DNA from: a virus
Reading direction: 5' to 3' (one strand)
DNA length: 64,000 bases
IMG/VR virus record: IMGVR_UViG_3300035670_010691
Span: 44,915-108,914 of that record
Part shown: positions 1 through 64,000 of the stretch, in pieces
Layout: every line of letters begins with the position of its first letter
Numbering within the stretch: position 1 is the stretch's first letter
Notes under the pieces: generated by a model
Told to the model about the DNA's origin: nothing
What the model saw: only the letters and a program-made list of their open reading frames with translations
Database searches by the model: none
Made by a program: the position numbers and the translations under genes

Positions 1-300
1 GAACTTATGAATTGTGATTTTGAAGAATTAAGACATTCTAAGCAACTTGCTGCAAATTGGGGATTTTATGAAAAAAATCACATGGTTTTAGAATTTATTT
101 CCAAATGGAAAGAGTGGTGTTTAAATTATGAAGTTGTTAGAAGTCATTATGAGTATGAAATTAATCACCAAGAATTTTCAGCTCATAGATGGGATCAATC
201 TATTTTAACCAATTTACATTTTTTATATAATTTGGAAACATTACCAAACTTAAAAGAATATAGTTGGGAAAAAGACATAAATAATTTTTTACATGAATGA
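1..300 (+). CDS. C-terminal part of a putative glycosyltransferase-like protein (runs off the window start)
   Basis: Frame is open from base 1; HRWDQSILT resembles the HRxDQS C-terminal motif of GT-A-like proteins; ATGA overlap with the next gene. Confidence 0.4.
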   Translation, partial: ELMNCDFEELRHSKQLAANWGFYEKNHMVLEFISKWKEWCLNYEVVRSHYEYEINHQEFSAHRWDQSILTNLHFLYNLETLPNLKEYSWEKDINNFLHE

Positions 301-956
301 TAGTCGTTGCAAGTCATAATAATTTAGATACATTAGGTTGGATTGTAGAAGACTTATATAGAATAGATTTAAATAATCATGAAGTTTGTATTATTGATAC
401 AAATTCAAATAATTTGGAATTTAAAGAAAAATTTCATATATTAAGAAATGAGTATCCTTATTTTAAATTTATTAATTTAAATTATACTTGTTGGGATAGT
501 GGAGCTTATATTTGGGCATATAATAATCTAAAATCTGAACGGTATATATTTTTACAAGATTCGTTACGAATATTGGATAAAAATTATATCAAGTTAATAG
601 ACCAAAATTTAGATTTATACGATGTTGTTGCTCATATAAATTTCAAATATCATTACGAAAATGAGGAACAAAAAAATTGGGTAGAAGACGGTATATTATT
701 TAATGAATTACCCGAAGATGCAATATTCGGTCCTATTTTTGGTGTAAAAAAAACAACATTAGATAAGATACCTTCTTATTGGTTAAAACATCCGACAAAT
801 AAAAATGAAGGTTGTGGTATGGAAAGACGATGGAGTTTAATGTTTAATCAAATTGGAGCATCAAAGAAATATTTGGAAATTGAAGATATTCCAAATGAGG
901 TTACTATATATAATACAAGGAAGTATATACATAAATTATTTTATCACAGATTATGA
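297..956 (+). CDS. putative GT-A-like glycosyltransferase
   Basis: IIDTNS, WDSGAY and YIFLQDS motifs; glycan cluster context. Confidence 0.45.
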   Translation: MIVVASHNNLDTLGWIVEDLYRIDLNNHEVCIIDTNSNNLEFKEKFHILRNEYPYFKFINLNYTCWDSGAYIWAYNNLKSERYIFLQDSLRILDKNYIKLIDQNLDLYDVVAHINFKYHYENEEQKNWVEDGILFNELPEDAIFGPIFGVKKTTLDKIPSYWLKHPTNKNEGCGMERRWSLMFNQIGASKKYLEIEDIPNEVTIYNTRKYIHKLFYHRL

Positions 957-1969
957 AAATAGAAAATAAAAAATTGGCATTAGTTTTAGGTGGAGGTGGT
1001 TTCATAGGAGGTCATCTGGCAAAACGATTAAAAGAACAAGGATATTGGGTAAGGGTAGTTGATATTAAACCTAAGCACGAATATTATGAATTAGATGAGT
1101 TTTGTCATGAATATATTGAAGGTGATTTGAGAGATTCAAGTTTAGTTTCCCGAATTATGTATTCACCAAATCAAAGAGCAGAGAATGATAAAGAAAATTC
1201 ATTTGATGAAGTTTATCAACTTGCTGCGGACATGGGAGGAGCTGGTTATATCTTTACAGGTGATAATGATGCAAATGTAATGCATAATTCAGGTCTAATT
1301 AACTTTAATGTTGCATACGAAGCAAGTAAAAAAAGTGTAAAGAAAATTTTATACACTTCATCAGCTTGTATATACCCCGAACATAATCAGTTAGACCCTG
1401 ATAACCCGAAATGTGAAGAGTCATCTGCATATCCCGCAAACCCCGACTCCGAGTATGGTTGGGAAAAATTATTGAGTGAAAGATTGTATTTATCTTTTCA
1501 CCGAAATTATGGATTAGATGTAAAGATTGCAAGACTACACAATATATTCGGTCCGTATGGAACGTGGGATGGTGGTAGAGAAAAAGCACCTGCGGCAATT
1601 TGTAGAAAAGTTATTCAAGCACCCGAAGGTGGTGAATTAGAAATTTGGGGTGATGGAAAACAAACCCGGTCTTTTCTTTATATAGATGAGTGTTTAGACG
1701 GATTAAGAATTTTAATGGACTCAAATGAAAATCAACCTTTTAATATTGGTAGTGAAGAAATGATTTCCATAAACGAATTTACCAAAATGATTATCGGTAT
1801 AAGTGGAAAAAATTTAAGTATAAAAAATATACCAGGTCCAGAAGGAGTCAGGGGTAGAAATTCAGATAATAATTTAGTTTATTCCCTTTTAGGTTGGAAA
1901 CCAACAATACCACTTAAAGATGGTATTACAAAAACATACCGATGGATTGAGACACAAGTAAATGAATAA
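953..1969 (+). CDS. NAD-dependent epimerase, GDP-mannose 3,5-epimerase-like
   Basis: GGGGFIG Rossmann motif; LAADMGGAGYI, SSACIYPE, YGWEK (YxxxK), GREKAPAA, GPEGVRGRNSDN. Confidence 0.85.
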   Translation: MKIENKKLALVLGGGGFIGGHLAKRLKEQGYWVRVVDIKPKHEYYELDEFCHEYIEGDLRDSSLVSRIMYSPNQRAENDKENSFDEVYQLAADMGGAGYIFTGDNDANVMHNSGLINFNVAYEASKKSVKKILYTSSACIYPEHNQLDPDNPKCEESSAYPANPDSEYGWEKLLSERLYLSFHRNYGLDVKIARLHNIFGPYGTWDGGREKAPAAICRKVIQAPEGGELEIWGDGKQTRSFLYIDECLDGLRILMDSNENQPFNIGSEEMISINEFTKMIIGISGKNLSIKNIPGPEGVRGRNSDNNLVYSLLGWKPTIPLKDGITKTYRWIETQVNE

Positions 1970-3011
1970 AGAGTATTCACCAAAAATATTAGTTACAACT
2001 GGTGCTGGAAACACAATTAAAGGTGGGGCCGATATTTGGACTAACCATTTTCTAAAATGGGTGTGGCCTACTTTACCTGATAAAAAAGAGTGGTTTTTAC
2101 TTATAGACTCAAAAAGACCTGCTCAATTTGAAGAAAGATATTTACCAAAAGGACTTCGATACCACTTTCATGGTGATGATCCAGAAGTAACAAAAGATTG
2201 GTTGAATAGAGCTTCTGTTATACATTTTTTACATTCTCATTATCATAAAAGACCACACATTTGGCATTTTGAAGATAAGTTTGGAACTATTTTTGTTCAT
2301 GCATATCCAAGAGATATGATTTCGGTTATAGATAAAATACCAGAATTAAAATTATTACAATTTAATACAAAAGTAGATGCCGAGTGGTATGATGATTTTC
2401 TTCTTACATTTAATAGAAGAATTTGGATTGGATGTAATCCAAGTCAAATGTTTGATAATTTTCCAAATTATAGCTATAATGTTCCAAACTTTTATGAATT
2501 TCAACTTAATGCACCCCTAACAAATCATGTAAATAATGGAAAAGTTGGATACGCAGCAAGAATAGAAACTCGTAAGGCATTTCACTGGATGCACGGTGTT
2601 GAGGGATTGGCTTTGGTAGAACAAATGGATTTAGAAAATTTAAGAGCAACCACAACTTATACATTTCCTAAATTGGATGTTTATCAGTATCACCCCGATA
2701 TTCATCAACATTTTATGAATAAAAATTGGGGTATATTTCATGGAGCTCATTTCCAAGAACCATTTGGATATAACATATTTCAAGCAGTAGATTATGGTAA
2801 ATTACCAATAATAAATCATGATTGGTGCCCCGAAGTGGAATACAAATATAGAGCTTCAACTATGAATGATTTTCAAAGGATGATTAAACAAATTCTAAAA
2901 GATTCCCACCAAGAGAGAGAAGAAAATTGGTTGAGATTAAAACAATATATGAAACGATTTGATAATAGGGAAGAGTGGGTTGATAAAGTCAGAACTGCAA
3001 TATTAGCATAA
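1962..3011 (+). CDS. putative GT-B (GT4-like) glycosyltransferase
   Basis: N-terminal GGAD; C-terminal RIETRK and EPFGYNIFQA...GKLPI donor-binding-like motif. Confidence 0.6.
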   Translation: MNKEYSPKILVTTGAGNTIKGGADIWTNHFLKWVWPTLPDKKEWFLLIDSKRPAQFEERYLPKGLRYHFHGDDPEVTKDWLNRASVIHFLHSHYHKRPHIWHFEDKFGTIFVHAYPRDMISVIDKIPELKLLQFNTKVDAEWYDDFLLTFNRRIWIGCNPSQMFDNFPNYSYNVPNFYEFQLNAPLTNHVNNGKVGYAARIETRKAFHWMHGVEGLALVEQMDLENLRATTTYTFPKLDVYQYHPDIHQHFMNKNWGIFHGAHFQEPFGYNIFQAVDYGKLPIINHDWCPEVEYKYRASTMNDFQRMIKQILKDSHQEREENWLRLKQYMKRFDNREEWVDKVRTAILA

Positions 3012-3046
3012 TTTTGACTATGTATATTTATATATAAACCTCTTGG

Positions 3047-3826
3047 ATGCCACTTTTAAATTTACAAAGAATATACGAGTTTATTACTCATAATCATTCT
3101 TTTAAAAAGGATGTAAAGGGTAAAGAGTATAAAGAATTCCAACCTGTAAAGTATCGTTGGACTCATGGTGCAACGGATTATAATATGGGTGACGGTCTTT
3201 TAGTATATTCCCTTATTCATCATTTACGGGCAAAAACTTGTGTCTGTCTTGGAAGTGGCGGTGGGTTCATTCCAAGAATAATGACCGAAGCTCGTTTGGA
3301 TTTATACGATAGTAAAATATTTGAAGGAGAACGTCTAATAGAATGGGGGGATACTGGAACTACAATTCTTGTTGATGCAAATAATGGAGTTGGTGGTAAT
3401 CCTGATTATCTTGATAAATCTTCTTTTTTTAGAGAATATTATCCAATTCGTTTAATAGTAGATACTACTGAAAACGCGTACTACAACTTTTTTGTCAAAG
3501 AGGATATAAAGATAGATTATTTACATATAGATGCAGGTCACTCTTACGAAGATGTGAAACGAGATTTTGATTTATACACAAAACTCTTACAACCACACGG
3601 AATTGTTTCCATACACGATACAGATTCTTCATATGAAAACGAATATATTGTTACCGAAGATATAAAATCACAAGATTATCATCATGAATTTAACGGCCCT
3701 CAACAGTTGATAAGAGAATTAAAAGACAATCCCGAGTGGGAGATGTTTAATCTTTTCAATCACGGTATCAAAAGAGATAAACCATCAACAACAGGACTAA
3801 CAATATTACAGAGATGCAAAAACTAA
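3047..3826 (+). CDS. class I SAM-dependent methyltransferase (Methyltransf_24-like)
   Basis: CLGSGGG; IDYLHIDAGHSYEDVKRDF; GIVSIHD. Confidence 0.8.
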   Translation: MPLLNLQRIYEFITHNHSFKKDVKGKEYKEFQPVKYRWTHGATDYNMGDGLLVYSLIHHLRAKTCVCLGSGGGFIPRIMTEARLDLYDSKIFEGERLIEWGDTGTTILVDANNGVGGNPDYLDKSSFFREYYPIRLIVDTTENAYYNFFVKEDIKIDYLHIDAGHSYEDVKRDFDLYTKLLQPHGIVSIHDTDSSYENEYIVTEDIKSQDYHHEFNGPQQLIRELKDNPEWEMFNLFNHGIKRDKPSTTGLTILQRCKN

Positions 3827-4656
3827 ATTTAGTTACAGTTGTGGGTCATAACATTACTATGTTACCTCATATGATAAACCATTATAAAGATACGGTTGAT
3901 GAGATATATGTTGTTGTTTATAAACAACACAATAATGATGGAATTGAAGAACAAGTCAGAGAATTGGGAATAAATCCTTATTTAGTAGTTACCGAACCAA
4001 AATTTAATTGGGAAAAGGTAACAGAATTATATAATCAAGTAAAACAAACCAAACCTGATGAATGGTGGATAGTGAGTGATGACGATGAATTTCATGTTTA
4101 TCCAAAACCAATCAGAGAAATGATAGAAGAATGTGAGGAAAATGGGTGGGATTTTATTACAGGTGGTTTTTTAGATAGAATAGGACCTGATGGAACTTTT
4201 CCAGTTATTACTAATGAAAGTAATATATGGGAAGAATTTACAAACTGCGGATTTTTTAGAAATCCAATGAGTGGGGCTTGTCCAAATAAAGTATGTGTAA
4301 TGAAGGGTTCAGTTGATGTAACAGGGGGTCAGCACTATGTGTCTGTAGGTGATAGCGATACTTGGAGAGAAAGAGGATGGAACCATCCAAAACGATATCC
4401 ACCTAAAAAAGGATTTGTTCAAGTTCATCATTTTAAATGGGATAGTTCGGTTTTAAAAAGATTACAAGATGTCGCAAATACCAAAACTGACTATTCATAT
4501 TGGAAAGAATATAAAAAAATGTATAGAAATATTCAATTAAATAATTTTCGTATTGACATTAATAATAAAAATTATTATATTGTACCTATGTCTAAAAATA
4601 CATATGATGAGTATCCATATTGGAAAATTATAACTCAAAAAATAATTGAAATATGA
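3814..4656 (+). CDS. GT2-like glycosyltransferase
   Basis: WWIVSDDDEF (DxD) and VHHFKW motifs. Confidence 0.65.
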   Translation: MQKLNLVTVVGHNITMLPHMINHYKDTVDEIYVVVYKQHNNDGIEEQVRELGINPYLVVTEPKFNWEKVTELYNQVKQTKPDEWWIVSDDDEFHVYPKPIREMIEECEENGWDFITGGFLDRIGPDGTFPVITNESNIWEEFTNCGFFRNPMSGACPNKVCVMKGSVDVTGGQHYVSVGDSDTWRERGWNHPKRYPPKKGFVQVHHFKWDSSVLKRLQDVANTKTDYSYWKEYKKMYRNIQLNNFRIDINNKNYYIVPMSKNTYDEYPYWKIITQKIIEI

Positions 4657-6116
4657 AAGATAAGTTAGCTATTATAGTTCCTTATCGAGATAGAGAAAAA
4701 CACTTAAATGTGTTTGTACCTCATATTCACAATTTTCTAAAAGACAAGGGAATTGACTATGATATTTTTATCGTTGAGCAAGCAGACGATAGGCCATTTA
4801 ATTATGGTAAGTTGTGTAATGCTGCAGTAAAAGAAGTGGGTGAAGAATATACTTACTTTGCATTTCACGATATTGATATGTTACCTATAAGTGATGAATG
4901 TGATTATGGTTATCCTGATGTTCCAACTCACTTGGCAACAAACGTAGAAGCACATGATAACAAACTTCCATATCCACAATATTTTGGTGGAGTGGTTTTA
5001 ATTAATCGTGAAGATTTTGAAAGAGCAAATGGATATTCAAATGAGTATTGGGGATATGGATTCCAGGATATAGATTTACTTTATAGATTACAAAGAAGTG
5101 GTGCTTATCTTGAAAAATTTTATGATAAAAATAAAACTTATTCAAACTATGATGAACTTGATATTTTACCGTATAGAATAGAAAAAGTTGAAATATCAAG
5201 AAATAAATTATCACAGAAATTTAAAACAAATATTTTTAATAAAGAAAGTTTTTTATATGGAACACTTAACCCATTAACAAAAAAACTTGTAGATGAATCT
5301 TTCACAATTTCATTTTGGTTTAATGACAGATTTGAAAGAAGTATTAATAAAAATTTATTTTGTTTTGAAGGATATGACACTGGATTGTTTTTAAATAATG
5401 GTAATCAAATAATAGGACAAATTTGGAACAATAATAACCAACATAATCAAGTTATTTTAAATTATTCAAGAAATGTATGGAATTATGTTTTGTTTGAATA
5501 TGATAAAGAAAATAATGAAATTAATTTAACCCTAAACAATAAAACAGCAAAAGAAAAATTATCTGATAATTTCAAACTTTTTGATTATAAAGACAAACAT
5601 ATAAAAATATCTGATAAAAATTCTGATATAGAATTATCTGAAATATTTGTTTTTGATACTATTTTGACTGATGATGCTAAAAAACAATTTTATTTTGAAG
5701 GTAATTCTTGTCTTAATAAATTAAAAACTCAGCATGGGGTAAGTCCAGTTTTACATTTTAATTATACTAAAACCTATTCAAAAAATATTCTTTTAGATAA
5801 TGGGTTATTTTTAAATCATATTACTATACAAGGAAATACCGAAACTAATGAAAAAAATATAGAACTTACAGATATTGTATATCTTCCATTTAGAATTCAT
5901 GGAAAATATAAATCACTTTCACATGGTAATGATAGAAATATTATTAATAATTATTATACCTATAATCCTGATATAAGTGAAAATGCCGATATTTTTTTTC
6001 ATGAAGTATTACAAAATAAATTAGATTTAAAAAGTATTGGGTTATTGAATATAAAATACAAATTGTTAGACAAAATTAAAAGAAATGAGTATGAACTTAT
6101 TAGAATTGTTACATAA
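4653..6116 (+). CDS. GT7 (beta-1,4-galactosyltransferase-like) with inserted LamG/ConA-like domain, paralog 1
   Basis: IIVPYRDR, FNYGKLCN, FHDIDM, YFGGV, NGYSNEYWGYGFQDID; FTISFWF LamG-like segment. Confidence 0.8.
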   Translation: MKDKLAIIVPYRDREKHLNVFVPHIHNFLKDKGIDYDIFIVEQADDRPFNYGKLCNAAVKEVGEEYTYFAFHDIDMLPISDECDYGYPDVPTHLATNVEAHDNKLPYPQYFGGVVLINREDFERANGYSNEYWGYGFQDIDLLYRLQRSGAYLEKFYDKNKTYSNYDELDILPYRIEKVEISRNKLSQKFKTNIFNKESFLYGTLNPLTKKLVDESFTISFWFNDRFERSINKNLFCFEGYDTGLFLNNGNQIIGQIWNNNNQHNQVILNYSRNVWNYVLFEYDKENNEINLTLNNKTAKEKLSDNFKLFDYKDKHIKISDKNSDIELSEIFVFDTILTDDAKKQFYFEGNSCLNKLKTQHGVSPVLHFNYTKTYSKNILLDNGLFLNHITIQGNTETNEKNIELTDIVYLPFRIHGKYKSLSHGNDRNIINNYYTYNPDISENADIFFHEVLQNKLDLKSIGLLNIKYKLLDKIKRNEYELIRIVT

Positions 6117-6594
6117 TGAAAAAGTGGTAAAATCACTTGAAATAATAGACAATCAATTGAAAGATTTAACAGAAAAATCTGAAAAGGATAATGCTATATT
6201 TTTAAAAATTATTTTAATTGTGGAAACTTTGTTACAAAATTTAAATCATAAAAATTCACATATAGGTAAATATTTTAATAGATGGTATGAAAAACAGCCA
6301 TTAATAGATAATATTTCCGAAGAATTAAAAATGAAAGAAGTCAGAAAAAAAGATATTGAATATGAAATAGAAGAACTTCAATCAAGAATTGAAATTTTAA
6401 AATGGGAACCTGACAAAATTCAAAAAGAAATTGATGAAAAAAAATGGGAACCAATAAAATTGAAAGATTGGATTTCTGAAGCATCATATCCAATAGATAA
6501 AAATAATATTGAAGGTTATATATTTGAAAAATTAAAAGAAGAACTTATTAACAATAAAAAACTAAACTACAACTATGGCAGAGAAGAAAACTGA
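6091..6594 (+). CDS. hypothetical coiled-coil protein
   Basis: ORF in operon-like run; no recognisable motif; start could be 6085. Confidence 0.5.
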   Translation: MNLLELLHNEKVVKSLEIIDNQLKDLTEKSEKDNAIFLKIILIVETLLQNLNHKNSHIGKYFNRWYEKQPLIDNISEELKMKEVRKKDIEYEIEELQSRIEILKWEPDKIQKEIDEKKWEPIKLKDWISEASYPIDKNNIEGYIFEKLKEELINNKKLNYNYGREEN

Positions 6595-6820
6595 TAATTT
6601 GGAAGAACGTGGAGTCAAGGCACTTGAGTCCATTGCAAAATCGTTACAAGATATAAACGATTGGGTATATGATTTAGATGCAGATATGTGGCAAGAAAGA
6701 TTGGAATGGTATCTAAATGAGTTTTACCAAATAGCAAAAGCAAAAACAGTAGGTTCAACAAACAGACCACCTCGAGATGCCGAGAGAACATCGGAACAAA
6801 CGGACTCAAACGAAGAGTAA
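6575..6820 (+). CDS. hypothetical protein
   Basis: 81-aa ORF overlapping both neighbours. Confidence 0.55.
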   Translation: MAEKKTDNLEERGVKALESIAKSLQDINDWVYDLDADMWQERLEWYLNEFYQIAKAKTVGSTNRPPRDAERTSEQTDSNEE

Positions 6821-8225
6821 TCATAAACTCGGTATAATTGTTCCATATAGAGACAGACCCCAACAATTAAAAAGGTTTGTCAGTCACATGGAAGATTATT
6901 TAAAAGAGTATGATTATCAGATTTTTGTCATCGAACAAGGTGATGATAAATCGTTTAATCGTGGAAAACTACTAAACGTGGGTTATGAAATTGCATCCAA
7001 AAATGGGTGTGATTATTTCGTATTCCATGATGTGGATATGTTACCAGAAGATGTAGATTATTCTTATTCTGATAAACCACTTCATCTTGCAACTCACTTG
7101 CAAGAACACGATTATGAAACCACTTATTTTGATTATTTTGGTGGGGTTACTCTTTTTAATAGGGAAGATTTTGAAGCAATAAATGGGTACTCAAATGAGT
7201 ATTGGGGGTGGGGTTTTGAAGATGATGACCTTTTAGTCAGATGTTATCAAACAAATTTACCACTTGATTCTGAAATACAAGAAATGGGAAATGTAAATGA
7301 AATTGAGATATTTAACTTTTCAGGAGACAATTCATTTATTAGAGTAACATCAAATGAAAATTCAACCTTAATGGAAGGTGATTTTACTATTTCAGCATTA
7401 GTAAAGCCAACTAATATACAAATAAATCCTAATTCAGATTATGATGAATATCCAATTGTATCTATTCCTGGATATAATACAGGTTTATTTTACAATTCGT
7501 TTCGTAGATTTTTTTGTCAGGTATATGATCAAGATAAAAAACCTTATTCTATAACAACTGATATTCTTGGTGAAAGATGGTCTTTATTGACAATGGTGTA
7601 TGAAAATCAAACTTTATCTTTATATCTAAATGCTGAGTTAGTCAATAGTGTTGAATTGGATAGCCCAATAATGAAACTTGATACTCGTAAGGTCTATGTT
7701 GGTACTTCAAGTGAAAGTGAATTTAAAAAATCATTTTTTAATGGAGTAATATCGGGTATTGAAATATACGATATTGCACTTATAAAAAGTGAAATAAAGT
7801 CTATTTATAATAACCCACTTAAAGTTAAAATTAGGAACTTTGAAGATTTTAGGTCAAGTGAATTTTTATACTCGCAGATTTTACCAAATTTGTGTAATAA
7901 TGAGTTTGGAGTTGATGTTTCGGGTTTAAATAAAATAGAATTAGAAAATGTAAATATACAAAAAATAAATCAATCATTTTCAACTTATTTACCAAAGCCA
8001 TATAGACGAAATAGTAGATTTAAATCTTTAAAACATAAATCAAATTCATCAGAAGGAAACAGGTGGATACATAAAGAAACAAGACAAAATCAAATTAAGT
8101 ATTATAACGAAGTCAGAAGAAATTTTATAGATTTTCATATCGATGGTATTAATACTTTACACTATGATTTATTAGAACAAGAAAATATAACAGACAAAAC
8201 AACCAAAGTTACAGTAAATTTATGA
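6777..8225 (+). CDS. GT7 with inserted LamG-like domain, paralog 2
   Basis: IIVPYRDR, FNRGKLLNVG, FHDVDM, YFGGV, WGWGFEDDD; LamG-like FTISALVK...FFNGVISGIEIYDIAL. Confidence 0.85.
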   Translation: MPREHRNKRTQTKSNHKLGIIVPYRDRPQQLKRFVSHMEDYLKEYDYQIFVIEQGDDKSFNRGKLLNVGYEIASKNGCDYFVFHDVDMLPEDVDYSYSDKPLHLATHLQEHDYETTYFDYFGGVTLFNREDFEAINGYSNEYWGWGFEDDDLLVRCYQTNLPLDSEIQEMGNVNEIEIFNFSGDNSFIRVTSNENSTLMEGDFTISALVKPTNIQINPNSDYDEYPIVSIPGYNTGLFYNSFRRFFCQVYDQDKKPYSITTDILGERWSLLTMVYENQTLSLYLNAELVNSVELDSPIMKLDTRKVYVGTSSESEFKKSFFNGVISGIEIYDIALIKSEIKSIYNNPLKVKIRNFEDFRSSEFLYSQILPNLCNNEFGVDVSGLNKIELENVNIQKINQSFSTYLPKPYRRNSRFKSLKHKSNSSEGNRWIHKETRQNQIKYYNEVRRNFIDFHIDGINTLHYDLLEQENITDKTTKVTVNL

Positions 8226-9661
8226 AATTAGGAGTTTGTGTTCCATACAGAAATAGAGAAGCCCACTTAAAGGAATTCGTACCAACAGTTGGTAAGTATT
8301 TAGAAAGTCAAGGAATTGATTACCAAATATATTTTGGCCATCAAGTTGATGATAAGTTGTTTAATCGTGGTGCAATGAAAAATGTTGCAGCAGAATGGGC
8401 GTTTAAAGAAGGATGTGATTACATTGTATGGCACGACATAGATATGATACCCGAAGAAGGGTGTGATTATTCTTTTCCTGAAAAATACCCCGTTCATATT
8501 GCCACTAACATTTCACAAATGAATTACCAATTGAAGTATGAAGAGTACTTTGGTGGTGCGGTCTTATTCTCAAAAGAACAAGTTGAGAAAACCAACGGGT
8601 ATTCAAATGACTATTGGGATTGGGGTATGGAAGATGATGACCTTTTTTGGAGGTGTGTGTTAGAGGGATATGTTGATCAAAAATATATGAATTTTACCGA
8701 TTTACCAAAAGATTATTTATCATTTGACGGGAAGGGTTCATTTGTCAGAATACCATGTACTCGTTCTATTCGTAATTTAACTTCAAGGTCTCACACAGTT
8801 TCCGTACTCGTTCGTGCTCATCAACAAGAGGAAAAAGTACCAATTTGGTTAGTTGGTGATACAGAAAGAAGATTTTGTGAATATCCTATTTTAAGGAGAC
8901 CTGGATATGATTATGGTTTGAGTTATAATAATTCCCGTACCTATACATCTCAATTGTGGAATAATCAAAAAGACCATATCTATTCTTGGATGAAACGATA
9001 TGAAAACCAATGGTCTTGGGTAACACTTGTTGTTGATGATAACAAAGTTCATTTTTATATGAATGGTAAAGAAAGTGATGCTCGTTGGGGAACAGGAACT
9101 CATTCACCCCAAGAGTTTGAAGGAATGTTAAAACGATATGGCAATGTTGATTACTATTTAGGAACAACAACTTCCGTTGCTGATAATGATGTTTCAAAAT
9201 GGTTTAAAGGTGATATAGCAGATGTTAAATTATATGACAGAGCACTTACCAAATCAGAAGTAGAAGATTTAGCATTATCACCAACATCAGATGGGTTAGT
9301 TCTTCATTACAATTTTCAAAATGGAGAGGCGTATGATTTATCAGGTAACGAAAATGATGGTGAAGTTTTTGACTGTGAACATCACAGAGAAACTATACAA
9401 GTTCCATATACAACTCTTCCTCACCGAAGACCTGGTAGGTTAAGATGTCTTCCACATAAAGACGAAGGTTTAGTAGAAGAGGGCGGTGTTAAAAAATGGG
9501 CAAAAGGAGAAACCACCGCTCGTAATGAAAGAAGGTTCGTTCATCAAATGCAACAAGGTGAGTGGGATTACAAATCCGATGGAATTGCTCAATTAAAATA
9601 TGAATTAGTGGATACCACTATAATTAATGATAGAGTAAAATTAATAAATGTAAAATTATGA
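8222..9661 (+). CDS. GT7 with inserted LamG-like domain, paralog 3
   Basis: VCVPYRNR, FNRGAMKN, WHDIDM, YFGGA, WDWGMEDDD; LamG FKGDIADVKLYDRALT...LVLHYNF. Confidence 0.85.
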   Translation: MKLGVCVPYRNREAHLKEFVPTVGKYLESQGIDYQIYFGHQVDDKLFNRGAMKNVAAEWAFKEGCDYIVWHDIDMIPEEGCDYSFPEKYPVHIATNISQMNYQLKYEEYFGGAVLFSKEQVEKTNGYSNDYWDWGMEDDDLFWRCVLEGYVDQKYMNFTDLPKDYLSFDGKGSFVRIPCTRSIRNLTSRSHTVSVLVRAHQQEEKVPIWLVGDTERRFCEYPILRRPGYDYGLSYNNSRTYTSQLWNNQKDHIYSWMKRYENQWSWVTLVVDDNKVHFYMNGKESDARWGTGTHSPQEFEGMLKRYGNVDYYLGTTTSVADNDVSKWFKGDIADVKLYDRALTKSEVEDLALSPTSDGLVLHYNFQNGEAYDLSGNENDGEVFDCEHHRETIQVPYTTLPHRRPGRLRCLPHKDEGLVEEGGVKKWAKGETTARNERRFVHQMQQGEWDYKSDGIAQLKYELVDTTIINDRVKLINVKL

Positions 9662-11079
9662 GTGAAGTAATTGGAAATAATTTCCATAAAACAAAACAAC
9701 AATTAGACTCAGTAGGATGTGGATTTTGTCTTGCAAAATGGACACAAGTTACGATGCATCTTCATAATGGAACTACCCATTCATGTCACCATCCTGCACC
9801 ACATAAAATTGGACTTAAAGAAATTGAAAAAAATCACACAGCATTACATAATTCTAAACATAAGAAAAAAGTTAGAAAAGAAATGTTGGAGGGTGGTAGA
9901 CCAGAAGAATGTAATTATTGTTGGAGAGTAGAAGATAGCTCAGAAGCTTATTCAGACCGAGTATTTAAATCAGAAGAACAATGGTCTAAACCTCACTTTG
10001 AAGAAATTAAAAATATTGATTGGAAAGAAGATTATTTACCAAAATATGTTGAGGTAAGTTTTGCAAACACTTGTAATTTTAAGTGTGCGTATTGTGGACC
10101 TGAATATTCATCAACTTGGGTAGAAGAAGTTAGAAATCATGGTGGATATCCAACGTCTCAAAATTTTAATTCATTAGACCCAATTGTAGAAAGAAATACA
10201 CTTTCTATACCACAACGAGAACATAATCCATATATTGAGGCATTTTGGAAATGGTGGCCTCAGTTATACAAAAATATGGATACTTTTAGAATTACAGGTG
10301 GTGAGCCATTATTGTCAAAAGATACTTGGAAAGTATTAGATAATATTATTGAAACTGATGAACCAAATAAAAACTTAAAGTTTTCCATTAATTCAAATTT
10401 AGGTGTGGATGATAAGTTGATTGAAAAACTTATTGAAAAACTTAAAATTATTGAAACCGAAGGTAGAGTAAAAGAAATGATTATTTACACATCGGTTGAT
10501 GCATATGGACAACAAGCTGACTATGTTAGATATGGTTTGGATTTTGAAAAACTTTTTAAAAATATTGATAGAATTTTATCGGAACTTCAAAAAGTAACAG
10601 TTGTTGTTATGTCAACATTTAATATTTTTAGTATTTTTTCTTATGAGAAATTGTTAAAAAAGGTATATGAATTTAAACTAAAACATTTTAATACAGAGAG
10701 ATATTGGAATTCTGCTTTAATTATAGATACTTCTTATTTAAGACATCCAGAATTTTTAAGTTTTAGATTATTAAAAGACTATTTAGACGAAGAATACTTT
10801 GAAAGATGTATAAAATTCATGAAATTTCATTCTACTTATAGGTCTTTAAATTCGTTTCAACCTAAGCATATTTCAGATGTTGGATTTACTTTAAAAGAAA
10901 TAGAAAAAGTATCAAGAATTAGAGATATTTTTGTTAAAGATAGTTTAATAGATGATACAAATTTTGATTTACAAAAGAAAGATTTTTTAAAATTTATAGA
11001 AGAGTATGAAGTAAGAAGACACTTAAAATGTCAAGATTATTTCCCTGAATTAACTAATTTCATAAATAATATAAAATGA
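9658..11079 (+). CDS. radical SAM protein with N-terminal twitch/SPASM-like Cys cluster
   Basis: CNFKCAYC (CxxxCxxC), ITGGEP; N-terminal FCLAKW...SCH...CNYCW. Confidence 0.85.
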   Translation: MSEVIGNNFHKTKQQLDSVGCGFCLAKWTQVTMHLHNGTTHSCHHPAPHKIGLKEIEKNHTALHNSKHKKKVRKEMLEGGRPEECNYCWRVEDSSEAYSDRVFKSEEQWSKPHFEEIKNIDWKEDYLPKYVEVSFANTCNFKCAYCGPEYSSTWVEEVRNHGGYPTSQNFNSLDPIVERNTLSIPQREHNPYIEAFWKWWPQLYKNMDTFRITGGEPLLSKDTWKVLDNIIETDEPNKNLKFSINSNLGVDDKLIEKLIEKLKIIETEGRVKEMIIYTSVDAYGQQADYVRYGLDFEKLFKNIDRILSELQKVTVVVMSTFNIFSIFSYEKLLKKVYEFKLKHFNTERYWNSALIIDTSYLRHPEFLSFRLLKDYLDEEYFERCIKFMKFHSTYRSLNSFQPKHISDVGFTLKEIEKVSRIRDIFVKDSLIDDTNFDLQKKDFLKFIEEYEVRRHLKCQDYFPELTNFINNIK

Positions 11080-11822
11080 ATATATTATATAAACAACCGT
11101 ATTGGATAAAATATAAATGGGATTTGTCATATCACGATGATAATCAATATGTTACTCCATTCAATAAAGAACAAAACTTGGAATTAAATAATTGTTTTCA
11201 TCAAAAAAAATGGACATTGAATGTATTTTTTAAATTAATACCAAATTCATTTACTGATAAAATATTTTGTATCATAGGAAAGCCGGGCAAAAATATGGGA
11301 ATCACATTTAATACTGAAAGTGAATCTCTTGCTTTTGAATTTTGGACGAAGGTTCCAAAAAAAGATGACCAATTTAATTGGGTTGGATTTTATGGAATTA
11401 CTAAAAGTGATTTAGAAAATTTGGATTTAGTCCTTTCAGTTGTTAGAGAAAATAATAAAATATTACTTTATAAAAATTATGATTTAATAAACGAACAGGA
11501 ATTTGAAGGTGAATTAATAGACGATTATAAGGAAGAAGGTATTATAATCGGGGCAGGTAATCCTGGTACATTTGTTGAAGAACACAGATATTTTGGTCAA
11601 TTTGATATTAAGCACTTATCGTTTATTAAAAACAAAACAGATATTAATTTTGCACTTGAGACATTTACAACACCAGTTGAAAAACTGTTGAACAAATCTC
11701 ATTATAACGATATTCTTTTCTTATTTGATTTTAAACATAAAAATAATTTTAACATCATTTTAGATGAATCAAAAAACAATAACTTTATGGAAAAACTTCC
11801 ACTTGAATTTTTAACTAATTAA
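11076..11822 (+). CDS. stand-alone LamG/ConA-like domain protein
   Basis: Resembles the insert of the GT7 paralogs (IIGKPGKNMGITFN vs IVSIPGYNTGLFYN and ILRRPGYDYGLSYN). Confidence 0.5.
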   Translation: MNILYKQPYWIKYKWDLSYHDDNQYVTPFNKEQNLELNNCFHQKKWTLNVFFKLIPNSFTDKIFCIIGKPGKNMGITFNTESESLAFEFWTKVPKKDDQFNWVGFYGITKSDLENLDLVLSVVRENNKILLYKNYDLINEQEFEGELIDDYKEEGIIIGAGNPGTFVEEHRYFGQFDIKHLSFIKNKTDINFALETFTTPVEKLLNKSHYNDILFLFDFKHKNNFNIILDESKNNNFMEKLPLEFLTN

Positions 11823-11824
11823 TT

Positions 11825-13273
11825 ATGTCAGATACAAACGAATTACGAGATTGGCGAAACAAAAATCTTAACTCTATATCACCAAGCTTTTGTGCAGCTA
11901 AATGGTATAATGCTTCTTTACATTTGGGTCATGGATTTACCAACTCCTGTCACTTACCACTTCCCCATCCTGTTGATTTAGAGGAAATTAAAACTAATCC
12001 GGGAGCACTTCATAATACGAAGTTAAAGAAAGAAGCACGTAAAATGATGTTGGATGGTAGAAGACCAGCTGAATGTTCTTATTGTTGGAAAGTGGAGGAT
12101 ATTGGTAGAGATCACATTGCAGATCGTGTTTATAAGTCACGTATTTACAAAGAAGAAGATATTTCTAAATTAAGAGATTTACCTTGGGATGTGGATGTGT
12201 TATTAAAAACAGTAGAGGTTTCATTCGATAGAACTTGTAATTTTGCTTGCTCATATTGCAATTCAGGTTATTCCACGACATGGGGTAAAGAAATCAAAAA
12301 ATTTGGACCTTATCAAAAGTTTAAAACAGTATCCGCGGGCGCTTATTACGCTGACGGAAGTTGGGCTGATAAATTTGGAAAACAAAATGATGATAATCCA
12401 TATGTTCAAGCATTTATTAGATGGTGGCCAGATCTTGTAAAAGAATTAGAAGAAATTAGAATCACAGGTGGAGAACCAACCATGTCTCATAATTTTTGGA
12501 GTTTCTTGGATGTCGTTAAGAGATATCCATCCAACAAATTAAGACTTGCTGTTAATTCTAATTTAGGTGGTACTTTTGATAGAATACAAAGACTAATTGA
12601 CGCTACTCACGAATTACCAATTAAAGAATTTGATTTATATACGTCTAACGAATCTTTTGGTAAGCATGCCGAATATATTAGAGATGGTTTAATTTATCCC
12701 GAGTGGAGATCAAATATGGTTAAGTTTATTGAAAGAGCAGAATTTAGGTCACTAACCGTGATGATGACGATAAATTCTCTTTGTCTTTTCAGTATTACCG
12801 AATTTTTGGACGATATGATTACTCTAAAAGAAAAATATGGTCCAAACAGACCAAATGTCGATTTTAACATTTTAAGATGGCCAGCATTCATGTCTCCACT
12901 CGTATTACCAAATTCTGTAAAAAATGACTTACACCGTAAGTTTAAAACTTGGTATGACGAAAGAAGAAAAAATGAATGGTTTGATGAATTGTTTTCAGTA
13001 GGTGAAAAGGCACAGATTGAAAGATTAATTGACTATATTGAAGTAGTTGAAACAGGTCACGTAACAACAGAAAGAGAAAATGAATTACATTTTCATGACT
13101 TTAAATCATTTTATTCTCAATATGATGAAAGACGTGGTAAGAGTTTTGTTGAAACTTTTCCTGAATTAAAAGATTGGTATGAATCAATTGAAGTTGATAA
13201 AACCATACCTGATGTTGAATTGAGAAGTGGTGAAATTACTCACTTTGAAGACGGTGAATATAATCCAAATTAA
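11825..13273 (+). CDS. radical SAM protein with N-terminal twitch/SPASM-like Cys cluster, paralog 2
   Basis: CNFACSYC, ITGGEP; FCAAKW...SCH...CSYCW. Confidence 0.85.
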   Translation: MSDTNELRDWRNKNLNSISPSFCAAKWYNASLHLGHGFTNSCHLPLPHPVDLEEIKTNPGALHNTKLKKEARKMMLDGRRPAECSYCWKVEDIGRDHIADRVYKSRIYKEEDISKLRDLPWDVDVLLKTVEVSFDRTCNFACSYCNSGYSTTWGKEIKKFGPYQKFKTVSAGAYYADGSWADKFGKQNDDNPYVQAFIRWWPDLVKELEEIRITGGEPTMSHNFWSFLDVVKRYPSNKLRLAVNSNLGGTFDRIQRLIDATHELPIKEFDLYTSNESFGKHAEYIRDGLIYPEWRSNMVKFIERAEFRSLTVMMTINSLCLFSITEFLDDMITLKEKYGPNRPNVDFNILRWPAFMSPLVLPNSVKNDLHRKFKTWYDERRKNEWFDELFSVGEKAQIERLIDYIEVVETGHVTTERENELHFHDFKSFYSQYDERRGKSFVETFPELKDWYESIEVDKTIPDVELRSGEITHFEDGEYNPN

Positions 13274-13276
13274 ATC

Positions 13277-14419
13277 ATGTATGGGTTAGATTATACATTA
13301 AGATGGCAAGAACCATTTGGTGGTTGGGGAAATCATAGTGACTTTTATAAAAGCAAATACCAAAAAATTTTAGATAATAACGATACTGGGTTATGTAATA
13401 GAATTTTTCATTGGGAAATTGCATACGATTTAAATAAAAGACATGATTTCAAATACACAATTCTTTTACCATATCGGTTTTGGCCAGAAATAGAATTGAT
13501 AAACTTACCTTATACAAAACCTGTTTTTTACGGAGAATACGAATTTGGTAGCAATTATATCGTTGAATATGAAAGTCTTAATTTTAAAACCGTCTTTGAT
13601 ATAGAAAGCGATGATGTATATAAAGCAACTCAAATTGATAGAGATTATATACAACAACTTTATTTAGATGAAACTAAAAAATTGAAAGATAATCACTATT
13701 ATTCTGATTTTAGTTATTATAGTTTACGTGAATTGGTTGAACTAAAAAATCCACAATTTTTATACCATTTACCCGATGTTTCACTAAAATACAGACCCCT
13801 TTCGTCTATAAAATTAAAACATAAATTTATGGATGATGTTATAACAAATTTTACAAAAAACGCCATAGGATTTCATATTAGAAGAAATAATGGAGTTAGT
13901 TTTAATGAAGATTCAATTTACAAAAACAATCCACAGTTAAAAAAAGAATTTTTGTCTATTAGAAAAACATCTCATATTCAAAATCCATTATACCAATTCG
14001 TTGATGATGAAAAATATTTTAAAATAATTGATAAAATTTTAAAAATACTTCCTGATCATGATATTTTTATAAGCATGGATTTACCAAAACAATTTTTGGA
14101 ACCTTATTATAAAAATTTTGGAAATATGATATTTTCAAGTCATGATATATTACCAGAAATAAAAAATTATTTATTAGAATCAAAAATAAATGTTGAAAGA
14201 TTAGAAAATTATGCAAATGCTATTTTAAATGTAACTGATTTATTTTGTTTATCTAATTGTAATTATTTAGTGTGTAGTTATCCATCAACTTATAGTGAAT
14301 TTGCATATGAATATAAAAATACACCATATTCGAGTATAAAGTTGGAAGTAGATGATATTGTATCAGATTTTCTAAAACACAAAAATGTTAAATTTAACAA
14401 AAATAAAAAATTATTTTAA
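13277..14419 (+). CDS. fucosyltransferase-like glycosyltransferase (GT11/GT23/NodZ-type motifs)
   Basis: GLCNRIF, IGFHIRR, DLFCLSNC...STYSEFA match alpha-2/alpha-6 FucT motifs. Confidence 0.6.
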   Translation: MYGLDYTLRWQEPFGGWGNHSDFYKSKYQKILDNNDTGLCNRIFHWEIAYDLNKRHDFKYTILLPYRFWPEIELINLPYTKPVFYGEYEFGSNYIVEYESLNFKTVFDIESDDVYKATQIDRDYIQQLYLDETKKLKDNHYYSDFSYYSLRELVELKNPQFLYHLPDVSLKYRPLSSIKLKHKFMDDVITNFTKNAIGFHIRRNNGVSFNEDSIYKNNPQLKKEFLSIRKTSHIQNPLYQFVDDEKYFKIIDKILKILPDHDIFISMDLPKQFLEPYYKNFGNMIFSSHDILPEIKNYLLESKINVERLENYANAILNVTDLFCLSNCNYLVCSYPSTYSEFAYEYKNTPYSSIKLEVDDIVSDFLKHKNVKFNKNKKLF

Positions 14420-15090
14420 TGTTTCAAGAATGGCCAATTGGTAGACCACCAAAAGAATTACAAAGACCTGAATTATCACAATTAGATTTTGAATGGTCTA
14501 ACCCGCAAGAAGTTATAGATTACTTTGAGAAAAAAGTGGCAAAGTTTGCAGGTTCAAAGTACGGAGTTGCGGTTGACTGTTGTACCAATGCTATTTTTCT
14601 CACTCTTAAGTACTTAAACCAACCACAAGAAATTACAATACCCACCCACACTTACATTTCCGTTCCAAACTATATTAAATTAGCGGGTTACGATGTAAAG
14701 TTTGAAGAAAGAGAATGGAGTGGAGTGTATCAACTCAACCCTCTTGATGTATGGGACGGTGCTGGTAGATGGATTGAAGGTATGTTTCAAGGTGAGTTTA
14801 TGTGTTTGTCCTTTCAGTTTAAAAAAAGATTACCAATTGGTAGAGGTGGTATGATACTTACCGACAACGAAGATGCGTATAAGTGGTTGAAGAAAGCACG
14901 GTATGATGGTAGAGACCTCACCAAATCACAAGACGAAGATGATATTGATATGGTGGGATATCATATGTATATGACTCCCGAAGACGCCGCTCGTGGTATT
15001 TTACTTATGGATAAAATTTCGAGTGTTAATAATGACACTCATTCAAATAACTCATACAAAAATATTTTAGAAAATAATGTTAAGTTTTGA
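14419..15090 (+). CDS. DegT/DnrJ/EryC1/StrS PLP-dependent sugar aminotransferase (short form)
   Basis: FEKKVAKFAG, CTNAI, SFQFKK (PLP lysine), GRGGMILT. Confidence 0.8.
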   Translation: MFQEWPIGRPPKELQRPELSQLDFEWSNPQEVIDYFEKKVAKFAGSKYGVAVDCCTNAIFLTLKYLNQPQEITIPTHTYISVPNYIKLAGYDVKFEEREWSGVYQLNPLDVWDGAGRWIEGMFQGEFMCLSFQFKKRLPIGRGGMILTDNEDAYKWLKKARYDGRDLTKSQDEDDIDMVGYHMYMTPEDAARGILLMDKISSVNNDTHSNNSYKNILENNVKF

Positions 15091-15898
15091 TAAAAATACA
15101 AAATTATTTATAGACAAAAGATATAAAGATAGACATATAAATTTTTATCAAACTGATTTAGAAGATACCTATTTTCAAAATAAAAATAAAATGGGGGAAT
15201 CTTGGTACTATTTTGATAATCCAATAGATTATAAATTTAACAAATTAGGTTTTAGATTTAAAGAAATAGAAGAAGTGGATGATAATTTTCTACTATCATT
15301 TGGATGTTCTTACACAGAAGGAGTCGGATTGCATTATGAAGATTTGTGGGTTACAAAACTTGCAAATAGTTTAAATTTAGATTTTATGAATTTTGCAAAA
15401 TCAAGTTCTTCTGTTGATAACATTATTTGGCAAACAATATTTATTTCAAATTATTTAAAAAAAAATAATAAAATTCCTAAATTTGTTATTTATCAAATAC
15501 CTTTTTACACTAGAACACAGTTTGTTGATATTTGGGGTGACGAAATTGATATTGTTTCCCAAAACTTGGAGATGAATTATAAAAATTTAAGTTTTATTGA
15601 TGAATATTATAAATATTTTTTTATAGAAACTCAAATTCAACCAAAAATTAATATACTTTTTTTAACTAATATGGCAAGTATTATTTGGGAATCGATGGGT
15701 TCGAAAGTTATATATTTTTCATTGGAACCTGATTCTGAATCAAAAGAAATTAACTCATTTTTAAATAATGAAGTAATTAATATATATGATTACACAGTAC
15801 ATGAAAAAAATAAATTAGCAAGAGACTTATCCCATAATGGGAGATTTGGTCATGATATAATTGTAGAAGAATTACAAAAAATAATTAAAAATGGTTAA
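15077..15898 (+). CDS. SGNH/GDSL-like protein
   Basis: FGCSYTEG block I; C-terminal DLSH (DxxH). Confidence 0.6.
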   Translation: MLSFDKNTKLFIDKRYKDRHINFYQTDLEDTYFQNKNKMGESWYYFDNPIDYKFNKLGFRFKEIEEVDDNFLLSFGCSYTEGVGLHYEDLWVTKLANSLNLDFMNFAKSSSSVDNIIWQTIFISNYLKKNNKIPKFVIYQIPFYTRTQFVDIWGDEIDIVSQNLEMNYKNLSFIDEYYKYFFIETQIQPKINILFLTNMASIIWESMGSKVIYFSLEPDSESKEINSFLNNEVINIYDYTVHEKNKLARDLSHNGRFGHDIIVEELQKIIKNG

Positions 15899-16904
15899 TG
15901 TTAATAATGAATGGGAACCTCTTAAAGAAGTAATACTTGGTACGGTTACTAACGCAAACATGCCCACACATGGGAAAGATTTACATTGTATAAATTACGC
16001 AGACCAAGATAGTATTCCAATTGACGAAGACGGATTTTGGAATAGTAAAGTTTATTTTGAAACAAATGAAGATTTAGAAAATTTAAAAAATACGTTAGAA
16101 TCAGCTGGTGTAAAAGTTCATAGACCCTCTCCAATTCAAACCAGAAATGTTATTTCAAATGGTTATTGGAAAACAAATCAATACTATACATTTTGCCCAA
16201 GAGATACTGTAACTGTTATTGGTGATACTATTCTTGAGTCACCGATGTCCCTCCGTTCCCGTCAATATGAAACCGATTGTTTTAAAGATATTTTTATACA
16301 AAAAATGAAAGAAGGTGCAAATTGGGTATCTGCTCCAAAACCACGTTTAACAGATGATAGTTACCAAAGAGAAGACTTATCCCAACTCACTTTACGAGAT
16401 ATAGAACCTGTTTTTGATGCCGCTAATATTCTTCGTTGTAATGATGATATTCTGTATCTAAATTCCAACACAGGAAACAAGTTGGGAGCACAATGGTTAC
16501 AGAACTTTTTGGGTTCGAAATATCGGGTACACGTCCTTGAAAACATTTATTCATACATTCACATAGACTCAACTATTGCACTCCTTAGAGAGGGATTATG
16601 TCTTCTAAATCCCGAACGAGTAAACGAAGACAATATGCCTGAATTATTAAAAAGTTGGGATAAAATTTGGTGCCCTCCAATGGTTGATATTGGATATCAT
16701 AAAACTAATAGAGCATCGGTATGGATAGGAGTAAATCTACTTTCCATAGATGAAAACACAGTAGTGGTTGATAATAGACAAACTGAATTGATAAAAGAAC
16801 TTAAAAAGTATGGTATTGACACACTTGATGCACAAATTCGTCACTCACGAACTCTTGGTGGTTCTATGCATTGCGTAACAACAGATTTATGGAGGGGAAA
16901 GTGA
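15891..16904 (+). CDS. amidinotransferase (glycine / inosamine-phosphate amidinotransferase family)
   Basis: NEWEPLKEVILG, CPRD, FDAAN, HIDST, GGSMHCVTTD (catalytic Asp/His/Cys). Confidence 0.85.
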   Translation: MVNVNNEWEPLKEVILGTVTNANMPTHGKDLHCINYADQDSIPIDEDGFWNSKVYFETNEDLENLKNTLESAGVKVHRPSPIQTRNVISNGYWKTNQYYTFCPRDTVTVIGDTILESPMSLRSRQYETDCFKDIFIQKMKEGANWVSAPKPRLTDDSYQREDLSQLTLRDIEPVFDAANILRCNDDILYLNSNTGNKLGAQWLQNFLGSKYRVHVLENIYSYIHIDSTIALLREGLCLLNPERVNEDNMPELLKSWDKIWCPPMVDIGYHKTNRASVWIGVNLLSIDENTVVVDNRQTELIKELKKYGIDTLDAQIRHSRTLGGSMHCVTTDLWRGK

Positions 16905-19042
16905 AATTACTTATAATTGGTGGTGCTGGGTATTTAGGAACGGAATTATGTAAAAGAGCTCTCATAGATGAGCGTGATGTTACTGTTATTGATAATTTTA
17001 CATATAATCAAACTAAATTAAAAAATGTAAAATATATTAATGATGATGTAAAAAATATTTGGAAGTACAAAAAAATAGTCGAACAGTTTGACAAAATTTA
17101 TTATTTAGCATCACCAAGACTTAATGAACTTAACGATAGGAAGTTAATTGACGAACATCTTTTATATTTAGAAAATACAATTAAGATGGTTCCTGAAAAC
17201 TGTGATTTTTATTTTATTAGTAGTTGTAGTGTTTATGGAAAATCAAAAGAAATAGTAAATGAAAATTCACCTGTTCAGATTACTTCCTTATATTCTGAAC
17301 TAAAAATTAGAAGTGAAGAATTAATAAAAAATTTACCAAATAATTTTAAAATATTTAGATTGGCAACTTTGTATGGTGTTGGTCAAAATCAAAGAAATGA
17401 TATTTTAATTAATGAATTGGTTACAGATGTTATTAATAATAAAACTTTACAGATATATGATCCAGATTCTAATAGACCCCATTTAAATGTAAGGGATTGT
17501 GCTTTAATATTAAATAACTTGATGTTTTCGGGGTTTGAAGATAAAATTTTAAATATTGGTTTTGATTTTCAAAACATTTCAAAAAGACAAATAGTAAATT
17601 TAATTGAAGATATATTAGAAAGAAATTTATATGTTACTTTTAATGAAACAAATGACAGTAGAGATTACAAAGTTGATTTTTCTCTTTTAAAAAAAATAAT
17701 TGATATTAAAGATGAGGATATATTATCATTTAGAGATGGGATTTATGAGTTATATGTTGGAAAAATTAATTTTGCAGTTGAGGATTGGGATAGTATAATT
17801 GATTATTATAGACCTAATGGTAGTTCAAAAACTTGGTATATGGAAGAGGAAGGAAAGTTAGATTATCCAAAAATGTGGGGATTTTGGAATATTTTTGATA
17901 CTCACGATTCTCAACATAAAATGTTTTCTATTGAAAATTTTAATTCACTTTCAATTCCATCATTTAGAGACGAACATCATAATTTGTTAAAAGTAAATGA
18001 GGATTCAAATGAAAATTATGTTTATTTTATAAACATTTTTGATCCATCATATTTTAAAAGAAATGAAAAAATTGGATTTTCTACAATTCATAAGAAGTAT
18101 TTGGATGATTGTAGAAGAGGTAAATGTAAAATTATTTTAGGTCTTACGTTAGAAGGATATTCTGGTATAGAAAGTAACAGAGATTTAGAAATTTTAAAAA
18201 AATGGGTGATTTGGCAAAAATTACCAAAAAGTGGAGTTCTTTACATTTCAGGTAATATTAATATTGATAAACTTCAAGAAATCAGAAATTTAAATTTTGA
18301 AGTAGTTGGATTATCTCATTTTGAAATTTGGTTAAATTTTAAGACAATATCAGATAATCCAATTAAATTTAAAAAAGACACCACTTCAAAATTATTTTTA
18401 ATGCATGCCAGAAACACACGTGATCATAGAGTTAAATTTGTTTGTGACCTTATTGAAAAAAATTTATTTGAACGTGGAATGATAAGTATGGAGGCATTTA
18501 CCGCAGACGATGTTTTTGTAGAACATAAGTCACTAAATTCTCTTATTGAAAAATTACCTTTGGTTATCAATGATAATTTAAATCAAAATTTATGTAATGA
18601 TGTAAATTTTAATGATTATGAAAAAACATTTGTTTCCGTAATATCCGAAACTTTAATTGAAAAGGAAACATTGTTTATAACTGAAAAGACGTGGAAAGCT
18701 TTATTTGTTGGGCATCCTTTTATAATGTTTGGAAATCCATTTACTTTAAAAAAATTAAAAGAATGGGGATTTAAAACTTTTGAAAATTGGTGGGATGAAT
18801 CATATGATGAAGAAATAGATTTAGATTTAAGAATTGAAAAGATACAGAAAATTTTATTAGATTTATCTAAAAAAACAGATGAAGAATTGATAAAGATACG
18901 GGAAGAAATGATTCCTGTTTTAAAACATAATATGAATCATTATTATTTATTTTGTGAAAAAAAATATTGTTTAGACCACAATTCTATATACCCAAATAAA
19001 CCCCTACTAAAGATAATAAAAGATTTTTTAATAAAAAAATAA
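16901..19042 (+). CDS. NAD-dependent epimerase fused to a GT10-like (ITEK) domain
   Basis: GTG start overlapping the upstream stop; GGAGYLG, SSCSVYG, YSELK; C-terminal VISET...FITEKTWK..HPF. Confidence 0.7.
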   Translation: MKLLIIGGAGYLGTELCKRALIDERDVTVIDNFTYNQTKLKNVKYINDDVKNIWKYKKIVEQFDKIYYLASPRLNELNDRKLIDEHLLYLENTIKMVPENCDFYFISSCSVYGKSKEIVNENSPVQITSLYSELKIRSEELIKNLPNNFKIFRLATLYGVGQNQRNDILINELVTDVINNKTLQIYDPDSNRPHLNVRDCALILNNLMFSGFEDKILNIGFDFQNISKRQIVNLIEDILERNLYVTFNETNDSRDYKVDFSLLKKIIDIKDEDILSFRDGIYELYVGKINFAVEDWDSIIDYYRPNGSSKTWYMEEEGKLDYPKMWGFWNIFDTHDSQHKMFSIENFNSLSIPSFRDEHHNLLKVNEDSNENYVYFINIFDPSYFKRNEKIGFSTIHKKYLDDCRRGKCKIILGLTLEGYSGIESNRDLEILKKWVIWQKLPKSGVLYISGNINIDKLQEIRNLNFEVVGLSHFEIWLNFKTISDNPIKFKKDTTSKLFLMHARNTRDHRVKFVCDLIEKNLFERGMISMEAFTADDVFVEHKSLNSLIEKLPLVINDNLNQNLCNDVNFNDYEKTFVSVISETLIEKETLFITEKTWKALFVGHPFIMFGNPFTLKKLKEWGFKTFENWWDESYDEEIDLDLRIEKIQKILLDLSKKTDEELIKIREEMIPVLKHNMNHYYLFCEKKYCLDHNSIYPNKPLLKIIKDFLIKK

Positions 19043-19046
19043 AAAC

Positions 19047-20210
19047 ATGAAAATAGGTTTTATAGGAGTAGGAAAATTAGGAAAAGATGCAGCCGAAGTT
19101 ATGGCTGAAAAACACGAAGTTATTGGGTACGATATAAACCAAGTCCAACCTCAAAACTTCCAAATGGTCGGTACGATTGAAGAAGTCGTACAAGACAGGG
19201 AACTCATCTTCATTGCAGTCCCAACCCCACACCATCCAGATTACGATGGCAGAGAACCAACATCACACTTACCAAATAAAGACTTTGATTACTCTATTGT
19301 AAAGTCGGTATTACAAGAAGTAGATAAATACACAACCAAAGAACAACTTGTAGTTCTTATATCAACCGTATTACCTGGTACAATTCGTAGAGAGTTTATT
19401 CAGTACTGTAATAACTTTCGTTTCATATACAACCCTTATCTTATTGCTATGGGTACGGTAAAGTGGGATATGATAAATCCCGAAATGATAATTATCGGAA
19501 CAGAAGATGGAAGTATGACCGGTGATGCCAAACTTCTACTTGATTTCTATAACACCTTCATTACCGAAGGAACAAGATACGAAGTCGGTACTTGGGATGA
19601 AGCAGAAGCAATCAAAATATTTTACAATACTTTCATATCCACCAAAGTTGCTCTCGTAAATATGATACAAGATGTAGCGGAAAAACAAGGTAATATGAAT
19701 GTAGATGTGGTTACGGGTGCACTTGAAAGATCCACCAAAAGAATTATATCAGGAATGTATATGAAAGCAGGTATGGGTGATGGTGGTGGTTGTCACCCAA
19801 GAGATAATATTGCACTTCGGTATATGGCAGAAAAATTAGAGTTGGGTTATGATATATTTGACTCCATTATGACCGCAAGAGAAAAACAGGCAGAAAATCT
19901 TGCTAATAGACTAAAAGAATTATCACAAGAACACAATCTACCAGTTGTTATTTTAGGTAAATCATATAAACCTGATGTAGAGTATTTAGAAGGTTCAACT
20001 TCAATTCTTACAGGTTGTTTTTTAGATAAACACAACATAGAAGTAGATTATGATTGTGAGCCAAAACAAGCAGTCTATTTATTAGGTCACAGAGGAAAGT
20101 TTTATGATTATCCATTTCCTGATGGAAGTATAATACTCGATGTATGGAGGGAGTTTAAAACGGATAATCCAAGTTTAAACGTAATTCAATATGGAAACAC
20201 AAGAAAATAA
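19047..20210 (+). CDS. UDP-glucose/GDP-mannose dehydrogenase family protein
   Basis: GVGKLG, AVPTP, STVLPGT, KIFYNT, GGGCHPRD, KSYKPD. Confidence 0.9.
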   Translation: MKIGFIGVGKLGKDAAEVMAEKHEVIGYDINQVQPQNFQMVGTIEEVVQDRELIFIAVPTPHHPDYDGREPTSHLPNKDFDYSIVKSVLQEVDKYTTKEQLVVLISTVLPGTIRREFIQYCNNFRFIYNPYLIAMGTVKWDMINPEMIIIGTEDGSMTGDAKLLLDFYNTFITEGTRYEVGTWDEAEAIKIFYNTFISTKVALVNMIQDVAEKQGNMNVDVVTGALERSTKRIISGMYMKAGMGDGGGCHPRDNIALRYMAEKLELGYDIFDSIMTAREKQAENLANRLKELSQEHNLPVVILGKSYKPDVEYLEGSTSILTGCFLDKHNIEVDYDCEPKQAVYLLGHRGKFYDYPFPDGSIILDVWREFKTDNPSLNVIQYGNTRK

Positions 20211-21495
20211 ATATATTCACCTTGTTTATGAAAAATGGGATGATGAAAATAATCAATATTTTCCAAATATTTTTCCCTTAACAGGGGAATATGAGTTTGG
20301 ATATGAACCTGGTTTTTTAGATTTTTATCAAAGATTTTATAGAGCTCAATTAAATTACAATAAAGATGCCCTTCCATTCAAATCAATTCATATTGACAAT
20401 GTTAATGATGATGGTAAAAAATATTATTATTTTCTCAAAACAAGTAGAGATATAGGTTCAATATTTGAAAATTTAGAATTATCTGAAAGAGTAAAATATT
20501 TAATAAACAACAATAATAATTTCTTTATAGTATTATTAAGAGAACACGAAGCAGATTGGTATAATTCGTTTTTAACATTATATAAATACGTAAATAAAAA
20601 TAATCTTAAAGCTGATAAATTTATTATTATTTCAAATAATGCAGCAGTAGAAAAATATAATTTTAATTTTAAACATTATAAATTAAATTTAATAAGTATG
20701 ACTGCTTCTTCTATTTTTAATGAACTTGTTTCAAATTTTGTTGTTGATAAAAAAGGTAAATTTTTCTTATGTCATAATAGGACAGGAAAACTTCATAGAT
20801 ATTCACTTTTATCTTCACTCGAAATAGAAAATATAATAGAAGATGTTAATTGGTCATTAAATCCTACAACAAATATTATAACAGGTAAGAATAATTTAAT
20901 AGAAATATTTGACAAAGATTATATAAGTAAATATGAACATATTTTTGATAAATTTTTTTCAATAAAAATTAAAGAAAGTGATTTTGAAAAAAATAAAAAT
21001 TTTTACAAAGAAACAGGTGAAATAGATTTATCAAGTATAAATACAAAATTAGGTGGAGCTGGTGGTGAATCAGGAGGATTGATGATTCCTGAATTAAATG
21101 AAACATATGAAAACTCATTTTTTAATTTAGTAACGGAATCCCATTTTCAGGATTTTTTTAAAACAATTCATATAACAGAAAAATCTTTAAGACCTTTTTA
21201 CTTCTATCAATTTCCTTTGATTTTATCAACTCATGGTCATATAAAATACATGAGAAAAGAATTTAAATTAGATTTTTTTGATGATATTATAAATCACAGC
21301 TATGATGAGGAATTCGATCAAAAAATAAGATTTAATAAATTTATAGAAGAAGTAAAAAGAATTAATTCAAATAAAGATTTTTATAAAGATTTTTATATAA
21401 AAAATTTTGATAGGTTTGAGGCTAATAAAAAGATAATTCAAAATTTGCCTAATGACACCCGAGATTTTAATTTTTTAAGAAGTTTGATGAGTTAA
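20191..21495 (+). CDS. GT10-like (ITEK) putative glycosyltransferase
   Basis: LCHNR...HR; NLVTES...HITEKSLRPF...DDIINHSYD. Confidence 0.5.
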   Translation: METQENKYIHLVYEKWDDENNQYFPNIFPLTGEYEFGYEPGFLDFYQRFYRAQLNYNKDALPFKSIHIDNVNDDGKKYYYFLKTSRDIGSIFENLELSERVKYLINNNNNFFIVLLREHEADWYNSFLTLYKYVNKNNLKADKFIIISNNAAVEKYNFNFKHYKLNLISMTASSIFNELVSNFVVDKKGKFFLCHNRTGKLHRYSLLSSLEIENIIEDVNWSLNPTTNIITGKNNLIEIFDKDYISKYEHIFDKFFSIKIKESDFEKNKNFYKETGEIDLSSINTKLGGAGGESGGLMIPELNETYENSFFNLVTESHFQDFFKTIHITEKSLRPFYFYQFPLILSTHGHIKYMRKEFKLDFFDDIINHSYDEEFDQKIRFNKFIEEVKRINSNKDFYKDFYIKNFDRFEANKKIIQNLPNDTRDFNFLRSLMS

Positions 21496-22121
21496 TGAGA
21501 CTGATATGTTTTGGAGATAGTTGGACAGCCGGACACGGGTTGGAAGAAGACATTCGTTTCAAACATGAAACAAATCCAAATGACTTTGTAGTTAATTATA
21601 GAAATAACAATTCTTATCCAAGATGGTTATCTGATATACTTGGAGTTGAGTTTGTAAATATGGGGGTGGCTGGTTTTGGTAATTTAGATATTTTAGAAAG
21701 AATAAAAGAAGTAAAAGATCAAAGTCTATTTAAAAAAAATGATATAATTATAGTTCAATTTTCATATCCACACAGATATAGAACAAAAAAACCAAATAAT
21801 AATCCACTCTATATTTTTCCACAAATTGAGTCTTTATTAACTCCATATAATCATTTTTATTTTAATGGGTTTTACCCTTTATTTAAAGATGAGGAATTTG
21901 ATATATCCTCTTTGCCAAATTATTTTATAAATGCAAATGAAACATTAGCAGATTTCTTAAGAGATTATGAAATACAACATAATATCGGAGTGTGGGAATA
22001 TGGAAGTCGTAGTGTATGGAATGATGAACGAGGTTTTTGGGAAGGCGATTATCATCCAAATTTGAGAGGATATAAATTGATTGCAAGTCATATCTATGAA
22101 AATATTGCGAGTTTTTTATGA
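21495..22121 (+). CDS. SGNH/GDSL hydrolase or acyltransferase
   Basis: FGDSWTAG; NMGVAG; DYHPN. Confidence 0.75.
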   Translation: MRLICFGDSWTAGHGLEEDIRFKHETNPNDFVVNYRNNNSYPRWLSDILGVEFVNMGVAGFGNLDILERIKEVKDQSLFKKNDIIIVQFSYPHRYRTKKPNNNPLYIFPQIESLLTPYNHFYFNGFYPLFKDEEFDISSLPNYFINANETLADFLRDYEIQHNIGVWEYGSRSVWNDERGFWEGDYHPNLRGYKLIASHIYENIASFL

Positions 22122-22852
22122 AACAAAGTGAAGACCATGTATTAATTTGGAATAATCATATTGATAAATTAAAAGACATTTTTTCTGATTATATACCAAA
22201 AATATATGAAGACTCAGATTATCAGGCAATTATAATAGAAACAAGAAATCATTCGAATTTGGAGACTGTAATTAAAAATGTGATGTATTTTTTAAATGAA
22301 ACAAACTCAAATATAAAATGGAGTCTTCGTGTGTTTCATGGAAATAATAATCAAAAATTTATAAAAGAACTAACAAAAAAATGGAGAGGTGTTAGATTAA
22401 CAAATTTATACTGTAATAATTTTACAATAAACGATTATAATGATTTAATGCTTTCAAAAAATTTTTGGGAAGAAATTAAAAATAATGTCCTTATTTTTCA
22501 AACTGATTCTATTTTATTACGAGACGGTATTGACGAGTTTTTAGAATGGGAATATATTGGTGCTCCATGGGTAAAACCAAAGGAGGGTAAGTTAGTCGGT
22601 AACGGTGGGTTATCATTCCGTAAAACACAAAAAATGATTGATATTATTAATAAAAATGTATATTCTGACTTTATTAATGAAGATATATATTTTTGTAAAT
22701 TTTTAGAGGATTTACCACCGCTTTCAGTTGCCAAACGATTTTCTGTAGAAGATATATATTATAGTAATCCTTTGGGTATTCATCAACCAAAAATAGATCC
22801 ACAAAAATTAAAAGAATTATTGGATAAAAGTTTAGAAAGAATAAAGTTATGA
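22118..22852 (+). CDS. DUF5672-like putative glycosyltransferase
   Basis: FQTDS, YIGAPW, VGNGGLSFR, EDIYF. Confidence 0.7.
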   Translation: MKQSEDHVLIWNNHIDKLKDIFSDYIPKIYEDSDYQAIIIETRNHSNLETVIKNVMYFLNETNSNIKWSLRVFHGNNNQKFIKELTKKWRGVRLTNLYCNNFTINDYNDLMLSKNFWEEIKNNVLIFQTDSILLRDGIDEFLEWEYIGAPWVKPKEGKLVGNGGLSFRKTQKMIDIINKNVYSDFINEDIYFCKFLEDLPPLSVAKRFSVEDIYYSNPLGIHQPKIDPQKLKELLDKSLERIKL

Positions 22853-23817
22853 AAGTTCAAAATAGTAAAGTCCTTGTAACGGGTGGAAATGGAATGATTG
22901 GTCGTTCTCTTGTAGAACTTCTTCTTCAACAAAATAATGAAGTCACAATTGCAGATTTATTTATACCCGAAAACAAAATAGAAGGCGTGACTTATATTCA
23001 AGGTGATTTGAGATATTTTGATTTTACACAAAAAATATGTGAAGGTCAGGACTATGTGTTTCATTTAGCAGGAGTTAAAGGTTCACCCAAAATGTCTTCA
23101 GAAAATCCAGCATCATTTATGGTTCCGATGTTACAATTCAATACCAATATGATGGAGTCTGCAAGATTGGCAGGTGTAAAGTGGTATCTATACACAAGTT
23201 CAGTTGGAGTGTATCATCCAGCAGAAGTATTTTATGAAGATGATGTATGGAAAACATTTCCCTCACCACACGACAAGTTTCCCGGTTGGGCAAAGAGAAT
23301 GGGTGAATTACAATCAGAAGCATATGACATTCAATATGGAATGAAAAATATATCCATAGTTAGACCTGCAAATGTTTATGGTCCGTATGATAATTTTAAT
23401 CCCGAAACTGCAATGGTTATTCCGTCCTTTATTCGTAAAGTAATGGAAAATGATGAAATTGAAGCTTGGGGAGACGGTTCAAACATACGAGATTTTATTT
23501 ATTCAGAAGACGTTGCAAGAGGTATGTTATTCGTGGTAGAAAACGAAATCACAGAACCCGTTAATTTAGGTTCGGGTGAAGGATATACTATAAAAGAAAT
23601 TATGGATACAATTATCCAACTATCAGGAAAAGAAGTAAAGGTAAATTGGTTAGTAGATAAACCTTCGGGTGACATAAAGAGATTATTTGATATATCACGA
23701 ATTTCATCAAAAGGGTTTGAGTTAAAATACGACTTACAAAATGGACTTAAAAATACAATTTCGTATTACTTGAATAATATTGAAATTATTGATAATAGAA
23801 CCCAATATTTTAAATGA
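22849..23817 (+). CDS. NAD-dependent epimerase/reductase (GDP-fucose synthase-like)
   Basis: GGNGMIG, SSVGVY, RPANVYGPYDNF, RDFIYSED. Confidence 0.85.
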   Translation: MKVQNSKVLVTGGNGMIGRSLVELLLQQNNEVTIADLFIPENKIEGVTYIQGDLRYFDFTQKICEGQDYVFHLAGVKGSPKMSSENPASFMVPMLQFNTNMMESARLAGVKWYLYTSSVGVYHPAEVFYEDDVWKTFPSPHDKFPGWAKRMGELQSEAYDIQYGMKNISIVRPANVYGPYDNFNPETAMVIPSFIRKVMENDEIEAWGDGSNIRDFIYSEDVARGMLFVVENEITEPVNLGSGEGYTIKEIMDTIIQLSGKEVKVNWLVDKPSGDIKRLFDISRISSKGFELKYDLQNGLKNTISYYLNNIEIIDNRTQYFK

Positions 23818-24833
23818 GTAATAAATTATTTTTTGATTATGTTCAGTTTATAAATAATTCAGAGGGTGAAAATTTATCTGAAAAAATTGAGTCATTTATT
23901 AAGAACACTAATATTTGTGATTCAGAAATTTTTATTGTGGGTTTATTGGAACCCTTTACTTGGTATGATATAGATTTTAAAAAGTTGGACAATTTTTTAG
24001 AAAGCAAAAAAGTTAAATTTTATTTATTTTTTGCTAATAAAATCTTTATAAGTGAAAAATTTGAAAATTTAGTTTTTCTTCATTCTCCTTCTTCATTATT
24101 GTTATTTTCAAAATATTGTTTAGAAAAAAATATAGGTAAGAAAATAGACGATATAGAAATTAATTCAAATTTTGAAAAACTGTTTTTACTTTTAATAAAT
24201 AATCCCAAACCACACCGATGTTTATTATTAGACGGATTATGTAAATCTAATTTGTTAGATGCGGGAAACTATTCATTTAATTATGGATTATATGAACATC
24301 CTTACATATTTGAATGTTATGATGGTAAAAATAAATCTTTTGATTTGCATACGAAAAAAGATATTAATGGTTTTTCTTATCTGAATGATGAAATTGTAAA
24401 ATCCAAATCATTTGTAAATTTAGTTGTTGAAACTTTTTTTCATGATAAAAGATTTGAATTTTTATCTGAAAAAACATTTTATAATTTTCTTGTAAAACAA
24501 CCGTTTTTATCATTAGGAATAATTGGACAAAATCATTTAGTTAAAAAATTCGGATTTGAATTAAATGATGAGATATTTGATTATGAATTTGATTTTTGTA
24601 TTGATATCAATGACAGAGTAGATGGTGTAATAAATAACTTAAAAAAAATTCAAGGATTAAATTATAATCTTTTGTATAAAAAAATAGAAAACAAATTAGA
24701 TTATAACAAAAACAGAGCAATTGATATAATTAAAAGAAGGGAATATTGTTCTGAAATGATAGATACTCTATATTTTGAAAATAAAAATTATATAAACAAC
24801 TTAAACGAATTTCAGTTTTATGACAAACACTAA
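23814..24833 (+). CDS. GT10-like (ITEK-type) putative glycosyltransferase
   Basis: KPHR; NLVVET...FLSEKT...QPFL...DEIFDYEFD. Confidence 0.5.
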   Translation: MSNKLFFDYVQFINNSEGENLSEKIESFIKNTNICDSEIFIVGLLEPFTWYDIDFKKLDNFLESKKVKFYLFFANKIFISEKFENLVFLHSPSSLLLFSKYCLEKNIGKKIDDIEINSNFEKLFLLLINNPKPHRCLLLDGLCKSNLLDAGNYSFNYGLYEHPYIFECYDGKNKSFDLHTKKDINGFSYLNDEIVKSKSFVNLVVETFFHDKRFEFLSEKTFYNFLVKQPFLSLGIIGQNHLVKKFGFELNDEIFDYEFDFCIDINDRVDGVINNLKKIQGLNYNLLYKKIENKLDYNKNRAIDIIKRREYCSEMIDTLYFENKNYINNLNEFQFYDKH

Positions 24834-25791
24834 TAATTTCTATGAAAACAAAAGGATATTGGTAACAGGTGGTTCTGGTTTTTTAGCAACACATTATATA
24901 AATGAACTTGTTAAACGTGGTGCAAAAGTAAGAACAACAACACATATTAATCCTTTACAAGTTTCTTCGGATGTATTAAATCAAATAGAAATATATCACA
25001 ATGCAAATTTAAATAATCCATATGAGTGTTATACTGCAACAAAAGATATTGATTACGTAATTCACTCAGCAGGTACGATACTCCACCCTGCAACAGTAAG
25101 AACTGATGTGCAAGTAACACTTTCACAAATTAATCTTATTTCAAATATACTTGAAGCATCTTATAAAAACGGAGTAAAAAAGTTTTTAGATCTTAACTCA
25201 TCAACTGGTTATCCTGACCGACCATATCCTGTTAAAGAGGAAGAATTTTGGGATGACGAACCTTATATTGCATACTATGGATACGGGTGGATGAGAAGAT
25301 ATAGAGAAAAGATAATGGAACATATTTCTCATATTTCAGATATGGAAATAATCATTGCACGTGGTTCTGCTATCTTCGGCCCACACGACAATTTTGATTT
25401 AAAAACCTGTCATGTTGTTCCTGCTCTCATAAAACGAGTATTAAGTGGTGAAGACCCGTTTGTAGTTTGGGGAAGTCCTGATGTGGTTAGAGATTTTATG
25501 TATGTAAAAGATGTCGTAAATGCAAACCTTCTTCTTTTAGAAAAAGGAGAGTCTATGTCACCCGTAAATGTGGGATATGGTGAAGCAATTACAATCGGTG
25601 GAATTGTAGATACAATATTAAAAGTTACAGGATTATCACCAAAAGTTGAATGGGATAATTCAAAACCAACTACAATACCATTCAGAATGGTAGATACAAC
25701 AAAATTAAAAAATCTTGGATTTACTCCTCAATATACTTTTGAAGATGGAATACGAGAAACAGTAGAATGGTTTAAAGAAAATGGAAAATAA
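24820..25791 (+). CDS. NAD-dependent epimerase/reductase (GDP-fucose synthase-like)
   Basis: GGSGFLA, SSTGYP, GPHDNFD..CHVVPALI, RDFMYVKD. Confidence 0.85.
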   Translation: MTNTNNFYENKRILVTGGSGFLATHYINELVKRGAKVRTTTHINPLQVSSDVLNQIEIYHNANLNNPYECYTATKDIDYVIHSAGTILHPATVRTDVQVTLSQINLISNILEASYKNGVKKFLDLNSSTGYPDRPYPVKEEEFWDDEPYIAYYGYGWMRRYREKIMEHISHISDMEIIIARGSAIFGPHDNFDLKTCHVVPALIKRVLSGEDPFVVWGSPDVVRDFMYVKDVVNANLLLLEKGESMSPVNVGYGEAITIGGIVDTILKVTGLSPKVEWDNSKPTTIPFRMVDTTKLKNLGFTPQYTFEDGIRETVEWFKENGK

Positions 25792-26443
25792 AAACAAGGT
25801 TTGGTTTTTTGGAGATTCATTTACTCAAAATTTAGCCGTCAAATCAGATGGTAATTACCAAAGATACAAACAAAAAAAAATGAAAACATGGACAGAAAGT
25901 GTTTCTCATTTTTTAAATATGGATGAAATAATTGTAGCAAAAGGTGGTGAATCTTCACAATCTATTTATTTTTCTGTTATAAACAATTTCAATAATTTTA
26001 AAAGTGGAGATTGGGTTATAGCAACAAATTCCCCTTATGTAAGAACAGTTGGTGTGGATTTTGAAAAAAAAATAATTTCAACATTTAATAATGAACAAAT
26101 AGTAAATGTTATAAATACTGATAAGGGTTCTGATATAACTTGTGGGTTACCTATTGATGAAAAAAATATAAAAACTCTTATTGATTATGTTTATACATTT
26201 ATTTTACCATATGAGGATGTTTGGAATGATTATTGGGTACAAAATTTTAATAATTTAAAATTTATTTTAAAAGAAAAAAATGTTAATTATATATTTTGGG
26301 ATTATAAATTGTGGTCTGAATTTTCATCAATAACAGAAGAAACGGATGGAAAAGTAATCGATGACCATTGGGGTGAGGATGGAAATAGAGATTTTTCAGA
26401 ATACATAATTAATAGAATAAAAAACATGGTTGAAAATGAATAA
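25781..26443 (+). CDS. SGNH/GDSL-like protein
   Basis: FGDSFT; DDHW. Confidence 0.6.
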   Translation: MENKNKVWFFGDSFTQNLAVKSDGNYQRYKQKKMKTWTESVSHFLNMDEIIVAKGGESSQSIYFSVINNFNNFKSGDWVIATNSPYVRTVGVDFEKKIISTFNNEQIVNVINTDKGSDITCGLPIDEKNIKTLIDYVYTFILPYEDVWNDYWVQNFNNLKFILKEKNVNYIFWDYKLWSEFSSITEETDGKVIDDHWGEDGNRDFSEYIINRIKNMVENE

Positions 26444-27449
26444 TAAAAGATGTTTGATAACTGGTGTAACTGGTATGGTTGGTTCTCATTTAGTAGATTT
26501 TCTCATACAAAACACGAATTGGGAGATATATGGATTTCTTCGTTGGTATGATAGGTTGGATAATTTAGAACACCATTTTCAAAAAATTAATAATAAAGAT
26601 AGAATTCATTTAATTTATGGTGATTTGAATGATTATCCTTCCTTACAAAATGCAATTCAAATTTCTAAACCTGATTACGTATTTCACTTAGCCGCTCAAT
26701 CTTACCCACAAACAAGTTTTGATGCTCCAATTGAAACTTTACAAACTAACATAATCGGTACGGCTAATCTACTTGAGTCTTTACGAAAGTCAGAGTATAA
26801 AAACTCAATCATTCATGTTTGTGCAAGTTCAGAAGTGTTCGGTAGAGTTACAAAAGAAGAATTACCTATTAGTGAAGATTGTCGTTTTCACCCAGCATCT
26901 CCATATGCAATATCCAAAGTAGGAACTGACTTGGTTGGTAGGTATTATGCAGAAGCATATGATATGACGATTATGACTACCCGTATGTTTACCCACACCG
27001 GTCCTCGTAGAGGTGATGTATTTGCAGAGTCCACATTTGCTAAACAAATAGCAATGATAGAAGCAGGTCAACAAGAACCCACAATCTATGTTGGTAACTT
27101 GGACTCTTTACGAACATTTGCTGATGTTAGAGACGCAGTACGAGCGTATTATTTGTTAGTTACTCACAATCCAATTAAAGGTGAGTATTATAATATTGGT
27201 GGTAACCATACTTGTTCGATTGGTGAAATGTTAGAGTTTTTAATTTCACAATCTACGGTAGAAGATATAAACGTGGTAGTTGACCAAGAAAGATTAAGAC
27301 CAATAGATGCAAACTTACAAATACCCGATACAACAAAATTCAAAAAACATACAGGGTGGGAACCTCAAATACCATTTGAGAAGACTATGACTGACTTATT
27401 AAATTATTGGAGAGATAAAGTTAAACTAAAATCGTATTTAAAAAGATGA
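26436..27449 (+). CDS. gmd: GDP-mannose 4,6-dehydratase-like
   Basis: GVTGMVG, HLAAQS, ASSEVFG, SPYAISK, FTHTGPRR, GNLDSLR. Confidence 0.8.
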   Translation: MNNKRCLITGVTGMVGSHLVDFLIQNTNWEIYGFLRWYDRLDNLEHHFQKINNKDRIHLIYGDLNDYPSLQNAIQISKPDYVFHLAAQSYPQTSFDAPIETLQTNIIGTANLLESLRKSEYKNSIIHVCASSEVFGRVTKEELPISEDCRFHPASPYAISKVGTDLVGRYYAEAYDMTIMTTRMFTHTGPRRGDVFAESTFAKQIAMIEAGQQEPTIYVGNLDSLRTFADVRDAVRAYYLLVTHNPIKGEYYNIGGNHTCSIGEMLEFLISQSTVEDINVVVDQERLRPIDANLQIPDTTKFKKHTGWEPQIPFEKTMTDLLNYWRDKVKLKSYLKR

Positions 27450-28627
27450 AAAAAATAAATTTTATATATGAAGGTAATTTAGAAAGATATAAACATTTAA
27501 TTGAATGCTATAAAATACAAAATTATAATTTTATAAATATAGATTCGGATTTTTCAATTGATACGCAACAAAATTATTTTCATTTTATATTTGATGGGTG
27601 GCCTGTTTTACAATTTAAACATAATGAATTTTCAATTAGTGAAAAACTAAAAAATTTATTAGTATCAAATAAAAATATGTTTTTATGTTTTATAACTGAA
27701 CATGAAACTGATTCACCATATAGTTTAACTTATCTTTCGGAATTTTGTCAGTTAAATAGTATTAAAGAAAATCAAATTTTTGTTATTAATGGTAATGAAT
27801 TTTTACCAATATTGAAAGAAAATCAAAAAAGTAATATAAACGTTTATGTAGTAAATAGATTACAAAAGGTATCTACACATAACATGGATTTATTTAATTT
27901 TGAAACATTAGATGACCGTCTTTTTTTATTTCAATCTTACAATAACAGATTTAAAAAACACAGAATAGCGATAATTTCAAAATTAATTGGAAGTGGTTTG
28001 ATAGACTCGGTTGATTGGAGTTTGAATTATTTAGATGAATCCATAATATCAGATAAAAATATAGATGTTGAATTTTTAAGAAATGAAATTGATATTGATA
28101 AAGACATATTAAATGGTTTAAAATTTATTGCAAAAAACGGAATTAGAAAAAGTGAAATGGAAAGTTATGATATTCATGCACAAGGAAGCGATGGGGTCGA
28201 TTTTAACATTCCTTACAGAGAAAATCCTTATAAACATTCATATATAAACATAGTAACTGAATCACAATTTGAAACAAACGATTTAATTCACATTACAGAA
28301 AAATCTTTAATACCATTTTTTTATCATCAAATTCCAATTATAATTTCAACTCCAAATTTAATCAAATTTATGAAAAATAAATACAACCTTGATTTTTATG
28401 AAGATATAATAGATCATTCATATGATGGTGAGTATAATTCTAAAAAGAGATTTAAAATGATATTTGATGAAATAAGAAGATTATCTGACAAAAAAGATGA
28501 AATAAAAGAATACTATTTAAAAAACAAACAAAGATTTGAATCTAACCAAAATATAATTAGAAATATTAAAGACGAGATTCAAGACGAAGTTTTTTTTAAT
28601 TCATTAATTGATTTTTATGTTGAATGA
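27446..28627 (+). CDS. GT10-like (ITEK) putative glycosyltransferase
   Basis: KKHR; NIVTES...HITEKSLIPF...EDIIDHSYD. Confidence 0.5.
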   Translation: MKKINFIYEGNLERYKHLIECYKIQNYNFINIDSDFSIDTQQNYFHFIFDGWPVLQFKHNEFSISEKLKNLLVSNKNMFLCFITEHETDSPYSLTYLSEFCQLNSIKENQIFVINGNEFLPILKENQKSNINVYVVNRLQKVSTHNMDLFNFETLDDRLFLFQSYNNRFKKHRIAIISKLIGSGLIDSVDWSLNYLDESIISDKNIDVEFLRNEIDIDKDILNGLKFIAKNGIRKSEMESYDIHAQGSDGVDFNIPYRENPYKHSYINIVTESQFETNDLIHITEKSLIPFFYHQIPIIISTPNLIKFMKNKYNLDFYEDIIDHSYDGEYNSKKRFKMIFDEIRRLSDKKDEIKEYYLKNKQRFESNQNIIRNIKDEIQDEVFFNSLIDFYVE

Positions 28628-29801
28628 TGAGCAAAGGTTTGAAGTAAATTTAATATGTGATGGATTAGAAAAATTTAATTTTTTTGACAAAAATAACATA
28701 ATTGATTCTATAAATTATATTACTAGAAATCGATGCAATTTTACCTTTCATTCATATGACAATTTAGATGAAAATAAATTGTATTATTTTGTTTTAAATT
28801 TTAATTATTATCCTTTTGACAATTTTTTAAATGATTTAAATGAAAACAAAGAATATAAAAAAATAATTGATATAATAAATCGCAAAAACGTTAAAACAAT
28901 TTTTGTAATATATCATGAATCATCTCCAATAGAACATATAAAATTGTTTAATAAGGTTATCAGAAATAAAAATATTAAAGAAGATAATATTTTTTACATA
29001 TCAAATGATTTAAATATTTTTAATATATTAAATGAGAATGATATAAAAATTAAATCATATAAATCAAATCACTTAGCTCATTCTTTTCCAAATTTATTTC
29101 CAAATTCTGAAATAAAAAATACAAGAAAGTATTTATTTTTAACTAAAAATAATAATCCAAAAATTCATAGATTTTTATTACTTTGTTATTTAAAAAAATT
29201 AAATTTATTAAATGAAACAAATTACTCTTTTTTAAGTAAAATTGATTATACTGGTATTCAAAAAATTTTAAAAAAAAAGGAAATAGAAAATTTAGATTTT
29301 AAATATTTTGAAAATATATTTCCAAAAATGACTGAATTTGAATCAATTAAATTTAAAAATTCATTTATTGATATTCAAAATTTTGCTGGAACTTTTGAAC
29401 AAAATGATTATGAAAGTGCATATATAAATATAACAACAGAAAGTCAATTTTTTGGAAAATGTATTCATATAACAGAAAAGTCATTTAAACCATTTTATTT
29501 TTATCAAATTCCAATTTTTTTAGCCACACATAATCATGTTAAGTCATTAAAAGAATTTTATGGTTTTGATTTGTTTGATGATATAATAGACCATAGTTAT
29601 GATTTAGAAGTTGATGATAGAAAAAGATTTTTTATGGTAATCGAGGAAATACAAAGAATTTCATCTATAAAATCCAAATTAGAGGAAACTTTTATAAACA
29701 TAAAAAATAGATTGGATAACAATAAAAAAATATGTCAATCGTTAAATAAGGATGAATTAGATTTAAAAAATTTTATTGAAATTTATAATACAAAAATATG
29801 A
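28617..29801 (+). CDS. GT10-like (ITEK) putative glycosyltransferase
   Basis: KIHR; NITTES...HITEKSFKPF...DDIIDHSYD; ATG at 28617 preferred over TTG at 28608. Confidence 0.5.
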   Translation: MLNDEQRFEVNLICDGLEKFNFFDKNNIIDSINYITRNRCNFTFHSYDNLDENKLYYFVLNFNYYPFDNFLNDLNENKEYKKIIDIINRKNVKTIFVIYHESSPIEHIKLFNKVIRNKNIKEDNIFYISNDLNIFNILNENDIKIKSYKSNHLAHSFPNLFPNSEIKNTRKYLFLTKNNNPKIHRFLLLCYLKKLNLLNETNYSFLSKIDYTGIQKILKKKEIENLDFKYFENIFPKMTEFESIKFKNSFIDIQNFAGTFEQNDYESAYINITTESQFFGKCIHITEKSFKPFYFYQIPIFLATHNHVKSLKEFYGFDLFDDIIDHSYDLEVDDRKRFFMVIEEIQRISSIKSKLEETFINIKNRLDNNKKICQSLNKDELDLKNFIEIYNTKI

Positions 29802-30199
29802 GAAAATATTTACCAACACTTGGTGAGTTGATTGATAGATTAACCATCTGTCAGTTAAAGGAAGTTAAAATACCACAACACAAAGAAGAATATCAACAAG
29901 AGATTAAAGATATTATACACGATATTAACGAAATTCTTTCTGAATCTGAAGATTTAACTATTGATGGGGATTTTATAAGAGCAATAGTTGTTTTATCTCA
30001 AATGAATACTCATATATGGGTAAATGAAGACAATGCCCGTAGTGGTGATAAAAATGGAAATCAACTTCTTCTTACACACGGTTTAAATGGAATTCGAAAT
30101 ACTGCAAAAAACAAAATACAGGAAAAGGTAGGTGGTAGAAAAGATTATAAAATAGACTGTATAGCTTCTGAATTTAAAGATTGGGAAATCAGTTGGTAA
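29798..30199 (+). CDS. hypothetical helical protein of a type seen in nucleotide-sugar clusters
   Basis: LPTLGELIDRL...N..IW..ED...N..RN pattern (DUF4254/DUF6165-like from memory, unverified). Confidence 0.45.
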   Translation: MRKYLPTLGELIDRLTICQLKEVKIPQHKEEYQQEIKDIIHDINEILSESEDLTIDGDFIRAIVVLSQMNTHIWVNEDNARSGDKNGNQLLLTHGLNGIRNTAKNKIQEKVGGRKDYKIDCIASEFKDWEISW

Positions 30200-30934
30200 A
30201 TGAAAATAGCAATTTTGTTATATGGAGAATTAAGAACTTTTGAAAGTGCTGTTAAAACATGGAATGTTTTAAACCTTCCAAATGTTGATTGTTATATCCA
30301 TAGTCAAAATCAAAGTTATAGTAAATTTTATAAAACAGTCACCGATATAAAAAAAGAACAACTATTTAATAATCTCAATATTAAAAAAATTGTTTTAGAA
30401 GATAGACTTGAATTTCAAAAAAATAATCCAAGTAAAGATTTGCATTTAAATCATCGTTCATGGCGATTTTTAAATAATATGATTGAAGGAGAATATGATA
30501 TTGTAATTATTAATAGATTAGATACCACGATGTATATAGATAATTTGGAAAGTCTACTTAACAATTTTGATAATAATAATTTATATACAAGACATGAAGT
30601 ATATTCAGATTTTATAGAAGACCATTTTTTTATGGGTTCTTTTAATGTTATTAAATATTTTTTGAATAATTTACCAAAACCCGATAAACTTATAAATTCT
30701 CATAAAGATATTTTGAAATATATTAAAAGTTTACCTTTTACATATAATACTCATAAAGAGATTGTTGCATTTCATTTGAGAGAAAATATGAATAGTTATA
30801 TTGAAGATTACTTTCATGAAAATCCTAATAAAGTAAAATTAGATGATAAAAAATTTTACGAATATATTTGCAAATTTAATTGGAATACATTTTCAATTCT
30901 TGAAGACGAATATCTTAAAATAGCAAAAAAATGA
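30200..30934 (+). CDS. hypothetical protein, putative glycosyltransferase-like (paralog of 59695)
   Basis: MKIAILLYGELRTF...RLD...DHFFMG pattern shared with 59695-60570. Confidence 0.45.
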   Translation: MKIAILLYGELRTFESAVKTWNVLNLPNVDCYIHSQNQSYSKFYKTVTDIKKEQLFNNLNIKKIVLEDRLEFQKNNPSKDLHLNHRSWRFLNNMIEGEYDIVIINRLDTTMYIDNLESLLNNFDNNNLYTRHEVYSDFIEDHFFMGSFNVIKYFLNNLPKPDKLINSHKDILKYIKSLPFTYNTHKEIVAFHLRENMNSYIEDYFHENPNKVKLDDKKFYEYICKFNWNTFSILEDEYLKIAKK

Positions 30935-31692
30935 ATTTTAAAATTTTAATTATTGGTGAAATTTGTCAAGATGTTTTTATTTATGGTGATGTAAATAGAA
31001 TTTCACCCGAAGCTCCAATACCAATTTTAGAACCAAGGTTTTCAAATACCACAGATGGTATGGCAGGAAACGTTCAAAATAATTTGATAAAGTTGGGTGT
31101 AGATACAAAACTAATAACAAATGATGAGATTATTAAAAAAATCAGATATGTTGATGAGTCTTATAATTATATTCTTTTACGTGTAGATGAGCAAGTTGAA
31201 ATAAAAAAAATTAATTTAGAAAATCTATTAAATGAAAATTTTGATGGAATAGTAATATCAGATTATAATAAAGGGTTTCTAACCGAAGAAGATATTCAAT
31301 TTATTTCAAAAAAATATGAAATTCCTGTATTTTTAGATACAAAAAAGAAGTTAGGAGATTGGGCAAGGGGGGTAACCTTTTTGAAAATTAACCATCAAGA
31401 ATACCTAAATAACCAACAATTTTTTAAAAATAACCCCGATGTCTTAAATAAAACTATAATTACAAGAGGAAAATATGGATGTGAATTTCAAGGAAATGTC
31501 TATCCAACAAAAGAGGTAGAAGTTAAAGATGTTGTTGGTGCTGGGGATACTTTTTTGGCCGGATTAGTATTTAAATATATACAGACAAAAAATATAGAAA
31601 CATCAATTCTCTTTGCAAACAAATGTTCCACAAATGTTGTTCAAAAAAGAGGAGTTGCTGTTGTAAATTTAAGTGAAATAAAAGATGATTGA
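30931..31692 (+). CDS. PfkB carbohydrate kinase, HldE/RfaE domain I-like (heptose-7-phosphate kinase)
   Basis: RISPEAPIP, ISDYNKG, DVVGAGDTF. Confidence 0.85.
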   Translation: MNFKILIIGEICQDVFIYGDVNRISPEAPIPILEPRFSNTTDGMAGNVQNNLIKLGVDTKLITNDEIIKKIRYVDESYNYILLRVDEQVEIKKINLENLLNENFDGIVISDYNKGFLTEEDIQFISKKYEIPVFLDTKKKLGDWARGVTFLKINHQEYLNNQQFFKNNPDVLNKTIITRGKYGCEFQGNVYPTKEVEVKDVVGAGDTFLAGLVFKYIQTKNIETSILFANKCSTNVVQKRGVAVVNLSEIKDD

Positions 31693-32272
31693 AAATAGAA
31701 AAAGTTTGTTTTACAAAGAAAGAAAATGGAATGATTTTCATTATTATAATGGAACTGTTCTTCCTGATTTAAAAATAATTCAACCCTCAGTGTATTATGA
31801 ATATAGAGGTGAAATATCAACTACTTATCATTCTGAATATTATGATAGATTGTTACCTGTTTCAGAAAGAAACGAGGGGTTGTCGTTTAAGCATGACAGA
31901 TATTCAAAATCTAAAATAGGAGTTCTTCGTGGTCTTCATTATGATGATAAAACTTGGAAATTAATAAGTTGTCTTCATGGTAAAATATACTTGGTGGTAT
32001 TAGATGTAAGACCAAAATCCACCACATACGGAAAGTGGGAGTCATTTATCATTTCACCTCATACTCAAACACAAGTATTAGTTCCACCAAACTTTGCAAA
32101 CGGTCATTTTATTATGGAAGATGATTCTATTTTCTTTTATAAATTGGCGTACCAAGGTGAGTATAATGATGAAACAAAACAAAAGACCATATTATTTAAT
32201 GACAGAAGATTTAATATAGACTGGCCAGTTCAAAATCCAATATTATCACAAAGAGACAAAAATGGAAATTAA
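31685..32272 (+). CDS. rmlC: dTDP-4-dehydrorhamnose 3,5-epimerase family protein
   Basis: GVLRGLHY, KLISC, DVRPKSTTYGKW, FANGH, IDWP. Confidence 0.85.
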   Translation: MIENRKSLFYKERKWNDFHYYNGTVLPDLKIIQPSVYYEYRGEISTTYHSEYYDRLLPVSERNEGLSFKHDRYSKSKIGVLRGLHYDDKTWKLISCLHGKIYLVVLDVRPKSTTYGKWESFIISPHTQTQVLVPPNFANGHFIMEDDSIFFYKLAYQGEYNDETKQKTILFNDRRFNIDWPVQNPILSQRDKNGN

Positions 32273-32900
32273 AAATTTAGAACATTATCCAAACCGATGG
32301 GAAGGTTCATCTCTCACCATAGATGATTTAATAAAATTTGAAGACGATGTAGTCCAAAAATGGGAAAGTGGAAAGATACGAGGTCCAGTTCACTTATCAA
32401 ATGGAAACGAAGAACAACTTATCCAAATCTTTAAAAAAATCGGTATAAACGATTGGGTATTTTCTACTTGGAGGTCTCATTATCACGCTCTCCTTCATGG
32501 TATTGATAAGAGAGAATTGATGGATATGATAACCGAGGGTAGATCAATCACAATAGTGGATAAAAAATCAAAGTTTTATTCATCAGCTATTGTCACGGGA
32601 ACTCTTCCAATAGCACTTGGAGTTGCACAATCAATCAAATTAAGTGGTGATGATGAAAAGGTATGGGTATTTGTTGGTGATATGGCGTTTGAAAGTGGTA
32701 TATTTTACGAAGTTCACAAATACGCAAGAAACTATGATTTACCAATTCACTTTATAGTAGAAGATAACGGTGTCTCTACTAACACCCCAACGTTAGAAAC
32801 TTGGAATGGAATACAAAGAGAAATACCCGAAGATGTAATCTATTACAAATATAAATCAAAATATCCACACTATGGGACGGGAAAATGGGTAGTATTTTAA
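32262..32900 (+). CDS. TPP-dependent enzyme, E1-alpha-like subunit
   Basis: GPVHLS, WRSHYH, GDMAFESG...EDN (TPP-binding motif). Confidence 0.85.
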   Translation: MEIKNLEHYPNRWEGSSLTIDDLIKFEDDVVQKWESGKIRGPVHLSNGNEEQLIQIFKKIGINDWVFSTWRSHYHALLHGIDKRELMDMITEGRSITIVDKKSKFYSSAIVTGTLPIALGVAQSIKLSGDDEKVWVFVGDMAFESGIFYEVHKYARNYDLPIHFIVEDNGVSTNTPTLETWNGIQREIPEDVIYYKYKSKYPHYGTGKWVVF

Positions 32901-33796
32901 CACACAATATTAATAATATAGAATTTAAAACCTGCGGTGCAATGATATTTGCAGGTTGTTCTTTTACTTGGGGGCAGGGACTTTGGAGTTATTATCCAAC
33001 AAAATGGTATGTTCCAAAATGTTGGGAATATACAGCTGAAGGTGCCCCCATTCCACCAGCAGCTGAAGAATTCAAAGAAGATAATAGATATCCAGGATTG
33101 GTATCAAAAGAGTTTCATGCAAAACAAATAGTTAAAAAAACAAATGGTGGAACTGATGATGAATCGTTGAGATTTATAGAACAAGTTAGGACTAATGTAG
33201 TTGATAAACATAATATGTTAGTGACAAACACCGATTGGGAGGAAATTCATACTATTATAATTCAAACAACAGATAGTTACAGAAGTCCTTTTTTATTTGA
33301 ATATAAAAATCAAAAATATGAAATTTATTCAAGTCCTGGATATCAATTTTTAACCAGCTTAGTAAAAGTAAAATTTGAAGATAATGTATTGATTCATGAA
33401 GAACAACCAAACTTTGATATTTTTATTGATTGGTTAATTGATAATAATTTAACTGTTGATGATTTTCAACGAATTCATGTAAAAAAAATGATGGATAGGA
33501 TAGAAGAAGCGTTTAAAAATTTAGAAAAAGAAGGAAAAAAAGTTTTACTATTATCATGGACTAATTGTTATTTGGAAGAGATTAAAAAAAGAAATTACTT
33601 TGATGATAAATTTGTAAAATTAAATTATCTTGATCAGGAGTTTGATTCTATTCATGATTTAATGCAAAAATACAAATATTTTATAATTGATTATGATGAT
33701 GAGGTAATACACGATAGTGGTGGTGATGCTCATCCATCATTATTTTGTCATCAAATTATAGCAAATTCAATAATTTCTAAAATAAAATACGGATGA
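32885..33796 (+). CDS. SGNH-like protein (tandem paralog A)
   Basis: GCSFTWGQGLWSY; GGDAHPSLFCH. Confidence 0.6.
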   Translation: MGSILTHNINNIEFKTCGAMIFAGCSFTWGQGLWSYYPTKWYVPKCWEYTAEGAPIPPAAEEFKEDNRYPGLVSKEFHAKQIVKKTNGGTDDESLRFIEQVRTNVVDKHNMLVTNTDWEEIHTIIIQTTDSYRSPFLFEYKNQKYEIYSSPGYQFLTSLVKVKFEDNVLIHEEQPNFDIFIDWLIDNNLTVDDFQRIHVKKMMDRIEEAFKNLEKEGKKVLLLSWTNCYLEEIKKRNYFDDKFVKLNYLDQEFDSIHDLMQKYKYFIIDYDDEVIHDSGGDAHPSLFCHQIIANSIISKIKYG

Positions 33797-34692
33797 GTAA
33801 TTACATTTTATTTGGAGGTTGTTCATTTACATGGGGACAGGGGTTATGGTCATATACACCAAAATATCTTTGTCATCCTGATTTACATATTCCAACTGTT
33901 GATGAATACATCGAAAAAGAATTTGCGATACCCAAACCCGCTTTTGAATTTAAAAATCATAATAGATTTGCTAAATTAGTAAGTGGTCATTTTAATTCAG
34001 TTCCAATAGTAAAAAGAAGAAATGGTGGTTCTGATGAGGAAACGATAAGATTTTTGTATGAAGCTAAACAAAATTATGTAACAGACGAAAGTCTTCTTGA
34101 AAGAAATTTAGAATTTGAACGAGTAAAATTAATTGTATTTCAAACTACTCAAATATTTAGAAGTCCATTTACCTTTTTTTATAAAAATGAAGAATATCAA
34201 ATTAAATCAAATCCCGAAGAAAGAAATTTTAATCTAATTTTAAAAATTAATAGAAAATCATATAATCTAAATGAATATACAGAAGAAAAGATAGAAAAAT
34301 TTGATGTATTTTATAATTGGTTATACGATAATAATTTAAACATAGATGATTTTGAAAAAATTCATATTTCTCACATTGTTGATATAATAGAAAAATGTTT
34401 ATTAGATTTTCAAAATATGGGAATACCATCAATTATATTACCTTGGACAACAGAACATCTTACAGAAATGAATAAACGAAACTTTTTTCAAAATAAGATT
34501 ATAAAATTAAATTATAAAAATGTTGAATATTCTTCAATTAAACAAATGATGGATGAAAACCATGAATTAATTATAAGATTTGATAAAAAAGTAATTCACC
34601 CTTCAGGAGGTGATGACCACCCTTCTTTGGAATGTCATAAAATATTAGCACAAAATATAATAACTTTTGTAGAGAAAAATAAAATATTATGA
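33793..34692 (+). CDS. SGNH-like protein (tandem paralog B)
   Basis: GCSFTWGQGLWSY; GGDDHPSLECH. Confidence 0.6.
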   Translation: MSNYILFGGCSFTWGQGLWSYTPKYLCHPDLHIPTVDEYIEKEFAIPKPAFEFKNHNRFAKLVSGHFNSVPIVKRRNGGSDEETIRFLYEAKQNYVTDESLLERNLEFERVKLIVFQTTQIFRSPFTFFYKNEEYQIKSNPEERNFNLILKINRKSYNLNEYTEEKIEKFDVFYNWLYDNNLNIDDFEKIHISHIVDIIEKCLLDFQNMGIPSIILPWTTEHLTEMNKRNFFQNKIIKLNYKNVEYSSIKQMMDENHELIIRFDKKVIHPSGGDDHPSLECHKILAQNIITFVEKNKIL

Positions 34693-35918
34693 AAAAATTA
34701 TTGTATATTGAATTTTCTCACAATTCTTTATTTATCATACATTTTTTTAAACATTATTTTGAAGAAATAAATAATGATGTGGAAACTTGGCATCCATTAA
34801 AACCTGCCGATCGTTCACAAATTCAAAAAATGACATTTTCATTTTATTTTGAAGGGGATGAGGTTGATATATGGGTAAAGGATTTATCTTATTTAAAATC
34901 AAATTATTCATTTATTTCAAAAAACTATGATAAAGTAATTTTAATTTCACAACGTTTTTTTCTTGACAAAAATATTAAATTTTTTGAACATTTTTCAATT
35001 CCAAAATCTGTTAAAAAAGTTTATTTAAATATTGAAGAATCTTTTCAAATAAAATACGACCAAAAAGAATTTGATGAACATTCTGTAAAATTTATTTCCA
35101 ATTCTTTAAATAAAGAAAATATTAATTACATTTCTAATGATGATTCAAAGGATTTTAGTTATGAGGTATTTAAAGAAAAAATATTATTAATACCATTTTT
35201 GTCGTTTTATCATTTTTGGTATTTTCATGCTTTGTCATTTTTTGATTTTAGTTGTATTCAAAACAAAAAGGAAAATTTATTTGGAGTATATTACACAGAG
35301 GGATACAAATCACAACGAGATGATATTTTTTCACATATAAAAACTAATATTGATAAAAATAATTTGTTAAATAATTTTAAAATATATCACTCAACTATAC
35401 CATCTAATATCGTTGATAAAATGTATTCATACCATTTTAATGTTTGGGAACGAAATCATATCACTGGTTTTTCCGATTATCAAAGAAGTATTGTAAATTT
35501 TGTATTTGAAAGTGAAATATTATCAAATATTGATAATATATTTTTTACCGAAAAAGTATTAAAGGCGTTATTATTTTCAAATCAAAATATAATTTTTATA
35601 CCTGTAATGTCAATAGGCAACTACATAAAATTAAAAGAAATGGGTTATTGGTTTTTAAATTTTGACTTTTTCGATTTTGAAAATGTTGATAAAGATAATG
35701 TTGATAATAACCTTAAAATAATGATAAATTCAGTCACCAAGTCAATTGATTACATTTCTAATTTATATAAAGAACATGGTGAAAATTTGGAAAATTTAAA
35801 TAATTACTTAAAAGAAGTTTATGGTGAAAAAATGAAAAGAAATTATGAACTAATTATTAATGAATTTAAAAATTCAATAGAAACTGAAAAGATAGTAAAT
35901 TTTATATTAAAAGACTAA
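34689..35918 (+). CDS. GT10-like (FTEK) putative glycosyltransferase, divergent
   Basis: NFVFES...FFTEKVLK...LKEMGY. Confidence 0.4.
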   Translation: MKKLLYIEFSHNSLFIIHFFKHYFEEINNDVETWHPLKPADRSQIQKMTFSFYFEGDEVDIWVKDLSYLKSNYSFISKNYDKVILISQRFFLDKNIKFFEHFSIPKSVKKVYLNIEESFQIKYDQKEFDEHSVKFISNSLNKENINYISNDDSKDFSYEVFKEKILLIPFLSFYHFWYFHALSFFDFSCIQNKKENLFGVYYTEGYKSQRDDIFSHIKTNIDKNNLLNNFKIYHSTIPSNIVDKMYSYHFNVWERNHITGFSDYQRSIVNFVFESEILSNIDNIFFTEKVLKALLFSNQNIIFIPVMSIGNYIKLKEMGYWFLNFDFFDFENVDKDNVDNNLKIMINSVTKSIDYISNLYKEHGENLENLNNYLKEVYGEKMKRNYELIINEFKNSIETEKIVNFILKD

Positions 35919-35920
35919 AT

Positions 35921-36466
35921 ATGACAAAACCAGAATTCACACCTTATGTAGATGCACTAACTCACTCCATGAAACTTTGTATGGATGATCCAACCACGGT
36001 ATTCATCGGACAACAAATTCGGTGGTATGGAAATCCTATGTCTAAAACTATAGAAGGTCTTCCAAAAGAAAGAATGATAGAAACACCGGTAATGGAAGAA
36101 ACACAGATGGGAATGTCTATGGGTTTGGCCATGAGAGGACATACCGTAGTAACTTTTTATCCTCGTTGGGATTTTCTCATTCTTGCGGCAAATCAATTAG
36201 TAAATCATCTTGACAAGTTAGATGCAATGTCTGATGGGCAATGGAAACCAAAAGTAATAATTAGAGTTGGTAAAGGTAGTGACAAACCACTTGATCCAGG
36301 TCATCAACACAAAGCTGATTATTCAGATGCATTTAATCAAATACTAAAATATATTCCTATAGTAAAATTAGATAGTTATAATAAAATAATTCCAGCATAT
36401 GAAGATGCACTTCAACGAAATGGTTCTACTATATTGGTGGAATATCCTGAGTTATATTATGTTTAA
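35921..36466 (+). CDS. TPP-dependent enzyme, E1-beta/transketolase pyrimidine-binding subunit
   Basis: ETPVMEETQMGMSMGLA, NQLVNH, GHQH. Confidence 0.85.
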   Translation: MTKPEFTPYVDALTHSMKLCMDDPTTVFIGQQIRWYGNPMSKTIEGLPKERMIETPVMEETQMGMSMGLAMRGHTVVTFYPRWDFLILAANQLVNHLDKLDAMSDGQWKPKVIIRVGKGSDKPLDPGHQHKADYSDAFNQILKYIPIVKLDSYNKIIPAYEDALQRNGSTILVEYPELYYV

Positions 36467-36482
36467 ACAATAAAAATAAATT

Positions 36483-36599
36483 ATGAATATTATACAAAAA
36501 ATAAAAGATTATTTTAAAAGAAAAAAATTACACAAAGAATACAAAAAGAAATTAGAAGAACTTCGTAAAAGAGATCCTTTCGTATATAAGAATATGTAA
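36483..36599 (+). CDS. small basic protein, 38 aa (absent from the ORF track)
   Basis: ATG...TAA fills the gap: MNIIQKIKDYFKRKKLHKEYKKKLEELRKRDPFVYKNM. Confidence 0.55.
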   Translation: MNIIQKIKDYFKRKKLHKEYKKKLEELRKRDPFVYKNM

Positions 36600-36638
36600 T
36601 TCTTTTACCTTATACTTATATAGAGTAAAAGTATATTC

Positions 36639-39600
36639 ATGAATAGTTTATCTAATTTTCTTGTTGAACAAATCCTTTTAGAAGACAAATCACCAATAAA
36701 GGATGTAGTAGTCGTTTATGTGGGTAGGTTTCAACCTATGCACAAAGGACATTATGCCGTCTATGAACACCTAACAAAAAAGTTTGGTAAAAATAATGTG
36801 TTCGTAGGAACATCCGACAAGGTTGAAAAAGATAGGTCTCCATTCTCATTCAAAGAAAAACAAGAAATTATGTATACGATGTTTGGTATTCCAAAAAATC
36901 GTATTGTAAATGTAAAAAACCCTTACGCACCCACCGAAGTTCTTAAAAAGTATAATGAGAAAACCACCGCGTTTGTCACCGTAGTTGGTGAGAAAGACAA
37001 ATCCCGTCTTGGTGGAAAATACTTTCAAAAGTGGGATGGTGAACCAACAGAAGGATATGATGTTAGGGGATATGTGTATGTCGCACCTTCTTTCGGTGGT
37101 GGTATAAGTGGAACTGAAACTCGTAATGGACTTTCACTTGGGTCAGACGAACAGAAAAAAGACTTCTTTAAAAATCGGGTATATGGAAAATATAATGAAA
37201 AGATTTTCCGTATGATTACCGACAAATTAAATGAAAGTTTCGTCATCAGAAAAGAAACCATAGAGGAATGGTTAATTAAAGAACATAATCATATCAACGG
37301 AACACTTGGGTTTTCTGACACAGGTGATATGGAAGTTGATGATGGCCCAAACTCATTCTTGCCAAACTTTGAAGTATTCAACAAAATTAATGTAGAAAGA
37401 GCAGTTAGAATTGGATACGATGTCTTACAGAAAATTACCATGGATGTGATTGAAGATTATCCAATTTATCCTGATGGGCCTGTTGATGCAGTTTCATTTT
37501 ATCCAGCAGGTGTGATTGGTAAATTAACGACAACAAACCAAGTCGATTATTATAATAATGACGCGTATGATGAGTGGTATAAACACGCAACCCGAGTTGC
37601 AGGACAAGCAGGGTATCAATTAGTTCAAACCGAATTAGAAAAAATACACGGTAAAGAAGTCGAAGACCAATCAGAAAAAGATGCAATTAACCTTAAAAAA
37701 TATATTGAAGAAAATATCAATATACCTGTAAAAGTTGGAGATACTATTTTAACAGGAAGATTTAAGAATAAAAAGGTAGTTGTAAAAAATATCGGTAAAG
37801 ATGATCATGGAATGCCCACTATAAACGGTAAAAAAGTAGTCAACTTCAGATTAGTTAAAGAAGGATTTATAGCTGAATTGGTTGGTTCAACCGTTGATTG
37901 TCAAAAATGTGACCATACTTGGGAAATTAGACCTGAAGATAAAACACCATATTTATGCCATTTGTGTGGATATGATAATCAAAAGATGGAATTTGATTAT
38001 GATGAGTGGAATAAGTGGAAAGAAAAAGAAGAAATTAATGAAGTTTCATCCAACGGTGGATATCGAGCAGACGCAGGTGAACCCGATCCAGTTTTTGTCA
38101 CAAATGGAAATATAAGAAAAATAAACTCAAACAAAGGTAGACCTGAATATTGGTTTGAAAACGGAGGGTATACACAACTTCATTTTCCAAAGGGAGATTT
38201 CCCGTTTGGTAAAGGTAAAGGAAAAGATACGGAGTCACAACAAAGAGTAGTAAAATACAAAGTTAAGAATGTAGTGAAGTCCACATTACCACCACCAAAA
38301 TCTAATGATGTAAATGTGGAAAAAATATACGAAACCATTAAAAAAGTAAATGGTAAATATGTTGTATATCCAAAAGGAGGTGGAGACAGGTTAGGAACTC
38401 ACGATACCCTTTCTGCAGCCAAAAAACAATTAGCAGCCATAGAAATTTCCAAACACAAACATGAAAGTCTTTTTGGTGGCGATGGTGGTATGAAACCTTA
38501 CGAAAAACTTCTTATGGGTGGATTGGTTAAATTCATGCAAAACACACTTGGATTTTCAGGTAAAGTAGTAGTAAAGAAAAAGTCATCAAACTCTCTATTC
38601 GGTGATTTAAGTTTAAGTGATGCTGCAATGAGAGGTAAAATCACACTTCACTACAATCCTAACTCTTCTTATGAGATAATGTTGAAGTCTCTTATACACG
38701 AACTCATACACGCTAAACAAGTTGCCAAAGGTGAACTAAAACCTTCATCTGATTACAAGTCATTAGTATGGAAGGGAAACCCTTTTATTTCGGTAAAAGA
38801 TTATAATAATTTTCAAAGAAAAGACATTAACCAATACAAAAAACTTCCTTGGGAGAAAGAAGCGTATGCTGGTATGGACAAATACTACCGTATGTTCTTA
38901 AACTCAAAAGAATTCAAAGAGTTAGTTGGTAAAGACCCTAATTTAGATTATATCTTATCAAATTTAAACGAAGTCGGTATAGGAACAGGTCAAAGTGGTC
39001 TTCGTATGGGATACCCCGATAAAGACCAATTAAAGAAGAGAATGAAGGATGTTGAAAACCAAAGAAAACAAACTGATAGTAATAAAGAGTTTCAGTATGA
39101 ACCGATAAATGAAGGTCAGTTAGAAGATTTAGGTATTACAGACTTCAAATCCCTTTTCCAAAAAATGCCTTCTGACTTACAAAAACGAGTATACAACCTC
39201 AAAAATATTGAGCAAAGAAAAGACACACACCCCGAGGGTAATGTCCTTAAACACACCATTACAGTCGTTAATCGTTCACTTAAAGATGATGATATAGACA
39301 TCGCAATTGCAGCAATGTTTCATGATATTGGTAAAGACGAAACGATGGGTATTCATCCAACAAAAGGACACATTACTCACTTCGGTCACGAAAAAGTATC
39401 TGCAAATTTAGTAAGTAAATACAAAAACTGGATACAAAGTGTTGGTGCTAATCCTGCAAATGTTTTATACATCGTCAAAAATCATATGAGATATAAAGAA
39501 CTATCTAATATGAGACCAAAAAAACAGGAAAAACTTAAATCATTTAGAGCATTTGATAAATTAGATAAGTTTTCTAAACACGATAGAGGTGGTTTAGGTG

Positions 39601-41579
39601 AAGGTATTGATTATGTTGTTTGTCGGGAATGTGGTGAGAAGATGAAACAAGTTCAATACAGACATCTCCAATATAAACACAACATGACGTTGGAAGAATA
39701 CAGAAAAAAACATCCAAGTGCACAACTTGTCTGTGAAACTGCAAAAAGTATTGGTGATAAAAATCCAATGAAAAACACAGAGGTTAGAAAAAAACATCAA
39801 AAATCTGTATCATCTATTGAGTATAAACAAATGATGAGTGAACGGATGACAGGTGTGAACAAAGGAAATAAACGACCTGATTTAGAAAAACTAAACAAAG
39901 ATCCTAATTTTAGAAGAAAAATAAGTGAAGGTGTAAAACGTTCATATCAAAACAACCCAAGTCTTTTAGAAAACAGAACTAATTCGGGTAAAAAATATGG
40001 ATTTGGAAATCAAAAAACAAAAGAAAAAATAGCAAAGATAAAAGGTCACGTTAGTCCACAAGATAAAGACCCATTTTTATTCTATACCGAATTGGTTAGA
40101 AATAAAACAAATGAAAACTATCAAAAACATTTTGATAAAATAGAAAATGCTAAAAAACGAAGTAGAGATTTTCATTTAGATCACAAATACAGTATAAAAG
40201 AAGGATTTGATAATAATATTCCTGTTGAAGTGATTGCACATTATAAAAATCTACGAATACTTGATGGTAGATTGAATGAGAGTAAAGGATCGAAATCTTC
40301 AATAAAACTAAATGAACTCATTGTAGATATACAAAATTCAAATGATCCACTTGATAATAGAATACTTTTATTATGCGGTGGGGCGTACGGCCACATGGCT
40401 CATCCGTTTGATACAGAGATAAACTTAACTTTCGGTGACCTTAAAGATATTGCTAATCGTGCATTAGATGGAACACTTGAACTAACCACCGAGAAAACAG
40501 ACGGACAAGCACTTGCAATTTCTTGGAGAGATGATAGAGGTTTAATTGCTGCAAGAAACAAAGGACACCTTAAAAATCGTGGTGAAAGTGCATTGGATAT
40601 AAATGGTGTATCTGCTAAATTCCAAGGTCGTGGTGGTCTTTCAGACGCTTACAATTTTGCTATGAAAGACCTAACTAAAGCAATAAAAACTTTATCTCCA
40701 AAACAAAGAGAAAAGATTTTCCAAAATGGTAGTTCATTTATGAATTTAGAAGTCATTTACCCAACTTCGGTAAATGTTATTCCTTACGGTCAACCACTTC
40801 TTATTTTCCACGGAACAATGCAATATGACGAAAATGGAATTGCTGTTGGTGAAAATAAAGAAGCAGCAAGAATACTTGCAGGTATGATTAAACAAGTCAA
40901 CCAAGATGTTCAAGACAATTATACTATTCAAGGTCCACCCTTTATTCAATTACCAAAATCACAAACACTTTCTTCTAAAAAAGGAAAGTATTTAGGTCAA
41001 ATTCAAAAATTACAAAGTGAGTTTGGTTTAAAAGATACAGATGGAGTTGCAGAATATCATCAGGCCTGGTGGTCTAATTGGGTAGATAAAAACTCACCTG
41101 TCACATTAGACAATAAAACCAAAATGGGATTGGTTAAGAGATGGGCTTTTGGTGATAAATCTTTTAGTTTAAATAAAAACAATATACCTGACCAAAAATT
41201 ATTAGAGTGGGCACAAAAACACGAAAAAGACAACCATCAAAAAATTTCAAAAGATAATTTAATGAAATTTGAAAATATATTCTTGGGTCTTGGTGCAGAA
41301 GTATTAGAATTTACTTCATCTGCCCTAACTGTAAATCCTGATAAAGCAATTAGGGATATGAAACAAAGATTAGACCAAACTGCTAAGGATGTTCGCAAAT
41401 CAGGTGACCCTAAAAAAATAGCAAAACTTAAATTAGAATTGGAAAGATTAAACTCTATTGGTGGTCCATCTAAAATCGTTCCAATCGAAGGGATAGTTTT
41501 TCAATATAAAGGAAAAACGATGAAACTTACTGGTTCATTTGCTTCTCTCAACCAAATCTTGGGTATTTTTTACGGATGA
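36639..41579 (+). CDS. multidomain (polyvalent-type) polyprotein: HIGH nucleotidyltransferase, Zn ribbon, HExxH metallopeptidase-like, HD phosphohydrolase, HNH endonuclease, KxDG ligase-like nucleotidyltransferase
   Basis: GRFQPMHKGH; CQKC/CHLC; HELIH; FHDIGK; HLDHKYS...N; EKTDG...EGIVF...KLTG; domains separated by [LIV]xE. Confidence 0.75.
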   Translation: MNSLSNFLVEQILLEDKSPIKDVVVVYVGRFQPMHKGHYAVYEHLTKKFGKNNVFVGTSDKVEKDRSPFSFKEKQEIMYTMFGIPKNRIVNVKNPYAPTEVLKKYNEKTTAFVTVVGEKDKSRLGGKYFQKWDGEPTEGYDVRGYVYVAPSFGGGISGTETRNGLSLGSDEQKKDFFKNRVYGKYNEKIFRMITDKLNESFVIRKETIEEWLIKEHNHINGTLGFSDTGDMEVDDGPNSFLPNFEVFNKINVERAVRIGYDVLQKITMDVIEDYPIYPDGPVDAVSFYPAGVIGKLTTTNQVDYYNNDAYDEWYKHATRVAGQAGYQLVQTELEKIHGKEVEDQSEKDAINLKKYIEENINIPVKVGDTILTGRFKNKKVVVKNIGKDDHGMPTINGKKVVNFRLVKEGFIAELVGSTVDCQKCDHTWEIRPEDKTPYLCHLCGYDNQKMEFDYDEWNKWKEKEEINEVSSNGGYRADAGEPDPVFVTNGNIRKINSNKGRPEYWFENGGYTQLHFPKGDFPFGKGKGKDTESQQRVVKYKVKNVVKSTLPPPKSNDVNVEKIYETIKKVNGKYVVYPKGGGDRLGTHDTLSAAKKQLAAIEISKHKHESLFGGDGGMKPYEKLLMGGLVKFMQNTLGFSGKVVVKKKSSNSLFGDLSLSDAAMRGKITLHYNPNSSYEIMLKSLIHELIHAKQVAKGELKPSSDYKSLVWKGNPFISVKDYNNFQRKDINQYKKLPWEKEAYAGMDKYYRMFLNSKEFKELVGKDPNLDYILSNLNEVGIGTGQSGLRMGYPDKDQLKKRMKDVENQRKQTDSNKEFQYEPINEGQLEDLGITDFKSLFQKMPSDLQKRVYNLKNIEQRKDTHPEGNVLKHTITVVNRSLKDDDIDIAIAAMFHDIGKDETMGIHPTKGHITHFGHEKVSANLVSKYKNWIQSVGANPANVLYIVKNHMRYKELSNMRPKKQEKLKSFRAFDKLDKFSKHDRGGLGEGIDYVVCRECGEKMKQVQYRHLQYKHNMTLEEYRKKHPSAQLVCETAKSIGDKNPMKNTEVRKKHQKSVSSIEYKQMMSERMTGVNKGNKRPDLEKLNKDPNFRRKISEGVKRSYQNNPSLLENRTNSGKKYGFGNQKTKEKIAKIKGHVSPQDKDPFLFYTELVRNKTNENYQKHFDKIENAKKRSRDFHLDHKYSIKEGFDNNIPVEVIAHYKNLRILDGRLNESKGSKSSIKLNELIVDIQNSNDPLDNRILLLCGGAYGHMAHPFDTEINLTFGDLKDIANRALDGTLELTTEKTDGQALAISWRDDRGLIAARNKGHLKNRGESALDINGVSAKFQGRGGLSDAYNFAMKDLTKAIKTLSPKQREKIFQNGSSFMNLEVIYPTSVNVIPYGQPLLIFHGTMQYDENGIAVGENKEAARILAGMIKQVNQDVQDNYTIQGPPFIQLPKSQTLSSKKGKYLGQIQKLQSEFGLKDTDGVAEYHQAWWSNWVDKNSPVTLDNKTKMGLVKRWAFGDKSFSLNKNNIPDQKLLEWAQKHEKDNHQKISKDNLMKFENIFLGLGAEVLEFTSSALTVNPDKAIRDMKQRLDQTAKDVRKSGDPKKIAKLKLELERLNSIGGPSKIVPIEGIVFQYKGKTMKLTGSFASLNQILGIFYG
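39603..40370 (+). mobile_element. in-frame HNH homing-endonuclease-like module
   Basis: CRECG...H...H zinc finger, NUMOD3-like basic repeats (GDKNPM, RRKISEG), DHKYSIKEGF...NLRIL...NESK HNH core. Confidence 0.65.
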
Positions 41580-41580
41580 T

Positions 41581-42402
41581 ATGCAAATAAAAGATGTTAT
41601 TTTAAATATTAAAAATGAATATTTAGAAACTTGTAAACTTTCATCTCCATCAATTAATCATAATCTTAATGAAAAACAAAGATTATGGTCTAATATATCA
41701 AAAAAAATATATGTAATTGGTGATAAACTTGAACATTTTGAAGACCAAGCAAATAAAGTTGGATTGAATGACATTTATTATAAACTAACTTTTCTTGATA
41801 TCAGTAAAAACGAAAGTTTAAAAGAATATCGACATCTTTATGAAGAATATGTAGAAAAAATAGACGAAAATTGGCGTCTTTATTTTTACTATTTTGGTTG
41901 TCATTTATCTCATTATTTTGTTTTAAATGATTTTTTAAAATCAAACGAAACTCATGCAATAGTTTTTGAAAATGATTGTACTTTTAATTTTGAAATTGAA
42001 AATTCATTATTGATAGAACTAAAAAAATTATTAGATAATAGAAAAGATATTGGTTATCTTAATTTGGGATTTGGTGATTTGAAAGAAGATTTTAAATCTG
42101 ATATTAAAATTGGAAATTTTTATATACAAGAATTACGTTCTTCTTCCATGACTCATTCTTATATTATAAATCGAGATGAAGCTTTAAATTTTTGTAATAC
42201 ACTTAATTTTAATATCCCTATGCGACCTCCTAAAGAATGGTGCATTTTTGGAAGAAATAATCAACATTTGGAAATTGGATATAGAACACAAATAGATGAT
42301 TATTTTAGTACATTTGTTAGAAATTTTGGTATTTATTTTCCTCTTACATACCAAGAAAATATTAATATAGCCAGTCAAAAAGGATTTAAATATTTAGATT
42401 AA
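41581..42402 (+). CDS. GT25-like glycosyltransferase
   Basis: GCHLSH, IVFENDC, THSYII, IDD motifs. Confidence 0.65.
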   Translation: MQIKDVILNIKNEYLETCKLSSPSINHNLNEKQRLWSNISKKIYVIGDKLEHFEDQANKVGLNDIYYKLTFLDISKNESLKEYRHLYEEYVEKIDENWRLYFYYFGCHLSHYFVLNDFLKSNETHAIVFENDCTFNFEIENSLLIELKKLLDNRKDIGYLNLGFGDLKEDFKSDIKIGNFYIQELRSSSMTHSYIINRDEALNFCNTLNFNIPMRPPKEWCIFGRNNQHLEIGYRTQIDDYFSTFVRNFGIYFPLTYQENINIASQKGFKYLD

Positions 42403-42413
42403 TTATATTTATA
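42403..42413 (+). promoter_or_regulatory. candidate late promoter TTATATTTATA
   Basis: Identical 11-mer at 42403, 47111 and 49733 in intergenic gaps. Confidence 0.5.
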
Positions 42414-42439
42414 TTAAAATAACCACCTAATGTGTAAAA

Positions 42440-43114
42440 ATGGGAAAAGAACAAAAAGAATTTAGAAAATCATATATGCACCCAACTCGTAGAAAACTTG
42501 TGGATATGGTTTTGACGGGTGAATACGATAAAGATATAAAAGTAGGATACACTTCCGATATTGATAAAAAACAAATTATTAGAAAAGTCGGTGAAAAATG
42601 GGAAGATGATAAGTACATCTACGAACAGAAAGATGGATATGTAACCAAAGCGGGTAAAAACACCGAAGTATTTACAGATTTAAGAAAGTGGTTACAAGAA
42701 CAAACCAAATGTAAAAACACCGAATGTAAATCTAAAAAGAGTACGCAAAAAGATAAAAAACTTATCATAAAAACAGGATATTGTATAAACTGTTTAGCAG
42801 AAATTGAAACCGAAGTTCGTCACAAAGGAGTTTGGCAAGAATATCAAAACTACCGCATTTGGACAAAAATGATTTTAGAAGGTAAAAAAAAATTAGAAGA
42901 TTTAAAAGAAGCACATGATAATTTAAAACAGGAATATGAATATATTAATTCAGATGGTCGACCAGAAAAATGGTCTCTTGATAAACCTGTTGAAGAAGTC
43001 AAAAAAGAAATGTGGGATTTTATTGAAAAAGGTAATGAAGAAATACTTGTTTTAGAAAATAAAAAAAATGAAGCGTTTGAAATTTTAAAACAAAAAGGTT
43101 TCGATATATTTTAA
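42440..43114 (+). CDS. hypothetical phage protein with a possible Zn site
   Basis: CKNTEC...CINC; preceded by the TATTTATA motif. Confidence 0.55.
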   Translation: MGKEQKEFRKSYMHPTRRKLVDMVLTGEYDKDIKVGYTSDIDKKQIIRKVGEKWEDDKYIYEQKDGYVTKAGKNTEVFTDLRKWLQEQTKCKNTECKSKKSTQKDKKLIIKTGYCINCLAEIETEVRHKGVWQEYQNYRIWTKMILEGKKKLEDLKEAHDNLKQEYEYINSDGRPEKWSLDKPVEEVKKEMWDFIEKGNEEILVLENKKNEAFEILKQKGFDIF

Positions 43115-43118
43115 TTAT

Positions 43119-43970
43119 ATGGATGAAATTCAAATAAATGCACTGAATAAGATAATTCATTTTTTGAAAACAAATACATTAGTAAAAGAAAAAAAATATT
43201 TTCCAAAAAATCCAAATAAAAAACTATCATTATGGAAAGAAATAACATCAAGTTTATATGTTGTTGGATTTCAAGATTTGGAACATTTTTTTATTGATGA
43301 AGCAAACAAACAGGGTTTTTCTATTTTATTAAATCATGTTAATCCAACCCACGTTTCAGAGTTGGATAATTTTTTAGAAGAAGAAAAAAATATTATTTTG
43401 GATTTATTTGAAAAAAATGATGTTGGACATGAACCTTTGATGGCAATTGGATGTCACACTTCTCATCTTGTAGCTTTGGAACATTTTTTGAAAAATACAA
43501 ATGATGATTTTGCATTTATTTTTGAAGAAGATTGTAAATTCAATTTTATTTTGAGTGATGAATATTTAATAGAATTAGGAAATTTGTTAAAAAGTGATTT
43601 GGGTAAAGATATAAATTTTTTACACTTAGGATATGAACATAGTCATAAAAATAATCTTTTTAATACAAAAAACTTTTCAATAAATTTACTAACTGACAAT
43701 AATATGACTCATTCGTATTTGATAAGTAGGGAACAAGCTAAAAAATTTTGTGATACTCATGATTTTACAAAACCAATCACCAAATTAAATGATTGGGTAT
43801 TTGAAAATTCAGAAACGTATGATAAAGTTAAAAATAAACAAGATATTATTTATAGAACACAGTGTGATGATTATTTTTCATACTTTTGTAAATGTCATGG
43901 TTTTAAAAAATCTGTTACTTTTCAGCAAAATATAGGAGAAAATTCAGAGAAAGGATTTAAGTATGTTTAA
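43119..43970 (+). CDS. GT25-like glycosyltransferase (paralog of 41581)
   Basis: GCHTSH, FIFEEDC, THSYLI, YRTQCDDYFS. Confidence 0.65.
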   Translation: MDEIQINALNKIIHFLKTNTLVKEKKYFPKNPNKKLSLWKEITSSLYVVGFQDLEHFFIDEANKQGFSILLNHVNPTHVSELDNFLEEEKNIILDLFEKNDVGHEPLMAIGCHTSHLVALEHFLKNTNDDFAFIFEEDCKFNFILSDEYLIELGNLLKSDLGKDINFLHLGYEHSHKNNLFNTKNFSINLLTDNNMTHSYLISREQAKKFCDTHDFTKPITKLNDWVFENSETYDKVKNKQDIIYRTQCDDYFSYFCKCHGFKKSVTFQQNIGENSEKGFKYV

Positions 43971-44646
43971 ATTTATTAAAAAAAATATAAAAAATATAAT
44001 AATCATTGCATTAGCAATTAATTTAATTTATTTAAGTGGTATTTTCAGTAAAAAAGGAGATATAGAAACTATAAGAGTTGATGGTAAAGAATATGAATTA
44101 CTATCACAAAAAATAGATACCGTTGTTGTAGAAAAAGAAGTTAAAGTTACAGAGTATGTTCCAAAAACAGTTTTTAGAACAGATACAGTAAGAGTTGCAA
44201 TACCGGCTGATGTAGATACAACAGCTATATTAGAAGATTACTTTGCATCTTACACAGTTGTAGATACACTCAAATTAGATTATGATTTTCCTGATGGGGT
44301 AACAACTGAAAGTGGAGCAAAACCATCAACACTTGGTTATGGTGTTTTAACTGATATACTTTCACAAAATAAAATTCAGTCCCGTAAAGTAGATTGGACG
44401 TTTCAAATACCAACCATTTATAACACCACAATCGTAAAAGAATTACCAAAAAATGAATTTTATTTTGGTGGTGGATTGGGATATAGTAAAGAAAACTTTT
44501 TACAAACCGCAAGTGGTGGTCTTTTATGGAAAACAAAAGGACAAAGAGTAATCGGTTTACAGTTGGGTATAAACAACTCAACTGTTGGTGAAGTAACAGA
44601 ATTTACTCCATTTATTGAAGGATCTTACTTTATAAAAATAAAATAA
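43963..44646 (+). CDS. membrane-anchored protein, possible spanin-like lysis protein
   Basis: N-terminal hydrophobic helix; C-terminal amphipathic beta strands ending SYFIKIK. Confidence 0.4.
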   Translation: MFKFIKKNIKNIIIIALAINLIYLSGIFSKKGDIETIRVDGKEYELLSQKIDTVVVEKEVKVTEYVPKTVFRTDTVRVAIPADVDTTAILEDYFASYTVVDTLKLDYDFPDGVTTESGAKPSTLGYGVLTDILSQNKIQSRKVDWTFQIPTIYNTTIVKELPKNEFYFGGGLGYSKENFLQTASGGLLWKTKGQRVIGLQLGINNSTVGEVTEFTPFIEGSYFIKIK

Positions 44647-44648
44647 AA

Positions 44649-46238
44649 ATGAGTACTCAAAAATTAAGTTTAAAAGATATTATTAAAATTGAGTATCAGA
44701 AATGTGCAGGAGATCCTGTATATTTTATGAAAAAATACTGTATGATACAACATCCAGTTCGTGGTAAAATTCCTTTTCACTTATATCCCTTTCAAGACCG
44801 AGTATTAGAACAATTTAAAGATAACCGATATAACATTGTTTTAAAGTCAAGACAGACGGGTATATCGACACTTGTGGCTGGTTTCTCACTTTGGAAGATG
44901 TTGTTTAACTCAGACTTTAATGTATTGGTTATTGCTACCAAACAAGAAGTTGCAAAAAACTTGGTAACCAAAGTTCGTTACATGAATGATAATTTACCTA
45001 CTTGGTTAAAACAAACAACAGTCGAAGATAACAAACTTTCACTTCGTTACTCAAATGGGTCACAGATAAAGGCTACTTCTGCTGCAGGAGACGCAGGTCG
45101 TTCCGAAGCACTATCCTTATTGGTATTTGATGAAGCGGCATTTATTGATAAAATTGAAGAAATTTGGATATCTGCACAATCTACACTTTCAACAGGGGGT
45201 AGTGCAATTATTCTTTCAACTCCAAATGGTGTTGGTAATTTCTTTCACAAAACTTGGGTAGACGCCGAAGAAGAACTTAATGGATTTAATACCATTAGAC
45301 TTCACTGGTCAGTTCATCCCGAAAGAGATCAAAGTTGGAGAGATGAACAAGAAAGACTTTTGGGAACAAAAGGAGCTGCACAAGAATGTGATTGTGATTT
45401 TGTTAGTTCAGGTGATACTGTGATTGACCCACAACTTCTAATGTTTTATAAAGAAACATTTTGTCAAGAACCAAAAGAAAAGGGTGGTTTTGATGGAAAC
45501 TTGTGGAAATGGGAATATCCTGATTATAGTAAATCATATATGGTAGTAGCTGACGTTGCTCGTGGAGATGGTGCCGACTATTCTGCTTGTCAGGTAATTG
45601 AAATAGACAGTGCAACACAAGTAGCTGAATACAAAGGTAAATTAGACACCAAGGACTTTGGAAACTTTTTGGTAGCACTTTCAACAGAGTATAATGAAGC
45701 ACTTTTGGTAATTGAAAATGCAAACATCGGTTGGGCAACAATACAACAGGTTATAGACAGAGGATACAGAAACCTCTTTTACATGAGTAAAGACTTACAG
45801 TATGTAGATGTTGAAAATCAACTTACCAATAGGTATAGAGCAATGGATAGAAATTTAGTAGCAGGGTTTTCAACTACAAATAAGAGTAGACCATTAATTA
45901 TATCTAAATTAGATGAATATTTTAGAGATAAATCAGTAACCATTAGGTCTAATAGAACAATTGAAGAATTATTTACGTTTATTTGGAAAAATCAAAGAGC
46001 AGAAGCTATGCAAGGATACAATGATGACCTAACTATGGCTCTTGCAATTGGACTTTGGGTTAGAGATACTGCACTTCGTTTAAGACAAGAAGGGCAAGAT
46101 TTGACAAAGAGTATGTTAGATAGAATAGGACAATCATCACTTGATTTAGGTGGGTTTTCAGGAAACTCACATTTTGATGAAGACCCTTGGAGTATGAAAG
46201 TTGGTAAAGATGATTTTGATTTGAGAGGATTGTTATAA
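44649..46238 (+). CDS. terminase large subunit (T4 gp17-like)
   Basis: KSRQTGIST Walker A, VFDEAAF Walker B, STPNG, ADVARG and NDDL nuclease motifs. Confidence 0.95.
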   Translation: MSTQKLSLKDIIKIEYQKCAGDPVYFMKKYCMIQHPVRGKIPFHLYPFQDRVLEQFKDNRYNIVLKSRQTGISTLVAGFSLWKMLFNSDFNVLVIATKQEVAKNLVTKVRYMNDNLPTWLKQTTVEDNKLSLRYSNGSQIKATSAAGDAGRSEALSLLVFDEAAFIDKIEEIWISAQSTLSTGGSAIILSTPNGVGNFFHKTWVDAEEELNGFNTIRLHWSVHPERDQSWRDEQERLLGTKGAAQECDCDFVSSGDTVIDPQLLMFYKETFCQEPKEKGGFDGNLWKWEYPDYSKSYMVVADVARGDGADYSACQVIEIDSATQVAEYKGKLDTKDFGNFLVALSTEYNEALLVIENANIGWATIQQVIDRGYRNLFYMSKDLQYVDVENQLTNRYRAMDRNLVAGFSTTNKSRPLIISKLDEYFRDKSVTIRSNRTIEELFTFIWKNQRAEAMQGYNDDLTMALAIGLWVRDTALRLRQEGQDLTKSMLDRIGQSSLDLGGFSGNSHFDEDPWSMKVGKDDFDLRGLL

Positions 46239-46239
46239 T

Positions 46240-47109
46240 ATGTCATATGATTTAATTGAGTTATTGAGTATTGGTGTTTTCAACACAATTATATTAGACG
46301 AAAAAAGAAAAATAATTATATTTGGACATCCAAAGATAGGTAGTAGATTTTTAACTTCTTTTGCTGATGAAAACGATTTAGTATATCTTTACAATTCATC
46401 ATCAGAGTTTTTTGATTTAGAATCGAAATTAAATCCCCATGATGGTAGAATAACAAGTAAACAAGCAAGAATTTTGGTTGAAAATCTCAAACAAGATAAA
46501 GATACAAAAATTTATATTTTTGTCAGGAATGCAAAAGATAGATTTGCATCGGGATTTATACAAGCAATTAATTCACAAAGAGTTTTTGATTTATTATCTA
46601 TGAATTCATTAAATTTAGATATTTTATCAATTGATTATTATCTAAATAAATTTATTAAAAATTTAGATTTTGAAATAGAAGAAAGGATAAAATTAGGATC
46701 TATTTTTAATTTTATTGTCGAAAATTATTCCGATAAATTATTAGAGGATGTTCATATTGATAGTTATCACCAAAATTTATTTTCATTTCTTAAAATTATA
46801 GAAAAAAATAAAGTTTTTGAAAAACAAAATATCAAAGTAAATGATATTTCGAAAATGACAAATGTATTAACTAAAATTTATAATTATAAAAGAACAAATC
46901 AAATAGAAAAAAATTCACATGGTTTGAATGATTACTCAATTTTTTATAATTTGCTAAATCAATCTATGGAAACAGAATATAAATTTTTTGGAACATATAA
47001 AAATTATAAAAGTAAATTAAATCTTTTTTTACATCATATCGAATATTTAATTCAGGTTGAACAACGGTATTATGATTTAATTTTAGAAGAATATGGAGAA
47101 AAAGAATAA
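46240..47109 (+). CDS. sulfotransferase-like protein
   Basis: HPKIGSR (5'-PSB loop) and FVRNAKDRFASG (3'-PB motif). Confidence 0.6.
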   Translation: MSYDLIELLSIGVFNTIILDEKRKIIIFGHPKIGSRFLTSFADENDLVYLYNSSSEFFDLESKLNPHDGRITSKQARILVENLKQDKDTKIYIFVRNAKDRFASGFIQAINSQRVFDLLSMNSLNLDILSIDYYLNKFIKNLDFEIEERIKLGSIFNFIVENYSDKLLEDVHIDSYHQNLFSFLKIIEKNKVFEKQNIKVNDISKMTNVLTKIYNYKRTNQIEKNSHGLNDYSIFYNLLNQSMETEYKFFGTYKNYKSKLNLFLHHIEYLIQVEQRYYDLILEEYGEKE

Positions 47110-47110
47110 T

Positions 47111-47121
47111 TTATATTTATA
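47111..47121 (+). promoter_or_regulatory. candidate late promoter TTATATTTATA
   Basis: Recurring intergenic motif. Confidence 0.5.
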
Positions 47122-47124
47122 TAA

Positions 47125-47718
47125 ATGATGAATACTATAAAAGAAACCCAAGAACTTTACGAAGAATATAGAAAACAATTTACTGAAAGGTCGGTAATAA
47201 CGGAAGCAATACAACTTCACCAAGAAACCAAACTTCCTTTTATTGAGAATATTTTTCGTATGTATTCCAAAAATTATTTTAAAACGATAAACGAAGCTCG
47301 TAAACTTTACAACGAAGGAAAACTCAAAAATATCCACGAATGGGACAAAGAGTTATTCAAAACAGACATAGGTAAAGTTGGAGTTTATGAAGGAAAGAAA
47401 GTTCCACTTGATATACCTTTAATGGAAGCGGAGTATCAAGGTAAAGATGTAGACTTAAACCAACCTAAACGAGGTGGTTCCAAAAAGTTTTATGTATATG
47501 TGAAAGACGGTGATAAAGTAAAGAAAGTTTCTTTTGGTGCACAAGGTGGAGGTGGTTCTCTTGCAGTTAAACTAAAAGATCCTGAAGCCAAAAAGGCATT
47601 TAAAGACAGACACAACTGTGAACAGAAAAACGATAAGACCAAAGCAGGATATTGGGCTTGTAGACTTCCTCGTTACGCAAAGTCATTAGGACTTTCTGGT
47701 GGAGGTCAGTGGTGGTAA
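47125..47718 (+). CDS. phage head-associated hypothetical protein
   Basis: LME^AEYQG...KKFYVYVK...VSFG...RHNC...AGYWAC, a module type recognised from T4-like phages. Confidence 0.55.
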   Translation: MMNTIKETQELYEEYRKQFTERSVITEAIQLHQETKLPFIENIFRMYSKNYFKTINEARKLYNEGKLKNIHEWDKELFKTDIGKVGVYEGKKVPLDIPLMEAEYQGKDVDLNQPKRGGSKKFYVYVKDGDKVKKVSFGAQGGGGSLAVKLKDPEAKKAFKDRHNCEQKNDKTKAGYWACRLPRYAKSLGLSGGGQWW

Positions 47719-47719
47719 T

Positions 47720-47980
47720 ATGAAACCATACAAAGAAAATATAAAAGGAAATATCAAAGAAAGAGTGTTTACTGAAAATGTAGATACTCACGAATTGGTA
47801 TGGCATAGAGATAGAAATGATAGAGAAGTTACAATAGTAGAGGGAAACGGTTGGATGTTTCAAATGGATAATGAACTTCCTGTAGTACTAAACGAAGGAG
47901 ATGTCTTATACATCCCGAAAAACACTTATCACAGAATACTTCGTGGTAATGGTAATTTAAAACTCAAAATTAAAGAATAA
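47720..47980 (+). CDS. small cupin-domain protein
   Basis: WHRD...E...GDVLYIPKNTYHRI. Confidence 0.7.
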   Translation: MKPYKENIKGNIKERVFTENVDTHELVWHRDRNDREVTIVEGNGWMFQMDNELPVVLNEGDVLYIPKNTYHRILRGNGNLKLKIKE

Positions 47981-47983
47981 GTA

Positions 47984-49699
47984 ATGGCAGATACAACATT
48001 TTTTGGTAGGTTAAAAAAACTATTTAACTCTCAAGCAATTGTAACCGTAGACAAGGACGGGAAACGAAAAGTTTTTGATGCAAATGAAAATCAACAAACA
48101 AATTTATCTAATTTAAGAGATAGATATACTAAAATTCAGAAGTCTTTCTATGAAATGGCGGGCGGTGCTCAATCAATGGCATACCAACAAGTTCGTAGAG
48201 AAGTTTTCCGTGATTATGATGCAATGGATCAAGACCCGATTATTGCTTCTGCTCTTGATATTTACGCAGACGAGTCCACTCTTAAAAACGAATTCGGTGA
48301 TACACTCACTATTGTTTCAGATAATGAAAGAGTTCAAGAAATTCTTCAAAATCTTTTCTATGATATTCTTAACATAGAGTTTAACCTATGGCCTTGGACA
48401 CGTAATATGTGTAAGTATGGTGATTTCTTCTTAGGTCTTGAAATTGCGGAAGGTAAAGGTATAGTAAATGTTATGCCTCATTCTGTTTACAATACCGAAA
48501 GAATGGAGATGATTGACCCTTCCAATCCTCATGTGGTAAAGTTCAAAATTATGGAAGACCCAAACGGAAAACAAGAGTATGAGGATTTTGAAATCGCTCA
48601 CTTCCGTCTTCTTTCAGATACTAACTGGTTACCATACGGTAAATCTATGATTGAAAATGGTAGAAGATTGTGGAAACAACTTTCACTTATGGAAGATGCG
48701 ATGTTAATCCATAGAATTATGAGAGCACCTGAAAAGAGAGTGTTTAAAATTGATATTGGAACCATACCACCAAATGAAGTTGATAATTATATGCAAAGAA
48801 TTATCAATAAAATGAAAAAGGTTCCATTTCTTGATAAGAACACAGGTGATTACAACTTAAAATATAATATGCAAAATCTTACCGAAGATTTCTACCTACC
48901 CGTTCGTGGTGGTGATAGTGGAACTTCTATTGATAATATCGGTGGGTTAGAATACACAAGTATTGAAGATATTGATTATCTAAAAGGTAAATTATTCTCA
49001 GCTCTTAAAATTCCAAAAGCATACTTGGGATATGAAGAAAACATTAACGGTAAAGCAACACTCGCAGCAGAAGATGTTAGGTTTGCAAGAACAATTGAAA
49101 GAATTCAAAAAACACTTGTATCTGAATTAACTAAAATTGCAGTTATTCACCTTTACGCACAAGGTATACAAGATAGTGAGATGTTAAACTTTGAATTAGC
49201 ACTTGTTAATCCATCTACCATCTACGAACAAGAAAAAGTAAACCTTTGGTCTGAAAAAGTTCGTTTGGCACAGGATATAGCTGGTCTGAATATGTTATCA
49301 AAAGATTGGGTATATGATAATATCTTTAAAATACCTACAAGTGAAAAAGAAGAACAACAGATTAAAGTAATTAATGACCTAAAAGACCGTTTCCGTTATA
49401 ATTCTATTGAAAATGAAGGAAACGACCCTGCACAGGAAGACCAACAACCTACAGACATCGAAGAGGAATTGGAAACACTTAAAACTGAATTAAAAGATAA
49501 AGGTGGAAGACCGAGAGAAGGTAATACTTATAGTAAAGACAAACACCCTTATGGAAGAGATCCATTGGGTGATGACGAAAGAACAAGACCTCGTAGTAGG
49601 ACATCCGAGGAAAAAATCCGTAAATATTTAAACGGCGTTTCATCAAAAAGAACTTATTTACATGAAAATGATACTTTATTAAACAAAAATAAAGTATGA
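47984..49699 (+). CDS. portal protein (T4 gp20-like)
   Basis: LMEDAMLIHRIMRAPEKRVFKIDIG, EDFYLP, LKIPKAYL, EDVRF. Confidence 0.95.
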   Translation: MADTTFFGRLKKLFNSQAIVTVDKDGKRKVFDANENQQTNLSNLRDRYTKIQKSFYEMAGGAQSMAYQQVRREVFRDYDAMDQDPIIASALDIYADESTLKNEFGDTLTIVSDNERVQEILQNLFYDILNIEFNLWPWTRNMCKYGDFFLGLEIAEGKGIVNVMPHSVYNTERMEMIDPSNPHVVKFKIMEDPNGKQEYEDFEIAHFRLLSDTNWLPYGKSMIENGRRLWKQLSLMEDAMLIHRIMRAPEKRVFKIDIGTIPPNEVDNYMQRIINKMKKVPFLDKNTGDYNLKYNMQNLTEDFYLPVRGGDSGTSIDNIGGLEYTSIEDIDYLKGKLFSALKIPKAYLGYEENINGKATLAAEDVRFARTIERIQKTLVSELTKIAVIHLYAQGIQDSEMLNFELALVNPSTIYEQEKVNLWSEKVRLAQDIAGLNMLSKDWVYDNIFKIPTSEKEEQQIKVINDLKDRFRYNSIENEGNDPAQEDQQPTDIEEELETLKTELKDKGGRPREGNTYSKDKHPYGRDPLGDDERTRPRSRTSEEKIRKYLNGVSSKRTYLHENDTLLNKNKV

Positions 49700-49732
49700 T
49701 AATTAATTAAATTAAGGTAATCTTTAATAAAA

Positions 49733-49743
49733 TTATATTTATA
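49733..49743 (+). promoter_or_regulatory. candidate late promoter TTATATTTATA
   Basis: Recurring intergenic motif, here after the portal gene. Confidence 0.5.
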
Positions 49744-49784
49744 ATAGATATTTTTAGTATATCAAAAAGAAATTATTAGAAAGA

Positions 49785-50645
49785 ATGAAACGAATCAAAC
49801 ACAGCAAATTTAAAAATACAGGTTTTTTATTTGAACTTTTAACAAGACAAGTGACTCTTGAGATTCTTAATGGTTCAGATGAAAAGTCTAAATTTATCGT
49901 TAAAGAATTTTTTAATGGTAAAACAGAATTATCAAAAGAATTACGTTTATTTAATTTACTTTTGAATGAAAAACAGGTAAATGAAAATAAATCAGAAAAA
50001 TTTATTGACTTGATAATTCAAGCACACTCTCACATTAACATTGAAAAACTAAATGAAGAAAAGTATAATTTAGTTAAGAAAATTAAAGAAAACTTTAATG
50101 TTGAGAACTTTTTTGCTTCTCCTATAACAAATTATAAAGTTTTAGCATCTATACACAAATTATTTGAAGCAAAAAAATTAGATGTTAAAAATGTTAAGGA
50201 TGTTTTTGATTCTCGTCAAACTTTGGTAGAACACATTTCCAAAGAAAAAGTTAATAAACAAAAAAATACAGATAAATTAGTTGAAACTTACAAAAAACAA
50301 GAAGAAGATGTAAGATTATTAACTTATAAAATTCTTGTTGAAACTTTTAACAAAAAGTATTCAAAGTTAAATGAAAATCAAAAAGGACTTTTAAAGAATT
50401 ATATTAATAATGTTAATAATTCATCAAAGTTTAAAGATTATTACAAAAAACAATTAAAAGAAGTTATAGTAATAATGACCGAATTATTTAACCAAATGAA
50501 TGATAAAGTCACCAAAATTAAATTAAAAGAAACCATCAACGTATTAAAAAACCAAAAAATATTGAGGGAGGTGAGTGATAATCAAGTATCAGCGTTGATG
50601 ATGGCTTTTGAGTTAGTAAAAGAGATAAAAAATGTTAGAAAGTGA
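49785..50645 (+). CDS. hypothetical head-module protein
   Basis: Helical ORF directly after the portal gene, with an upstream TATTTATA. Confidence 0.6.
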   Translation: MKRIKHSKFKNTGFLFELLTRQVTLEILNGSDEKSKFIVKEFFNGKTELSKELRLFNLLLNEKQVNENKSEKFIDLIIQAHSHINIEKLNEEKYNLVKKIKENFNVENFFASPITNYKVLASIHKLFEAKKLDVKNVKDVFDSRQTLVEHISKEKVNKQKNTDKLVETYKKQEEDVRLLTYKILVETFNKKYSKLNENQKGLLKNYINNVNNSSKFKDYYKKQLKEVIVIMTELFNQMNDKVTKIKLKETINVLKNQKILREVSDNQVSALMMAFELVKEIKNVRK

Positions 50646-50823
50646 ATTAAAGGAGTATATACGAGAACTTGTCAGAGAGATTCAGATGGAGTTAGACGAA
50701 ACTACTACTACTGCTTCTGTTGACGGGTATCAAACTCCCTTCGCTTTTTCAGGTGGTAGAACCAAAGATAAAAAAAAGAAAAAGGATATAATAGACGCTT
50801 CAGGTTATGAAGAAGTTAAATAG
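50632..50823 (+). CDS. small putative head internal protein
   Basis: Amphipathic leader ending LDE, then TTTASVDGYQTPFAF. Confidence 0.5.
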   Translation: MLESELKEYIRELVREIQMELDETTTTASVDGYQTPFAFSGGRTKDKKKKKDIIDASGYEEVK

Positions 50824-50832
50824 GGACTAATT

Positions 50833-51633
50833 ATGAAAATTTCAAAAAACAGATTAAGAGAGATTGTTAAAGAAGTTATTAAAGAAGAGTCAGAATACCA
50901 AGAGTTCTTCAAAAGAGCATTAGAAAAAACAGGTAAATCAATACCACAAATGTCTGATGAAGAGAAAAAGGCTTTCTTTGATAAAATTGAAGCTGCATGG
51001 AAAGGTAAAGGTGAGAAAAATGAAGGTAACGCATTTGGTGCTGCTGTTTCTCAAGCAAAAGAAGAAGGTGATGACTCGTTTGAGGTTGGTGGAAAAACAT
51101 TCAAAGTAAAAGAAGCAACAATGGGTGAATCTGAACTTCCTAATGTTGCTATCCCAAGTAGTGTAAAAACAAAGTTAAATTTGGCTATTGATAAAATTAA
51201 AGATAGTAAATTAACTTACCCACAAAAATTACAAGTGGTTGGTAAAATTATTGATAGTTTAGGTGTTGATAAACAAGAATTGACTAAAATGTCAAGTAGA
51301 TTAAGAGGAACTTTGGAATCCGTAGTAAACGAAGCAAAAGTAATTGTATATAATGAAAAAACTGGTGAACGATATGAGGTTTTATCTGGAAAGGGTAAGG
51401 GTGATTTGTTTATTGCTATGAAAGCTTTACAAAAAGTAGCCCCATCTCATATGAAATATTCTATCAAAGAATCCGTAGTAAAAGAAGGTGCTTCATCAGA
51501 AGAACTTCGTATGGCTAAAAACGCAATTAAAAACTTTGCAAGATATAGAAGAGTTCCAGGTGAACAAGCAATATATGACTTGATGAGAGCTCTTAAAGAT
51601 GTTGAAAGAGAATATAAACAAAAAAAGAAGTGA
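50833..51633 (+). CDS. modular putative head internal polyprotein
   Basis: Leader MKISKNRLREIVKEVIKE; two ESVV[NK]E linkers. Confidence 0.55.
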   Translation: MKISKNRLREIVKEVIKEESEYQEFFKRALEKTGKSIPQMSDEEKKAFFDKIEAAWKGKGEKNEGNAFGAAVSQAKEEGDDSFEVGGKTFKVKEATMGESELPNVAIPSSVKTKLNLAIDKIKDSKLTYPQKLQVVGKIIDSLGVDKQELTKMSSRLRGTLESVVNEAKVIVYNEKTGERYEVLSGKGKGDLFIAMKALQKVAPSHMKYSIKESVVKEGASSEELRMAKNAIKNFARYRRVPGEQAIYDLMRALKDVEREYKQKKK

Positions 51634-51806
51634 AAAAATTAGATGAAATACTTAACGAGTTGGTTTTGGAAGAGTTAGAAAAAAACCAAAACCTAAAAGA
51701 AGAAATCACGGGTGTTGATGAAGATAAAATCCGTGATTTAATTCGTTCAGAAGTTTCAGCAATATTTTTTGATTTATTTAAGAAACGTAAAATGTGGGGA
51801 GCGTAA
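51630..51806 (+). CDS. small protein, 58 aa (absent from the ORF track)
   Basis: GTG overlaps the upstream TGA and the stop abuts the protease ATG: MKKLDEILNELVLEE...FFDLFKKRKMWGA. Confidence 0.6.
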   Translation: MKKLDEILNELVLEELEKNQNLKEEITGVDEDKIRDLIRSEVSAIFFDLFKKRKMWGA

Positions 51807-52400
51807 ATGAAACAACTTTTAATAGAAACAAATCTATTTGAAGGTAAAATAAATGAAGATGCAAGTGGTAGAACACTTGTTAAAGGAATTTTACAACGAG
51901 CAGGTGCAGAAAACCAAAATGGTAGAGTGTATCCAAAAGATATTTTAATGCGTGAAGCAAAGAAATATGAAACTCTTATTAATGAAAGAAGAGCACTTGG
52001 TGAATTAGACCACCCTGACTCATCAGTCATTAACTTAAAGAATGTATCCCACAATATTAAAGAAATTCACTGGGAAGGAAATGACTTGATGGGAACCGTA
52101 GAAATCCTTCCAACTCCAAGTGGAAACATTTTAAAAGAATTACTAAAAGCAGGTATCCTTCTTGGTATATCTTCCCGTGGTATGGGTTCAGTAAAACCAA
52201 TTGGAGAAAATAAGGTAGAAGTCGGTGAAGACTTTGAACTAATTGGCTGGGACTTTGTTTCTAACCCGTCAACACACGGAGCATTTATGGTTCCAGTAAA
52301 CGAAAGTGTAAATAGAGGTCAAATGATTGGGTCTGAGCAATGTGATATTTATTGTAAAGCACAAGACTTAATGAGAGAAATTATAACTGAATTAGGATAA
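51807..52400 (+). CDS. prohead core protease (T4 gp21-like)
   Basis: NQNGRVYP, ALGELDHP, VSH, TPSG, GISSRGMGS, DFVSNPS. Confidence 0.95.
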   Translation: MKQLLIETNLFEGKINEDASGRTLVKGILQRAGAENQNGRVYPKDILMREAKKYETLINERRALGELDHPDSSVINLKNVSHNIKEIHWEGNDLMGTVEILPTPSGNILKELLKAGILLGISSRGMGSVKPIGENKVEVGEDFELIGWDFVSNPSTHGAFMVPVNESVNRGQMIGSEQCDIYCKAQDLMREIITELG

Positions 52401-52404
52401 AAAA

Positions 52405-52989
52405 ATGAGTAAATTTGATTTAGAAAAATATCTAAAAGAAAATAAAATCGGACTTGGTAAATATAAAACTACCGAAGGTGGTAAAGTTGCCAAAGGAGTT
52501 TCTGATGTCCGTAAAACGAATTACGATGTTCGTATTACCGAAGATGGTAAGTTAGACCTTTATACTCACAAATCAGTTATTGCTGAAGGTGGTAAAGTTC
52601 TTATCAGAGAAAATGAAGAAAGACCTCTTGCAACTGAAGTTAAAAGACACTTTTTAGAAATTATATCCACATACAAAGGTTTCCAAGAACAAATGCAAAG
52701 ACAAAGTGATATTGTTCAGACAGCAGAAACTTTGGGTGGTGTGGTTGAAGCAGCAAAAACTCTTACTCTTTCTGAAGCAGGTGATTGGTTTGATAAAGTC
52801 ACGGTGAAAAGAAATATGAGTGAGTTAGATAAGTTAGATAAAGCATTTGATAAAGTTGCTCAGGAAGCAAAATCATTAGACGAAAGATTACACGCACTTT
52901 ACGAAGATATGGGTAATATCCTCAATCGTTATTATGAAATCAGTGATATTGACCCCCTAACGATGAAAGAAAGATTAGGTCAAAAATGA
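52405..52989 (+). CDS. hypothetical head-module protein
   Basis: ORF with a coiled-coil C-terminus; several [LI]xE sites. Confidence 0.55.
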   Translation: MSKFDLEKYLKENKIGLGKYKTTEGGKVAKGVSDVRKTNYDVRITEDGKLDLYTHKSVIAEGGKVLIRENEERPLATEVKRHFLEIISTYKGFQEQMQRQSDIVQTAETLGGVVEAAKTLTLSEAGDWFDKVTVKRNMSELDKLDKAFDKVAQEAKSLDERLHALYEDMGNILNRYYEISDIDPLTMKERLGQK

Positions 52990-53177
52990 TAAAGTTAAAA
53001 GATATTATATCAGAAGAAGTTTTAGAGGAAAAGAATTGTCCTACTGATTCTTCAAAATGGTCGTATTGGAAAGGACAAGCAAAAAAGAAATTTGATGTAT
53101 ATCCTTCTGCTTACGCAAATGGCTGGGCTTCAAAACAATACAAAGCCGCCGGCGGTGCCTGGAAAAAATGTGATTAA
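52986..53177 (+). CDS. small putative head internal protein
   Basis: Leader MIKLKDIISEEVLEE; AKKKFDVYPSAYANG...YKAAGG. Confidence 0.6.
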   Translation: MIKLKDIISEEVLEEKNCPTDSSKWSYWKGQAKKKFDVYPSAYANGWASKQYKAAGGAWKKCD

Positions 53178-53188
53178 TATTTATAACT

Positions 53189-53455
53189 ATGAAAACAAAA
53201 TTAAAATTCTTATTAGAAGGTAATAGATACCAAGAACTTCGTAAATCCGAAGGAACTCCTAATCAAAAAATCGGAGTTGGTATTCGTAATATAAGAAAAC
53301 AACTTACAGAAATGGAAAAGTTTGTTGAGTGGTATTCCAAACTTAAAACTGAAAATGAATTAGGTAGAGATCAGTATTGGAAAAGAACCCAAAAACATTT
53401 ACACGGGGTCAGAGAAAGATTAATGTCTTTGTCAGAAAAAATAAGAAAACTTTAA
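53189..53455 (+). CDS. small hypothetical protein
   Basis: Leader MKTKLKFLLEG. Confidence 0.55.
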   Translation: MKTKLKFLLEGNRYQELRKSEGTPNQKIGVGIRNIRKQLTEMEKFVEWYSKLKTENELGRDQYWKRTQKHLHGVRERLMSLSEKIRKL

Positions 53456-53496
53456 GGTAAAAACAATTTAGATTAAATTTAAAAAGGAACAAACTA

Positions 53497-56196
53497 ATGC
53501 CAGCAGTATCACAACAACAACAAAAGATTTTCGGTTTAGCCCTTTCAGTTAAAAGGGGTGAAACTCCTCGTTCAGAAGCATCCCAAGAAGTATTAGATAT
53601 TGTTGATTCTATGACAGAAAAAGACATAGAAGATTTTGCTGGAACAGAACACAAAGGACTTCCTAAAAAAGTAGAACAAAAACTTCGTGAAAAAATTAGA
53701 GAAATTATAAAAAATAATATTAACGAAGTTAGTGAACCCCAAATCATAACACAACTCAAAGATGTTTTAAAAACCGGGTACAAATCTATTAAAGACCCAA
53801 AAACCGGTAAAAAAATGAAAGTAGATAGGTATTCAGCATCCGCAATCGTTGGTGTATATGATAAACTCAATCAATCAAATAAAGAGAAATTTGCTCAACA
53901 AGGTCTTCTAAAAATGCAATCAATTGCATTTAAATTATTGAAGAATGAATCTGTAGTAAGTGAAGGTATTTGGCCGAAATCAAAATTGAGTCCAAGATTT
54001 GAATTTCTATTAGCTCCTGAATTAAAAAAGAAATTTAAAGGCACTTTCCATGTTGATGGGTATGATTTATATCATAATAATAAAATGATTATGAGAATAG
54101 ATAGAGATAAAGATTCCGTAAATTCAATCGTAAATCATATAAGTAGGAATCGTTCAATCCAAAAAAACGAATCAGTAAACGAAGCATCCGATGATTACGA
54201 TTATGCAGGCGAATTACAAGACGCAGTTGAAAAGACATTAAAAGGAAAAAACATTAAAGGATGGAGATTAGATGTAGATTCTCGTTCCGGTACATTTGAA
54301 TATACTAAAAAAGGTATTGATTTAGTAGTATATGCAACTCCAATGTGGGATGGTAACAAGTTTGTTCCATTCAACGTACAAGATATGGAAGGTGATGATG
54401 TTGATATGATACAGAGAGTAATTGGAAACAGATTGACATTCAAACCAACATATGATGTAAAGAAAGATGTTTCTAACTATATTTCAGTAGTAACAAAAAC
54501 ATTAGCAAAAGTAGAACAAGTTTATAGTAAATTAAATATAAAAGGAAACACTCCGGGTGATGTGGGAATGAGAGCATCAATGAAAGACAATGTTGAAAGA
54601 TTGAAAAACGAATCCGTAGTAAACGAACTTAAAAAACTTCCAAACGGAAATTTCTCAATCAAAAAAGGATACAACACCTTTGCTGATTACGAAAAGAACG
54701 CGAAACCAGGCGATACTATCTTAAAGTATGGCAAAAGAGGTAATATGATTAAAACTTTTGTAAATGGTAGTGAATTAAACCAAAATGCTAAAAAGTATTT
54801 AAGTAAGGTTCATAGTATTGTAGGTGATAAAGTAAACCTATCTTTATTTGGAAAGCAAGGAATTTCAACTATACCTGATTATGAAAAGAAAGAAGTTGGT
54901 GTATTAGTATTGGAATCCATAGTAAGTGAAAGGAAACCAAGTAAAATAGTTTGGGATACTAAAAAAATCTCGGATGCAAAAAGAATCAATGTTAGAAAGT
55001 GGTATATGAAAACTTATCCTACCGATGAACTTGGTGGTGAAATAGACAAAAGAATTTCATTATGGGATGTTTACGAATACTTATCACAGGGTCGTGATGC
55101 ATATAAAATTATTGGTGTTGGTGATAGTGTTGTAAGAGAAAGAATATTTGAAAAACTATCTAAGGTCCTTGGTGTTGATTACGATACCATTTACAATATG
55201 TGGGAATCTGTAATAAACGAATTATCTTACGCAGATGGTCCTGCAGTAGGTTGGATTAAAAAGAAAAATGGTAAAAAAGAAGTTGTAAAGGTATTCAATA
55301 CATATAGAGGTGCTTTAATGTGGCAAGCAAAAACAGGATTGAAACTTCTTCACAGAGGCGAAGTTCAAACTGTTGGAGTAGCAAATCAAGAACAATGGGA
55401 AAAACACAAAGCTCAATTCCCAAATCAGTATGTAGAATCCGTAGTAAACGAAGCAGAAAAACCAAAAGTAGTAACCAAAGCAGAGTGGGATAGAACTCAC
55501 AAAGATTTTAAAGGTATGGTAGATGGTAAACCATATATGATGTGGTTAGATAAAAAAACACAAGAAACTATATATGGTCCAGTCACTATAAAAGAAGGGG
55601 TAGTAAGTGAAGGTAAATATGATGATATTTTAGATAAAATACAAAACACAATTCAAAATGCGTCATCTTTTATGAATGTAGGAAAAGAGTTGAAAAACGC
55701 AGGTATTAAATATGATTTTTCAACTTCTATGATACCGATGTATAGAATTAAAGTACCAGGAAACACGATTGCTATTGTTAATAAACGATATGCCGCTGAT
55801 GCTGAAAGAGAAGTGAAAGATATGGCAATTGGTTTATTAGAAGGAAAATTTTTACAAGAAGGACGTGCCTTTATTAACGCAGCTAAAAAAGCAAAAGAAG
55901 AAGGTAAGACAGAGTTTGAGTTTAATGGTAAAACCTATCCTGTAACACTTAAAGAGAATATGATAAACGAGATGAATGATGCTGAGTTTGTGGCAGACCA
56001 ATTAGTAAATCCTGTGGCGGATGGTAGTATGAGTAGAAGTGAGTTTATCAATTTTGTTAGTAAAGAAACAAAGTTTGATAGAAACTCACTTGGTAAAGTA
56101 TATGACGCTTATTTCAAACTTGGTGGTAGAGACAGAGTAAAATTAGATATTACAAAAAACGCACTTTTATTTTTATCAAAATTTGGAATTAAATAA
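53497..56196 (+). CDS. modular putative head internal polyprotein (N-terminal DUF3008-like module plus about 10 cassettes)
   Basis: MPAVSQQQQK..GLAL..KRGE...DIEDFAGT.HKGLP; repeated ESV(V)NE linkers. Confidence 0.65.
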   Translation: MPAVSQQQQKIFGLALSVKRGETPRSEASQEVLDIVDSMTEKDIEDFAGTEHKGLPKKVEQKLREKIREIIKNNINEVSEPQIITQLKDVLKTGYKSIKDPKTGKKMKVDRYSASAIVGVYDKLNQSNKEKFAQQGLLKMQSIAFKLLKNESVVSEGIWPKSKLSPRFEFLLAPELKKKFKGTFHVDGYDLYHNNKMIMRIDRDKDSVNSIVNHISRNRSIQKNESVNEASDDYDYAGELQDAVEKTLKGKNIKGWRLDVDSRSGTFEYTKKGIDLVVYATPMWDGNKFVPFNVQDMEGDDVDMIQRVIGNRLTFKPTYDVKKDVSNYISVVTKTLAKVEQVYSKLNIKGNTPGDVGMRASMKDNVERLKNESVVNELKKLPNGNFSIKKGYNTFADYEKNAKPGDTILKYGKRGNMIKTFVNGSELNQNAKKYLSKVHSIVGDKVNLSLFGKQGISTIPDYEKKEVGVLVLESIVSERKPSKIVWDTKKISDAKRINVRKWYMKTYPTDELGGEIDKRISLWDVYEYLSQGRDAYKIIGVGDSVVRERIFEKLSKVLGVDYDTIYNMWESVINELSYADGPAVGWIKKKNGKKEVVKVFNTYRGALMWQAKTGLKLLHRGEVQTVGVANQEQWEKHKAQFPNQYVESVVNEAEKPKVVTKAEWDRTHKDFKGMVDGKPYMMWLDKKTQETIYGPVTIKEGVVSEGKYDDILDKIQNTIQNASSFMNVGKELKNAGIKYDFSTSMIPMYRIKVPGNTIAIVNKRYAADAEREVKDMAIGLLEGKFLQEGRAFINAAKKAKEEGKTEFEFNGKTYPVTLKENMINEMNDAEFVADQLVNPVADGSMSRSEFINFVSKETKFDRNSLGKVYDAYFKLGGRDRVKLDITKNALLFLSKFGIK

Positions 56197-56197
56197 A

Positions 56198-58921
56198 ATG
56201 AATCTTTCAAAACTTTTACCTTATCTAAATCAAGAATCAAAGGATAATTTAGACATGATGAATAAAATGGGAATTAAATTAGGACAAGTTGTATCTGATC
56301 CGAGAGTAAAAGTTTTTGGTAAAGTGAATGAAGCTGAAGATGATAAATATACTCATATTGGGTATGGTAAGTACAAATTAAAAGGTAAAGAGGATGATGA
56401 GAACTCCCCAACATTTACCAAAGACGATACTGGTAAATATATTCCTACCAAATCTGATAAAGGTGGTAAAGGTCAAGAAAAACCAAAGGTAAACATCTTT
56501 GATAAACCAAAATCTGATGGAATGGATACTGTTAAATCAATTGCAGCAAAAACTGGATTGAGAGCACAGGCACTTGCAGGTTGGGCAGATGAAAATGGGG
56601 TTAATTTATCAAAAGTATCGGATGCTATTAATTCCAAGAAGTTAAAACCAATGGATTTAATGACAGCTATATCAGGAAATCCTGGAAACAAATATGCAAA
56701 AGATATTATTGCAAAATATTCGCAATCAAACGATACTAAATCAGATACAACAAAGGTTCCTTCAAGTAAATTAACAGATGTTCTTCCAAAAGCTAATCCC
56801 GAAACTTTTGAAAAACCATCAGATATAAACAAAATACCTGATAGTCAAAAATTGGAAGTTTCAATGAAGATTGATAAGTTAGCAGAATTAGCAAAACAGG
56901 CAAAAGAAAAAGGAGAAGCTGCTCCTAATTTTAACCTTTGTGAAATTACTATTCCAGGAACCAATTTATATTGTGAAGGAAATGCTGGTATTCCTCGTGA
57001 ACAAATGCCACAATTTAAAGGAACACCAACACCTGGATCACCCGCAGATAAATTACCAAGAGATAATTCTGGTGAAGTAGATACAGAACCAATGTTCCGT
57101 GCAATGTTAAAGAAAAATGGAATCAAAACGGTAGAAACAGAACTTCCATCAGATAGACTTAAAGCAACTCAAAGTGAATTGGTAGGTGCAAAAGTAGCAG
57201 GAATGACAAAGGCGTTAGAAAAAGACCCCAACCACCCAGCAATTACCGCACCAATTTATGTTAGTAGAGATGGGTATGTAGTAGACGGTCACCATCGTTG
57301 GGCGGCAATGACTTCATATGCAATGAAAAGTGGTAAACCTGCAAACATGAGAGTTATCGTTATAGACAAAGATATAAATGAGGTAATACCAATGTCAAAT
57401 AAATTTGCAGAAGATATAGGGGTTGCTGCCAAGAAAGCACAAACTCAAAAAGAAATTAAAAAGGCATTTAAAGAAATTATAGAACTAACAAGGTCTTATG
57501 TAAACGAACAAGAAGAAGGTCAGGTAAATGTCGGTGGATATGAAACACAACACTTTGATGTTTGTCCTGCTGCAACCGCACTTTACAAAGACATAGAGTC
57601 CAAAGGAGTGGATATGGACTTGGCTTCAAGAACAGCGAAACTACAAGATGTTCTTTTCTTTATTGAAAAACACGTCCAAGAACAAGGGTATAAACCAAAT
57701 CCATATTATGGTAAAGTTGCACAAATTCTTGGTGATCAAATTATGACAATGGGTGGTATGATGGAGTTAGGTTCAGAGCACTCATATATTCAAGGACATA
57801 TAGATAAAATACAATCAGCAGTTGAAAATAATTCTATAAAAGAAGCTTCAGAAAAAACAATTGTAAACCCTGAAACTGGTAAGAGAATTAAAGTTTCAAC
57901 CGCATTATCTTACGATAAAAAACATCCTGCATATAAAGCAGCATCAAAACTTTCATCAAAATCTGCACCAAAAAAATCAAGTTATGAAAGAGGTGACACG
58001 GTTAGAATTATCAGTAACCCTAAATTTGTAACTGATAAAAACTTTTGGGGTAAGGCAGGATACGTTAAAAACACCATGGGTAGGGATGTAATGGTGACAT
58101 TCCCTAATGGTAGAACAATTATAGTAGATCCAAGGGACTTACAACCAATTGCAAACGAATCCGTAAACGAAGCAGCAAAACCTTCACAAGTTCGTTCTGT
58201 TATTTCAAGAGTTAAAAAAGACTTGATGAAAAAGTGGAAACAAAAAGGTGGATACGAAAACTTTGGTGATAAAGAAGGTGATATGTTGAGAAAAAAGTTT
58301 AACTTCAATCCATATGGTTCATCAGAGGAAAGAGAAATTGCACAAATGATTCAAGGTTTTGAAGAGTGGGCAATTAATTACGATGGTAATATGAGAGAAA
58401 CCGTAAACGAAGCAAAAGCAATAAGTGGTGGTAAAATACACAAATTCATCACAGGTAAAAACCTCATATATAAGGGGAAGAAATATCCTGATATAGAATT
58501 TGAATTATTGGGTATTGATAATTCTAATCAGTTAGTAAATTTAAAAGTTTTATTCCCAAAAAATATTTTCGGACAAGAAATGAAAGTTCCATTCAAATCA
58601 ATCCGTAGAGGTGGTTTCATCAAAACAGATACTTCCAAAGTAAACGAATCATCAAACTACGAAGTTTATCATAAAAGTTATACATCAGCTATTGATACAG
58701 CATTAGAATATGCAAAGAAAAAAGGATTCACAACAGATCCCGAAGAAGTAGCTGATTTAGTTGGATTGCAATCAAGAAGACCAGGTAAAGGTAAAACTAC
58801 AAGAGTTTCTATTCCACTTTACAAAAACGGAAAACCACAAAGAGCTGGACTTCAAATAGTTGTTTATGGTATGGATGGTAATTCTTCAAGACCATATGAA
58901 TTGACAACTTACATAAGATGA
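56198..58921 (+). CDS. modular putative head internal polyprotein with ParB/Srx-like and SH3/KOW-like modules
   Basis: LKATQ...PIYVSRDGYVVDGHHRWAA; ERGDTVRII; VNE/IKE linkers; ATG at 56198. Confidence 0.65.
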   Translation: MNLSKLLPYLNQESKDNLDMMNKMGIKLGQVVSDPRVKVFGKVNEAEDDKYTHIGYGKYKLKGKEDDENSPTFTKDDTGKYIPTKSDKGGKGQEKPKVNIFDKPKSDGMDTVKSIAAKTGLRAQALAGWADENGVNLSKVSDAINSKKLKPMDLMTAISGNPGNKYAKDIIAKYSQSNDTKSDTTKVPSSKLTDVLPKANPETFEKPSDINKIPDSQKLEVSMKIDKLAELAKQAKEKGEAAPNFNLCEITIPGTNLYCEGNAGIPREQMPQFKGTPTPGSPADKLPRDNSGEVDTEPMFRAMLKKNGIKTVETELPSDRLKATQSELVGAKVAGMTKALEKDPNHPAITAPIYVSRDGYVVDGHHRWAAMTSYAMKSGKPANMRVIVIDKDINEVIPMSNKFAEDIGVAAKKAQTQKEIKKAFKEIIELTRSYVNEQEEGQVNVGGYETQHFDVCPAATALYKDIESKGVDMDLASRTAKLQDVLFFIEKHVQEQGYKPNPYYGKVAQILGDQIMTMGGMMELGSEHSYIQGHIDKIQSAVENNSIKEASEKTIVNPETGKRIKVSTALSYDKKHPAYKAASKLSSKSAPKKSSYERGDTVRIISNPKFVTDKNFWGKAGYVKNTMGRDVMVTFPNGRTIIVDPRDLQPIANESVNEAAKPSQVRSVISRVKKDLMKKWKQKGGYENFGDKEGDMLRKKFNFNPYGSSEEREIAQMIQGFEEWAINYDGNMRETVNEAKAISGGKIHKFITGKNLIYKGKKYPDIEFELLGIDNSNQLVNLKVLFPKNIFGQEMKVPFKSIRRGGFIKTDTSKVNESSNYEVYHKSYTSAIDTALEYAKKKGFTTDPEEVADLVGLQSRRPGKGKTTRVSIPLYKNGKPQRAGLQIVVYGMDGNSSRPYELTTYIR

Positions 58922-59457
58922 TAAAATTAAAATCTCTTATATCAGAAGATAAAGTATCAGGTGGTCTATCTGATAATATGTCTTTATCTGACATTGCAAA
59001 AAAACATAATGTATCAGTAGAAGAACTCAATAAAGAGTTTGAAATGGGTATGAAAGTAGAAATGGAACATACCACAGATAAAGAGATAGCTAAAGAAATA
59101 GCAAAAGACCACTTATTTGAAGACCCAAAATACTACACTAAATTAGCAACCATAGAAACCAACGAAGACCTCCGTAATTGGTTTAAATCTAAATGGGTAA
59201 ACATCGGTAAAAAAGTAGATGGTAAACACCCACCTTGTGGAACAAGTGGTGAGAAAAGTGGGTATGCTAAATGTGTTCCTGCATCAAAAGCAGCAACAAT
59301 GTCCAAAAAAGAAAAAGAAAGTGCAACACGTAGAAAACGTGCAGCACAAAATAAAGCAAACAGAGGTGGAGTTGATTCACCAGGTCAAGGAAAAAAACCT
59401 ATTAATGTTTCAACCCATCCCTATGGTAAAAAATCAGGAACAGGAAAAGGTTCATAA
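58918..59457 (+). CDS. two-module putative head protein (DUF5661-like module plus basic Cys module)
   Basis: Leader MIKLKSLISE; GMKVEMEHT...IAKDHL.EDPKYYTKL; TNE^DLRNWF...PCG...KCVP. Confidence 0.55.
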   Translation: MIKLKSLISEDKVSGGLSDNMSLSDIAKKHNVSVEELNKEFEMGMKVEMEHTTDKEIAKEIAKDHLFEDPKYYTKLATIETNEDLRNWFKSKWVNIGKKVDGKHPPCGTSGEKSGYAKCVPASKAATMSKKEKESATRRKRAAQNKANRGGVDSPGQGKKPINVSTHPYGKKSGTGKGS

Positions 59458-59478
59458 CAATTCAAAATTAACAAACAA

Positions 59479-59694
59479 ATGGCACAAAACGTAGCAGTAA
59501 TCGTAAGAAAAGGTGATTTAAATAGAGCACTTAAAATTTTTAAAAGAAAAGTCAGTGAATTAGGTATTCTTGAAGAATATAAATCAAAACAAGAATATAT
59601 CAAACCAACCACAAAAAGAAGAGAAGCAAAAAAGGCTGCAAAAAGAGCTCAACAATTAGAAGTCATTAAAAATAAACCCAAAGCAAAAATATAA
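59479..59694 (+). CDS. rpsU: ribosomal protein bS21
   Basis: V.VRKGDLNRALKIFKRK...GILEE...YIKPTTKRR matches the bS21 signature. Confidence 0.85.
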   Translation: MAQNVAVIVRKGDLNRALKIFKRKVSELGILEEYKSKQEYIKPTTKRREAKKAAKRAQQLEVIKNKPKAKI

Positions 59695-60570
59695 ATGAAA
59701 CACGCTCTTGTATTATTTGGAGAGTACAGGACTTTTGACATTGTTAGTAAATTTTGGGATATACCAGAAAATGTTGATGTTTATATATCAACTTGGGACT
59801 TTAGTGAGGAAAATAGAACTTGTTGGTTAGAATTTGATAAAAATACCAATGATTGGGAAATGAAATCAATCCCTGGTTTCAATCCTCTTGGTTTAGACTT
59901 AACAGAATTTTATAAAAACGGTCAATTTTTTGGTTCTCCAAATAAATTTATGCATTATTCTTATAAGGAAATTGTTACTCCTGAATCATTTTCTAATATA
60001 AAATACAAAAGTTTAAAAATTAATAATTCTGAAAATTTATTTTTAAATTCAAATACATCCAAAATGATTTTTCATTGGAAAACGGCTTTACAGGATATTG
60101 TTAGTAGTGATAATTGGAATTTGTATGAAAATATTTATCTTTTTAGATTAGATAATGTTTTTTTCCATTCACCAAATACAACAAACATATTTGATAAAGA
60201 ATGTGCAAATTTAGAACCAAATACTCTTTATTCTCCTTCAGATGAGGATATGTTAAATTGGACATTTTGTGGAGATACTCATTTTTATGGAAAAAAGGAA
60301 GTTATAAAAAAATGGATTGATTACCTTGATGTTGACAAACACACATTTACACATTTAGATTTAGCAATAGCAACTGGAGAGTTGGTAAAACAAAATAAAA
60401 TAAATCATAAAAGTTCATTTATTAATCAAATAACGGTAAGAAGGGGGATGGGTGAATTTTTAAATTTTTATTATAATATATGGTTGGAAAATGGAAAACC
60501 ATGGTTATTTGATATTCATCCAAAAATGTACGATTTTATTAGTGTTTGTAATATTGAAATAAAAATTTAG
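59695..60570 (+). CDS. hypothetical, putative glycosyltransferase-like (paralog of 30200)
   Basis: ALVLFGEYRTF, DVYISTW, FRLD, DTHFYG. Confidence 0.45.
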   Translation: MKHALVLFGEYRTFDIVSKFWDIPENVDVYISTWDFSEENRTCWLEFDKNTNDWEMKSIPGFNPLGLDLTEFYKNGQFFGSPNKFMHYSYKEIVTPESFSNIKYKSLKINNSENLFLNSNTSKMIFHWKTALQDIVSSDNWNLYENIYLFRLDNVFFHSPNTTNIFDKECANLEPNTLYSPSDEDMLNWTFCGDTHFYGKKEVIKKWIDYLDVDKHTFTHLDLAIATGELVKQNKINHKSSFINQITVRRGMGEFLNFYYNIWLENGKPWLFDIHPKMYDFISVCNIEIKI

Positions 60571-60788
60571 AAAATAAAATTACAAAACATACTGAAATAC
60601 AAAAATTTAACGTTTTTATTTAAAATTTTATATTTATTTCTATAATAACCTAATTCATTTAGGTTTAATCATATTATTTGGTTAGTGAATACCCTCCCAT
60701 CTAATGAGCGGTGAACGAAAAACCTATAATTCAATTTAATATTGAAATTCCTAATAATTTCACACGCAAAACCAAAAAGGTAATAATA

Positions 60789-61931
60789 ATGGCAAATTCA
60801 AAATTATTAAAAGAAGCAATTGCTGACGCAAAAGCTGTACGTGAGACTGCCATCGCTAACGCCAAAATCGCTCTTGAAGAAGCGTTTACTCCAAGACTTC
60901 AATCAATTCTTTCACAGAAGCTTCGTGCTGAAATGGAAGGTGATGAAGAGGAAGTAGAACTTGAAGAAGAATACGGTGCAGACGATGTTTCTGCAGCAGA
61001 CTCTTCTGAACTCGGAGCAGGTGAAGGTGATACAGAATCCGGTACAGACAATGCTGAACCAAAAAGTGGCGCAGTACAGTCAGCCACCGACGCTCATACA
61101 AAATTAGATCCTGAAACTGATTCAGAAACAGCAGAACCTGGCAAAGAAGATGAAAATATGCCAATCGCTGAAGGTGATGATGAAGAAGAAATGTATGAAG
61201 AAGAAGGTGAAGAAGAAGTATACGAAGAAGAAGACGAAGACGAACTCGACCTTGAATCAATCATTCGTGAATTAGAATCAGAACTTGAAGATGATGATGA
61301 CGATGATGAAGAAGAAATGGAAGAAGACGTTGATGATGTTGATGTTGTAAACAAAGCAGGTACAGACGCACTTGCATACAACGAAGAAGAGGAAGAAGAA
61401 GTTCATACAGAGGAAGAACACGAAGAAGAGTTATCTGAAGAAGATGACGAAGAAGAAATCGACCTCGAAGAAATTCTTCGCGAAATGGGATACGGTGAGG
61501 ATGAAGAAGAAGTAACAGAAGAAGAGGAAGAAGACCATTCAGCTCATGTAGCAGAAATGGAAGACGAACTCGAAGAAGCTTACAAAACTATTCGTTCACT
61601 AAAATCTACAATCAACGAAGTTAATCTTCTAAACGCTAAACTTCTATATGCAAACAAATTATTCCGTTCTTATAACTTAACAAACGAACAAAAAATGAAA
61701 GTTGTTGAGACATTAGACAGAACAGGAAATGTTCGTGAAGTAAAATTAGTTTATAGCACACTTGCTGAATCTTTCAAATACACAGGTTCAGTTTCAAGAA
61801 AACCAAAAACAAAAATAACCGAATCATACGCATCAAAAGCAGTTCGTTCAACCGCTCCGAAAAAAGAAATTATTTCAGAGAGTAGCAATGCTTTAGCAGA
61901 AAGATTCAAAAAACTTGCTAATATCAAATAA
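60789..61931 (+). CDS. prohead core/scaffolding protein (T4 gp22-like role)
   Basis: Extremely acidic middle region, coiled-coil ends, directly upstream of the capsid gene; ATG at 60789 after AAGGT. Confidence 0.8.
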   Translation: MANSKLLKEAIADAKAVRETAIANAKIALEEAFTPRLQSILSQKLRAEMEGDEEEVELEEEYGADDVSAADSSELGAGEGDTESGTDNAEPKSGAVQSATDAHTKLDPETDSETAEPGKEDENMPIAEGDDEEEMYEEEGEEEVYEEEDEDELDLESIIRELESELEDDDDDDEEEMEEDVDDVDVVNKAGTDALAYNEEEEEEVHTEEEHEEELSEEDDEEEIDLEEILREMGYGEDEEEVTEEEEEDHSAHVAEMEDELEEAYKTIRSLKSTINEVNLLNAKLLYANKLFRSYNLTNEQKMKVVETLDRTGNVREVKLVYSTLAESFKYTGSVSRKPKTKITESYASKAVRSTAPKKEIISESSNALAERFKKLANIK

Positions 61932-61935
61932 ATTT

Positions 61936-61941
61936 AAGGAG
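61936..61941 (+). promoter_or_regulatory. Shine-Dalgarno site of the major capsid gene
   Basis: AAGGAG 10 nt upstream of the ATG at 61952. Confidence 0.6.
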
Positions 61942-61951
61942 AGATAATAAA

Positions 61952-63571
61952 ATGGCAAATTTCGATTTATCAAAACTTATGGCAGGCAAGAATCCACAAG
62001 CAGTAATGCTTCAGGAAACTCGTCAACTTCGCAATAAGTGGGAAAAAACAGGTCTTTTAGAAGGACTTGCAGAGAGAGAACAATCTCAAATCTCTGTTCT
62101 TTTAGAAAACCAAGCAAAGCAATTACTTGATGAGGCAACTCAAACAGGTACATCTGCTGGTTCAGAAGAGTGGTCAGGCGTTGCCCTTCCACTTGTAAGA
62201 CGTATCTTTGGTGAAATTGCAGCGAAAGAATTCGTTTCAGTTCAACCAATGAACTTACCATCAGGTCTTATTTTCTATCTAGACTTCAAATACGGTTCAG
62301 GTCAACCAGGTAACCCATCATTCGTATCACAATCACTTTTCGGTGGTACAGGTGCAGACCTTGGTTCAACAGACTCAGCTGTAAATGGTCTTTATGGTGA
62401 AGGACGTTATGGTTATTCAGTAAACGATCAAGCAGTAACAGTAGCATCTGGTTCTTATACAGTTGCAACTGCTTCTTGGGCAGAAGTTGGTTACGATGCA
62501 TCACTTTCCGCATCCGTAGCTGCTAACCAATTAGCAAAAATCACAGTTGCTGGTGGTCAGTTCACACGTCCAGACCTTGAGTCAGTACGTTCATTCTACA
62601 TTTCATCATCTGCATTCGCAGCTGCTGATACATTCTATCCTGCACACTCTGACAAATCAGGTACAAGTGCAGTATTCTACGCAAAAGTAACAGACTTAAC
62701 AAGTGCAACATCTTCACTTGCTATCAATTATTCACAACAACCAGTTGCTGAAAATCGTGGTGACTTCGAAGACAGAAATCCAGTTGTAGGTGGTTCTTCA
62801 CCTGCAGGTACAGCTCTTGATATTCCTGAAATCGACCTCGAACTTCGTTCAGAAGCTATCGTAGCGAAAACAAGAAAACTCAAAGCAGTATGGACACCTG
62901 AATTAGCTCAAGACTTGAATGCATATCACTCAATCGACGCTGAAGCTGAATTAACATCAATGCTTTCTGAGTACATTTCACTTGAAATCGACCTCGAAAT
63001 CCTTGATATGTTAAAGACAAATGCTCTTACAACAGAGTATTGGTCAGTTTCTATCGGTGAAGAGTACAACTCTGCAACAAGTGCTTGGGTAGCTGCTACA
63101 AACGCACAGGCTTACACTAAAAACACATGGTTCCAAACACTTGGTGCCAAAATTAACAAAGTATCCAACAAGATTCACCAATTAACACTTCGTGGTGGTG
63201 CTAACTTCATCGTTGCATCTCCTGATGTATGTACAATTCTTGAGTCAATTCCAGGATTCGTTGTTAATGCTGACAAAGACGCAATGTCTTATGCAGCTGG
63301 TGTAACACAAATTGGTGCTATGTCAAACAGATACCAAGTTTACAAAAACCCATACATGACTTCTAACGAAATCTTGTTAGGTTTCCGTGGAAATAACTTC
63401 CTCGAAACAGGTGCTGTTTACGCTCCATACGTACCGCTTATCATGACACCGTTGGTATATGACCCAACAAACTTCACACCAAGACGCGGCGTGATGACAA
63501 GATACGCTAAGAAGATGGTTAGGCCAGAATTTTATGGTCGTATCTTCATTAAAGATTTGGCTAACGTCTAA
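61952..63571 (+). CDS. major capsid protein (T4 gp23-like)
   Basis: KWEKTGLLEG, LLENQ, VQPMNLPSGLIF, AKTRKLKAVWTPELAQDLNAYH, YAPYVPL, GVMTRY. Confidence 0.97.
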   Translation: MANFDLSKLMAGKNPQAVMLQETRQLRNKWEKTGLLEGLAEREQSQISVLLENQAKQLLDEATQTGTSAGSEEWSGVALPLVRRIFGEIAAKEFVSVQPMNLPSGLIFYLDFKYGSGQPGNPSFVSQSLFGGTGADLGSTDSAVNGLYGEGRYGYSVNDQAVTVASGSYTVATASWAEVGYDASLSASVAANQLAKITVAGGQFTRPDLESVRSFYISSSAFAAADTFYPAHSDKSGTSAVFYAKVTDLTSATSSLAINYSQQPVAENRGDFEDRNPVVGGSSPAGTALDIPEIDLELRSEAIVAKTRKLKAVWTPELAQDLNAYHSIDAEAELTSMLSEYISLEIDLEILDMLKTNALTTEYWSVSIGEEYNSATSAWVAATNAQAYTKNTWFQTLGAKINKVSNKIHQLTLRGGANFIVASPDVCTILESIPGFVVNADKDAMSYAAGVTQIGAMSNRYQVYKNPYMTSNEILLGFRGNNFLETGAVYAPYVPLIMTPLVYDPTNFTPRRGVMTRYAKKMVRPEFYGRIFIKDLANV

Positions 63572-63601
63572 TCTTTACTTAGTTATCTTAAGTGAAAATA
63601 T

Positions 63602-63637
63602 AAGGGAAGGAACTTCGGTTTCTTCCCTTTTTTTTTT
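63602..63637 (+). terminator. rho-independent terminator after the capsid gene
   Basis: AAGGGAAGGAAC-TTCG-GTTTCTTCCCTT stem with a C(UUCG)G tetraloop, followed by a T run. Confidence 0.9.
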
Positions 63638-63687
63638 ATGTATACTTGACTTTGACTGTCTATTTTCATATTTTTAAAGTAAAAACT

Positions 63688-63873
63688 ATGGAAAATCCTC
63701 TAAAACCAAATTTAACCTTTTCGGAATATATGGAATTGCGTAAAGAAAAAAGTGACCTCACATTTCAAATGGGAATTGGTGCAATGAAAAAAAAAGATAT
63801 TGAGAGATTAGTTTATCTTACCAAGGTTTTACTTCCCTATGATGATGTAATTGATGACATAGAAGAATATTAA
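63688..63873 (+). CDS. small hypothetical protein
   Basis: ATG at 63688 (MENPLKP...); possible TTGACT-N17-TATTTT promoter at 63646-63674. Confidence 0.5.
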   Translation: MENPLKPNLTFSEYMELRKEKSDLTFQMGIGAMKKKDIERLVYLTKVLLPYDDVIDDIEEY

Positions 63874-63935
63874 AAATTTACCCAAAGAAATAAATGGTAT
63901 ATTTATAATAGGTAATAAAAAAAGGATTACTTATT

Positions 63936-64000
63936 ATGGGAAGAAGAAGGCCAACTTCAAGAGAGTTTAAAAAATTAAATAGAACCAAATGGGGTTTATA
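63936..64000 (+). CDS. 5' end of a CDS running off the window
   Basis: TATTTATA at 63900, AAGGA, then ATG GGA AGA AGA..., open to the end. Confidence 0.45.
   Translation, partial: MGRRRPTSREFKKLNRTKWGL

Follow-up and report, generated by a model that had tools for sequence, protein, structure and literature searches.

A candidate prohead-protease-processed cargo polyprotein with an RNA-repair theme in an uncultured T4-like marine phage

Why would a T4-like phage string about ten small enzymes or modules, several of them RNA-repair parts, into one protein, and is that protein cut into its parts? An uncultured marine phage raises this question with a single open reading frame on the plus strand (36639-41579; all features below lie on this strand) of the window, the whole 64,000-nucleotide stretch of DNA that we analysed. 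A sequence-only reading had described the product as a 1646-aa polyprotein of unrelated enzymes, punctuated by prohead-protease-type sites and packaged in the virion. The single 1646-aa chain was borne out. Calling the enzymes unrelated was too strong, since a common theme of the family's modules is the healing and sealing of RNA ends (HD, kinase, CCA-adding enzyme and RNA-ligase fold). Computational analyses lead us to lean towards a head-targeted cargo polyprotein with this theme, processed by the prohead protease. The chain is best viewed as two constant ends and a swappable middle. The ends are an NMNAT-like nucleotidyltransferase at the N-terminus and a very divergent RNA-ligase-fold domain at the C-terminus. 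The variable middle of about 1000 residues holds, in the present phage, a Tudor/SH3-like module, a Zn ribbon, a minimal HExxH peptidase, a CCA-repair-type HD phosphoesterase and a Zn-finger-HNH nuclease.

The chain begins with a 15-residue leader (36639-36683), which carries LVE at residues 8-10 and LLE at 13-15. In the family consensus, the leader has 10 residues with F-L-V-E at its end, and [IL]-x-E comes next near residue 15; these positions are kept in 74-86% of homologs. The capsid targeting sequence (CTS) of T4 is MKTYQEFIAE (PMC8442874). The leader matches it in length and ending and is thus a candidate CTS with cleavage sites. Residues 16-199 (36684-37235), ending in KLNE, form the NMNAT-like (H/T)xGH nucleotidyltransferase. 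A PF01467 cytidylyltransferase-like match over residues 26-119 (33 bits against a cut-off of 21) supports the HIGH nucleotidyltransferase proposed earlier, as do two motifs, (H/T)xGH in GRFQPMHKGH (as HKGH) and ISxTxxR in ISGTETR; phrog_395/3041 cytidyltransferases also match. NMN adenylyltransferases were the best NCBIfam matches, limited to residues 24-92, and scored far below their equivalog cut-offs (NF003786, 38.5 bits against 397; NF002243, 33.3 against 127). The terminal LNE199 is 76% conserved, and 21 HSPs end there. A 16-residue spacer peptide follows (residues 200-215; 37236-37283; AlphaFold pLDDT below 50). It ends in LIKE here and in WLINE in relatives, where the context EEWL[IL]NE followed by SS recurs and is 68% conserved.

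Module 2 (residues 216-358; 37284-37712) ends in YIEE. It was listed earlier as a module of unassigned type, and it is real: we found it conserved across the family and in a 915-aa huge-phage homolog, P0002, and IEE358 is 89% conserved. Pfam, NCBIfam and the Protein Atlas gave no usable match to it, and the AlphaFold model is poor there. The next module, SH3/Tudor-like (residues 359-408; 37713-37862; ending LVKE), is modelled by AlphaFold as five short strands (pLDDT 62-81), with weak Tudor-domain matches in Foldseek (probability 0.80-0.85). VKE408 is 78% conserved and 24 HSPs end there. Residues 409-468 (37863-38042; ending EINE) hold a GFIAE pentapeptide and a four-Cys Zn ribbon. The CxxC...CxxC motif of the ribbon was confirmed at 414-449; it has a weak HypA-like match (E 0.21) and a pLDDT of 85-93, against less than 50 in the linker 405-413. 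INE468 is 89% conserved, and 83 HSPs end exactly there.

A disordered basic stretch opens the following segment (residues 469-778; 38043-38972; ending NLNE). It leads to a small hairpin-helix element (phrog_3684, residues 557-609) and then to an HExxH minimal metallopeptidase-like module from about 620 to 778. The HExxH domain of the sequence-only reading corresponds to a phrog_16532/10499 match at residues 650-758. AlphaFold models its HELIH helix at a pLDDT of about 90, and Foldseek gives weak matches to abylysin and to SprT/SPRTN-type and M48-like peptidases. Next comes a short linker module, residues 779-825 (38973-39113), ending in (Q)YEPINE. Relatives contain (E)YQYEPIxENINE again, sometimes immediately before the ligase domain; INE825 is 81% conserved and 22 HSPs end there.

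The HD phosphohydrolase module (residues 826-988; 39114-39602; ending GGLGE) exceeds the cut-off of PF01966 (residues 879-965; 32.3 bits against 22), in keeping with the HD domain read there before, and that of the HDIG family TIGR00277 (27.7 bits against 27.6). Its best NCBIfam matches are to the HD region only of CCA tRNA nucleotidyltransferase and of a multifunctional CCA addition/repair protein. By these similarities, the module is a candidate RNA 3'-end healing enzyme. Its ending, GGL[GDH]E, is the largest breakpoint class of the family (63 proteins) and is 91% conserved, with 60 HSP ends at E988.

The last part of the middle (residues 989-1226; 39603-40316; ending KLNE) consists of a Zn finger, a helical region and an HNH nuclease. 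The MucR/Ros-type C2H2 Zn finger (residues 991-1025; PF05443, 33 bits against a cut-off of 25.4; PDB 2jsp, Ros) is absent from the module list of the earlier reading. The HNH nuclease named there was read by its motif at about 1170-1220 (HLDH ... NL ... N) and matches phrog_5104 at 1149-1235. Six [LI]xE sites fall in these 238 residues, which show no depletion of the motif. The LNE at 1212-1214, inside the HNH motif, is probably not a junction.

This unit suggests a different view of the middle, namely that it is mostly selfish DNA: homing-endonuclease-like elements (Zn finger plus HNH) and inteins lodged in the linker of an essential two-domain enzyme, with no cargo function. The MucR-type finger and HNH at 989-1226, free of motif depletion, fit this view. 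True inteins or Hint domains (PF14890, PF07591) do occur in relatives, and in P0135 and P0143 an intein lies directly after the catalytic lysine of the ligase domain. The polyprotein itself gave no match to an intein or Hint family. Moreover, enzymes that fit together as RNA repair (HD, kinase and CCA-adding enzyme) make up most of the inserted modules, and selfish elements would account for the HNH unit at most, not for the junction-motif conservation or the motif depletion described below. We consider this view extremely improbable. The narrower idea that the whole insert is one intein was ruled out, the Hint domain and the junction residues at the insert boundaries both being absent.

The chain ends with the RNA-ligase-fold covalent nucleotidyltransferase domain (residues 1227-1646 plus the stop codon; 40317-41579). 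Its first 25 residues form a disordered lead-in, and the KxDG domain proper was verified at residues 1247-1644. Motif I reads EKTDG; its K60, D62 and G63 do not vary among 41 sequences that reach down to 37% identity, and the domain has the adenylyltransferase fold of the covalent nucleotidyltransferase superfamily, as the KxDG ligase-like label had implied. E145 (in LEVIYP), E391 and G392 (in EGIVF) are also invariant and K403 nearly so; by their order, they may correspond to motifs III (Glu), IV (EG) and V (Lys-x-Lys). Searching Pfam and NCBIfam, we found no match that would place the domain in a described Rnl or Lig family. A C-terminal profile against the PDB gave no significant ligase match, the best being LigA around KxDG (E 2.5), and neither did a sequence search of the PDB with the whole polyprotein. 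The domain carries a large helical insert; PDB matches to eS6 (E 5e-4) are located in this insert and were judged compositional. The family is an undescribed and very abundant one with an RNA-ligase fold, comprising 1760 clusters at 50% identity, mostly from marine viral contigs.

Proteins in which the ligase domain stands alone have short leaders, modelled as disordered by AlphaFold, that end in [LI]xE directly before GGAxGHM. Of 109 representative proteins, about three quarters have [LI]xE as the tripeptide before GGAxGHM by our tally; in a second clade, it stands there in 69 of 78 loci. The present phage has LLC at this place instead of LxE, which leaves LNE1226 as the nearest candidate site.

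To see how the module content varies, as the sequence-only reading had proposed, we compared more than 1400 metagenomic relatives of 1000-2445 aa. They keep both ends and exchange the middle modules, which include AAA_33 kinase, HD, CCA-adding enzyme, GNAT, cupin, DUF5661, HExxH and HNH. Among these, the AAA_33 (a polynucleotide-kinase-like P-loop), HD and PolyA_pol (the complete CCA-adding enzyme) units are bracketed by sites. Neither PolyA_pol nor AAA_33 was found in the phage's own record, a 108.9-kb fragment that is 45% complete. A scan with the relative P0228 returned only fused forms of 50% identity. Against cultured phages, tblastn of the polyprotein hit four records only, none with the long form, and megablast of 20 kb of the window gave no match.

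Are the module ends cleavage sites? The ends at residues 199, 358, 408, 468, 778, 825 and 988 agree exactly with the coordinates given by the sequence-only reading, which proposed T4 gp21-type cutting there. [LI]NE, a motif chosen after inspection of the data, occurs 6 times in the polyprotein against 1.0 expected, and none of 2000 shuffles reached 6. In the head-module proteins (47125-61931), [LIV]NE occurs 22 times against 5.0 expected, compared with 23 against 19 in the other 43 ORFs of the window. Performing an all-against-all BLAST of 165 relatives, we find that [LIV]xE marks the exact position of 16.7% of internal HSP ends, about 12 times the background of 1.4%, a count in which related family members are not independent. 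The five commonest tripeptides at HSP ends are LDE, LNE, LGE, IKE and INE. HSP starts show no [LIV]xE bias, and therefore the conserved part lies on the P-side. E199, E408, E468, E825 and E988 are 76-91% conserved. Of 82 breakpoint classes, only 12 have their end precisely at [LIVMF]xE; several more are 1-4 residues off.

The [LI]xE motif is also avoided within modules. The ligase domain has an observed-to-expected ratio of 0.47, the nucleotidyltransferase (251 homologs) 0.34 and module 2 0.36, again taken over related and hence non-independent homologs, against 0.94 in both TerL and portal of the same phages. For [LI]xD, these three modules give ratios of 1.05-1.27. In relatives, the HD module shows no depletion of [LI]xE (1.61). 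Across five members that differ in build, Pfam domain envelopes contain only 2 of 93 sites, where 20.7 would be expected (p = 2.5e-8). Sites inside folded domains, which the earlier reading had named as the result that would speak against it, are thus not what we observe.

The proposed comparison of sites with AlphaFold domain boundaries held in part. Sites 358, 408, 413, 468 and 988 lie in linkers with a pLDDT below 50, site 778 at a helix end and 825 between helices. Overall, the sites are not significantly enriched in linkers, in a poor model (mean pLDDT 58 over residues 200-1246, 45% of residues below 50) that is usable site by site only. Foldseek with the 1047-residue model of the middle gave only weak rows (E 0.1 or above).

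Against cutting, one could argue that the chain works whole, as a cytoplasmic multi-domain RNA-repair enzyme whose ends act together and whose intervening loop tolerates domain insertions. The [LI]xE tripeptides would then be ordinary helix-capping or linker residues, or scars of module-shuffling recombination. Multi-domain repair enzymes are often active uncut, T4 Pnkp, CthPnkp and Trl1 among them, which favours such a view. Mel-JY01 (639 aa), the simplest relative, consists of the two ends joined directly and has LNP where the polyprotein has LNE. In the polyprotein alone, [LI]xE is marginally enriched (20 observed against 14.3 ± 3.4 expected, p ~0.06). Nevertheless, an uncut enzyme leaves unexplained why the motif class is enriched in head-module proteins only, why it is depleted 2- to 3-fold in folded modules and not in TerL or portal, why the short leaders of stand-alone ligase-domain proteins end in [LI]xE, and why the chain has a T4-CTS-like leader. 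Recombination scars also fit poorly. The junction codons differ (TTA AAT GAA, ATT AAT GAA, TTA AAC GAA, ATA AAT GAA and TTA GGT GAA), and therefore no long DNA repeat serves as a recombination joint and the conservation is at the peptide level. A DNA-repeat joint like that of the neighbouring polyproteins was ruled out for this gene on the same ground. We judge the uncut enzyme unlikely.

The gene's neighbourhood points to the head. The gene is not part of the protease-to-capsid core cluster but lies 3 kb upstream of TerL, and in almost all of 160 related loci its neighbours are terminase and portal. The order polyprotein, 224-aa gene, TerL, portal is kept in 74-76 of 80 loci, and TerL is present in 80 of 80 loci of the second clade. 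The phage has a gp20 portal (PF07230, 223 bits) and a gp23 capsid protein (PF07068, 258 bits). ORF 51807 (51807-52400), the proposed processing enzyme, was confirmed as a T4 gp21-type prohead protease (PF03420 Peptidase_S77, 95.5 bits against a cut-off of 27; phrog_207 head maturation protease, E 3e-51). The protease bears sites of its own, LIE7, FE12 and INE17 at its N-terminal end and VNE166 towards the C-terminus. Among the first 59 residues of the capsid propeptide are five [LI]xE, and ORF 60711, acidic and scaffold-like, contains 14. Within the first 20 residues, [LI]xE is weakly commoner in head genes (6 of 11) than in others (10 of 43; p = 0.052). The T4-type late promoter TATAAATA was uninformative (17 matches against 15.2 expected, none upstream of the polyprotein gene), and motifs common to the regions upstream of head genes yielded nothing obvious.

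The chain also brings a possible protease of its own. Embedded metallopeptidases were proposed as processing agents of polyvalent proteins by Iyer et al. 2017 (PMC5512222), and the HExxH module at about 620-778, with its weak structural likeness to minimal zincins, might cut the chain before or after injection, with the prohead protease uninvolved. Yet most relatives lack HExxH (residue 686 is covered by 47 HSPs), whereas 130-240 keep the junction motifs. Glu at P1 with Leu or Ile at P3 is the rule of gp21-type proteases (PMC9026906, PMC5694885) and no known rule of minimal zincins, and the same motif class marks this phage's capsid propeptide and scaffold. Self-processing appears very improbable to us.

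Processing by the gp21-type protease, our preferred reading, is thus favoured by the breakpoints, the motif sharing with head-module proteins, the depletion inside modules, the leader and the synteny; what fell from the original proposal is the wording "unrelated enzymes". In this scheme, the conserved 10-15-residue leader would act like the T4 CTS and bring the whole chain into the prohead scaffolding core. The ORF 51807 serine protease would then cleave the module joints on the C-terminal side of Glu in [LIV]-x-E, usually [LI]-N-E, releasing up to about ten pieces. These pieces would be retained in the capsid and ejected with the DNA. Most likely, we infer, the cargo heals and reseals broken host or phage tRNA or RNA ends at the onset of infection, against RNA-cutting defences, with extra effectors alongside. 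We suggest this RNA-repair theme because of the ligase fold, the CCA-repair-like HD module, the AAA_33, HD and PolyA_pol units of relatives, and the precedent of the kinase-HD PNKP of Rhodothermus phage RM378, which combines kinase and HD in RNA repair (PMC1997131).

A fuller version of this proposal, towards which we are rather more doubtful than convinced, is that a single CTS leader carries a hot-swappable train of enzymes, that the head protease frees the modules, and that the injected tRNA/RNA repair kit counters RNA-cutting defences before phage expression. An inserted module would ride free because each brings its own C-terminal [LI]-x-E tag. The kit so conceived comprises phosphoesterase, kinase, CCA-adding enzyme, the new RNA-ligase family and the NMNAT-like enzyme, together with nuclease and peptidase effectors. 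If our preferred reading holds, the one-leader-one-internal-protein rule of T4 would extend to a modular polyprotein, with a simple evolutionary route to gain and swap injected effectors. RNA repair would shift from early-expressed to pre-packaged, which bears on escape from tRNA-cutting defences. It would also define a constant partnership of a new RNA-ligase-fold family with an NMNAT-like enzyme, and the leader and natural cleavable linkers could be used to load foreign proteins into the capsids of non-model phages.

The polyprotein is a variation on two systems already known, the T4 internal proteins and the polyvalent proteins. T4 IPI-III and Alt have a CTS, are processed by gp21 and leave the capsid together with the DNA. 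With them the polyprotein shares the S77 protease, gp20 portal and gp23 capsid, a 10-residue leader ending in hydrophobic-x-Glu, the [LI]xE rule for its predicted cuts, cargo that varies between related phages and a proposed delivery into the host. Unlike it, the T4 proteins are separate small genes with their own leaders; here, one leader would serve at most about ten modules (190 kDa) with many predicted cuts. The T4 cargo is an anti-restriction protein and an ADP-ribosyltransferase, whereas the polyprotein cargo consists of RNA-repair-type enzymes.

Polyvalent proteins combine 2-15 disparate catalytic domains in portal-terminase phages, near late genes, and are predicted to be packaged and released separately (PMC5512222). 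Likewise, the present chain is large and multi-domain, with at least eight recognisable, disparate modules in a portal-terminase phage and adjoining late genes, and it or its relatives contain metallopeptidase-like and GNAT modules. A ParB-like motif was seen, by eye, only in the distant huge-phage homolog P0002. The polyprotein showed no ArdC-N, MuF, ART, DarB-type methylase/helicase or DdrB-like ParB at Pfam E of 1 or below and PHROG E of 0.01 or below. For polyvalent proteins, release by embedded peptidases was proposed; here, a prohead-protease motif stands at the joints, and the peptidase module is absent from most members. RNA-ligase, HD, kinase and CCA-adding modules dominate in this family, unlike the polyvalent proteins, whose 2H domains were described as never associated with RNA ligases (PMC5512222). 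Term look-ups in that paper found no mention of HD-domain or CCA-adding modules.

As RNA repair, the set recalls T4 Pnkp with Rnl1 and the RM378 kinase-HD PNKP with its RNA ligase, given the 5' kinase (in relatives), the HD 3'-phosphoesterase, the ligase fold and the counter-defence logic; RM378 is also a capsid-level relative (39% identity of the major capsid protein). The T4 and RM378 enzymes differ in being separate cytoplasmic products, and the 1646-aa chain has no kinase module. A fusion with an NMNAT-like domain is not known from those systems, and its ligase domain has no significant match to solved ligases.

In the giant phages phiKZ (gp175) and SPN3US (gp245), a T4-related protease similarly cuts many head proteins after Glu, within a three-residue motif. 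Their propeptides have redundant sites, and their packaged and ejected cargo includes large enzymes, for example the virion RNA polymerase (PMC5694885, PMC9026906). The motif there is [SAG]-x-E rather than [LI]-x-E, and propeptides are removed rather than an enzyme chain split.

Further parallels lie in the same window, in the neighbouring head-module polyproteins (ORFs 53497-56196 and 56183-58921). They too consist of small unrelated modules that swap, their joints end in [VI]-N-E, and the protease rule fits them. Their linker, in contrast, is a longer DNA-level repeat encoding E-S-V-V-N-E-A, whereas the joints of the 1646-aa chain are peptide-level [LI]-x-E with differing codons. Unlike them, this chain carries recognisable enzymes and two constant ends, and its gene is found upstream of the terminase and not, like theirs, between the genes for protease and capsid.

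The polyprotein is encoded by an uninterrupted single ORF on the + strand (window 36639-41579, 1646 aa). The sequence-only reading had divided it into modules by their C-terminal residues, and all seven quoted boundaries are correct to the nucleotide, with KLNE closing at residue 199 (37235), YIEE at 358 (37712), LVKE at 408 (37862), EINE at 468 (38042), NLNE at 778 (38972), PINE at 825 (39113) and GLGE at 988 (39602). Performing profile searches, we recovered the modules it had named: a cytidylyltransferase-like domain (residues 26-119, PF01467), a four-Cys Zn ribbon (414-449), an HExxH module (650-758, phrog_16532), an HD domain (879-965, PF01966) and an HNH-containing region (1149-1235, phrog_5104), the last also by eye from its motif. 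A MucR/Ros Zn finger (991-1025, PF05443) was missing from its list. The N-terminal domain carries HKGH and ISGTETR motifs and scores best against NMN adenylyltransferases, yet far under the cut-offs of those families. The HD module attains the HDIG cut-off, and its top full-length matches are to two CCA enzymes, in their HD region: CCA tRNA nucleotidyltransferase and the multifunctional CCA addition/repair protein. A Lys-rich 38-codon ORF (36484-36598) occupies part of the 172-bp gap that precedes the gene.

The homolog in Microcystis phage Mel-JY01 (639 aa) consists only of the N-terminal nucleotidyltransferase (aligning to 1-219) and the C-terminal domain (1247-1644); thus, about 1000 residues are inserted between two constant ends in the window polyprotein. 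Both ends are retained in over 1400 metagenomic proteins (1000-2445 aa), whose last 400 residues are about 70-80% identical, while the middle varies among HD, PolyA_pol with an RNA-binding domain (CCA-adding enzyme), AAA_33/Zeta-type kinase, GNAT, cupin, DUF5661, MucR finger, Hint and intein domains. A tblastn search against cultured phages found the long form in none of them. In the 484-kb uncultured phage LR756508.1 (L002:3608-6355), a 915-aa homolog begins with an extra ParB/sulfiredoxin-like domain (DGHHRW), followed by the nucleotidyltransferase, module 2 (residues 216-358 in the window polyprotein) and the ligase-fold domain. The DGHHRW motif also occurs near residue 385 of the window's 912-aa head protein (56183).

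The C-terminal domain forms 1760 clusters at 50% identity, is almost always C-terminal, and also exists alone as 410-440-aa proteins. Its AlphaFold model (41-sequence alignment) reached pLDDT 91 and pTM 0.86, with the first 25 residues, to GGAYG, disordered. Pfam, NCBIfam and PDB profile searches gave no sequence-level match to described ligase families. We assign it to an undescribed family of covalent nucleotidyltransferases with the RNA-ligase fold, its activity being predicted. In the relatives P0135 and P0143, an intein (Cys-Ile-[AS]-Gly-Asp-Ser-Ile...) interrupts the KxDG motif of this domain directly behind its catalytic lysine, and both gene calls stop within the intein.

The modules had been described as unrelated enzymes. 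Instead, they share an RNA end-healing/sealing theme, as the HD module resembles the CCA-repair HD, relatives such as P0165 have the order kinase, HD, CCA-adding enzyme, ligase, and a precedent exists in Rhodothermus phage RM378. This capsid-level relative of the window phage is the one phage with a PNKP documented as 5' kinase plus HD 3'-phosphatase (PMC1997131). The minimal HExxH peptidase, the Tudor/SH3-like module, the Zn ribbon and the Zn-finger-HNH unit are extras beside this theme. Selfish in-frame insertion could account for the Zn-finger-HNH unit only, and we regard it as the least probable origin of the chain.

From these sequence comparisons, we think it rather probable that the polyprotein is head-targeted cargo. 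The leader would target it to the head, the gp21-type protease would cut the chain at [LIV]-x-E joints, and the freed RNA-repair-type modules would be ejected together with the DNA. Apart from "unrelated", the earlier interpretation of a packaged, protease-cut chain was partly supported, by the joint motif at breakpoints (where homology between relatives stops), its sharing with head proteins and its depletion inside modules.

In the polyprotein alone, the excess of [LI]xE is marginal (20 vs 14.3 ± 3.4 expected). [LI]NE occurs 6 times vs 1.0 expected, a number reached by 0 of 2000 shuffles, for a motif picked post hoc; five further motif tests lean less on this choice. [LIV]NE occurs 22 times vs 5.0 expected in the head-module proteins (47125-61931), 6 vs 1.5 in the polyprotein, and 23 vs 19 in the remaining 43 ORFs. 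Performing all-against-all BLAST of 165 relatives, we find [LIV]xE exactly at 16.7% of internal alignment ends (those where both partners run on) vs 1.4% background, although kinship among members inflates the family-wide counts. The five most frequent end tripeptides are LDE, LNE, LGE, IKE and INE. Alignment starts are unbiased, so each module has its own conserved C-terminal tag. Within the polyprotein, 83 alignments end at E468, 60 at E988 and 21-24 each at E199, E408 and E825, with motif conservation of 76-91%. The HD ending GGL[GDH]E is the largest breakpoint class; only 12 of 82 classes end exactly on the motif, and several others lie 1-4 residues off. Since the junction codons differ, conservation is at the peptide level, with no DNA repeat. 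Self-processing through the embedded HExxH module appears quite improbable, because the joints are kept in relatives, most of which are without that module.

The observed/expected ratio of [LI]xE is 0.47 within the ligase domain (272-286 sequences), 0.34 within the nucleotidyltransferase and 0.36 within module 2, against 1.05-1.27 for [LI]xD in these segments; in the TerL and portal proteins of these phages, [LI]xE stands at 0.94 each. The relatives' HD module shows no depletion (1.61). Across five differently built members, 2 of 93 sites fall within Pfam domain envelopes vs 20.7 expected (p = 2.5e-8), and sites flank kinase-HD, the CCA-adding enzyme and similar units. In the AlphaFold model of residues 200-1246, sites 358, 408, 413, 468 and 988 lie in linkers under pLDDT 50, site 778 closes the final helix of the HExxH module, and site 825 lies between helices; IHE688 is buried inside the catalytic helix of the HExxH module. 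Placement inside folded domains, which the sequence-only reading had named as counting against cutting, is excluded site by site only, as this model is poor overall. LLC precedes the ligase domain in the window polyprotein, making LNE1226 the nearest candidate site; LNE1212-1214 belongs to the HNH motif.

The uncultured phage (its own record is a 108.9-kb fragment) encodes a gp20-type portal, a gp23-type capsid protein and a large terminase; its closest cultured capsid relatives are Microcystis phage Mel-JY01, Flavobacterium phage immuto and Rhodothermus phage RM378. ORF 51807, already proposed as the prohead protease, is indeed of T4 gp21 type (Peptidase_S77, 95 bits), and has LIE7 at its start and VNE166 near its C-terminus. 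Five [LI]xE fall within the N-terminal 59 residues of the capsid protein (61952-63571). The fifth, LDE with Ala after it, lies immediately ahead of the Pfam Gp23 match and is a likely maturation site. Directly upstream, a very acidic 406-aa ORF (60711-61931) with 14 [LI]xE looks like the scaffold. The sites in these three proteins match the T4 description (PMC9026906). A linker E-S-V-(V)-N-E-A with near-identical codons (GAA TCC GTA GTA AAC GAA GCA) recurs in head proteins 53497-56196 (899 aa), 56183-58921 (912 aa) and 50833-51633 (266 aa), and [LIV][NS]E[ASG] occurs 13 times in the head module vs 1.7 expected. DUF5661 (PF18905) is found in a 179-aa head-module ORF (58918-59457) and as a module in many polyprotein relatives, so that the two proposed cargo systems share modules.

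The order polyprotein, 224-aa gene, TerL, portal is kept in 74-76 of 80 related viral loci, and TerL is present in 80/80 loci of a second clade. The 224-aa ORF (42440-43114) has no family match, directly follows the polyprotein before TerL in 76 of 80 loci, and is by position a small-terminase candidate. A 287-aa ORF with a TTG start (41539-42402) and a faint glucosyltransferase-like PHROG match overlaps the polyprotein gene over the final 41 bases of the latter. Relatives lack this ORF and have the 224-aa gene right behind the polyprotein, which suggests a local insertion. Between TerL and portal, a 197-aa ORF (47125-47718, phrog_7595) is kept in 58-59 related loci, and its [LI]xE observed/expected of 2.3 makes it probably another protease-processed head protein.

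The family leader has 10 residues ending F-L-V-E, with [IL]-x-E next, near residue 15. In T4, the capsid targeting sequence has 10 residues too, MKTYQEFIAE (PMC8442874), after which gp21 cleaves (PMC8442874, PMC9026906). Stand-alone ligase-domain proteins have 10-30-residue leaders with an [LI]xE end immediately before GGAxGHM; one is a 10-residue leader ending Y-L-I-E. By tallied counts, roughly three in four of 109 representative proteins have [LI]xE as this tripeptide, as do 69 of 78 loci of the second clade, and the stretch before GGAxGHM is disordered in the AlphaFold model. Tested across the window's ORFs, the leader signal was weak (p = 0.052), and no late-promoter signal was found. An uncut cytoplasmic multidomain repair enzyme, our main alternative, would leave the head-specific motif sharing, the in-module depletion and the leaders unexplained, and we consider it unlikely.

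The head-cargo reading would share with the T4 IPs and Alt the scheme of leader, gp21 cutting and ejection, but with one leader for a whole enzyme chain. The polyprotein falls under the operational definition of polyvalent proteins (PMC5512222), while their signature domains are absent from it; their release is proposed to be by embedded peptidases, whereas its joints would serve a trans-acting head protease. Content also differs, this family having RNA-ligase, HD, kinase and CCA-adding modules: within the reach of a term look-up, neither HD-domain nor CCA-adding modules are mentioned in that source, and it describes 2H domains of its set as never associating with RNA ligases. In the same phage, the 53497 and 56183 cargo polyproteins use a longer, DNA-level linker in place of peptide-level joints; the 36639-41579 polyprotein would be a second, distinct implementation of the cargo-polyprotein principle.

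Follow-up and report, generated by a model that had tools for sequence, protein, structure and literature searches.

Cassette Exchange at a Repeated In-Frame Linker in Probable Head-Cargo Polyproteins of a Far-T4-Type Myovirus

Three genes in a T4-type head module encode chains of small, unrelated modules joined by a short linker of the general form ES[VI](V)[NSK]E, and this linker is the point at which related phages add, delete, permute, and exchange cassettes. The linker DNA, furthermore, shows an excess of uniformity. Probably, the three genes encode head-cargo polyproteins of an uncultured myovirus of the far-T4 type, with chains that are cut and delivered and cassettes that are exchanged at the linkers.

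Cassette genes within the head module

The window is the whole stretch of DNA that was analysed (64,000 nucleotides). Matches to PF07230, PF03420, and PF07068 lie within one gene block, which is a T4-type head module with a gp21-family protease, and the cassette genes sit among its T4-type portal, S77 protease, scaffold, and major capsid protein (MCP) genes. The features are listed below; a slash in a motif marks a candidate cleavage position.

47984..49699, + strand: portal protein, gp20 type (Pfam PF07230, E 5.5e-66; phrog_213); start of the head module
50833..51633, + strand: small three-module polyprotein, in the position of T4 gp67/gp68
51316-51333 and 51469-51486, + strand: its linkers, ESVVNE and ESVVKE
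51807..52400, + strand: prohead core serine protease, S77, T4 gp21 family (Pfam PF03420, E 3.8e-27)
52296-52304, + strand: candidate C-terminal self-cleavage site of the protease, VP-VNE/SVN, conserved in relatives
53497..56196, + strand: 899-aa cassette polyprotein, a DUF3008 leader followed by at least seven unrelated modules
53503..53673, + strand: DUF3008 domain as its N-terminal leader (Pfam PF11450, E 2.7e-13)
53947-53964, 54169-54183, 54610-54627, 54913-54930, 55204-55221, 55435-55452, and 55594-55611, + strand: its linkers
54184..54627, + strand: 148-aa cassette beginning ASDDYDY, shared with relatives L009/L107
54931..55221, + strand: 97-aa YPTDELG...GDSVVRERIF cassette, a widespread all-alpha domain
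56198..58921, + strand: 907-aa protein with a long N-terminal part (phrog_2859)
about 56945-57505, + strand: weak ParB-like DGHHR core in the 907-aa protein (ParB-like, E 8e-4)
58157-58171, + strand: linker ESVNE in the 907-aa protein
58172-58411, + strand: 80-aa cassette in the 907-aa protein, its last residues being ETVNE (58397-58411)
58918..59457, + strand: 179-aa DUF5661 protein (Pfam PF18905)
60789..61931, + strand: acidic, gp22-like scaffold with an ESIIRE/L site at 61254-61271
61952..63571, + strand: MCP, gp23 type (Pfam PF07068, E 2.6e-76); end of the head module

The 18-mer GAATCCGTAGTAAACGAA has three exact copies (51316, 54610, and 55435) and copies with 1-3 mismatches at 51469, 53947, 54913, and 55204; these seven matches with up to 3 mismatches compare with 0.07 expected, and none of 100 shuffles reached seven. 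Shorter variants of the linker occur at 54169 (ESVNE), 55594 (EGVVSE), 58157 (ESVNE), and 58397 (ETVNE). The peptide, of the ES(V)VNE type, is in frame at every site in the open reading frames 50833-51633, 53497-56196, and 56198-58921, and in the whole 108.9-kb virus record the copies with up to 2 mismatches are confined to these three genes. In ORF 53497, the spacings between linkers are 222, 441, 303, 291, 231, and 159 bp. The units enclosed by the linkers are mutually unrelated by BLASTP, the sole exception being a 29-aa mini-motif common to genes 50833 and 53497; they measure 50-170 aa and are mostly net basic. The initial annotation had reported the in-frame sites across three genes, the spacings, the unrelated units, and a protease gene inside the region, and apart from the mini-motif our searches agree with it on each of these.

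The 50833-51633 product begins with a helical leader bearing IVKE/VIKE sites, and homologues of this leader head differing cassette sets in L007, L011, and P0004. After the DUF3008 leader of the 899-aa protein come the candidate sites REKIRE, NINE, and VSE, and the 907-aa protein closes with a 169-aa C-terminal module after its 80-aa cassette. The DUF5661 protein has a 10-residue N-terminus, MIKLKSLISE/D, with a hydrophobic-x-Glu site at its end, and similar MIKL..L..E leaders are present in L048 and L080. The T4 capsid-targeting sequence has the same length of 10 residues and also a hydrophobic-x-Glu end. Judged by sequence only, the candidate leaders with such ends are MIKLKSLISE/, ...REIVKE/, and DUF3008 followed by ...KIRE/.

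The protease finds more than 550 IMG/VR contigs at E<=1e-3, so the phage group is abundant; the best 80 of these carry proteases 81-87% identical to that of the window. The nearest isolates by MCP are Flavobacterium phage immuto and Microcystis phage Mel-JY01 (52-54%), and the cultured phage immuto has the same head module minus an insert of ~7.7 kb. The DUF3008 leader is the only part that matches cultured phages, namely cyanomyoviruses, and its homologue in cyanophage S-SCSM1 is annotated as 'virion protein'.

At E<=1e-3, homologues of the YPTDELG cassette fall into 1344 representative clusters; some are stand-alone, as the initial annotation had proposed to look for, and others are embedded at many offsets. 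Its AF2 model has a mean pLDDT of 94; it matches no Pfam family, and a PDB fold search gave no match. Two copies of the YPTDE domain are present in the polyvalent protein P0027, alongside ArdcN, MPTase-PolyVal, LPD25, and LPD3. The 148-aa cassette has neither a Pfam family nor an Atlas match. Among the hallmark domains sought in the three cassette genes, MPTase, ArdC-N, methylase, helicase, and ART-type domains were not found, DUF3008 and the weak ParB-like signal being the only hits, and the cassette genes gave no Pfam or PHROG match to the T4 IPI, IPII, IPIII, and Alt families. In other phage lineages, the same domains are joined by quite different stereotyped linkers.

Exchange of cassettes among relatives

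Are the linkers the places where these arrays are rearranged? The initial annotation had named a comparison of relatives for breakpoints at the repeat, which is the decisive test for its proposal, and we compared about 110 contigs. The same modules recur across them in differing orders, numbers, and genes, and the cassettes of the window reappear in other genes and contexts. Between flanks that are 93-100% identical, the arrays form a nested series, 5-13-2, 5-10-13-2, 5-10-13-19-2, 5-10-13-30-19-2, and 5-10-13-19-94-2, in which the numerals are cassette cluster numbers; cassette 19 has an exact 15-bp direct repeat on both flanks. L010, L012, and P0003 carry their modules in a permuted order. 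Cassettes can also greatly exceed their flanks in similarity between phages: cassette 10 is 89% identical between phages with leaders only 65% identical, the corresponding figures for cassette 30 and its leaders are 95% and 75%, and the 148-aa cassette is 89% identical to the L009/L107 copy, which has different neighbours. The 80-aa cassette stands alone right after a gene 53497-type leader in L115-L124 and is found in further contexts in L079 and L092.

The ends of the similar segments mostly lie at or next to linkers. In HSPs of >=85% identity, 74% of the internal ends and 79% of the internal starts fall within 2 aa of a linker, compared with 3-9% at random. Many distinct neighbour pairs are joined at linkers, and many arrays combine a constant leader with constant C-terminal modules. 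Cassette indels and permutations with breakpoints at the repeat are thus what the relatives display.

The locus had initially been described as an integron-like in-frame array. The addition, deletion, and shuffling of cassettes at the linker are borne out, but an integron mechanism is not: the boundary is a coding, non-palindromic direct repeat of 15-18 bp instead of attC-type imperfect inverted repeats, and neither a tyrosine-recombinase integrase nor another recombinase family was found among the 19 proteins scanned at 36.6-63.6 kb of the window.

Linker peptide, linker DNA, and possible explanations

At the peptide level, the linker has Glu at P1, Val or Ile at P3, and a variable P2, and 66% of linkers have Ala, Gly, or Ser at P1'. 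The proteases of T4, phiKZ, and SPN3US all cleave after Glu, and that of SPN3US favours Val at P4 (PMC5694885, PMC10052503). VNE/S or MNE/S is present in the protease C-terminus of 53 of the 54 relatives in which the FxVP anchor was found, and the scaffold motif is kept in relatives as ESIIKE/L (ESII[KR]E); both proteins are classic substrates. The hydrophobic-x-Glu rule, the protease VNE/S, and the scaffold motif make cleavage of the linkers by the gp21-type protease plausible. It is likewise plausible that one leader serves to load the cargo, that the cargo is injected, and that it has an anti-defence role.

At the DNA level, TCC accounts for 7.6% of Ser codons and AAC for 22.7% of Asn codons window-wide, whereas six of nine linker Ser codons are TCC and nearly all linker Asn codons are AAC. 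Across 176 distinct junctions, GTA reaches 95% versus 69% in matched VN context (p 6.5e-12), AAC reaches 74% versus 45% in matched controls (p 5e-7), and the Ser codon spectrum differs from that of matched controls (p 2e-7); these p-values are optimistic because the junctions are not phylogenetically independent. The within-locus concordance of the Ser and of the Asn linker codons lay above all 2000 shuffles. In the window and in L009-L012, the linkers are marked by the rare TCC, and the linkers of many relatives use the genome-common codons TCA and GTA; this variation by lineage suggests concerted evolution, in which linker DNA is homogenised within lineages. The initial annotation had claimed a conservation of synonymous linker positions beyond the needs of the peptide. 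The TCC and AAC excess in the window and the excess over matched controls uphold this claim, but about half of the codon effect is ordinary context-dependent codon choice, and the common codons of many relatives limit it further. These results support the view that peptide selection and codon context do not fully account for the uniformity of the linker DNA.

We propose that each chain consists of an N-terminal leader followed by unrelated domains, the leader being either DUF3008 or a short amphipathic helix with hydrophobic-x-Glu at its end. The chain would be made late and drawn by its leader into the prohead core, where the gp21-type protease would cleave behind the final Glu of each linker; the released small proteins would remain with the DNA and enter the host together with it. 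Cassettes would be deleted, duplicated, inserted, or permuted by short-homology recombination, either inside one genome or between relatives that infect the same cell. Because the direct repeat lies on both sides of every cassette, such recombination can reshuffle the array while keeping the frame and the cleavage site. More tentatively, the linker may be dual-coded, its peptide being the prohead-protease site of the lineage and its DNA being kept uniform as a recombination substrate. In-frame cassette exchange might then be general, with T4-like and other tailed phages sharing a pool of small delivered proteins that are partly polyvalent-protein domains, and each lineage might rewrite the linker to its own protease (ES(V)VNE here; possibly [YFM]A.GG or [AG]SRK.A elsewhere, which are candidates by their sequence).

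Could the DNA repeat instead have no role of its own? The linkers would then be protease sites and domain boundaries, recombination would occur anywhere or in long shared flanks, selection would keep the linker-joined products, and the likeness of linker DNA would stem from descent and context codon bias. The breakpoints at linkers could indeed reflect selection alone, with only in-frame, domain-preserving recombinants surviving; the constant leaders and C-terminal modules provide long homology arms in many arrays, common codons are used at relatives' linkers, and the matched controls already contain 69% GTA and 45% AAC. We nevertheless regard this explanation as rather unlikely, given that the excess over matched controls persists at three codon positions, that non-orthologous linkers are homogenised within lineages down to the rare TCC (7.6% background versus 6/9), that a recent indel is bounded by the exact 15-bp direct repeat, and that many different neighbour pairs meet at linkers.

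The genes between portal and protease hold the T4 gp67/gp68 position, so some chains may be expendable scaffold rather than injected cargo. The pieces might even be disposable prohead-core or scaffold filler that leaves the head, like the fragments of T4 gp22, gp67, and gp68, since the genes lie in the region of gp67/gp68 and gp22, the same motif is found in the scaffold, and T4 core proteins are cut to short fragments that exit the capsid (PMC5694885). Such a fate seems improbable, since close relatives differ strongly in cassette content and exchange it horizontally, as one would not expect of an assembly scaffold; the modules, moreover, are predicted to be folded domains (one at AF2 pLDDT 94), and one recurs in an ArdC/MPTase polyvalent protein. 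T4 internal proteins are net basic, as are most of the modules, which also argues against filler. We find it very hard to believe that the products are uncleaved multidomain proteins, virion or non-virion, in which ESVNE is merely a flexible inter-domain linker. Some polyvalent proteins are delivered unprocessed (PMC5512222), but a flexible spacer would need no invariant Glu-Ser...Glu, and the linker obeys the gp21-type rule at P1 and P3 while tolerating change at P2. The motif is also conserved in the protease and the scaffold, and the different stereotyped linkers that join the same domains in other lineages fit lineage-specific processing better than a generic spacer.

If the chains of these probable head-cargo polyproteins are cut and delivered, one leader and one protease would suffice for a phage to fill its head with many small proteins as a changeable kit, and simple recombination would re-assort the kit with frame and processing intact. 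This would explain the fast diversification of internal and ejected protein repertoires and would tie T4 internal proteins to the polyvalent proteins of other mobile elements. Leader plus repeated linker would also be a sequence rule for mining metagenomes for thousands of candidate first-minute effectors, anti-defence proteins included, and the two elements would be usable for loading foreign proteins into capsids.

Comparison with known systems

We found no paper in the literature describing such linker-joined head-cargo arrays. The closest known systems are T4 internal proteins, polyvalent proteins, and PeSL shuffling. The internal proteins of T4 enter the prohead core by means of an N-terminal targeting sequence, are trimmed after Glu by the gp21 protease, and are injected together with the DNA; GmrSD restriction is inhibited by Ip1-3 (PMC5694885, PMC3012670, PMC12373910). 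The IP loci of T-even phages are shuffling hot spots between conserved elements (PMC2839356). The cassettes resemble IPI, IPII, IPIII, and Alt in being small, non-essential, and highly variable products of a T4-type phage, but they have no sequence homology to T4 IPs. In T4, every IP has a gene and a leader to itself, whereas here many cargos share one leader and one reading frame; the shuffling of the IPs is ascribed to intergenic promoter/stem-loop elements, whereas here the coding linker is the exchange repeat. PeSLs, the intergenic promoter and stem-loop units of T4-type genomes (Arbiol et al. 2010, PMC2839356; PMC4122927), are similar in that variable ORFan cassettes are bounded by short conserved repeats, at which close relatives differ by insertion, deletion, or replacement. 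Unlike the intergenic early promoter and stem-loop of PeSLs, the repeats here lie inside continuous reading frames.

Polyvalent proteins are chains of 2-15 unrelated conflict-type domains, mosaic, encoded beside virion genes, and predicted to be packaged, delivered, and sometimes processed (Iyer, Burroughs, Anand, de Souza, Aravind 2017; PMC5512222). The present chains likewise carry several unrelated domains in architectures that are mosaic among relatives, and the YPTDE domain is common to both. In polyvalent proteins, however, processing is attributed to MPTase domains within the chain itself, and a stereotyped linker or DNA repeat is not described for them (PMC5512222); the chains here have no peptidase domain, very small modules, and a prohead-protease-type motif at every junction. 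Multiple cuts after x-x-Glu in head-internal proteins are confirmed by MS for SPN3US gp245 and phiKZ gp175, ejection proteins of giant phages that gp21-like proteases process, with the rule A-X-E and Val preferred at P4 (PMC10052503, PMC5694885). Those cuts remove or fragment the propeptides of single proteins, whereas here they would release a series of unrelated modules.

Similar to Rhs and CdiA, a short conserved peptide/DNA motif divides a constant part from swappable modules. In these polymorphic toxins, a conserved boundary motif serves for processing or demarcation and is the point of recombination at which toxin tips are swapped with orphan cassettes, and the Rhs boundary motif is also a proteolytic site. 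In view of Rhs/CdiA and of the T-even IP loci with their conserved capsid-targeting leader and their shuffling elements (PMC2839356), the initial statement that no system with a dual-use repeat had been described went too far. Rhs/CdiA proteins, on the other hand, have one variable tip, autoproteolysis, and secretion, whereas the genes described here combine multi-cassette arrays with a trans-acting head protease in a virion context.

Head module and linker repeat of the window

The window occupies the final 64 kb of an IMG/VR virus record of 108.9 kb, which is estimated to be ~45% complete. Its G+C content is 29.5%, and every gene lies on the + strand. A T4-type head module spans 47984–63571 and includes the following genes:

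Within 47984–63571, + strand, portal (PF07230)
Within 47984–63571 (at 51807–52400), + strand, S77 prohead protease (PF03420)
Within 47984–63571 (at 60789–61931), + strand, acidic scaffold-like protein
Within 47984–63571, + strand, gp23-type capsid protein (PF07068)

Among cultured phages, the capsid protein is nearest to those of Flavobacterium phage immuto and Microcystis phage Mel-JY01 (52–54% identity). The head module of immuto is the same but compact; compared with it, the window has ~7.7 kb of additional genes that separate the protease from the scaffold, including both large repeat-bearing genes (53497–56196, encoding 899 aa with a DUF3008 leader, and 56198–58921, encoding 907 aa). The T4 late-promoter consensus, TATAAATA, showed no enrichment. 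Two glycosyltransferase family 25-like genes (41581–43970) lie within the structural region, between an enzyme polyprotein and the terminase.

The initial annotation had described an 18-bp repeat that recurs in frame between protein modules, and this observation was confirmed. Exact copies of the 18-mer lie at 51316, 54610 and 55435, four further copies carry 1–3 mismatches, and the total of seven matches (exact or with up to three mismatches) was reached in none of 100 shuffles; shorter forms lie at 54169, 55594, 58157 and 58397. All of the copies are in frame, reading ES[VI](V)[NSK]E, EGVVSE or ETVNE across 50833–51633, 53497–56196 and 56198–58921, and the spacings first reported between them are correct. 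Hereafter, we call this peptide and its DNA the linker. The units that it encloses, the majority of which are net basic, had been described as mutually unrelated, which holds generally but not for a mini-motif of ~29 aa (G.AF..A...AKEEG...FE..GKT..V..KE) that is common to genes 50833 (51022–51108) and 53497 (55858–55944) at 55% identity. The mini-motif is also found at the C-terminal end of the chains of two relative contigs (L010 and L012) and terminates in a V- or L-K-E site.

Cassette exchange and codon uniformity at the linkers

Is the linker the junction at which modules are exchanged? The check regarded at the outset as decisive was whether relatives differ in module content with breakpoints at the linker, and this is what we found. 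Seven viral contigs were retrieved by an exact-match scan, and the homologous chains in four of these differ from one another in the order and number of the same modules. Relatives of the protease in IMG/VR number more than 550, and among the best 80 of these (81–87% identical), about half of the loci have ORFs with at least two linkers, and such ORFs lie on both sides of the protease. A metagenome scan with the 899-aa protein yielded four loci, two of which (L106 and L107) were additional to the contig set. When 146 linker-bearing proteins were split at the linker, they gave 406 modules (cassettes), which fall into 101 clusters (their numbers follow cluster size), and the resulting architectures are plainly combinatorial. 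The gene immediately upstream of the protease forms a nested series (5-13-2, 5-10-13-2, 5-10-13-19-2, 5-10-13-30-19-2 and 5-10-13-19-94-2), with 5-24-10-2 and 5-79-30-2 as a related set. In one close series (L072, L086, L068 and L083), the shared parts are 93–100% identical in DNA. An exact 15-bp direct repeat stands on both sides of cassette 19.

Furthermore, the cassettes travel from one background to another: phages with 65% identity in their leaders share cassette 10 at 89% identity, and for cassette 30, leaders with 75% identity accompany cassettes with 95%. One common leader precedes a permuted cassette order in L010, L012 and two relative proteins (P0002 and P0003). The 148-aa cassette of the window has different neighbours in L009 and L107, where it recurs at 89% identity; in L115–L124, a leader of the 53497 type is directly followed by the 80-aa cassette that the window carries in its third gene; and the C-terminal module of the window is an internal cassette in P0004.

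For an unbiased test, breakpoints were taken as the ends of whole-protein BLAST HSPs with at least 85% identity, and their distance to the nearest linker was measured. The results show that 74% of the internal ends and 79% of the internal starts fell within two residues of a linker, compared with 3–9% at random. With all HSPs, whatever their identity, the corresponding values were 26% versus 5% within 3 aa; this version was noisy, and the high-identity test was used instead. Contig ends were found within 1 kb downstream of the protease in 26 of 80 contigs (L013–L092) versus 5 of 80 within 1 kb upstream, a pile-up that suggests a population-variable region that breaks assembly. There is good support for reading these genes as cassette arrays that exchange modules at the linker.

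The initial annotation had also claimed that the linker codons are conserved beyond the needs of the peptide. In the window, TCC accounts for 6 of the 9 linker Ser codons and AAC for nearly all of the linker Asn codons, against backgrounds of 7.6% of Ser and 22.7% of Asn codons, respectively. In the full set of 264 linkers, which represent 176 distinct junctions, the Val at P3 is GTA in 95% and Asn is AAC in 74%, and AGT and TCT are hardly ever used for Ser. As a first control, we took the VNE tripeptides of other genes, which were already codon-biased, and we therefore used a context-matched control from ORFs without linkers, in which Val before Asn is GTA in 69% and Asn in [VI]NE is AAC in 45%. 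An excess over this control remains (p = 6.5e-12 for Val, 5e-7 for Asn and 2e-7 for Ser, for junctions that are not phylogenetically independent), but a sizeable part of the bias is context bias, and a bias wholly independent of the peptide was rejected on these controls. Many relatives have common codons at their linkers, which leaves a real effect, though a smaller one than first supposed.

The third position of the linker Ser is lineage-specific, being TCC in the window and L009–L012 and TCA in most other loci. Within a locus, the agreement between non-orthologous linkers exceeds that in all 2000 shuffles, both for Ser and for Asn, and the linker after one and the same cassette adopts the local flavour of each genome. 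These patterns, in junctions that are not phylogenetically independent, point to concerted evolution of the linkers through recombination between them. A DNA-level role of the linker is supported, with a moderate effect size.

The linker as a candidate protease site

The linker has Glu at P1, Val or Ile at P3, a variable P2 (N, K, S or T) and, in 66%, Ala, Gly or Ser at P1'. The gp21-type enzymes cut after Glu, and for gp245 of SPN3US the cut site is A-X-E, with a preference for Val at P4 (PMC5694885, PMC10052503). The linker pattern follows the rule of these enzymes; from this match, from similar motifs in the protease and the scaffold and from the linkers of other lineages (see below), we infer that it is a candidate gp21-type protease site. 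Near its C-terminus, the protease itself has VP-VNE/SVN (52296–52304; the slash marks the putative cut), which is kept in nearly all relatives and is likely its self-cleavage site, C-terminal self-cleavage being documented for the SPN3US and phiKZ proteases (PMC5694885). The codons of this site are GTA-AAC-GAA, as in the linkers. The scaffold has a conserved ESII[KR]E/L, and the T4 scaffold is a classic multi-cut substrate. Candidate leaders end in hydrophobic-x-Glu (e.g., MIKLKSLISE/), as does the 10-residue capsid-targeting sequence of T4. Homologues of the DUF3008 leader are found in cyanophages, and one of them is annotated as a virion protein.

Could the linker simply be a generic spacer? 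In other lineages, YPTDE and other shared cargo domains occur with different stereotyped linkers, namely [YFM]A.GG, with as many as 21 copies in one protein, and [AG]SRK.A. The former joins YPTDE and KVDDLVYNKRT...GEVKTDADG domains in chains of up to 2187 aa (P0013, P0016, P0024, P0050 and P0092), and the latter is found in P0005; a viral-contig scan with P0016 and a tblastn search of cultured phages with P0024 gave no match. Common cargo domains with lineage-specific linkers fit a processing signal that changes between lineages better than a generic spacer. Cleavage, packaging, injection and anti-defence function may reasonably be inferred.

The 1646-aa multi-enzyme chain upstream of the terminase (36639–41579) comprises cytidylyltransferase-like, HD, ROS/MucR zinc finger and ligase-like C-terminal parts. 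Its candidate sites are loose in the window (LNE, INE), and its relatives (L015:248–3010 and L035:326–3355) have a strict ...KKESVNE/ linker before a 402-aa C-terminal module. In L035, the 75-aa cassette 24, which L058 and L064 have in their portal-protease gene, is inserted at this linker. In immuto, the 842-aa gp191 upstream of the terminase (L125:1111–3636) has a 41-aa mini-module bounded by ...NESVNE/G and ...KESLNE/D, and the scaffold has a tandem 62-aa duplication bounded by VNE/G and LEE/G.

Cargo modules and comparison with known systems

Pfam searches with single modules gave no family, the DUF3008 leader being the sole exception; the 148-aa cassette had no match in the ESM Atlas, nor did the modules in PDB sequence searches. 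At E ≤ 0.001, the YPTDELG...GDSVVRERIF cassette matches 1344 representative clusters. This widespread domain lies at many offsets in proteins of up to 2744 aa and also, as the proposed search for stand-alone homologues revealed, in separate proteins of 76–130 aa; tblastn against cultured phages gave no match. Its model is a confident all-alpha fold (mean pLDDT 94), for which Foldseek and VIA-align against the PDB found nothing clear (best VIA-align Z 4.0). One YPTDE-bearing protein also has ArdcN, MPTase-PolyVal, LPD25 and LPD3, which make it a bona fide polyvalent protein (PMC5512222), and T4 Ip1–3 are injected GmrSD inhibitors (PMC12373910). On these two grounds, the second by analogy, it is plausible that the YPTDE cassette is delivered and has a conflict-related role. 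The long N-terminal part of gene 56198 has a ParB-like DGHHR core (56945–57505) with a weak signature, VVDGHHRW (phrog_2159, E 8e-4; ParBc_2, E 0.22); DdrB-like ParB domains are known head-packaged domains of polyvalent proteins (PMC5512222). This core is also found in 1250–1435-aa proteins of L109–L114, where linkers are few.

The initial likening of the arrays to integrons did not hold: the repeats that bound the cassettes are direct, coding and non-palindromic, and an integron mechanism was rejected, with no integrase among the proteins scanned and no attC-like structure. A full-text literature search found no paper on such arrays. They resemble T4 internal proteins in leader, gp21 cut, delivery and hypervariable loci, the cut and the delivery being putative in the window; polyvalent proteins in being mosaic multi-domain chains, here presumably delivered; and PeSL shuffling in exchange at short conserved repeats (PMC2839356). 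Unlike these three systems, however, the window arrays place many cargos behind one leader in one frame and have the same protease-type motif at every junction, and the coding motif itself is the repeat where exchange happens.
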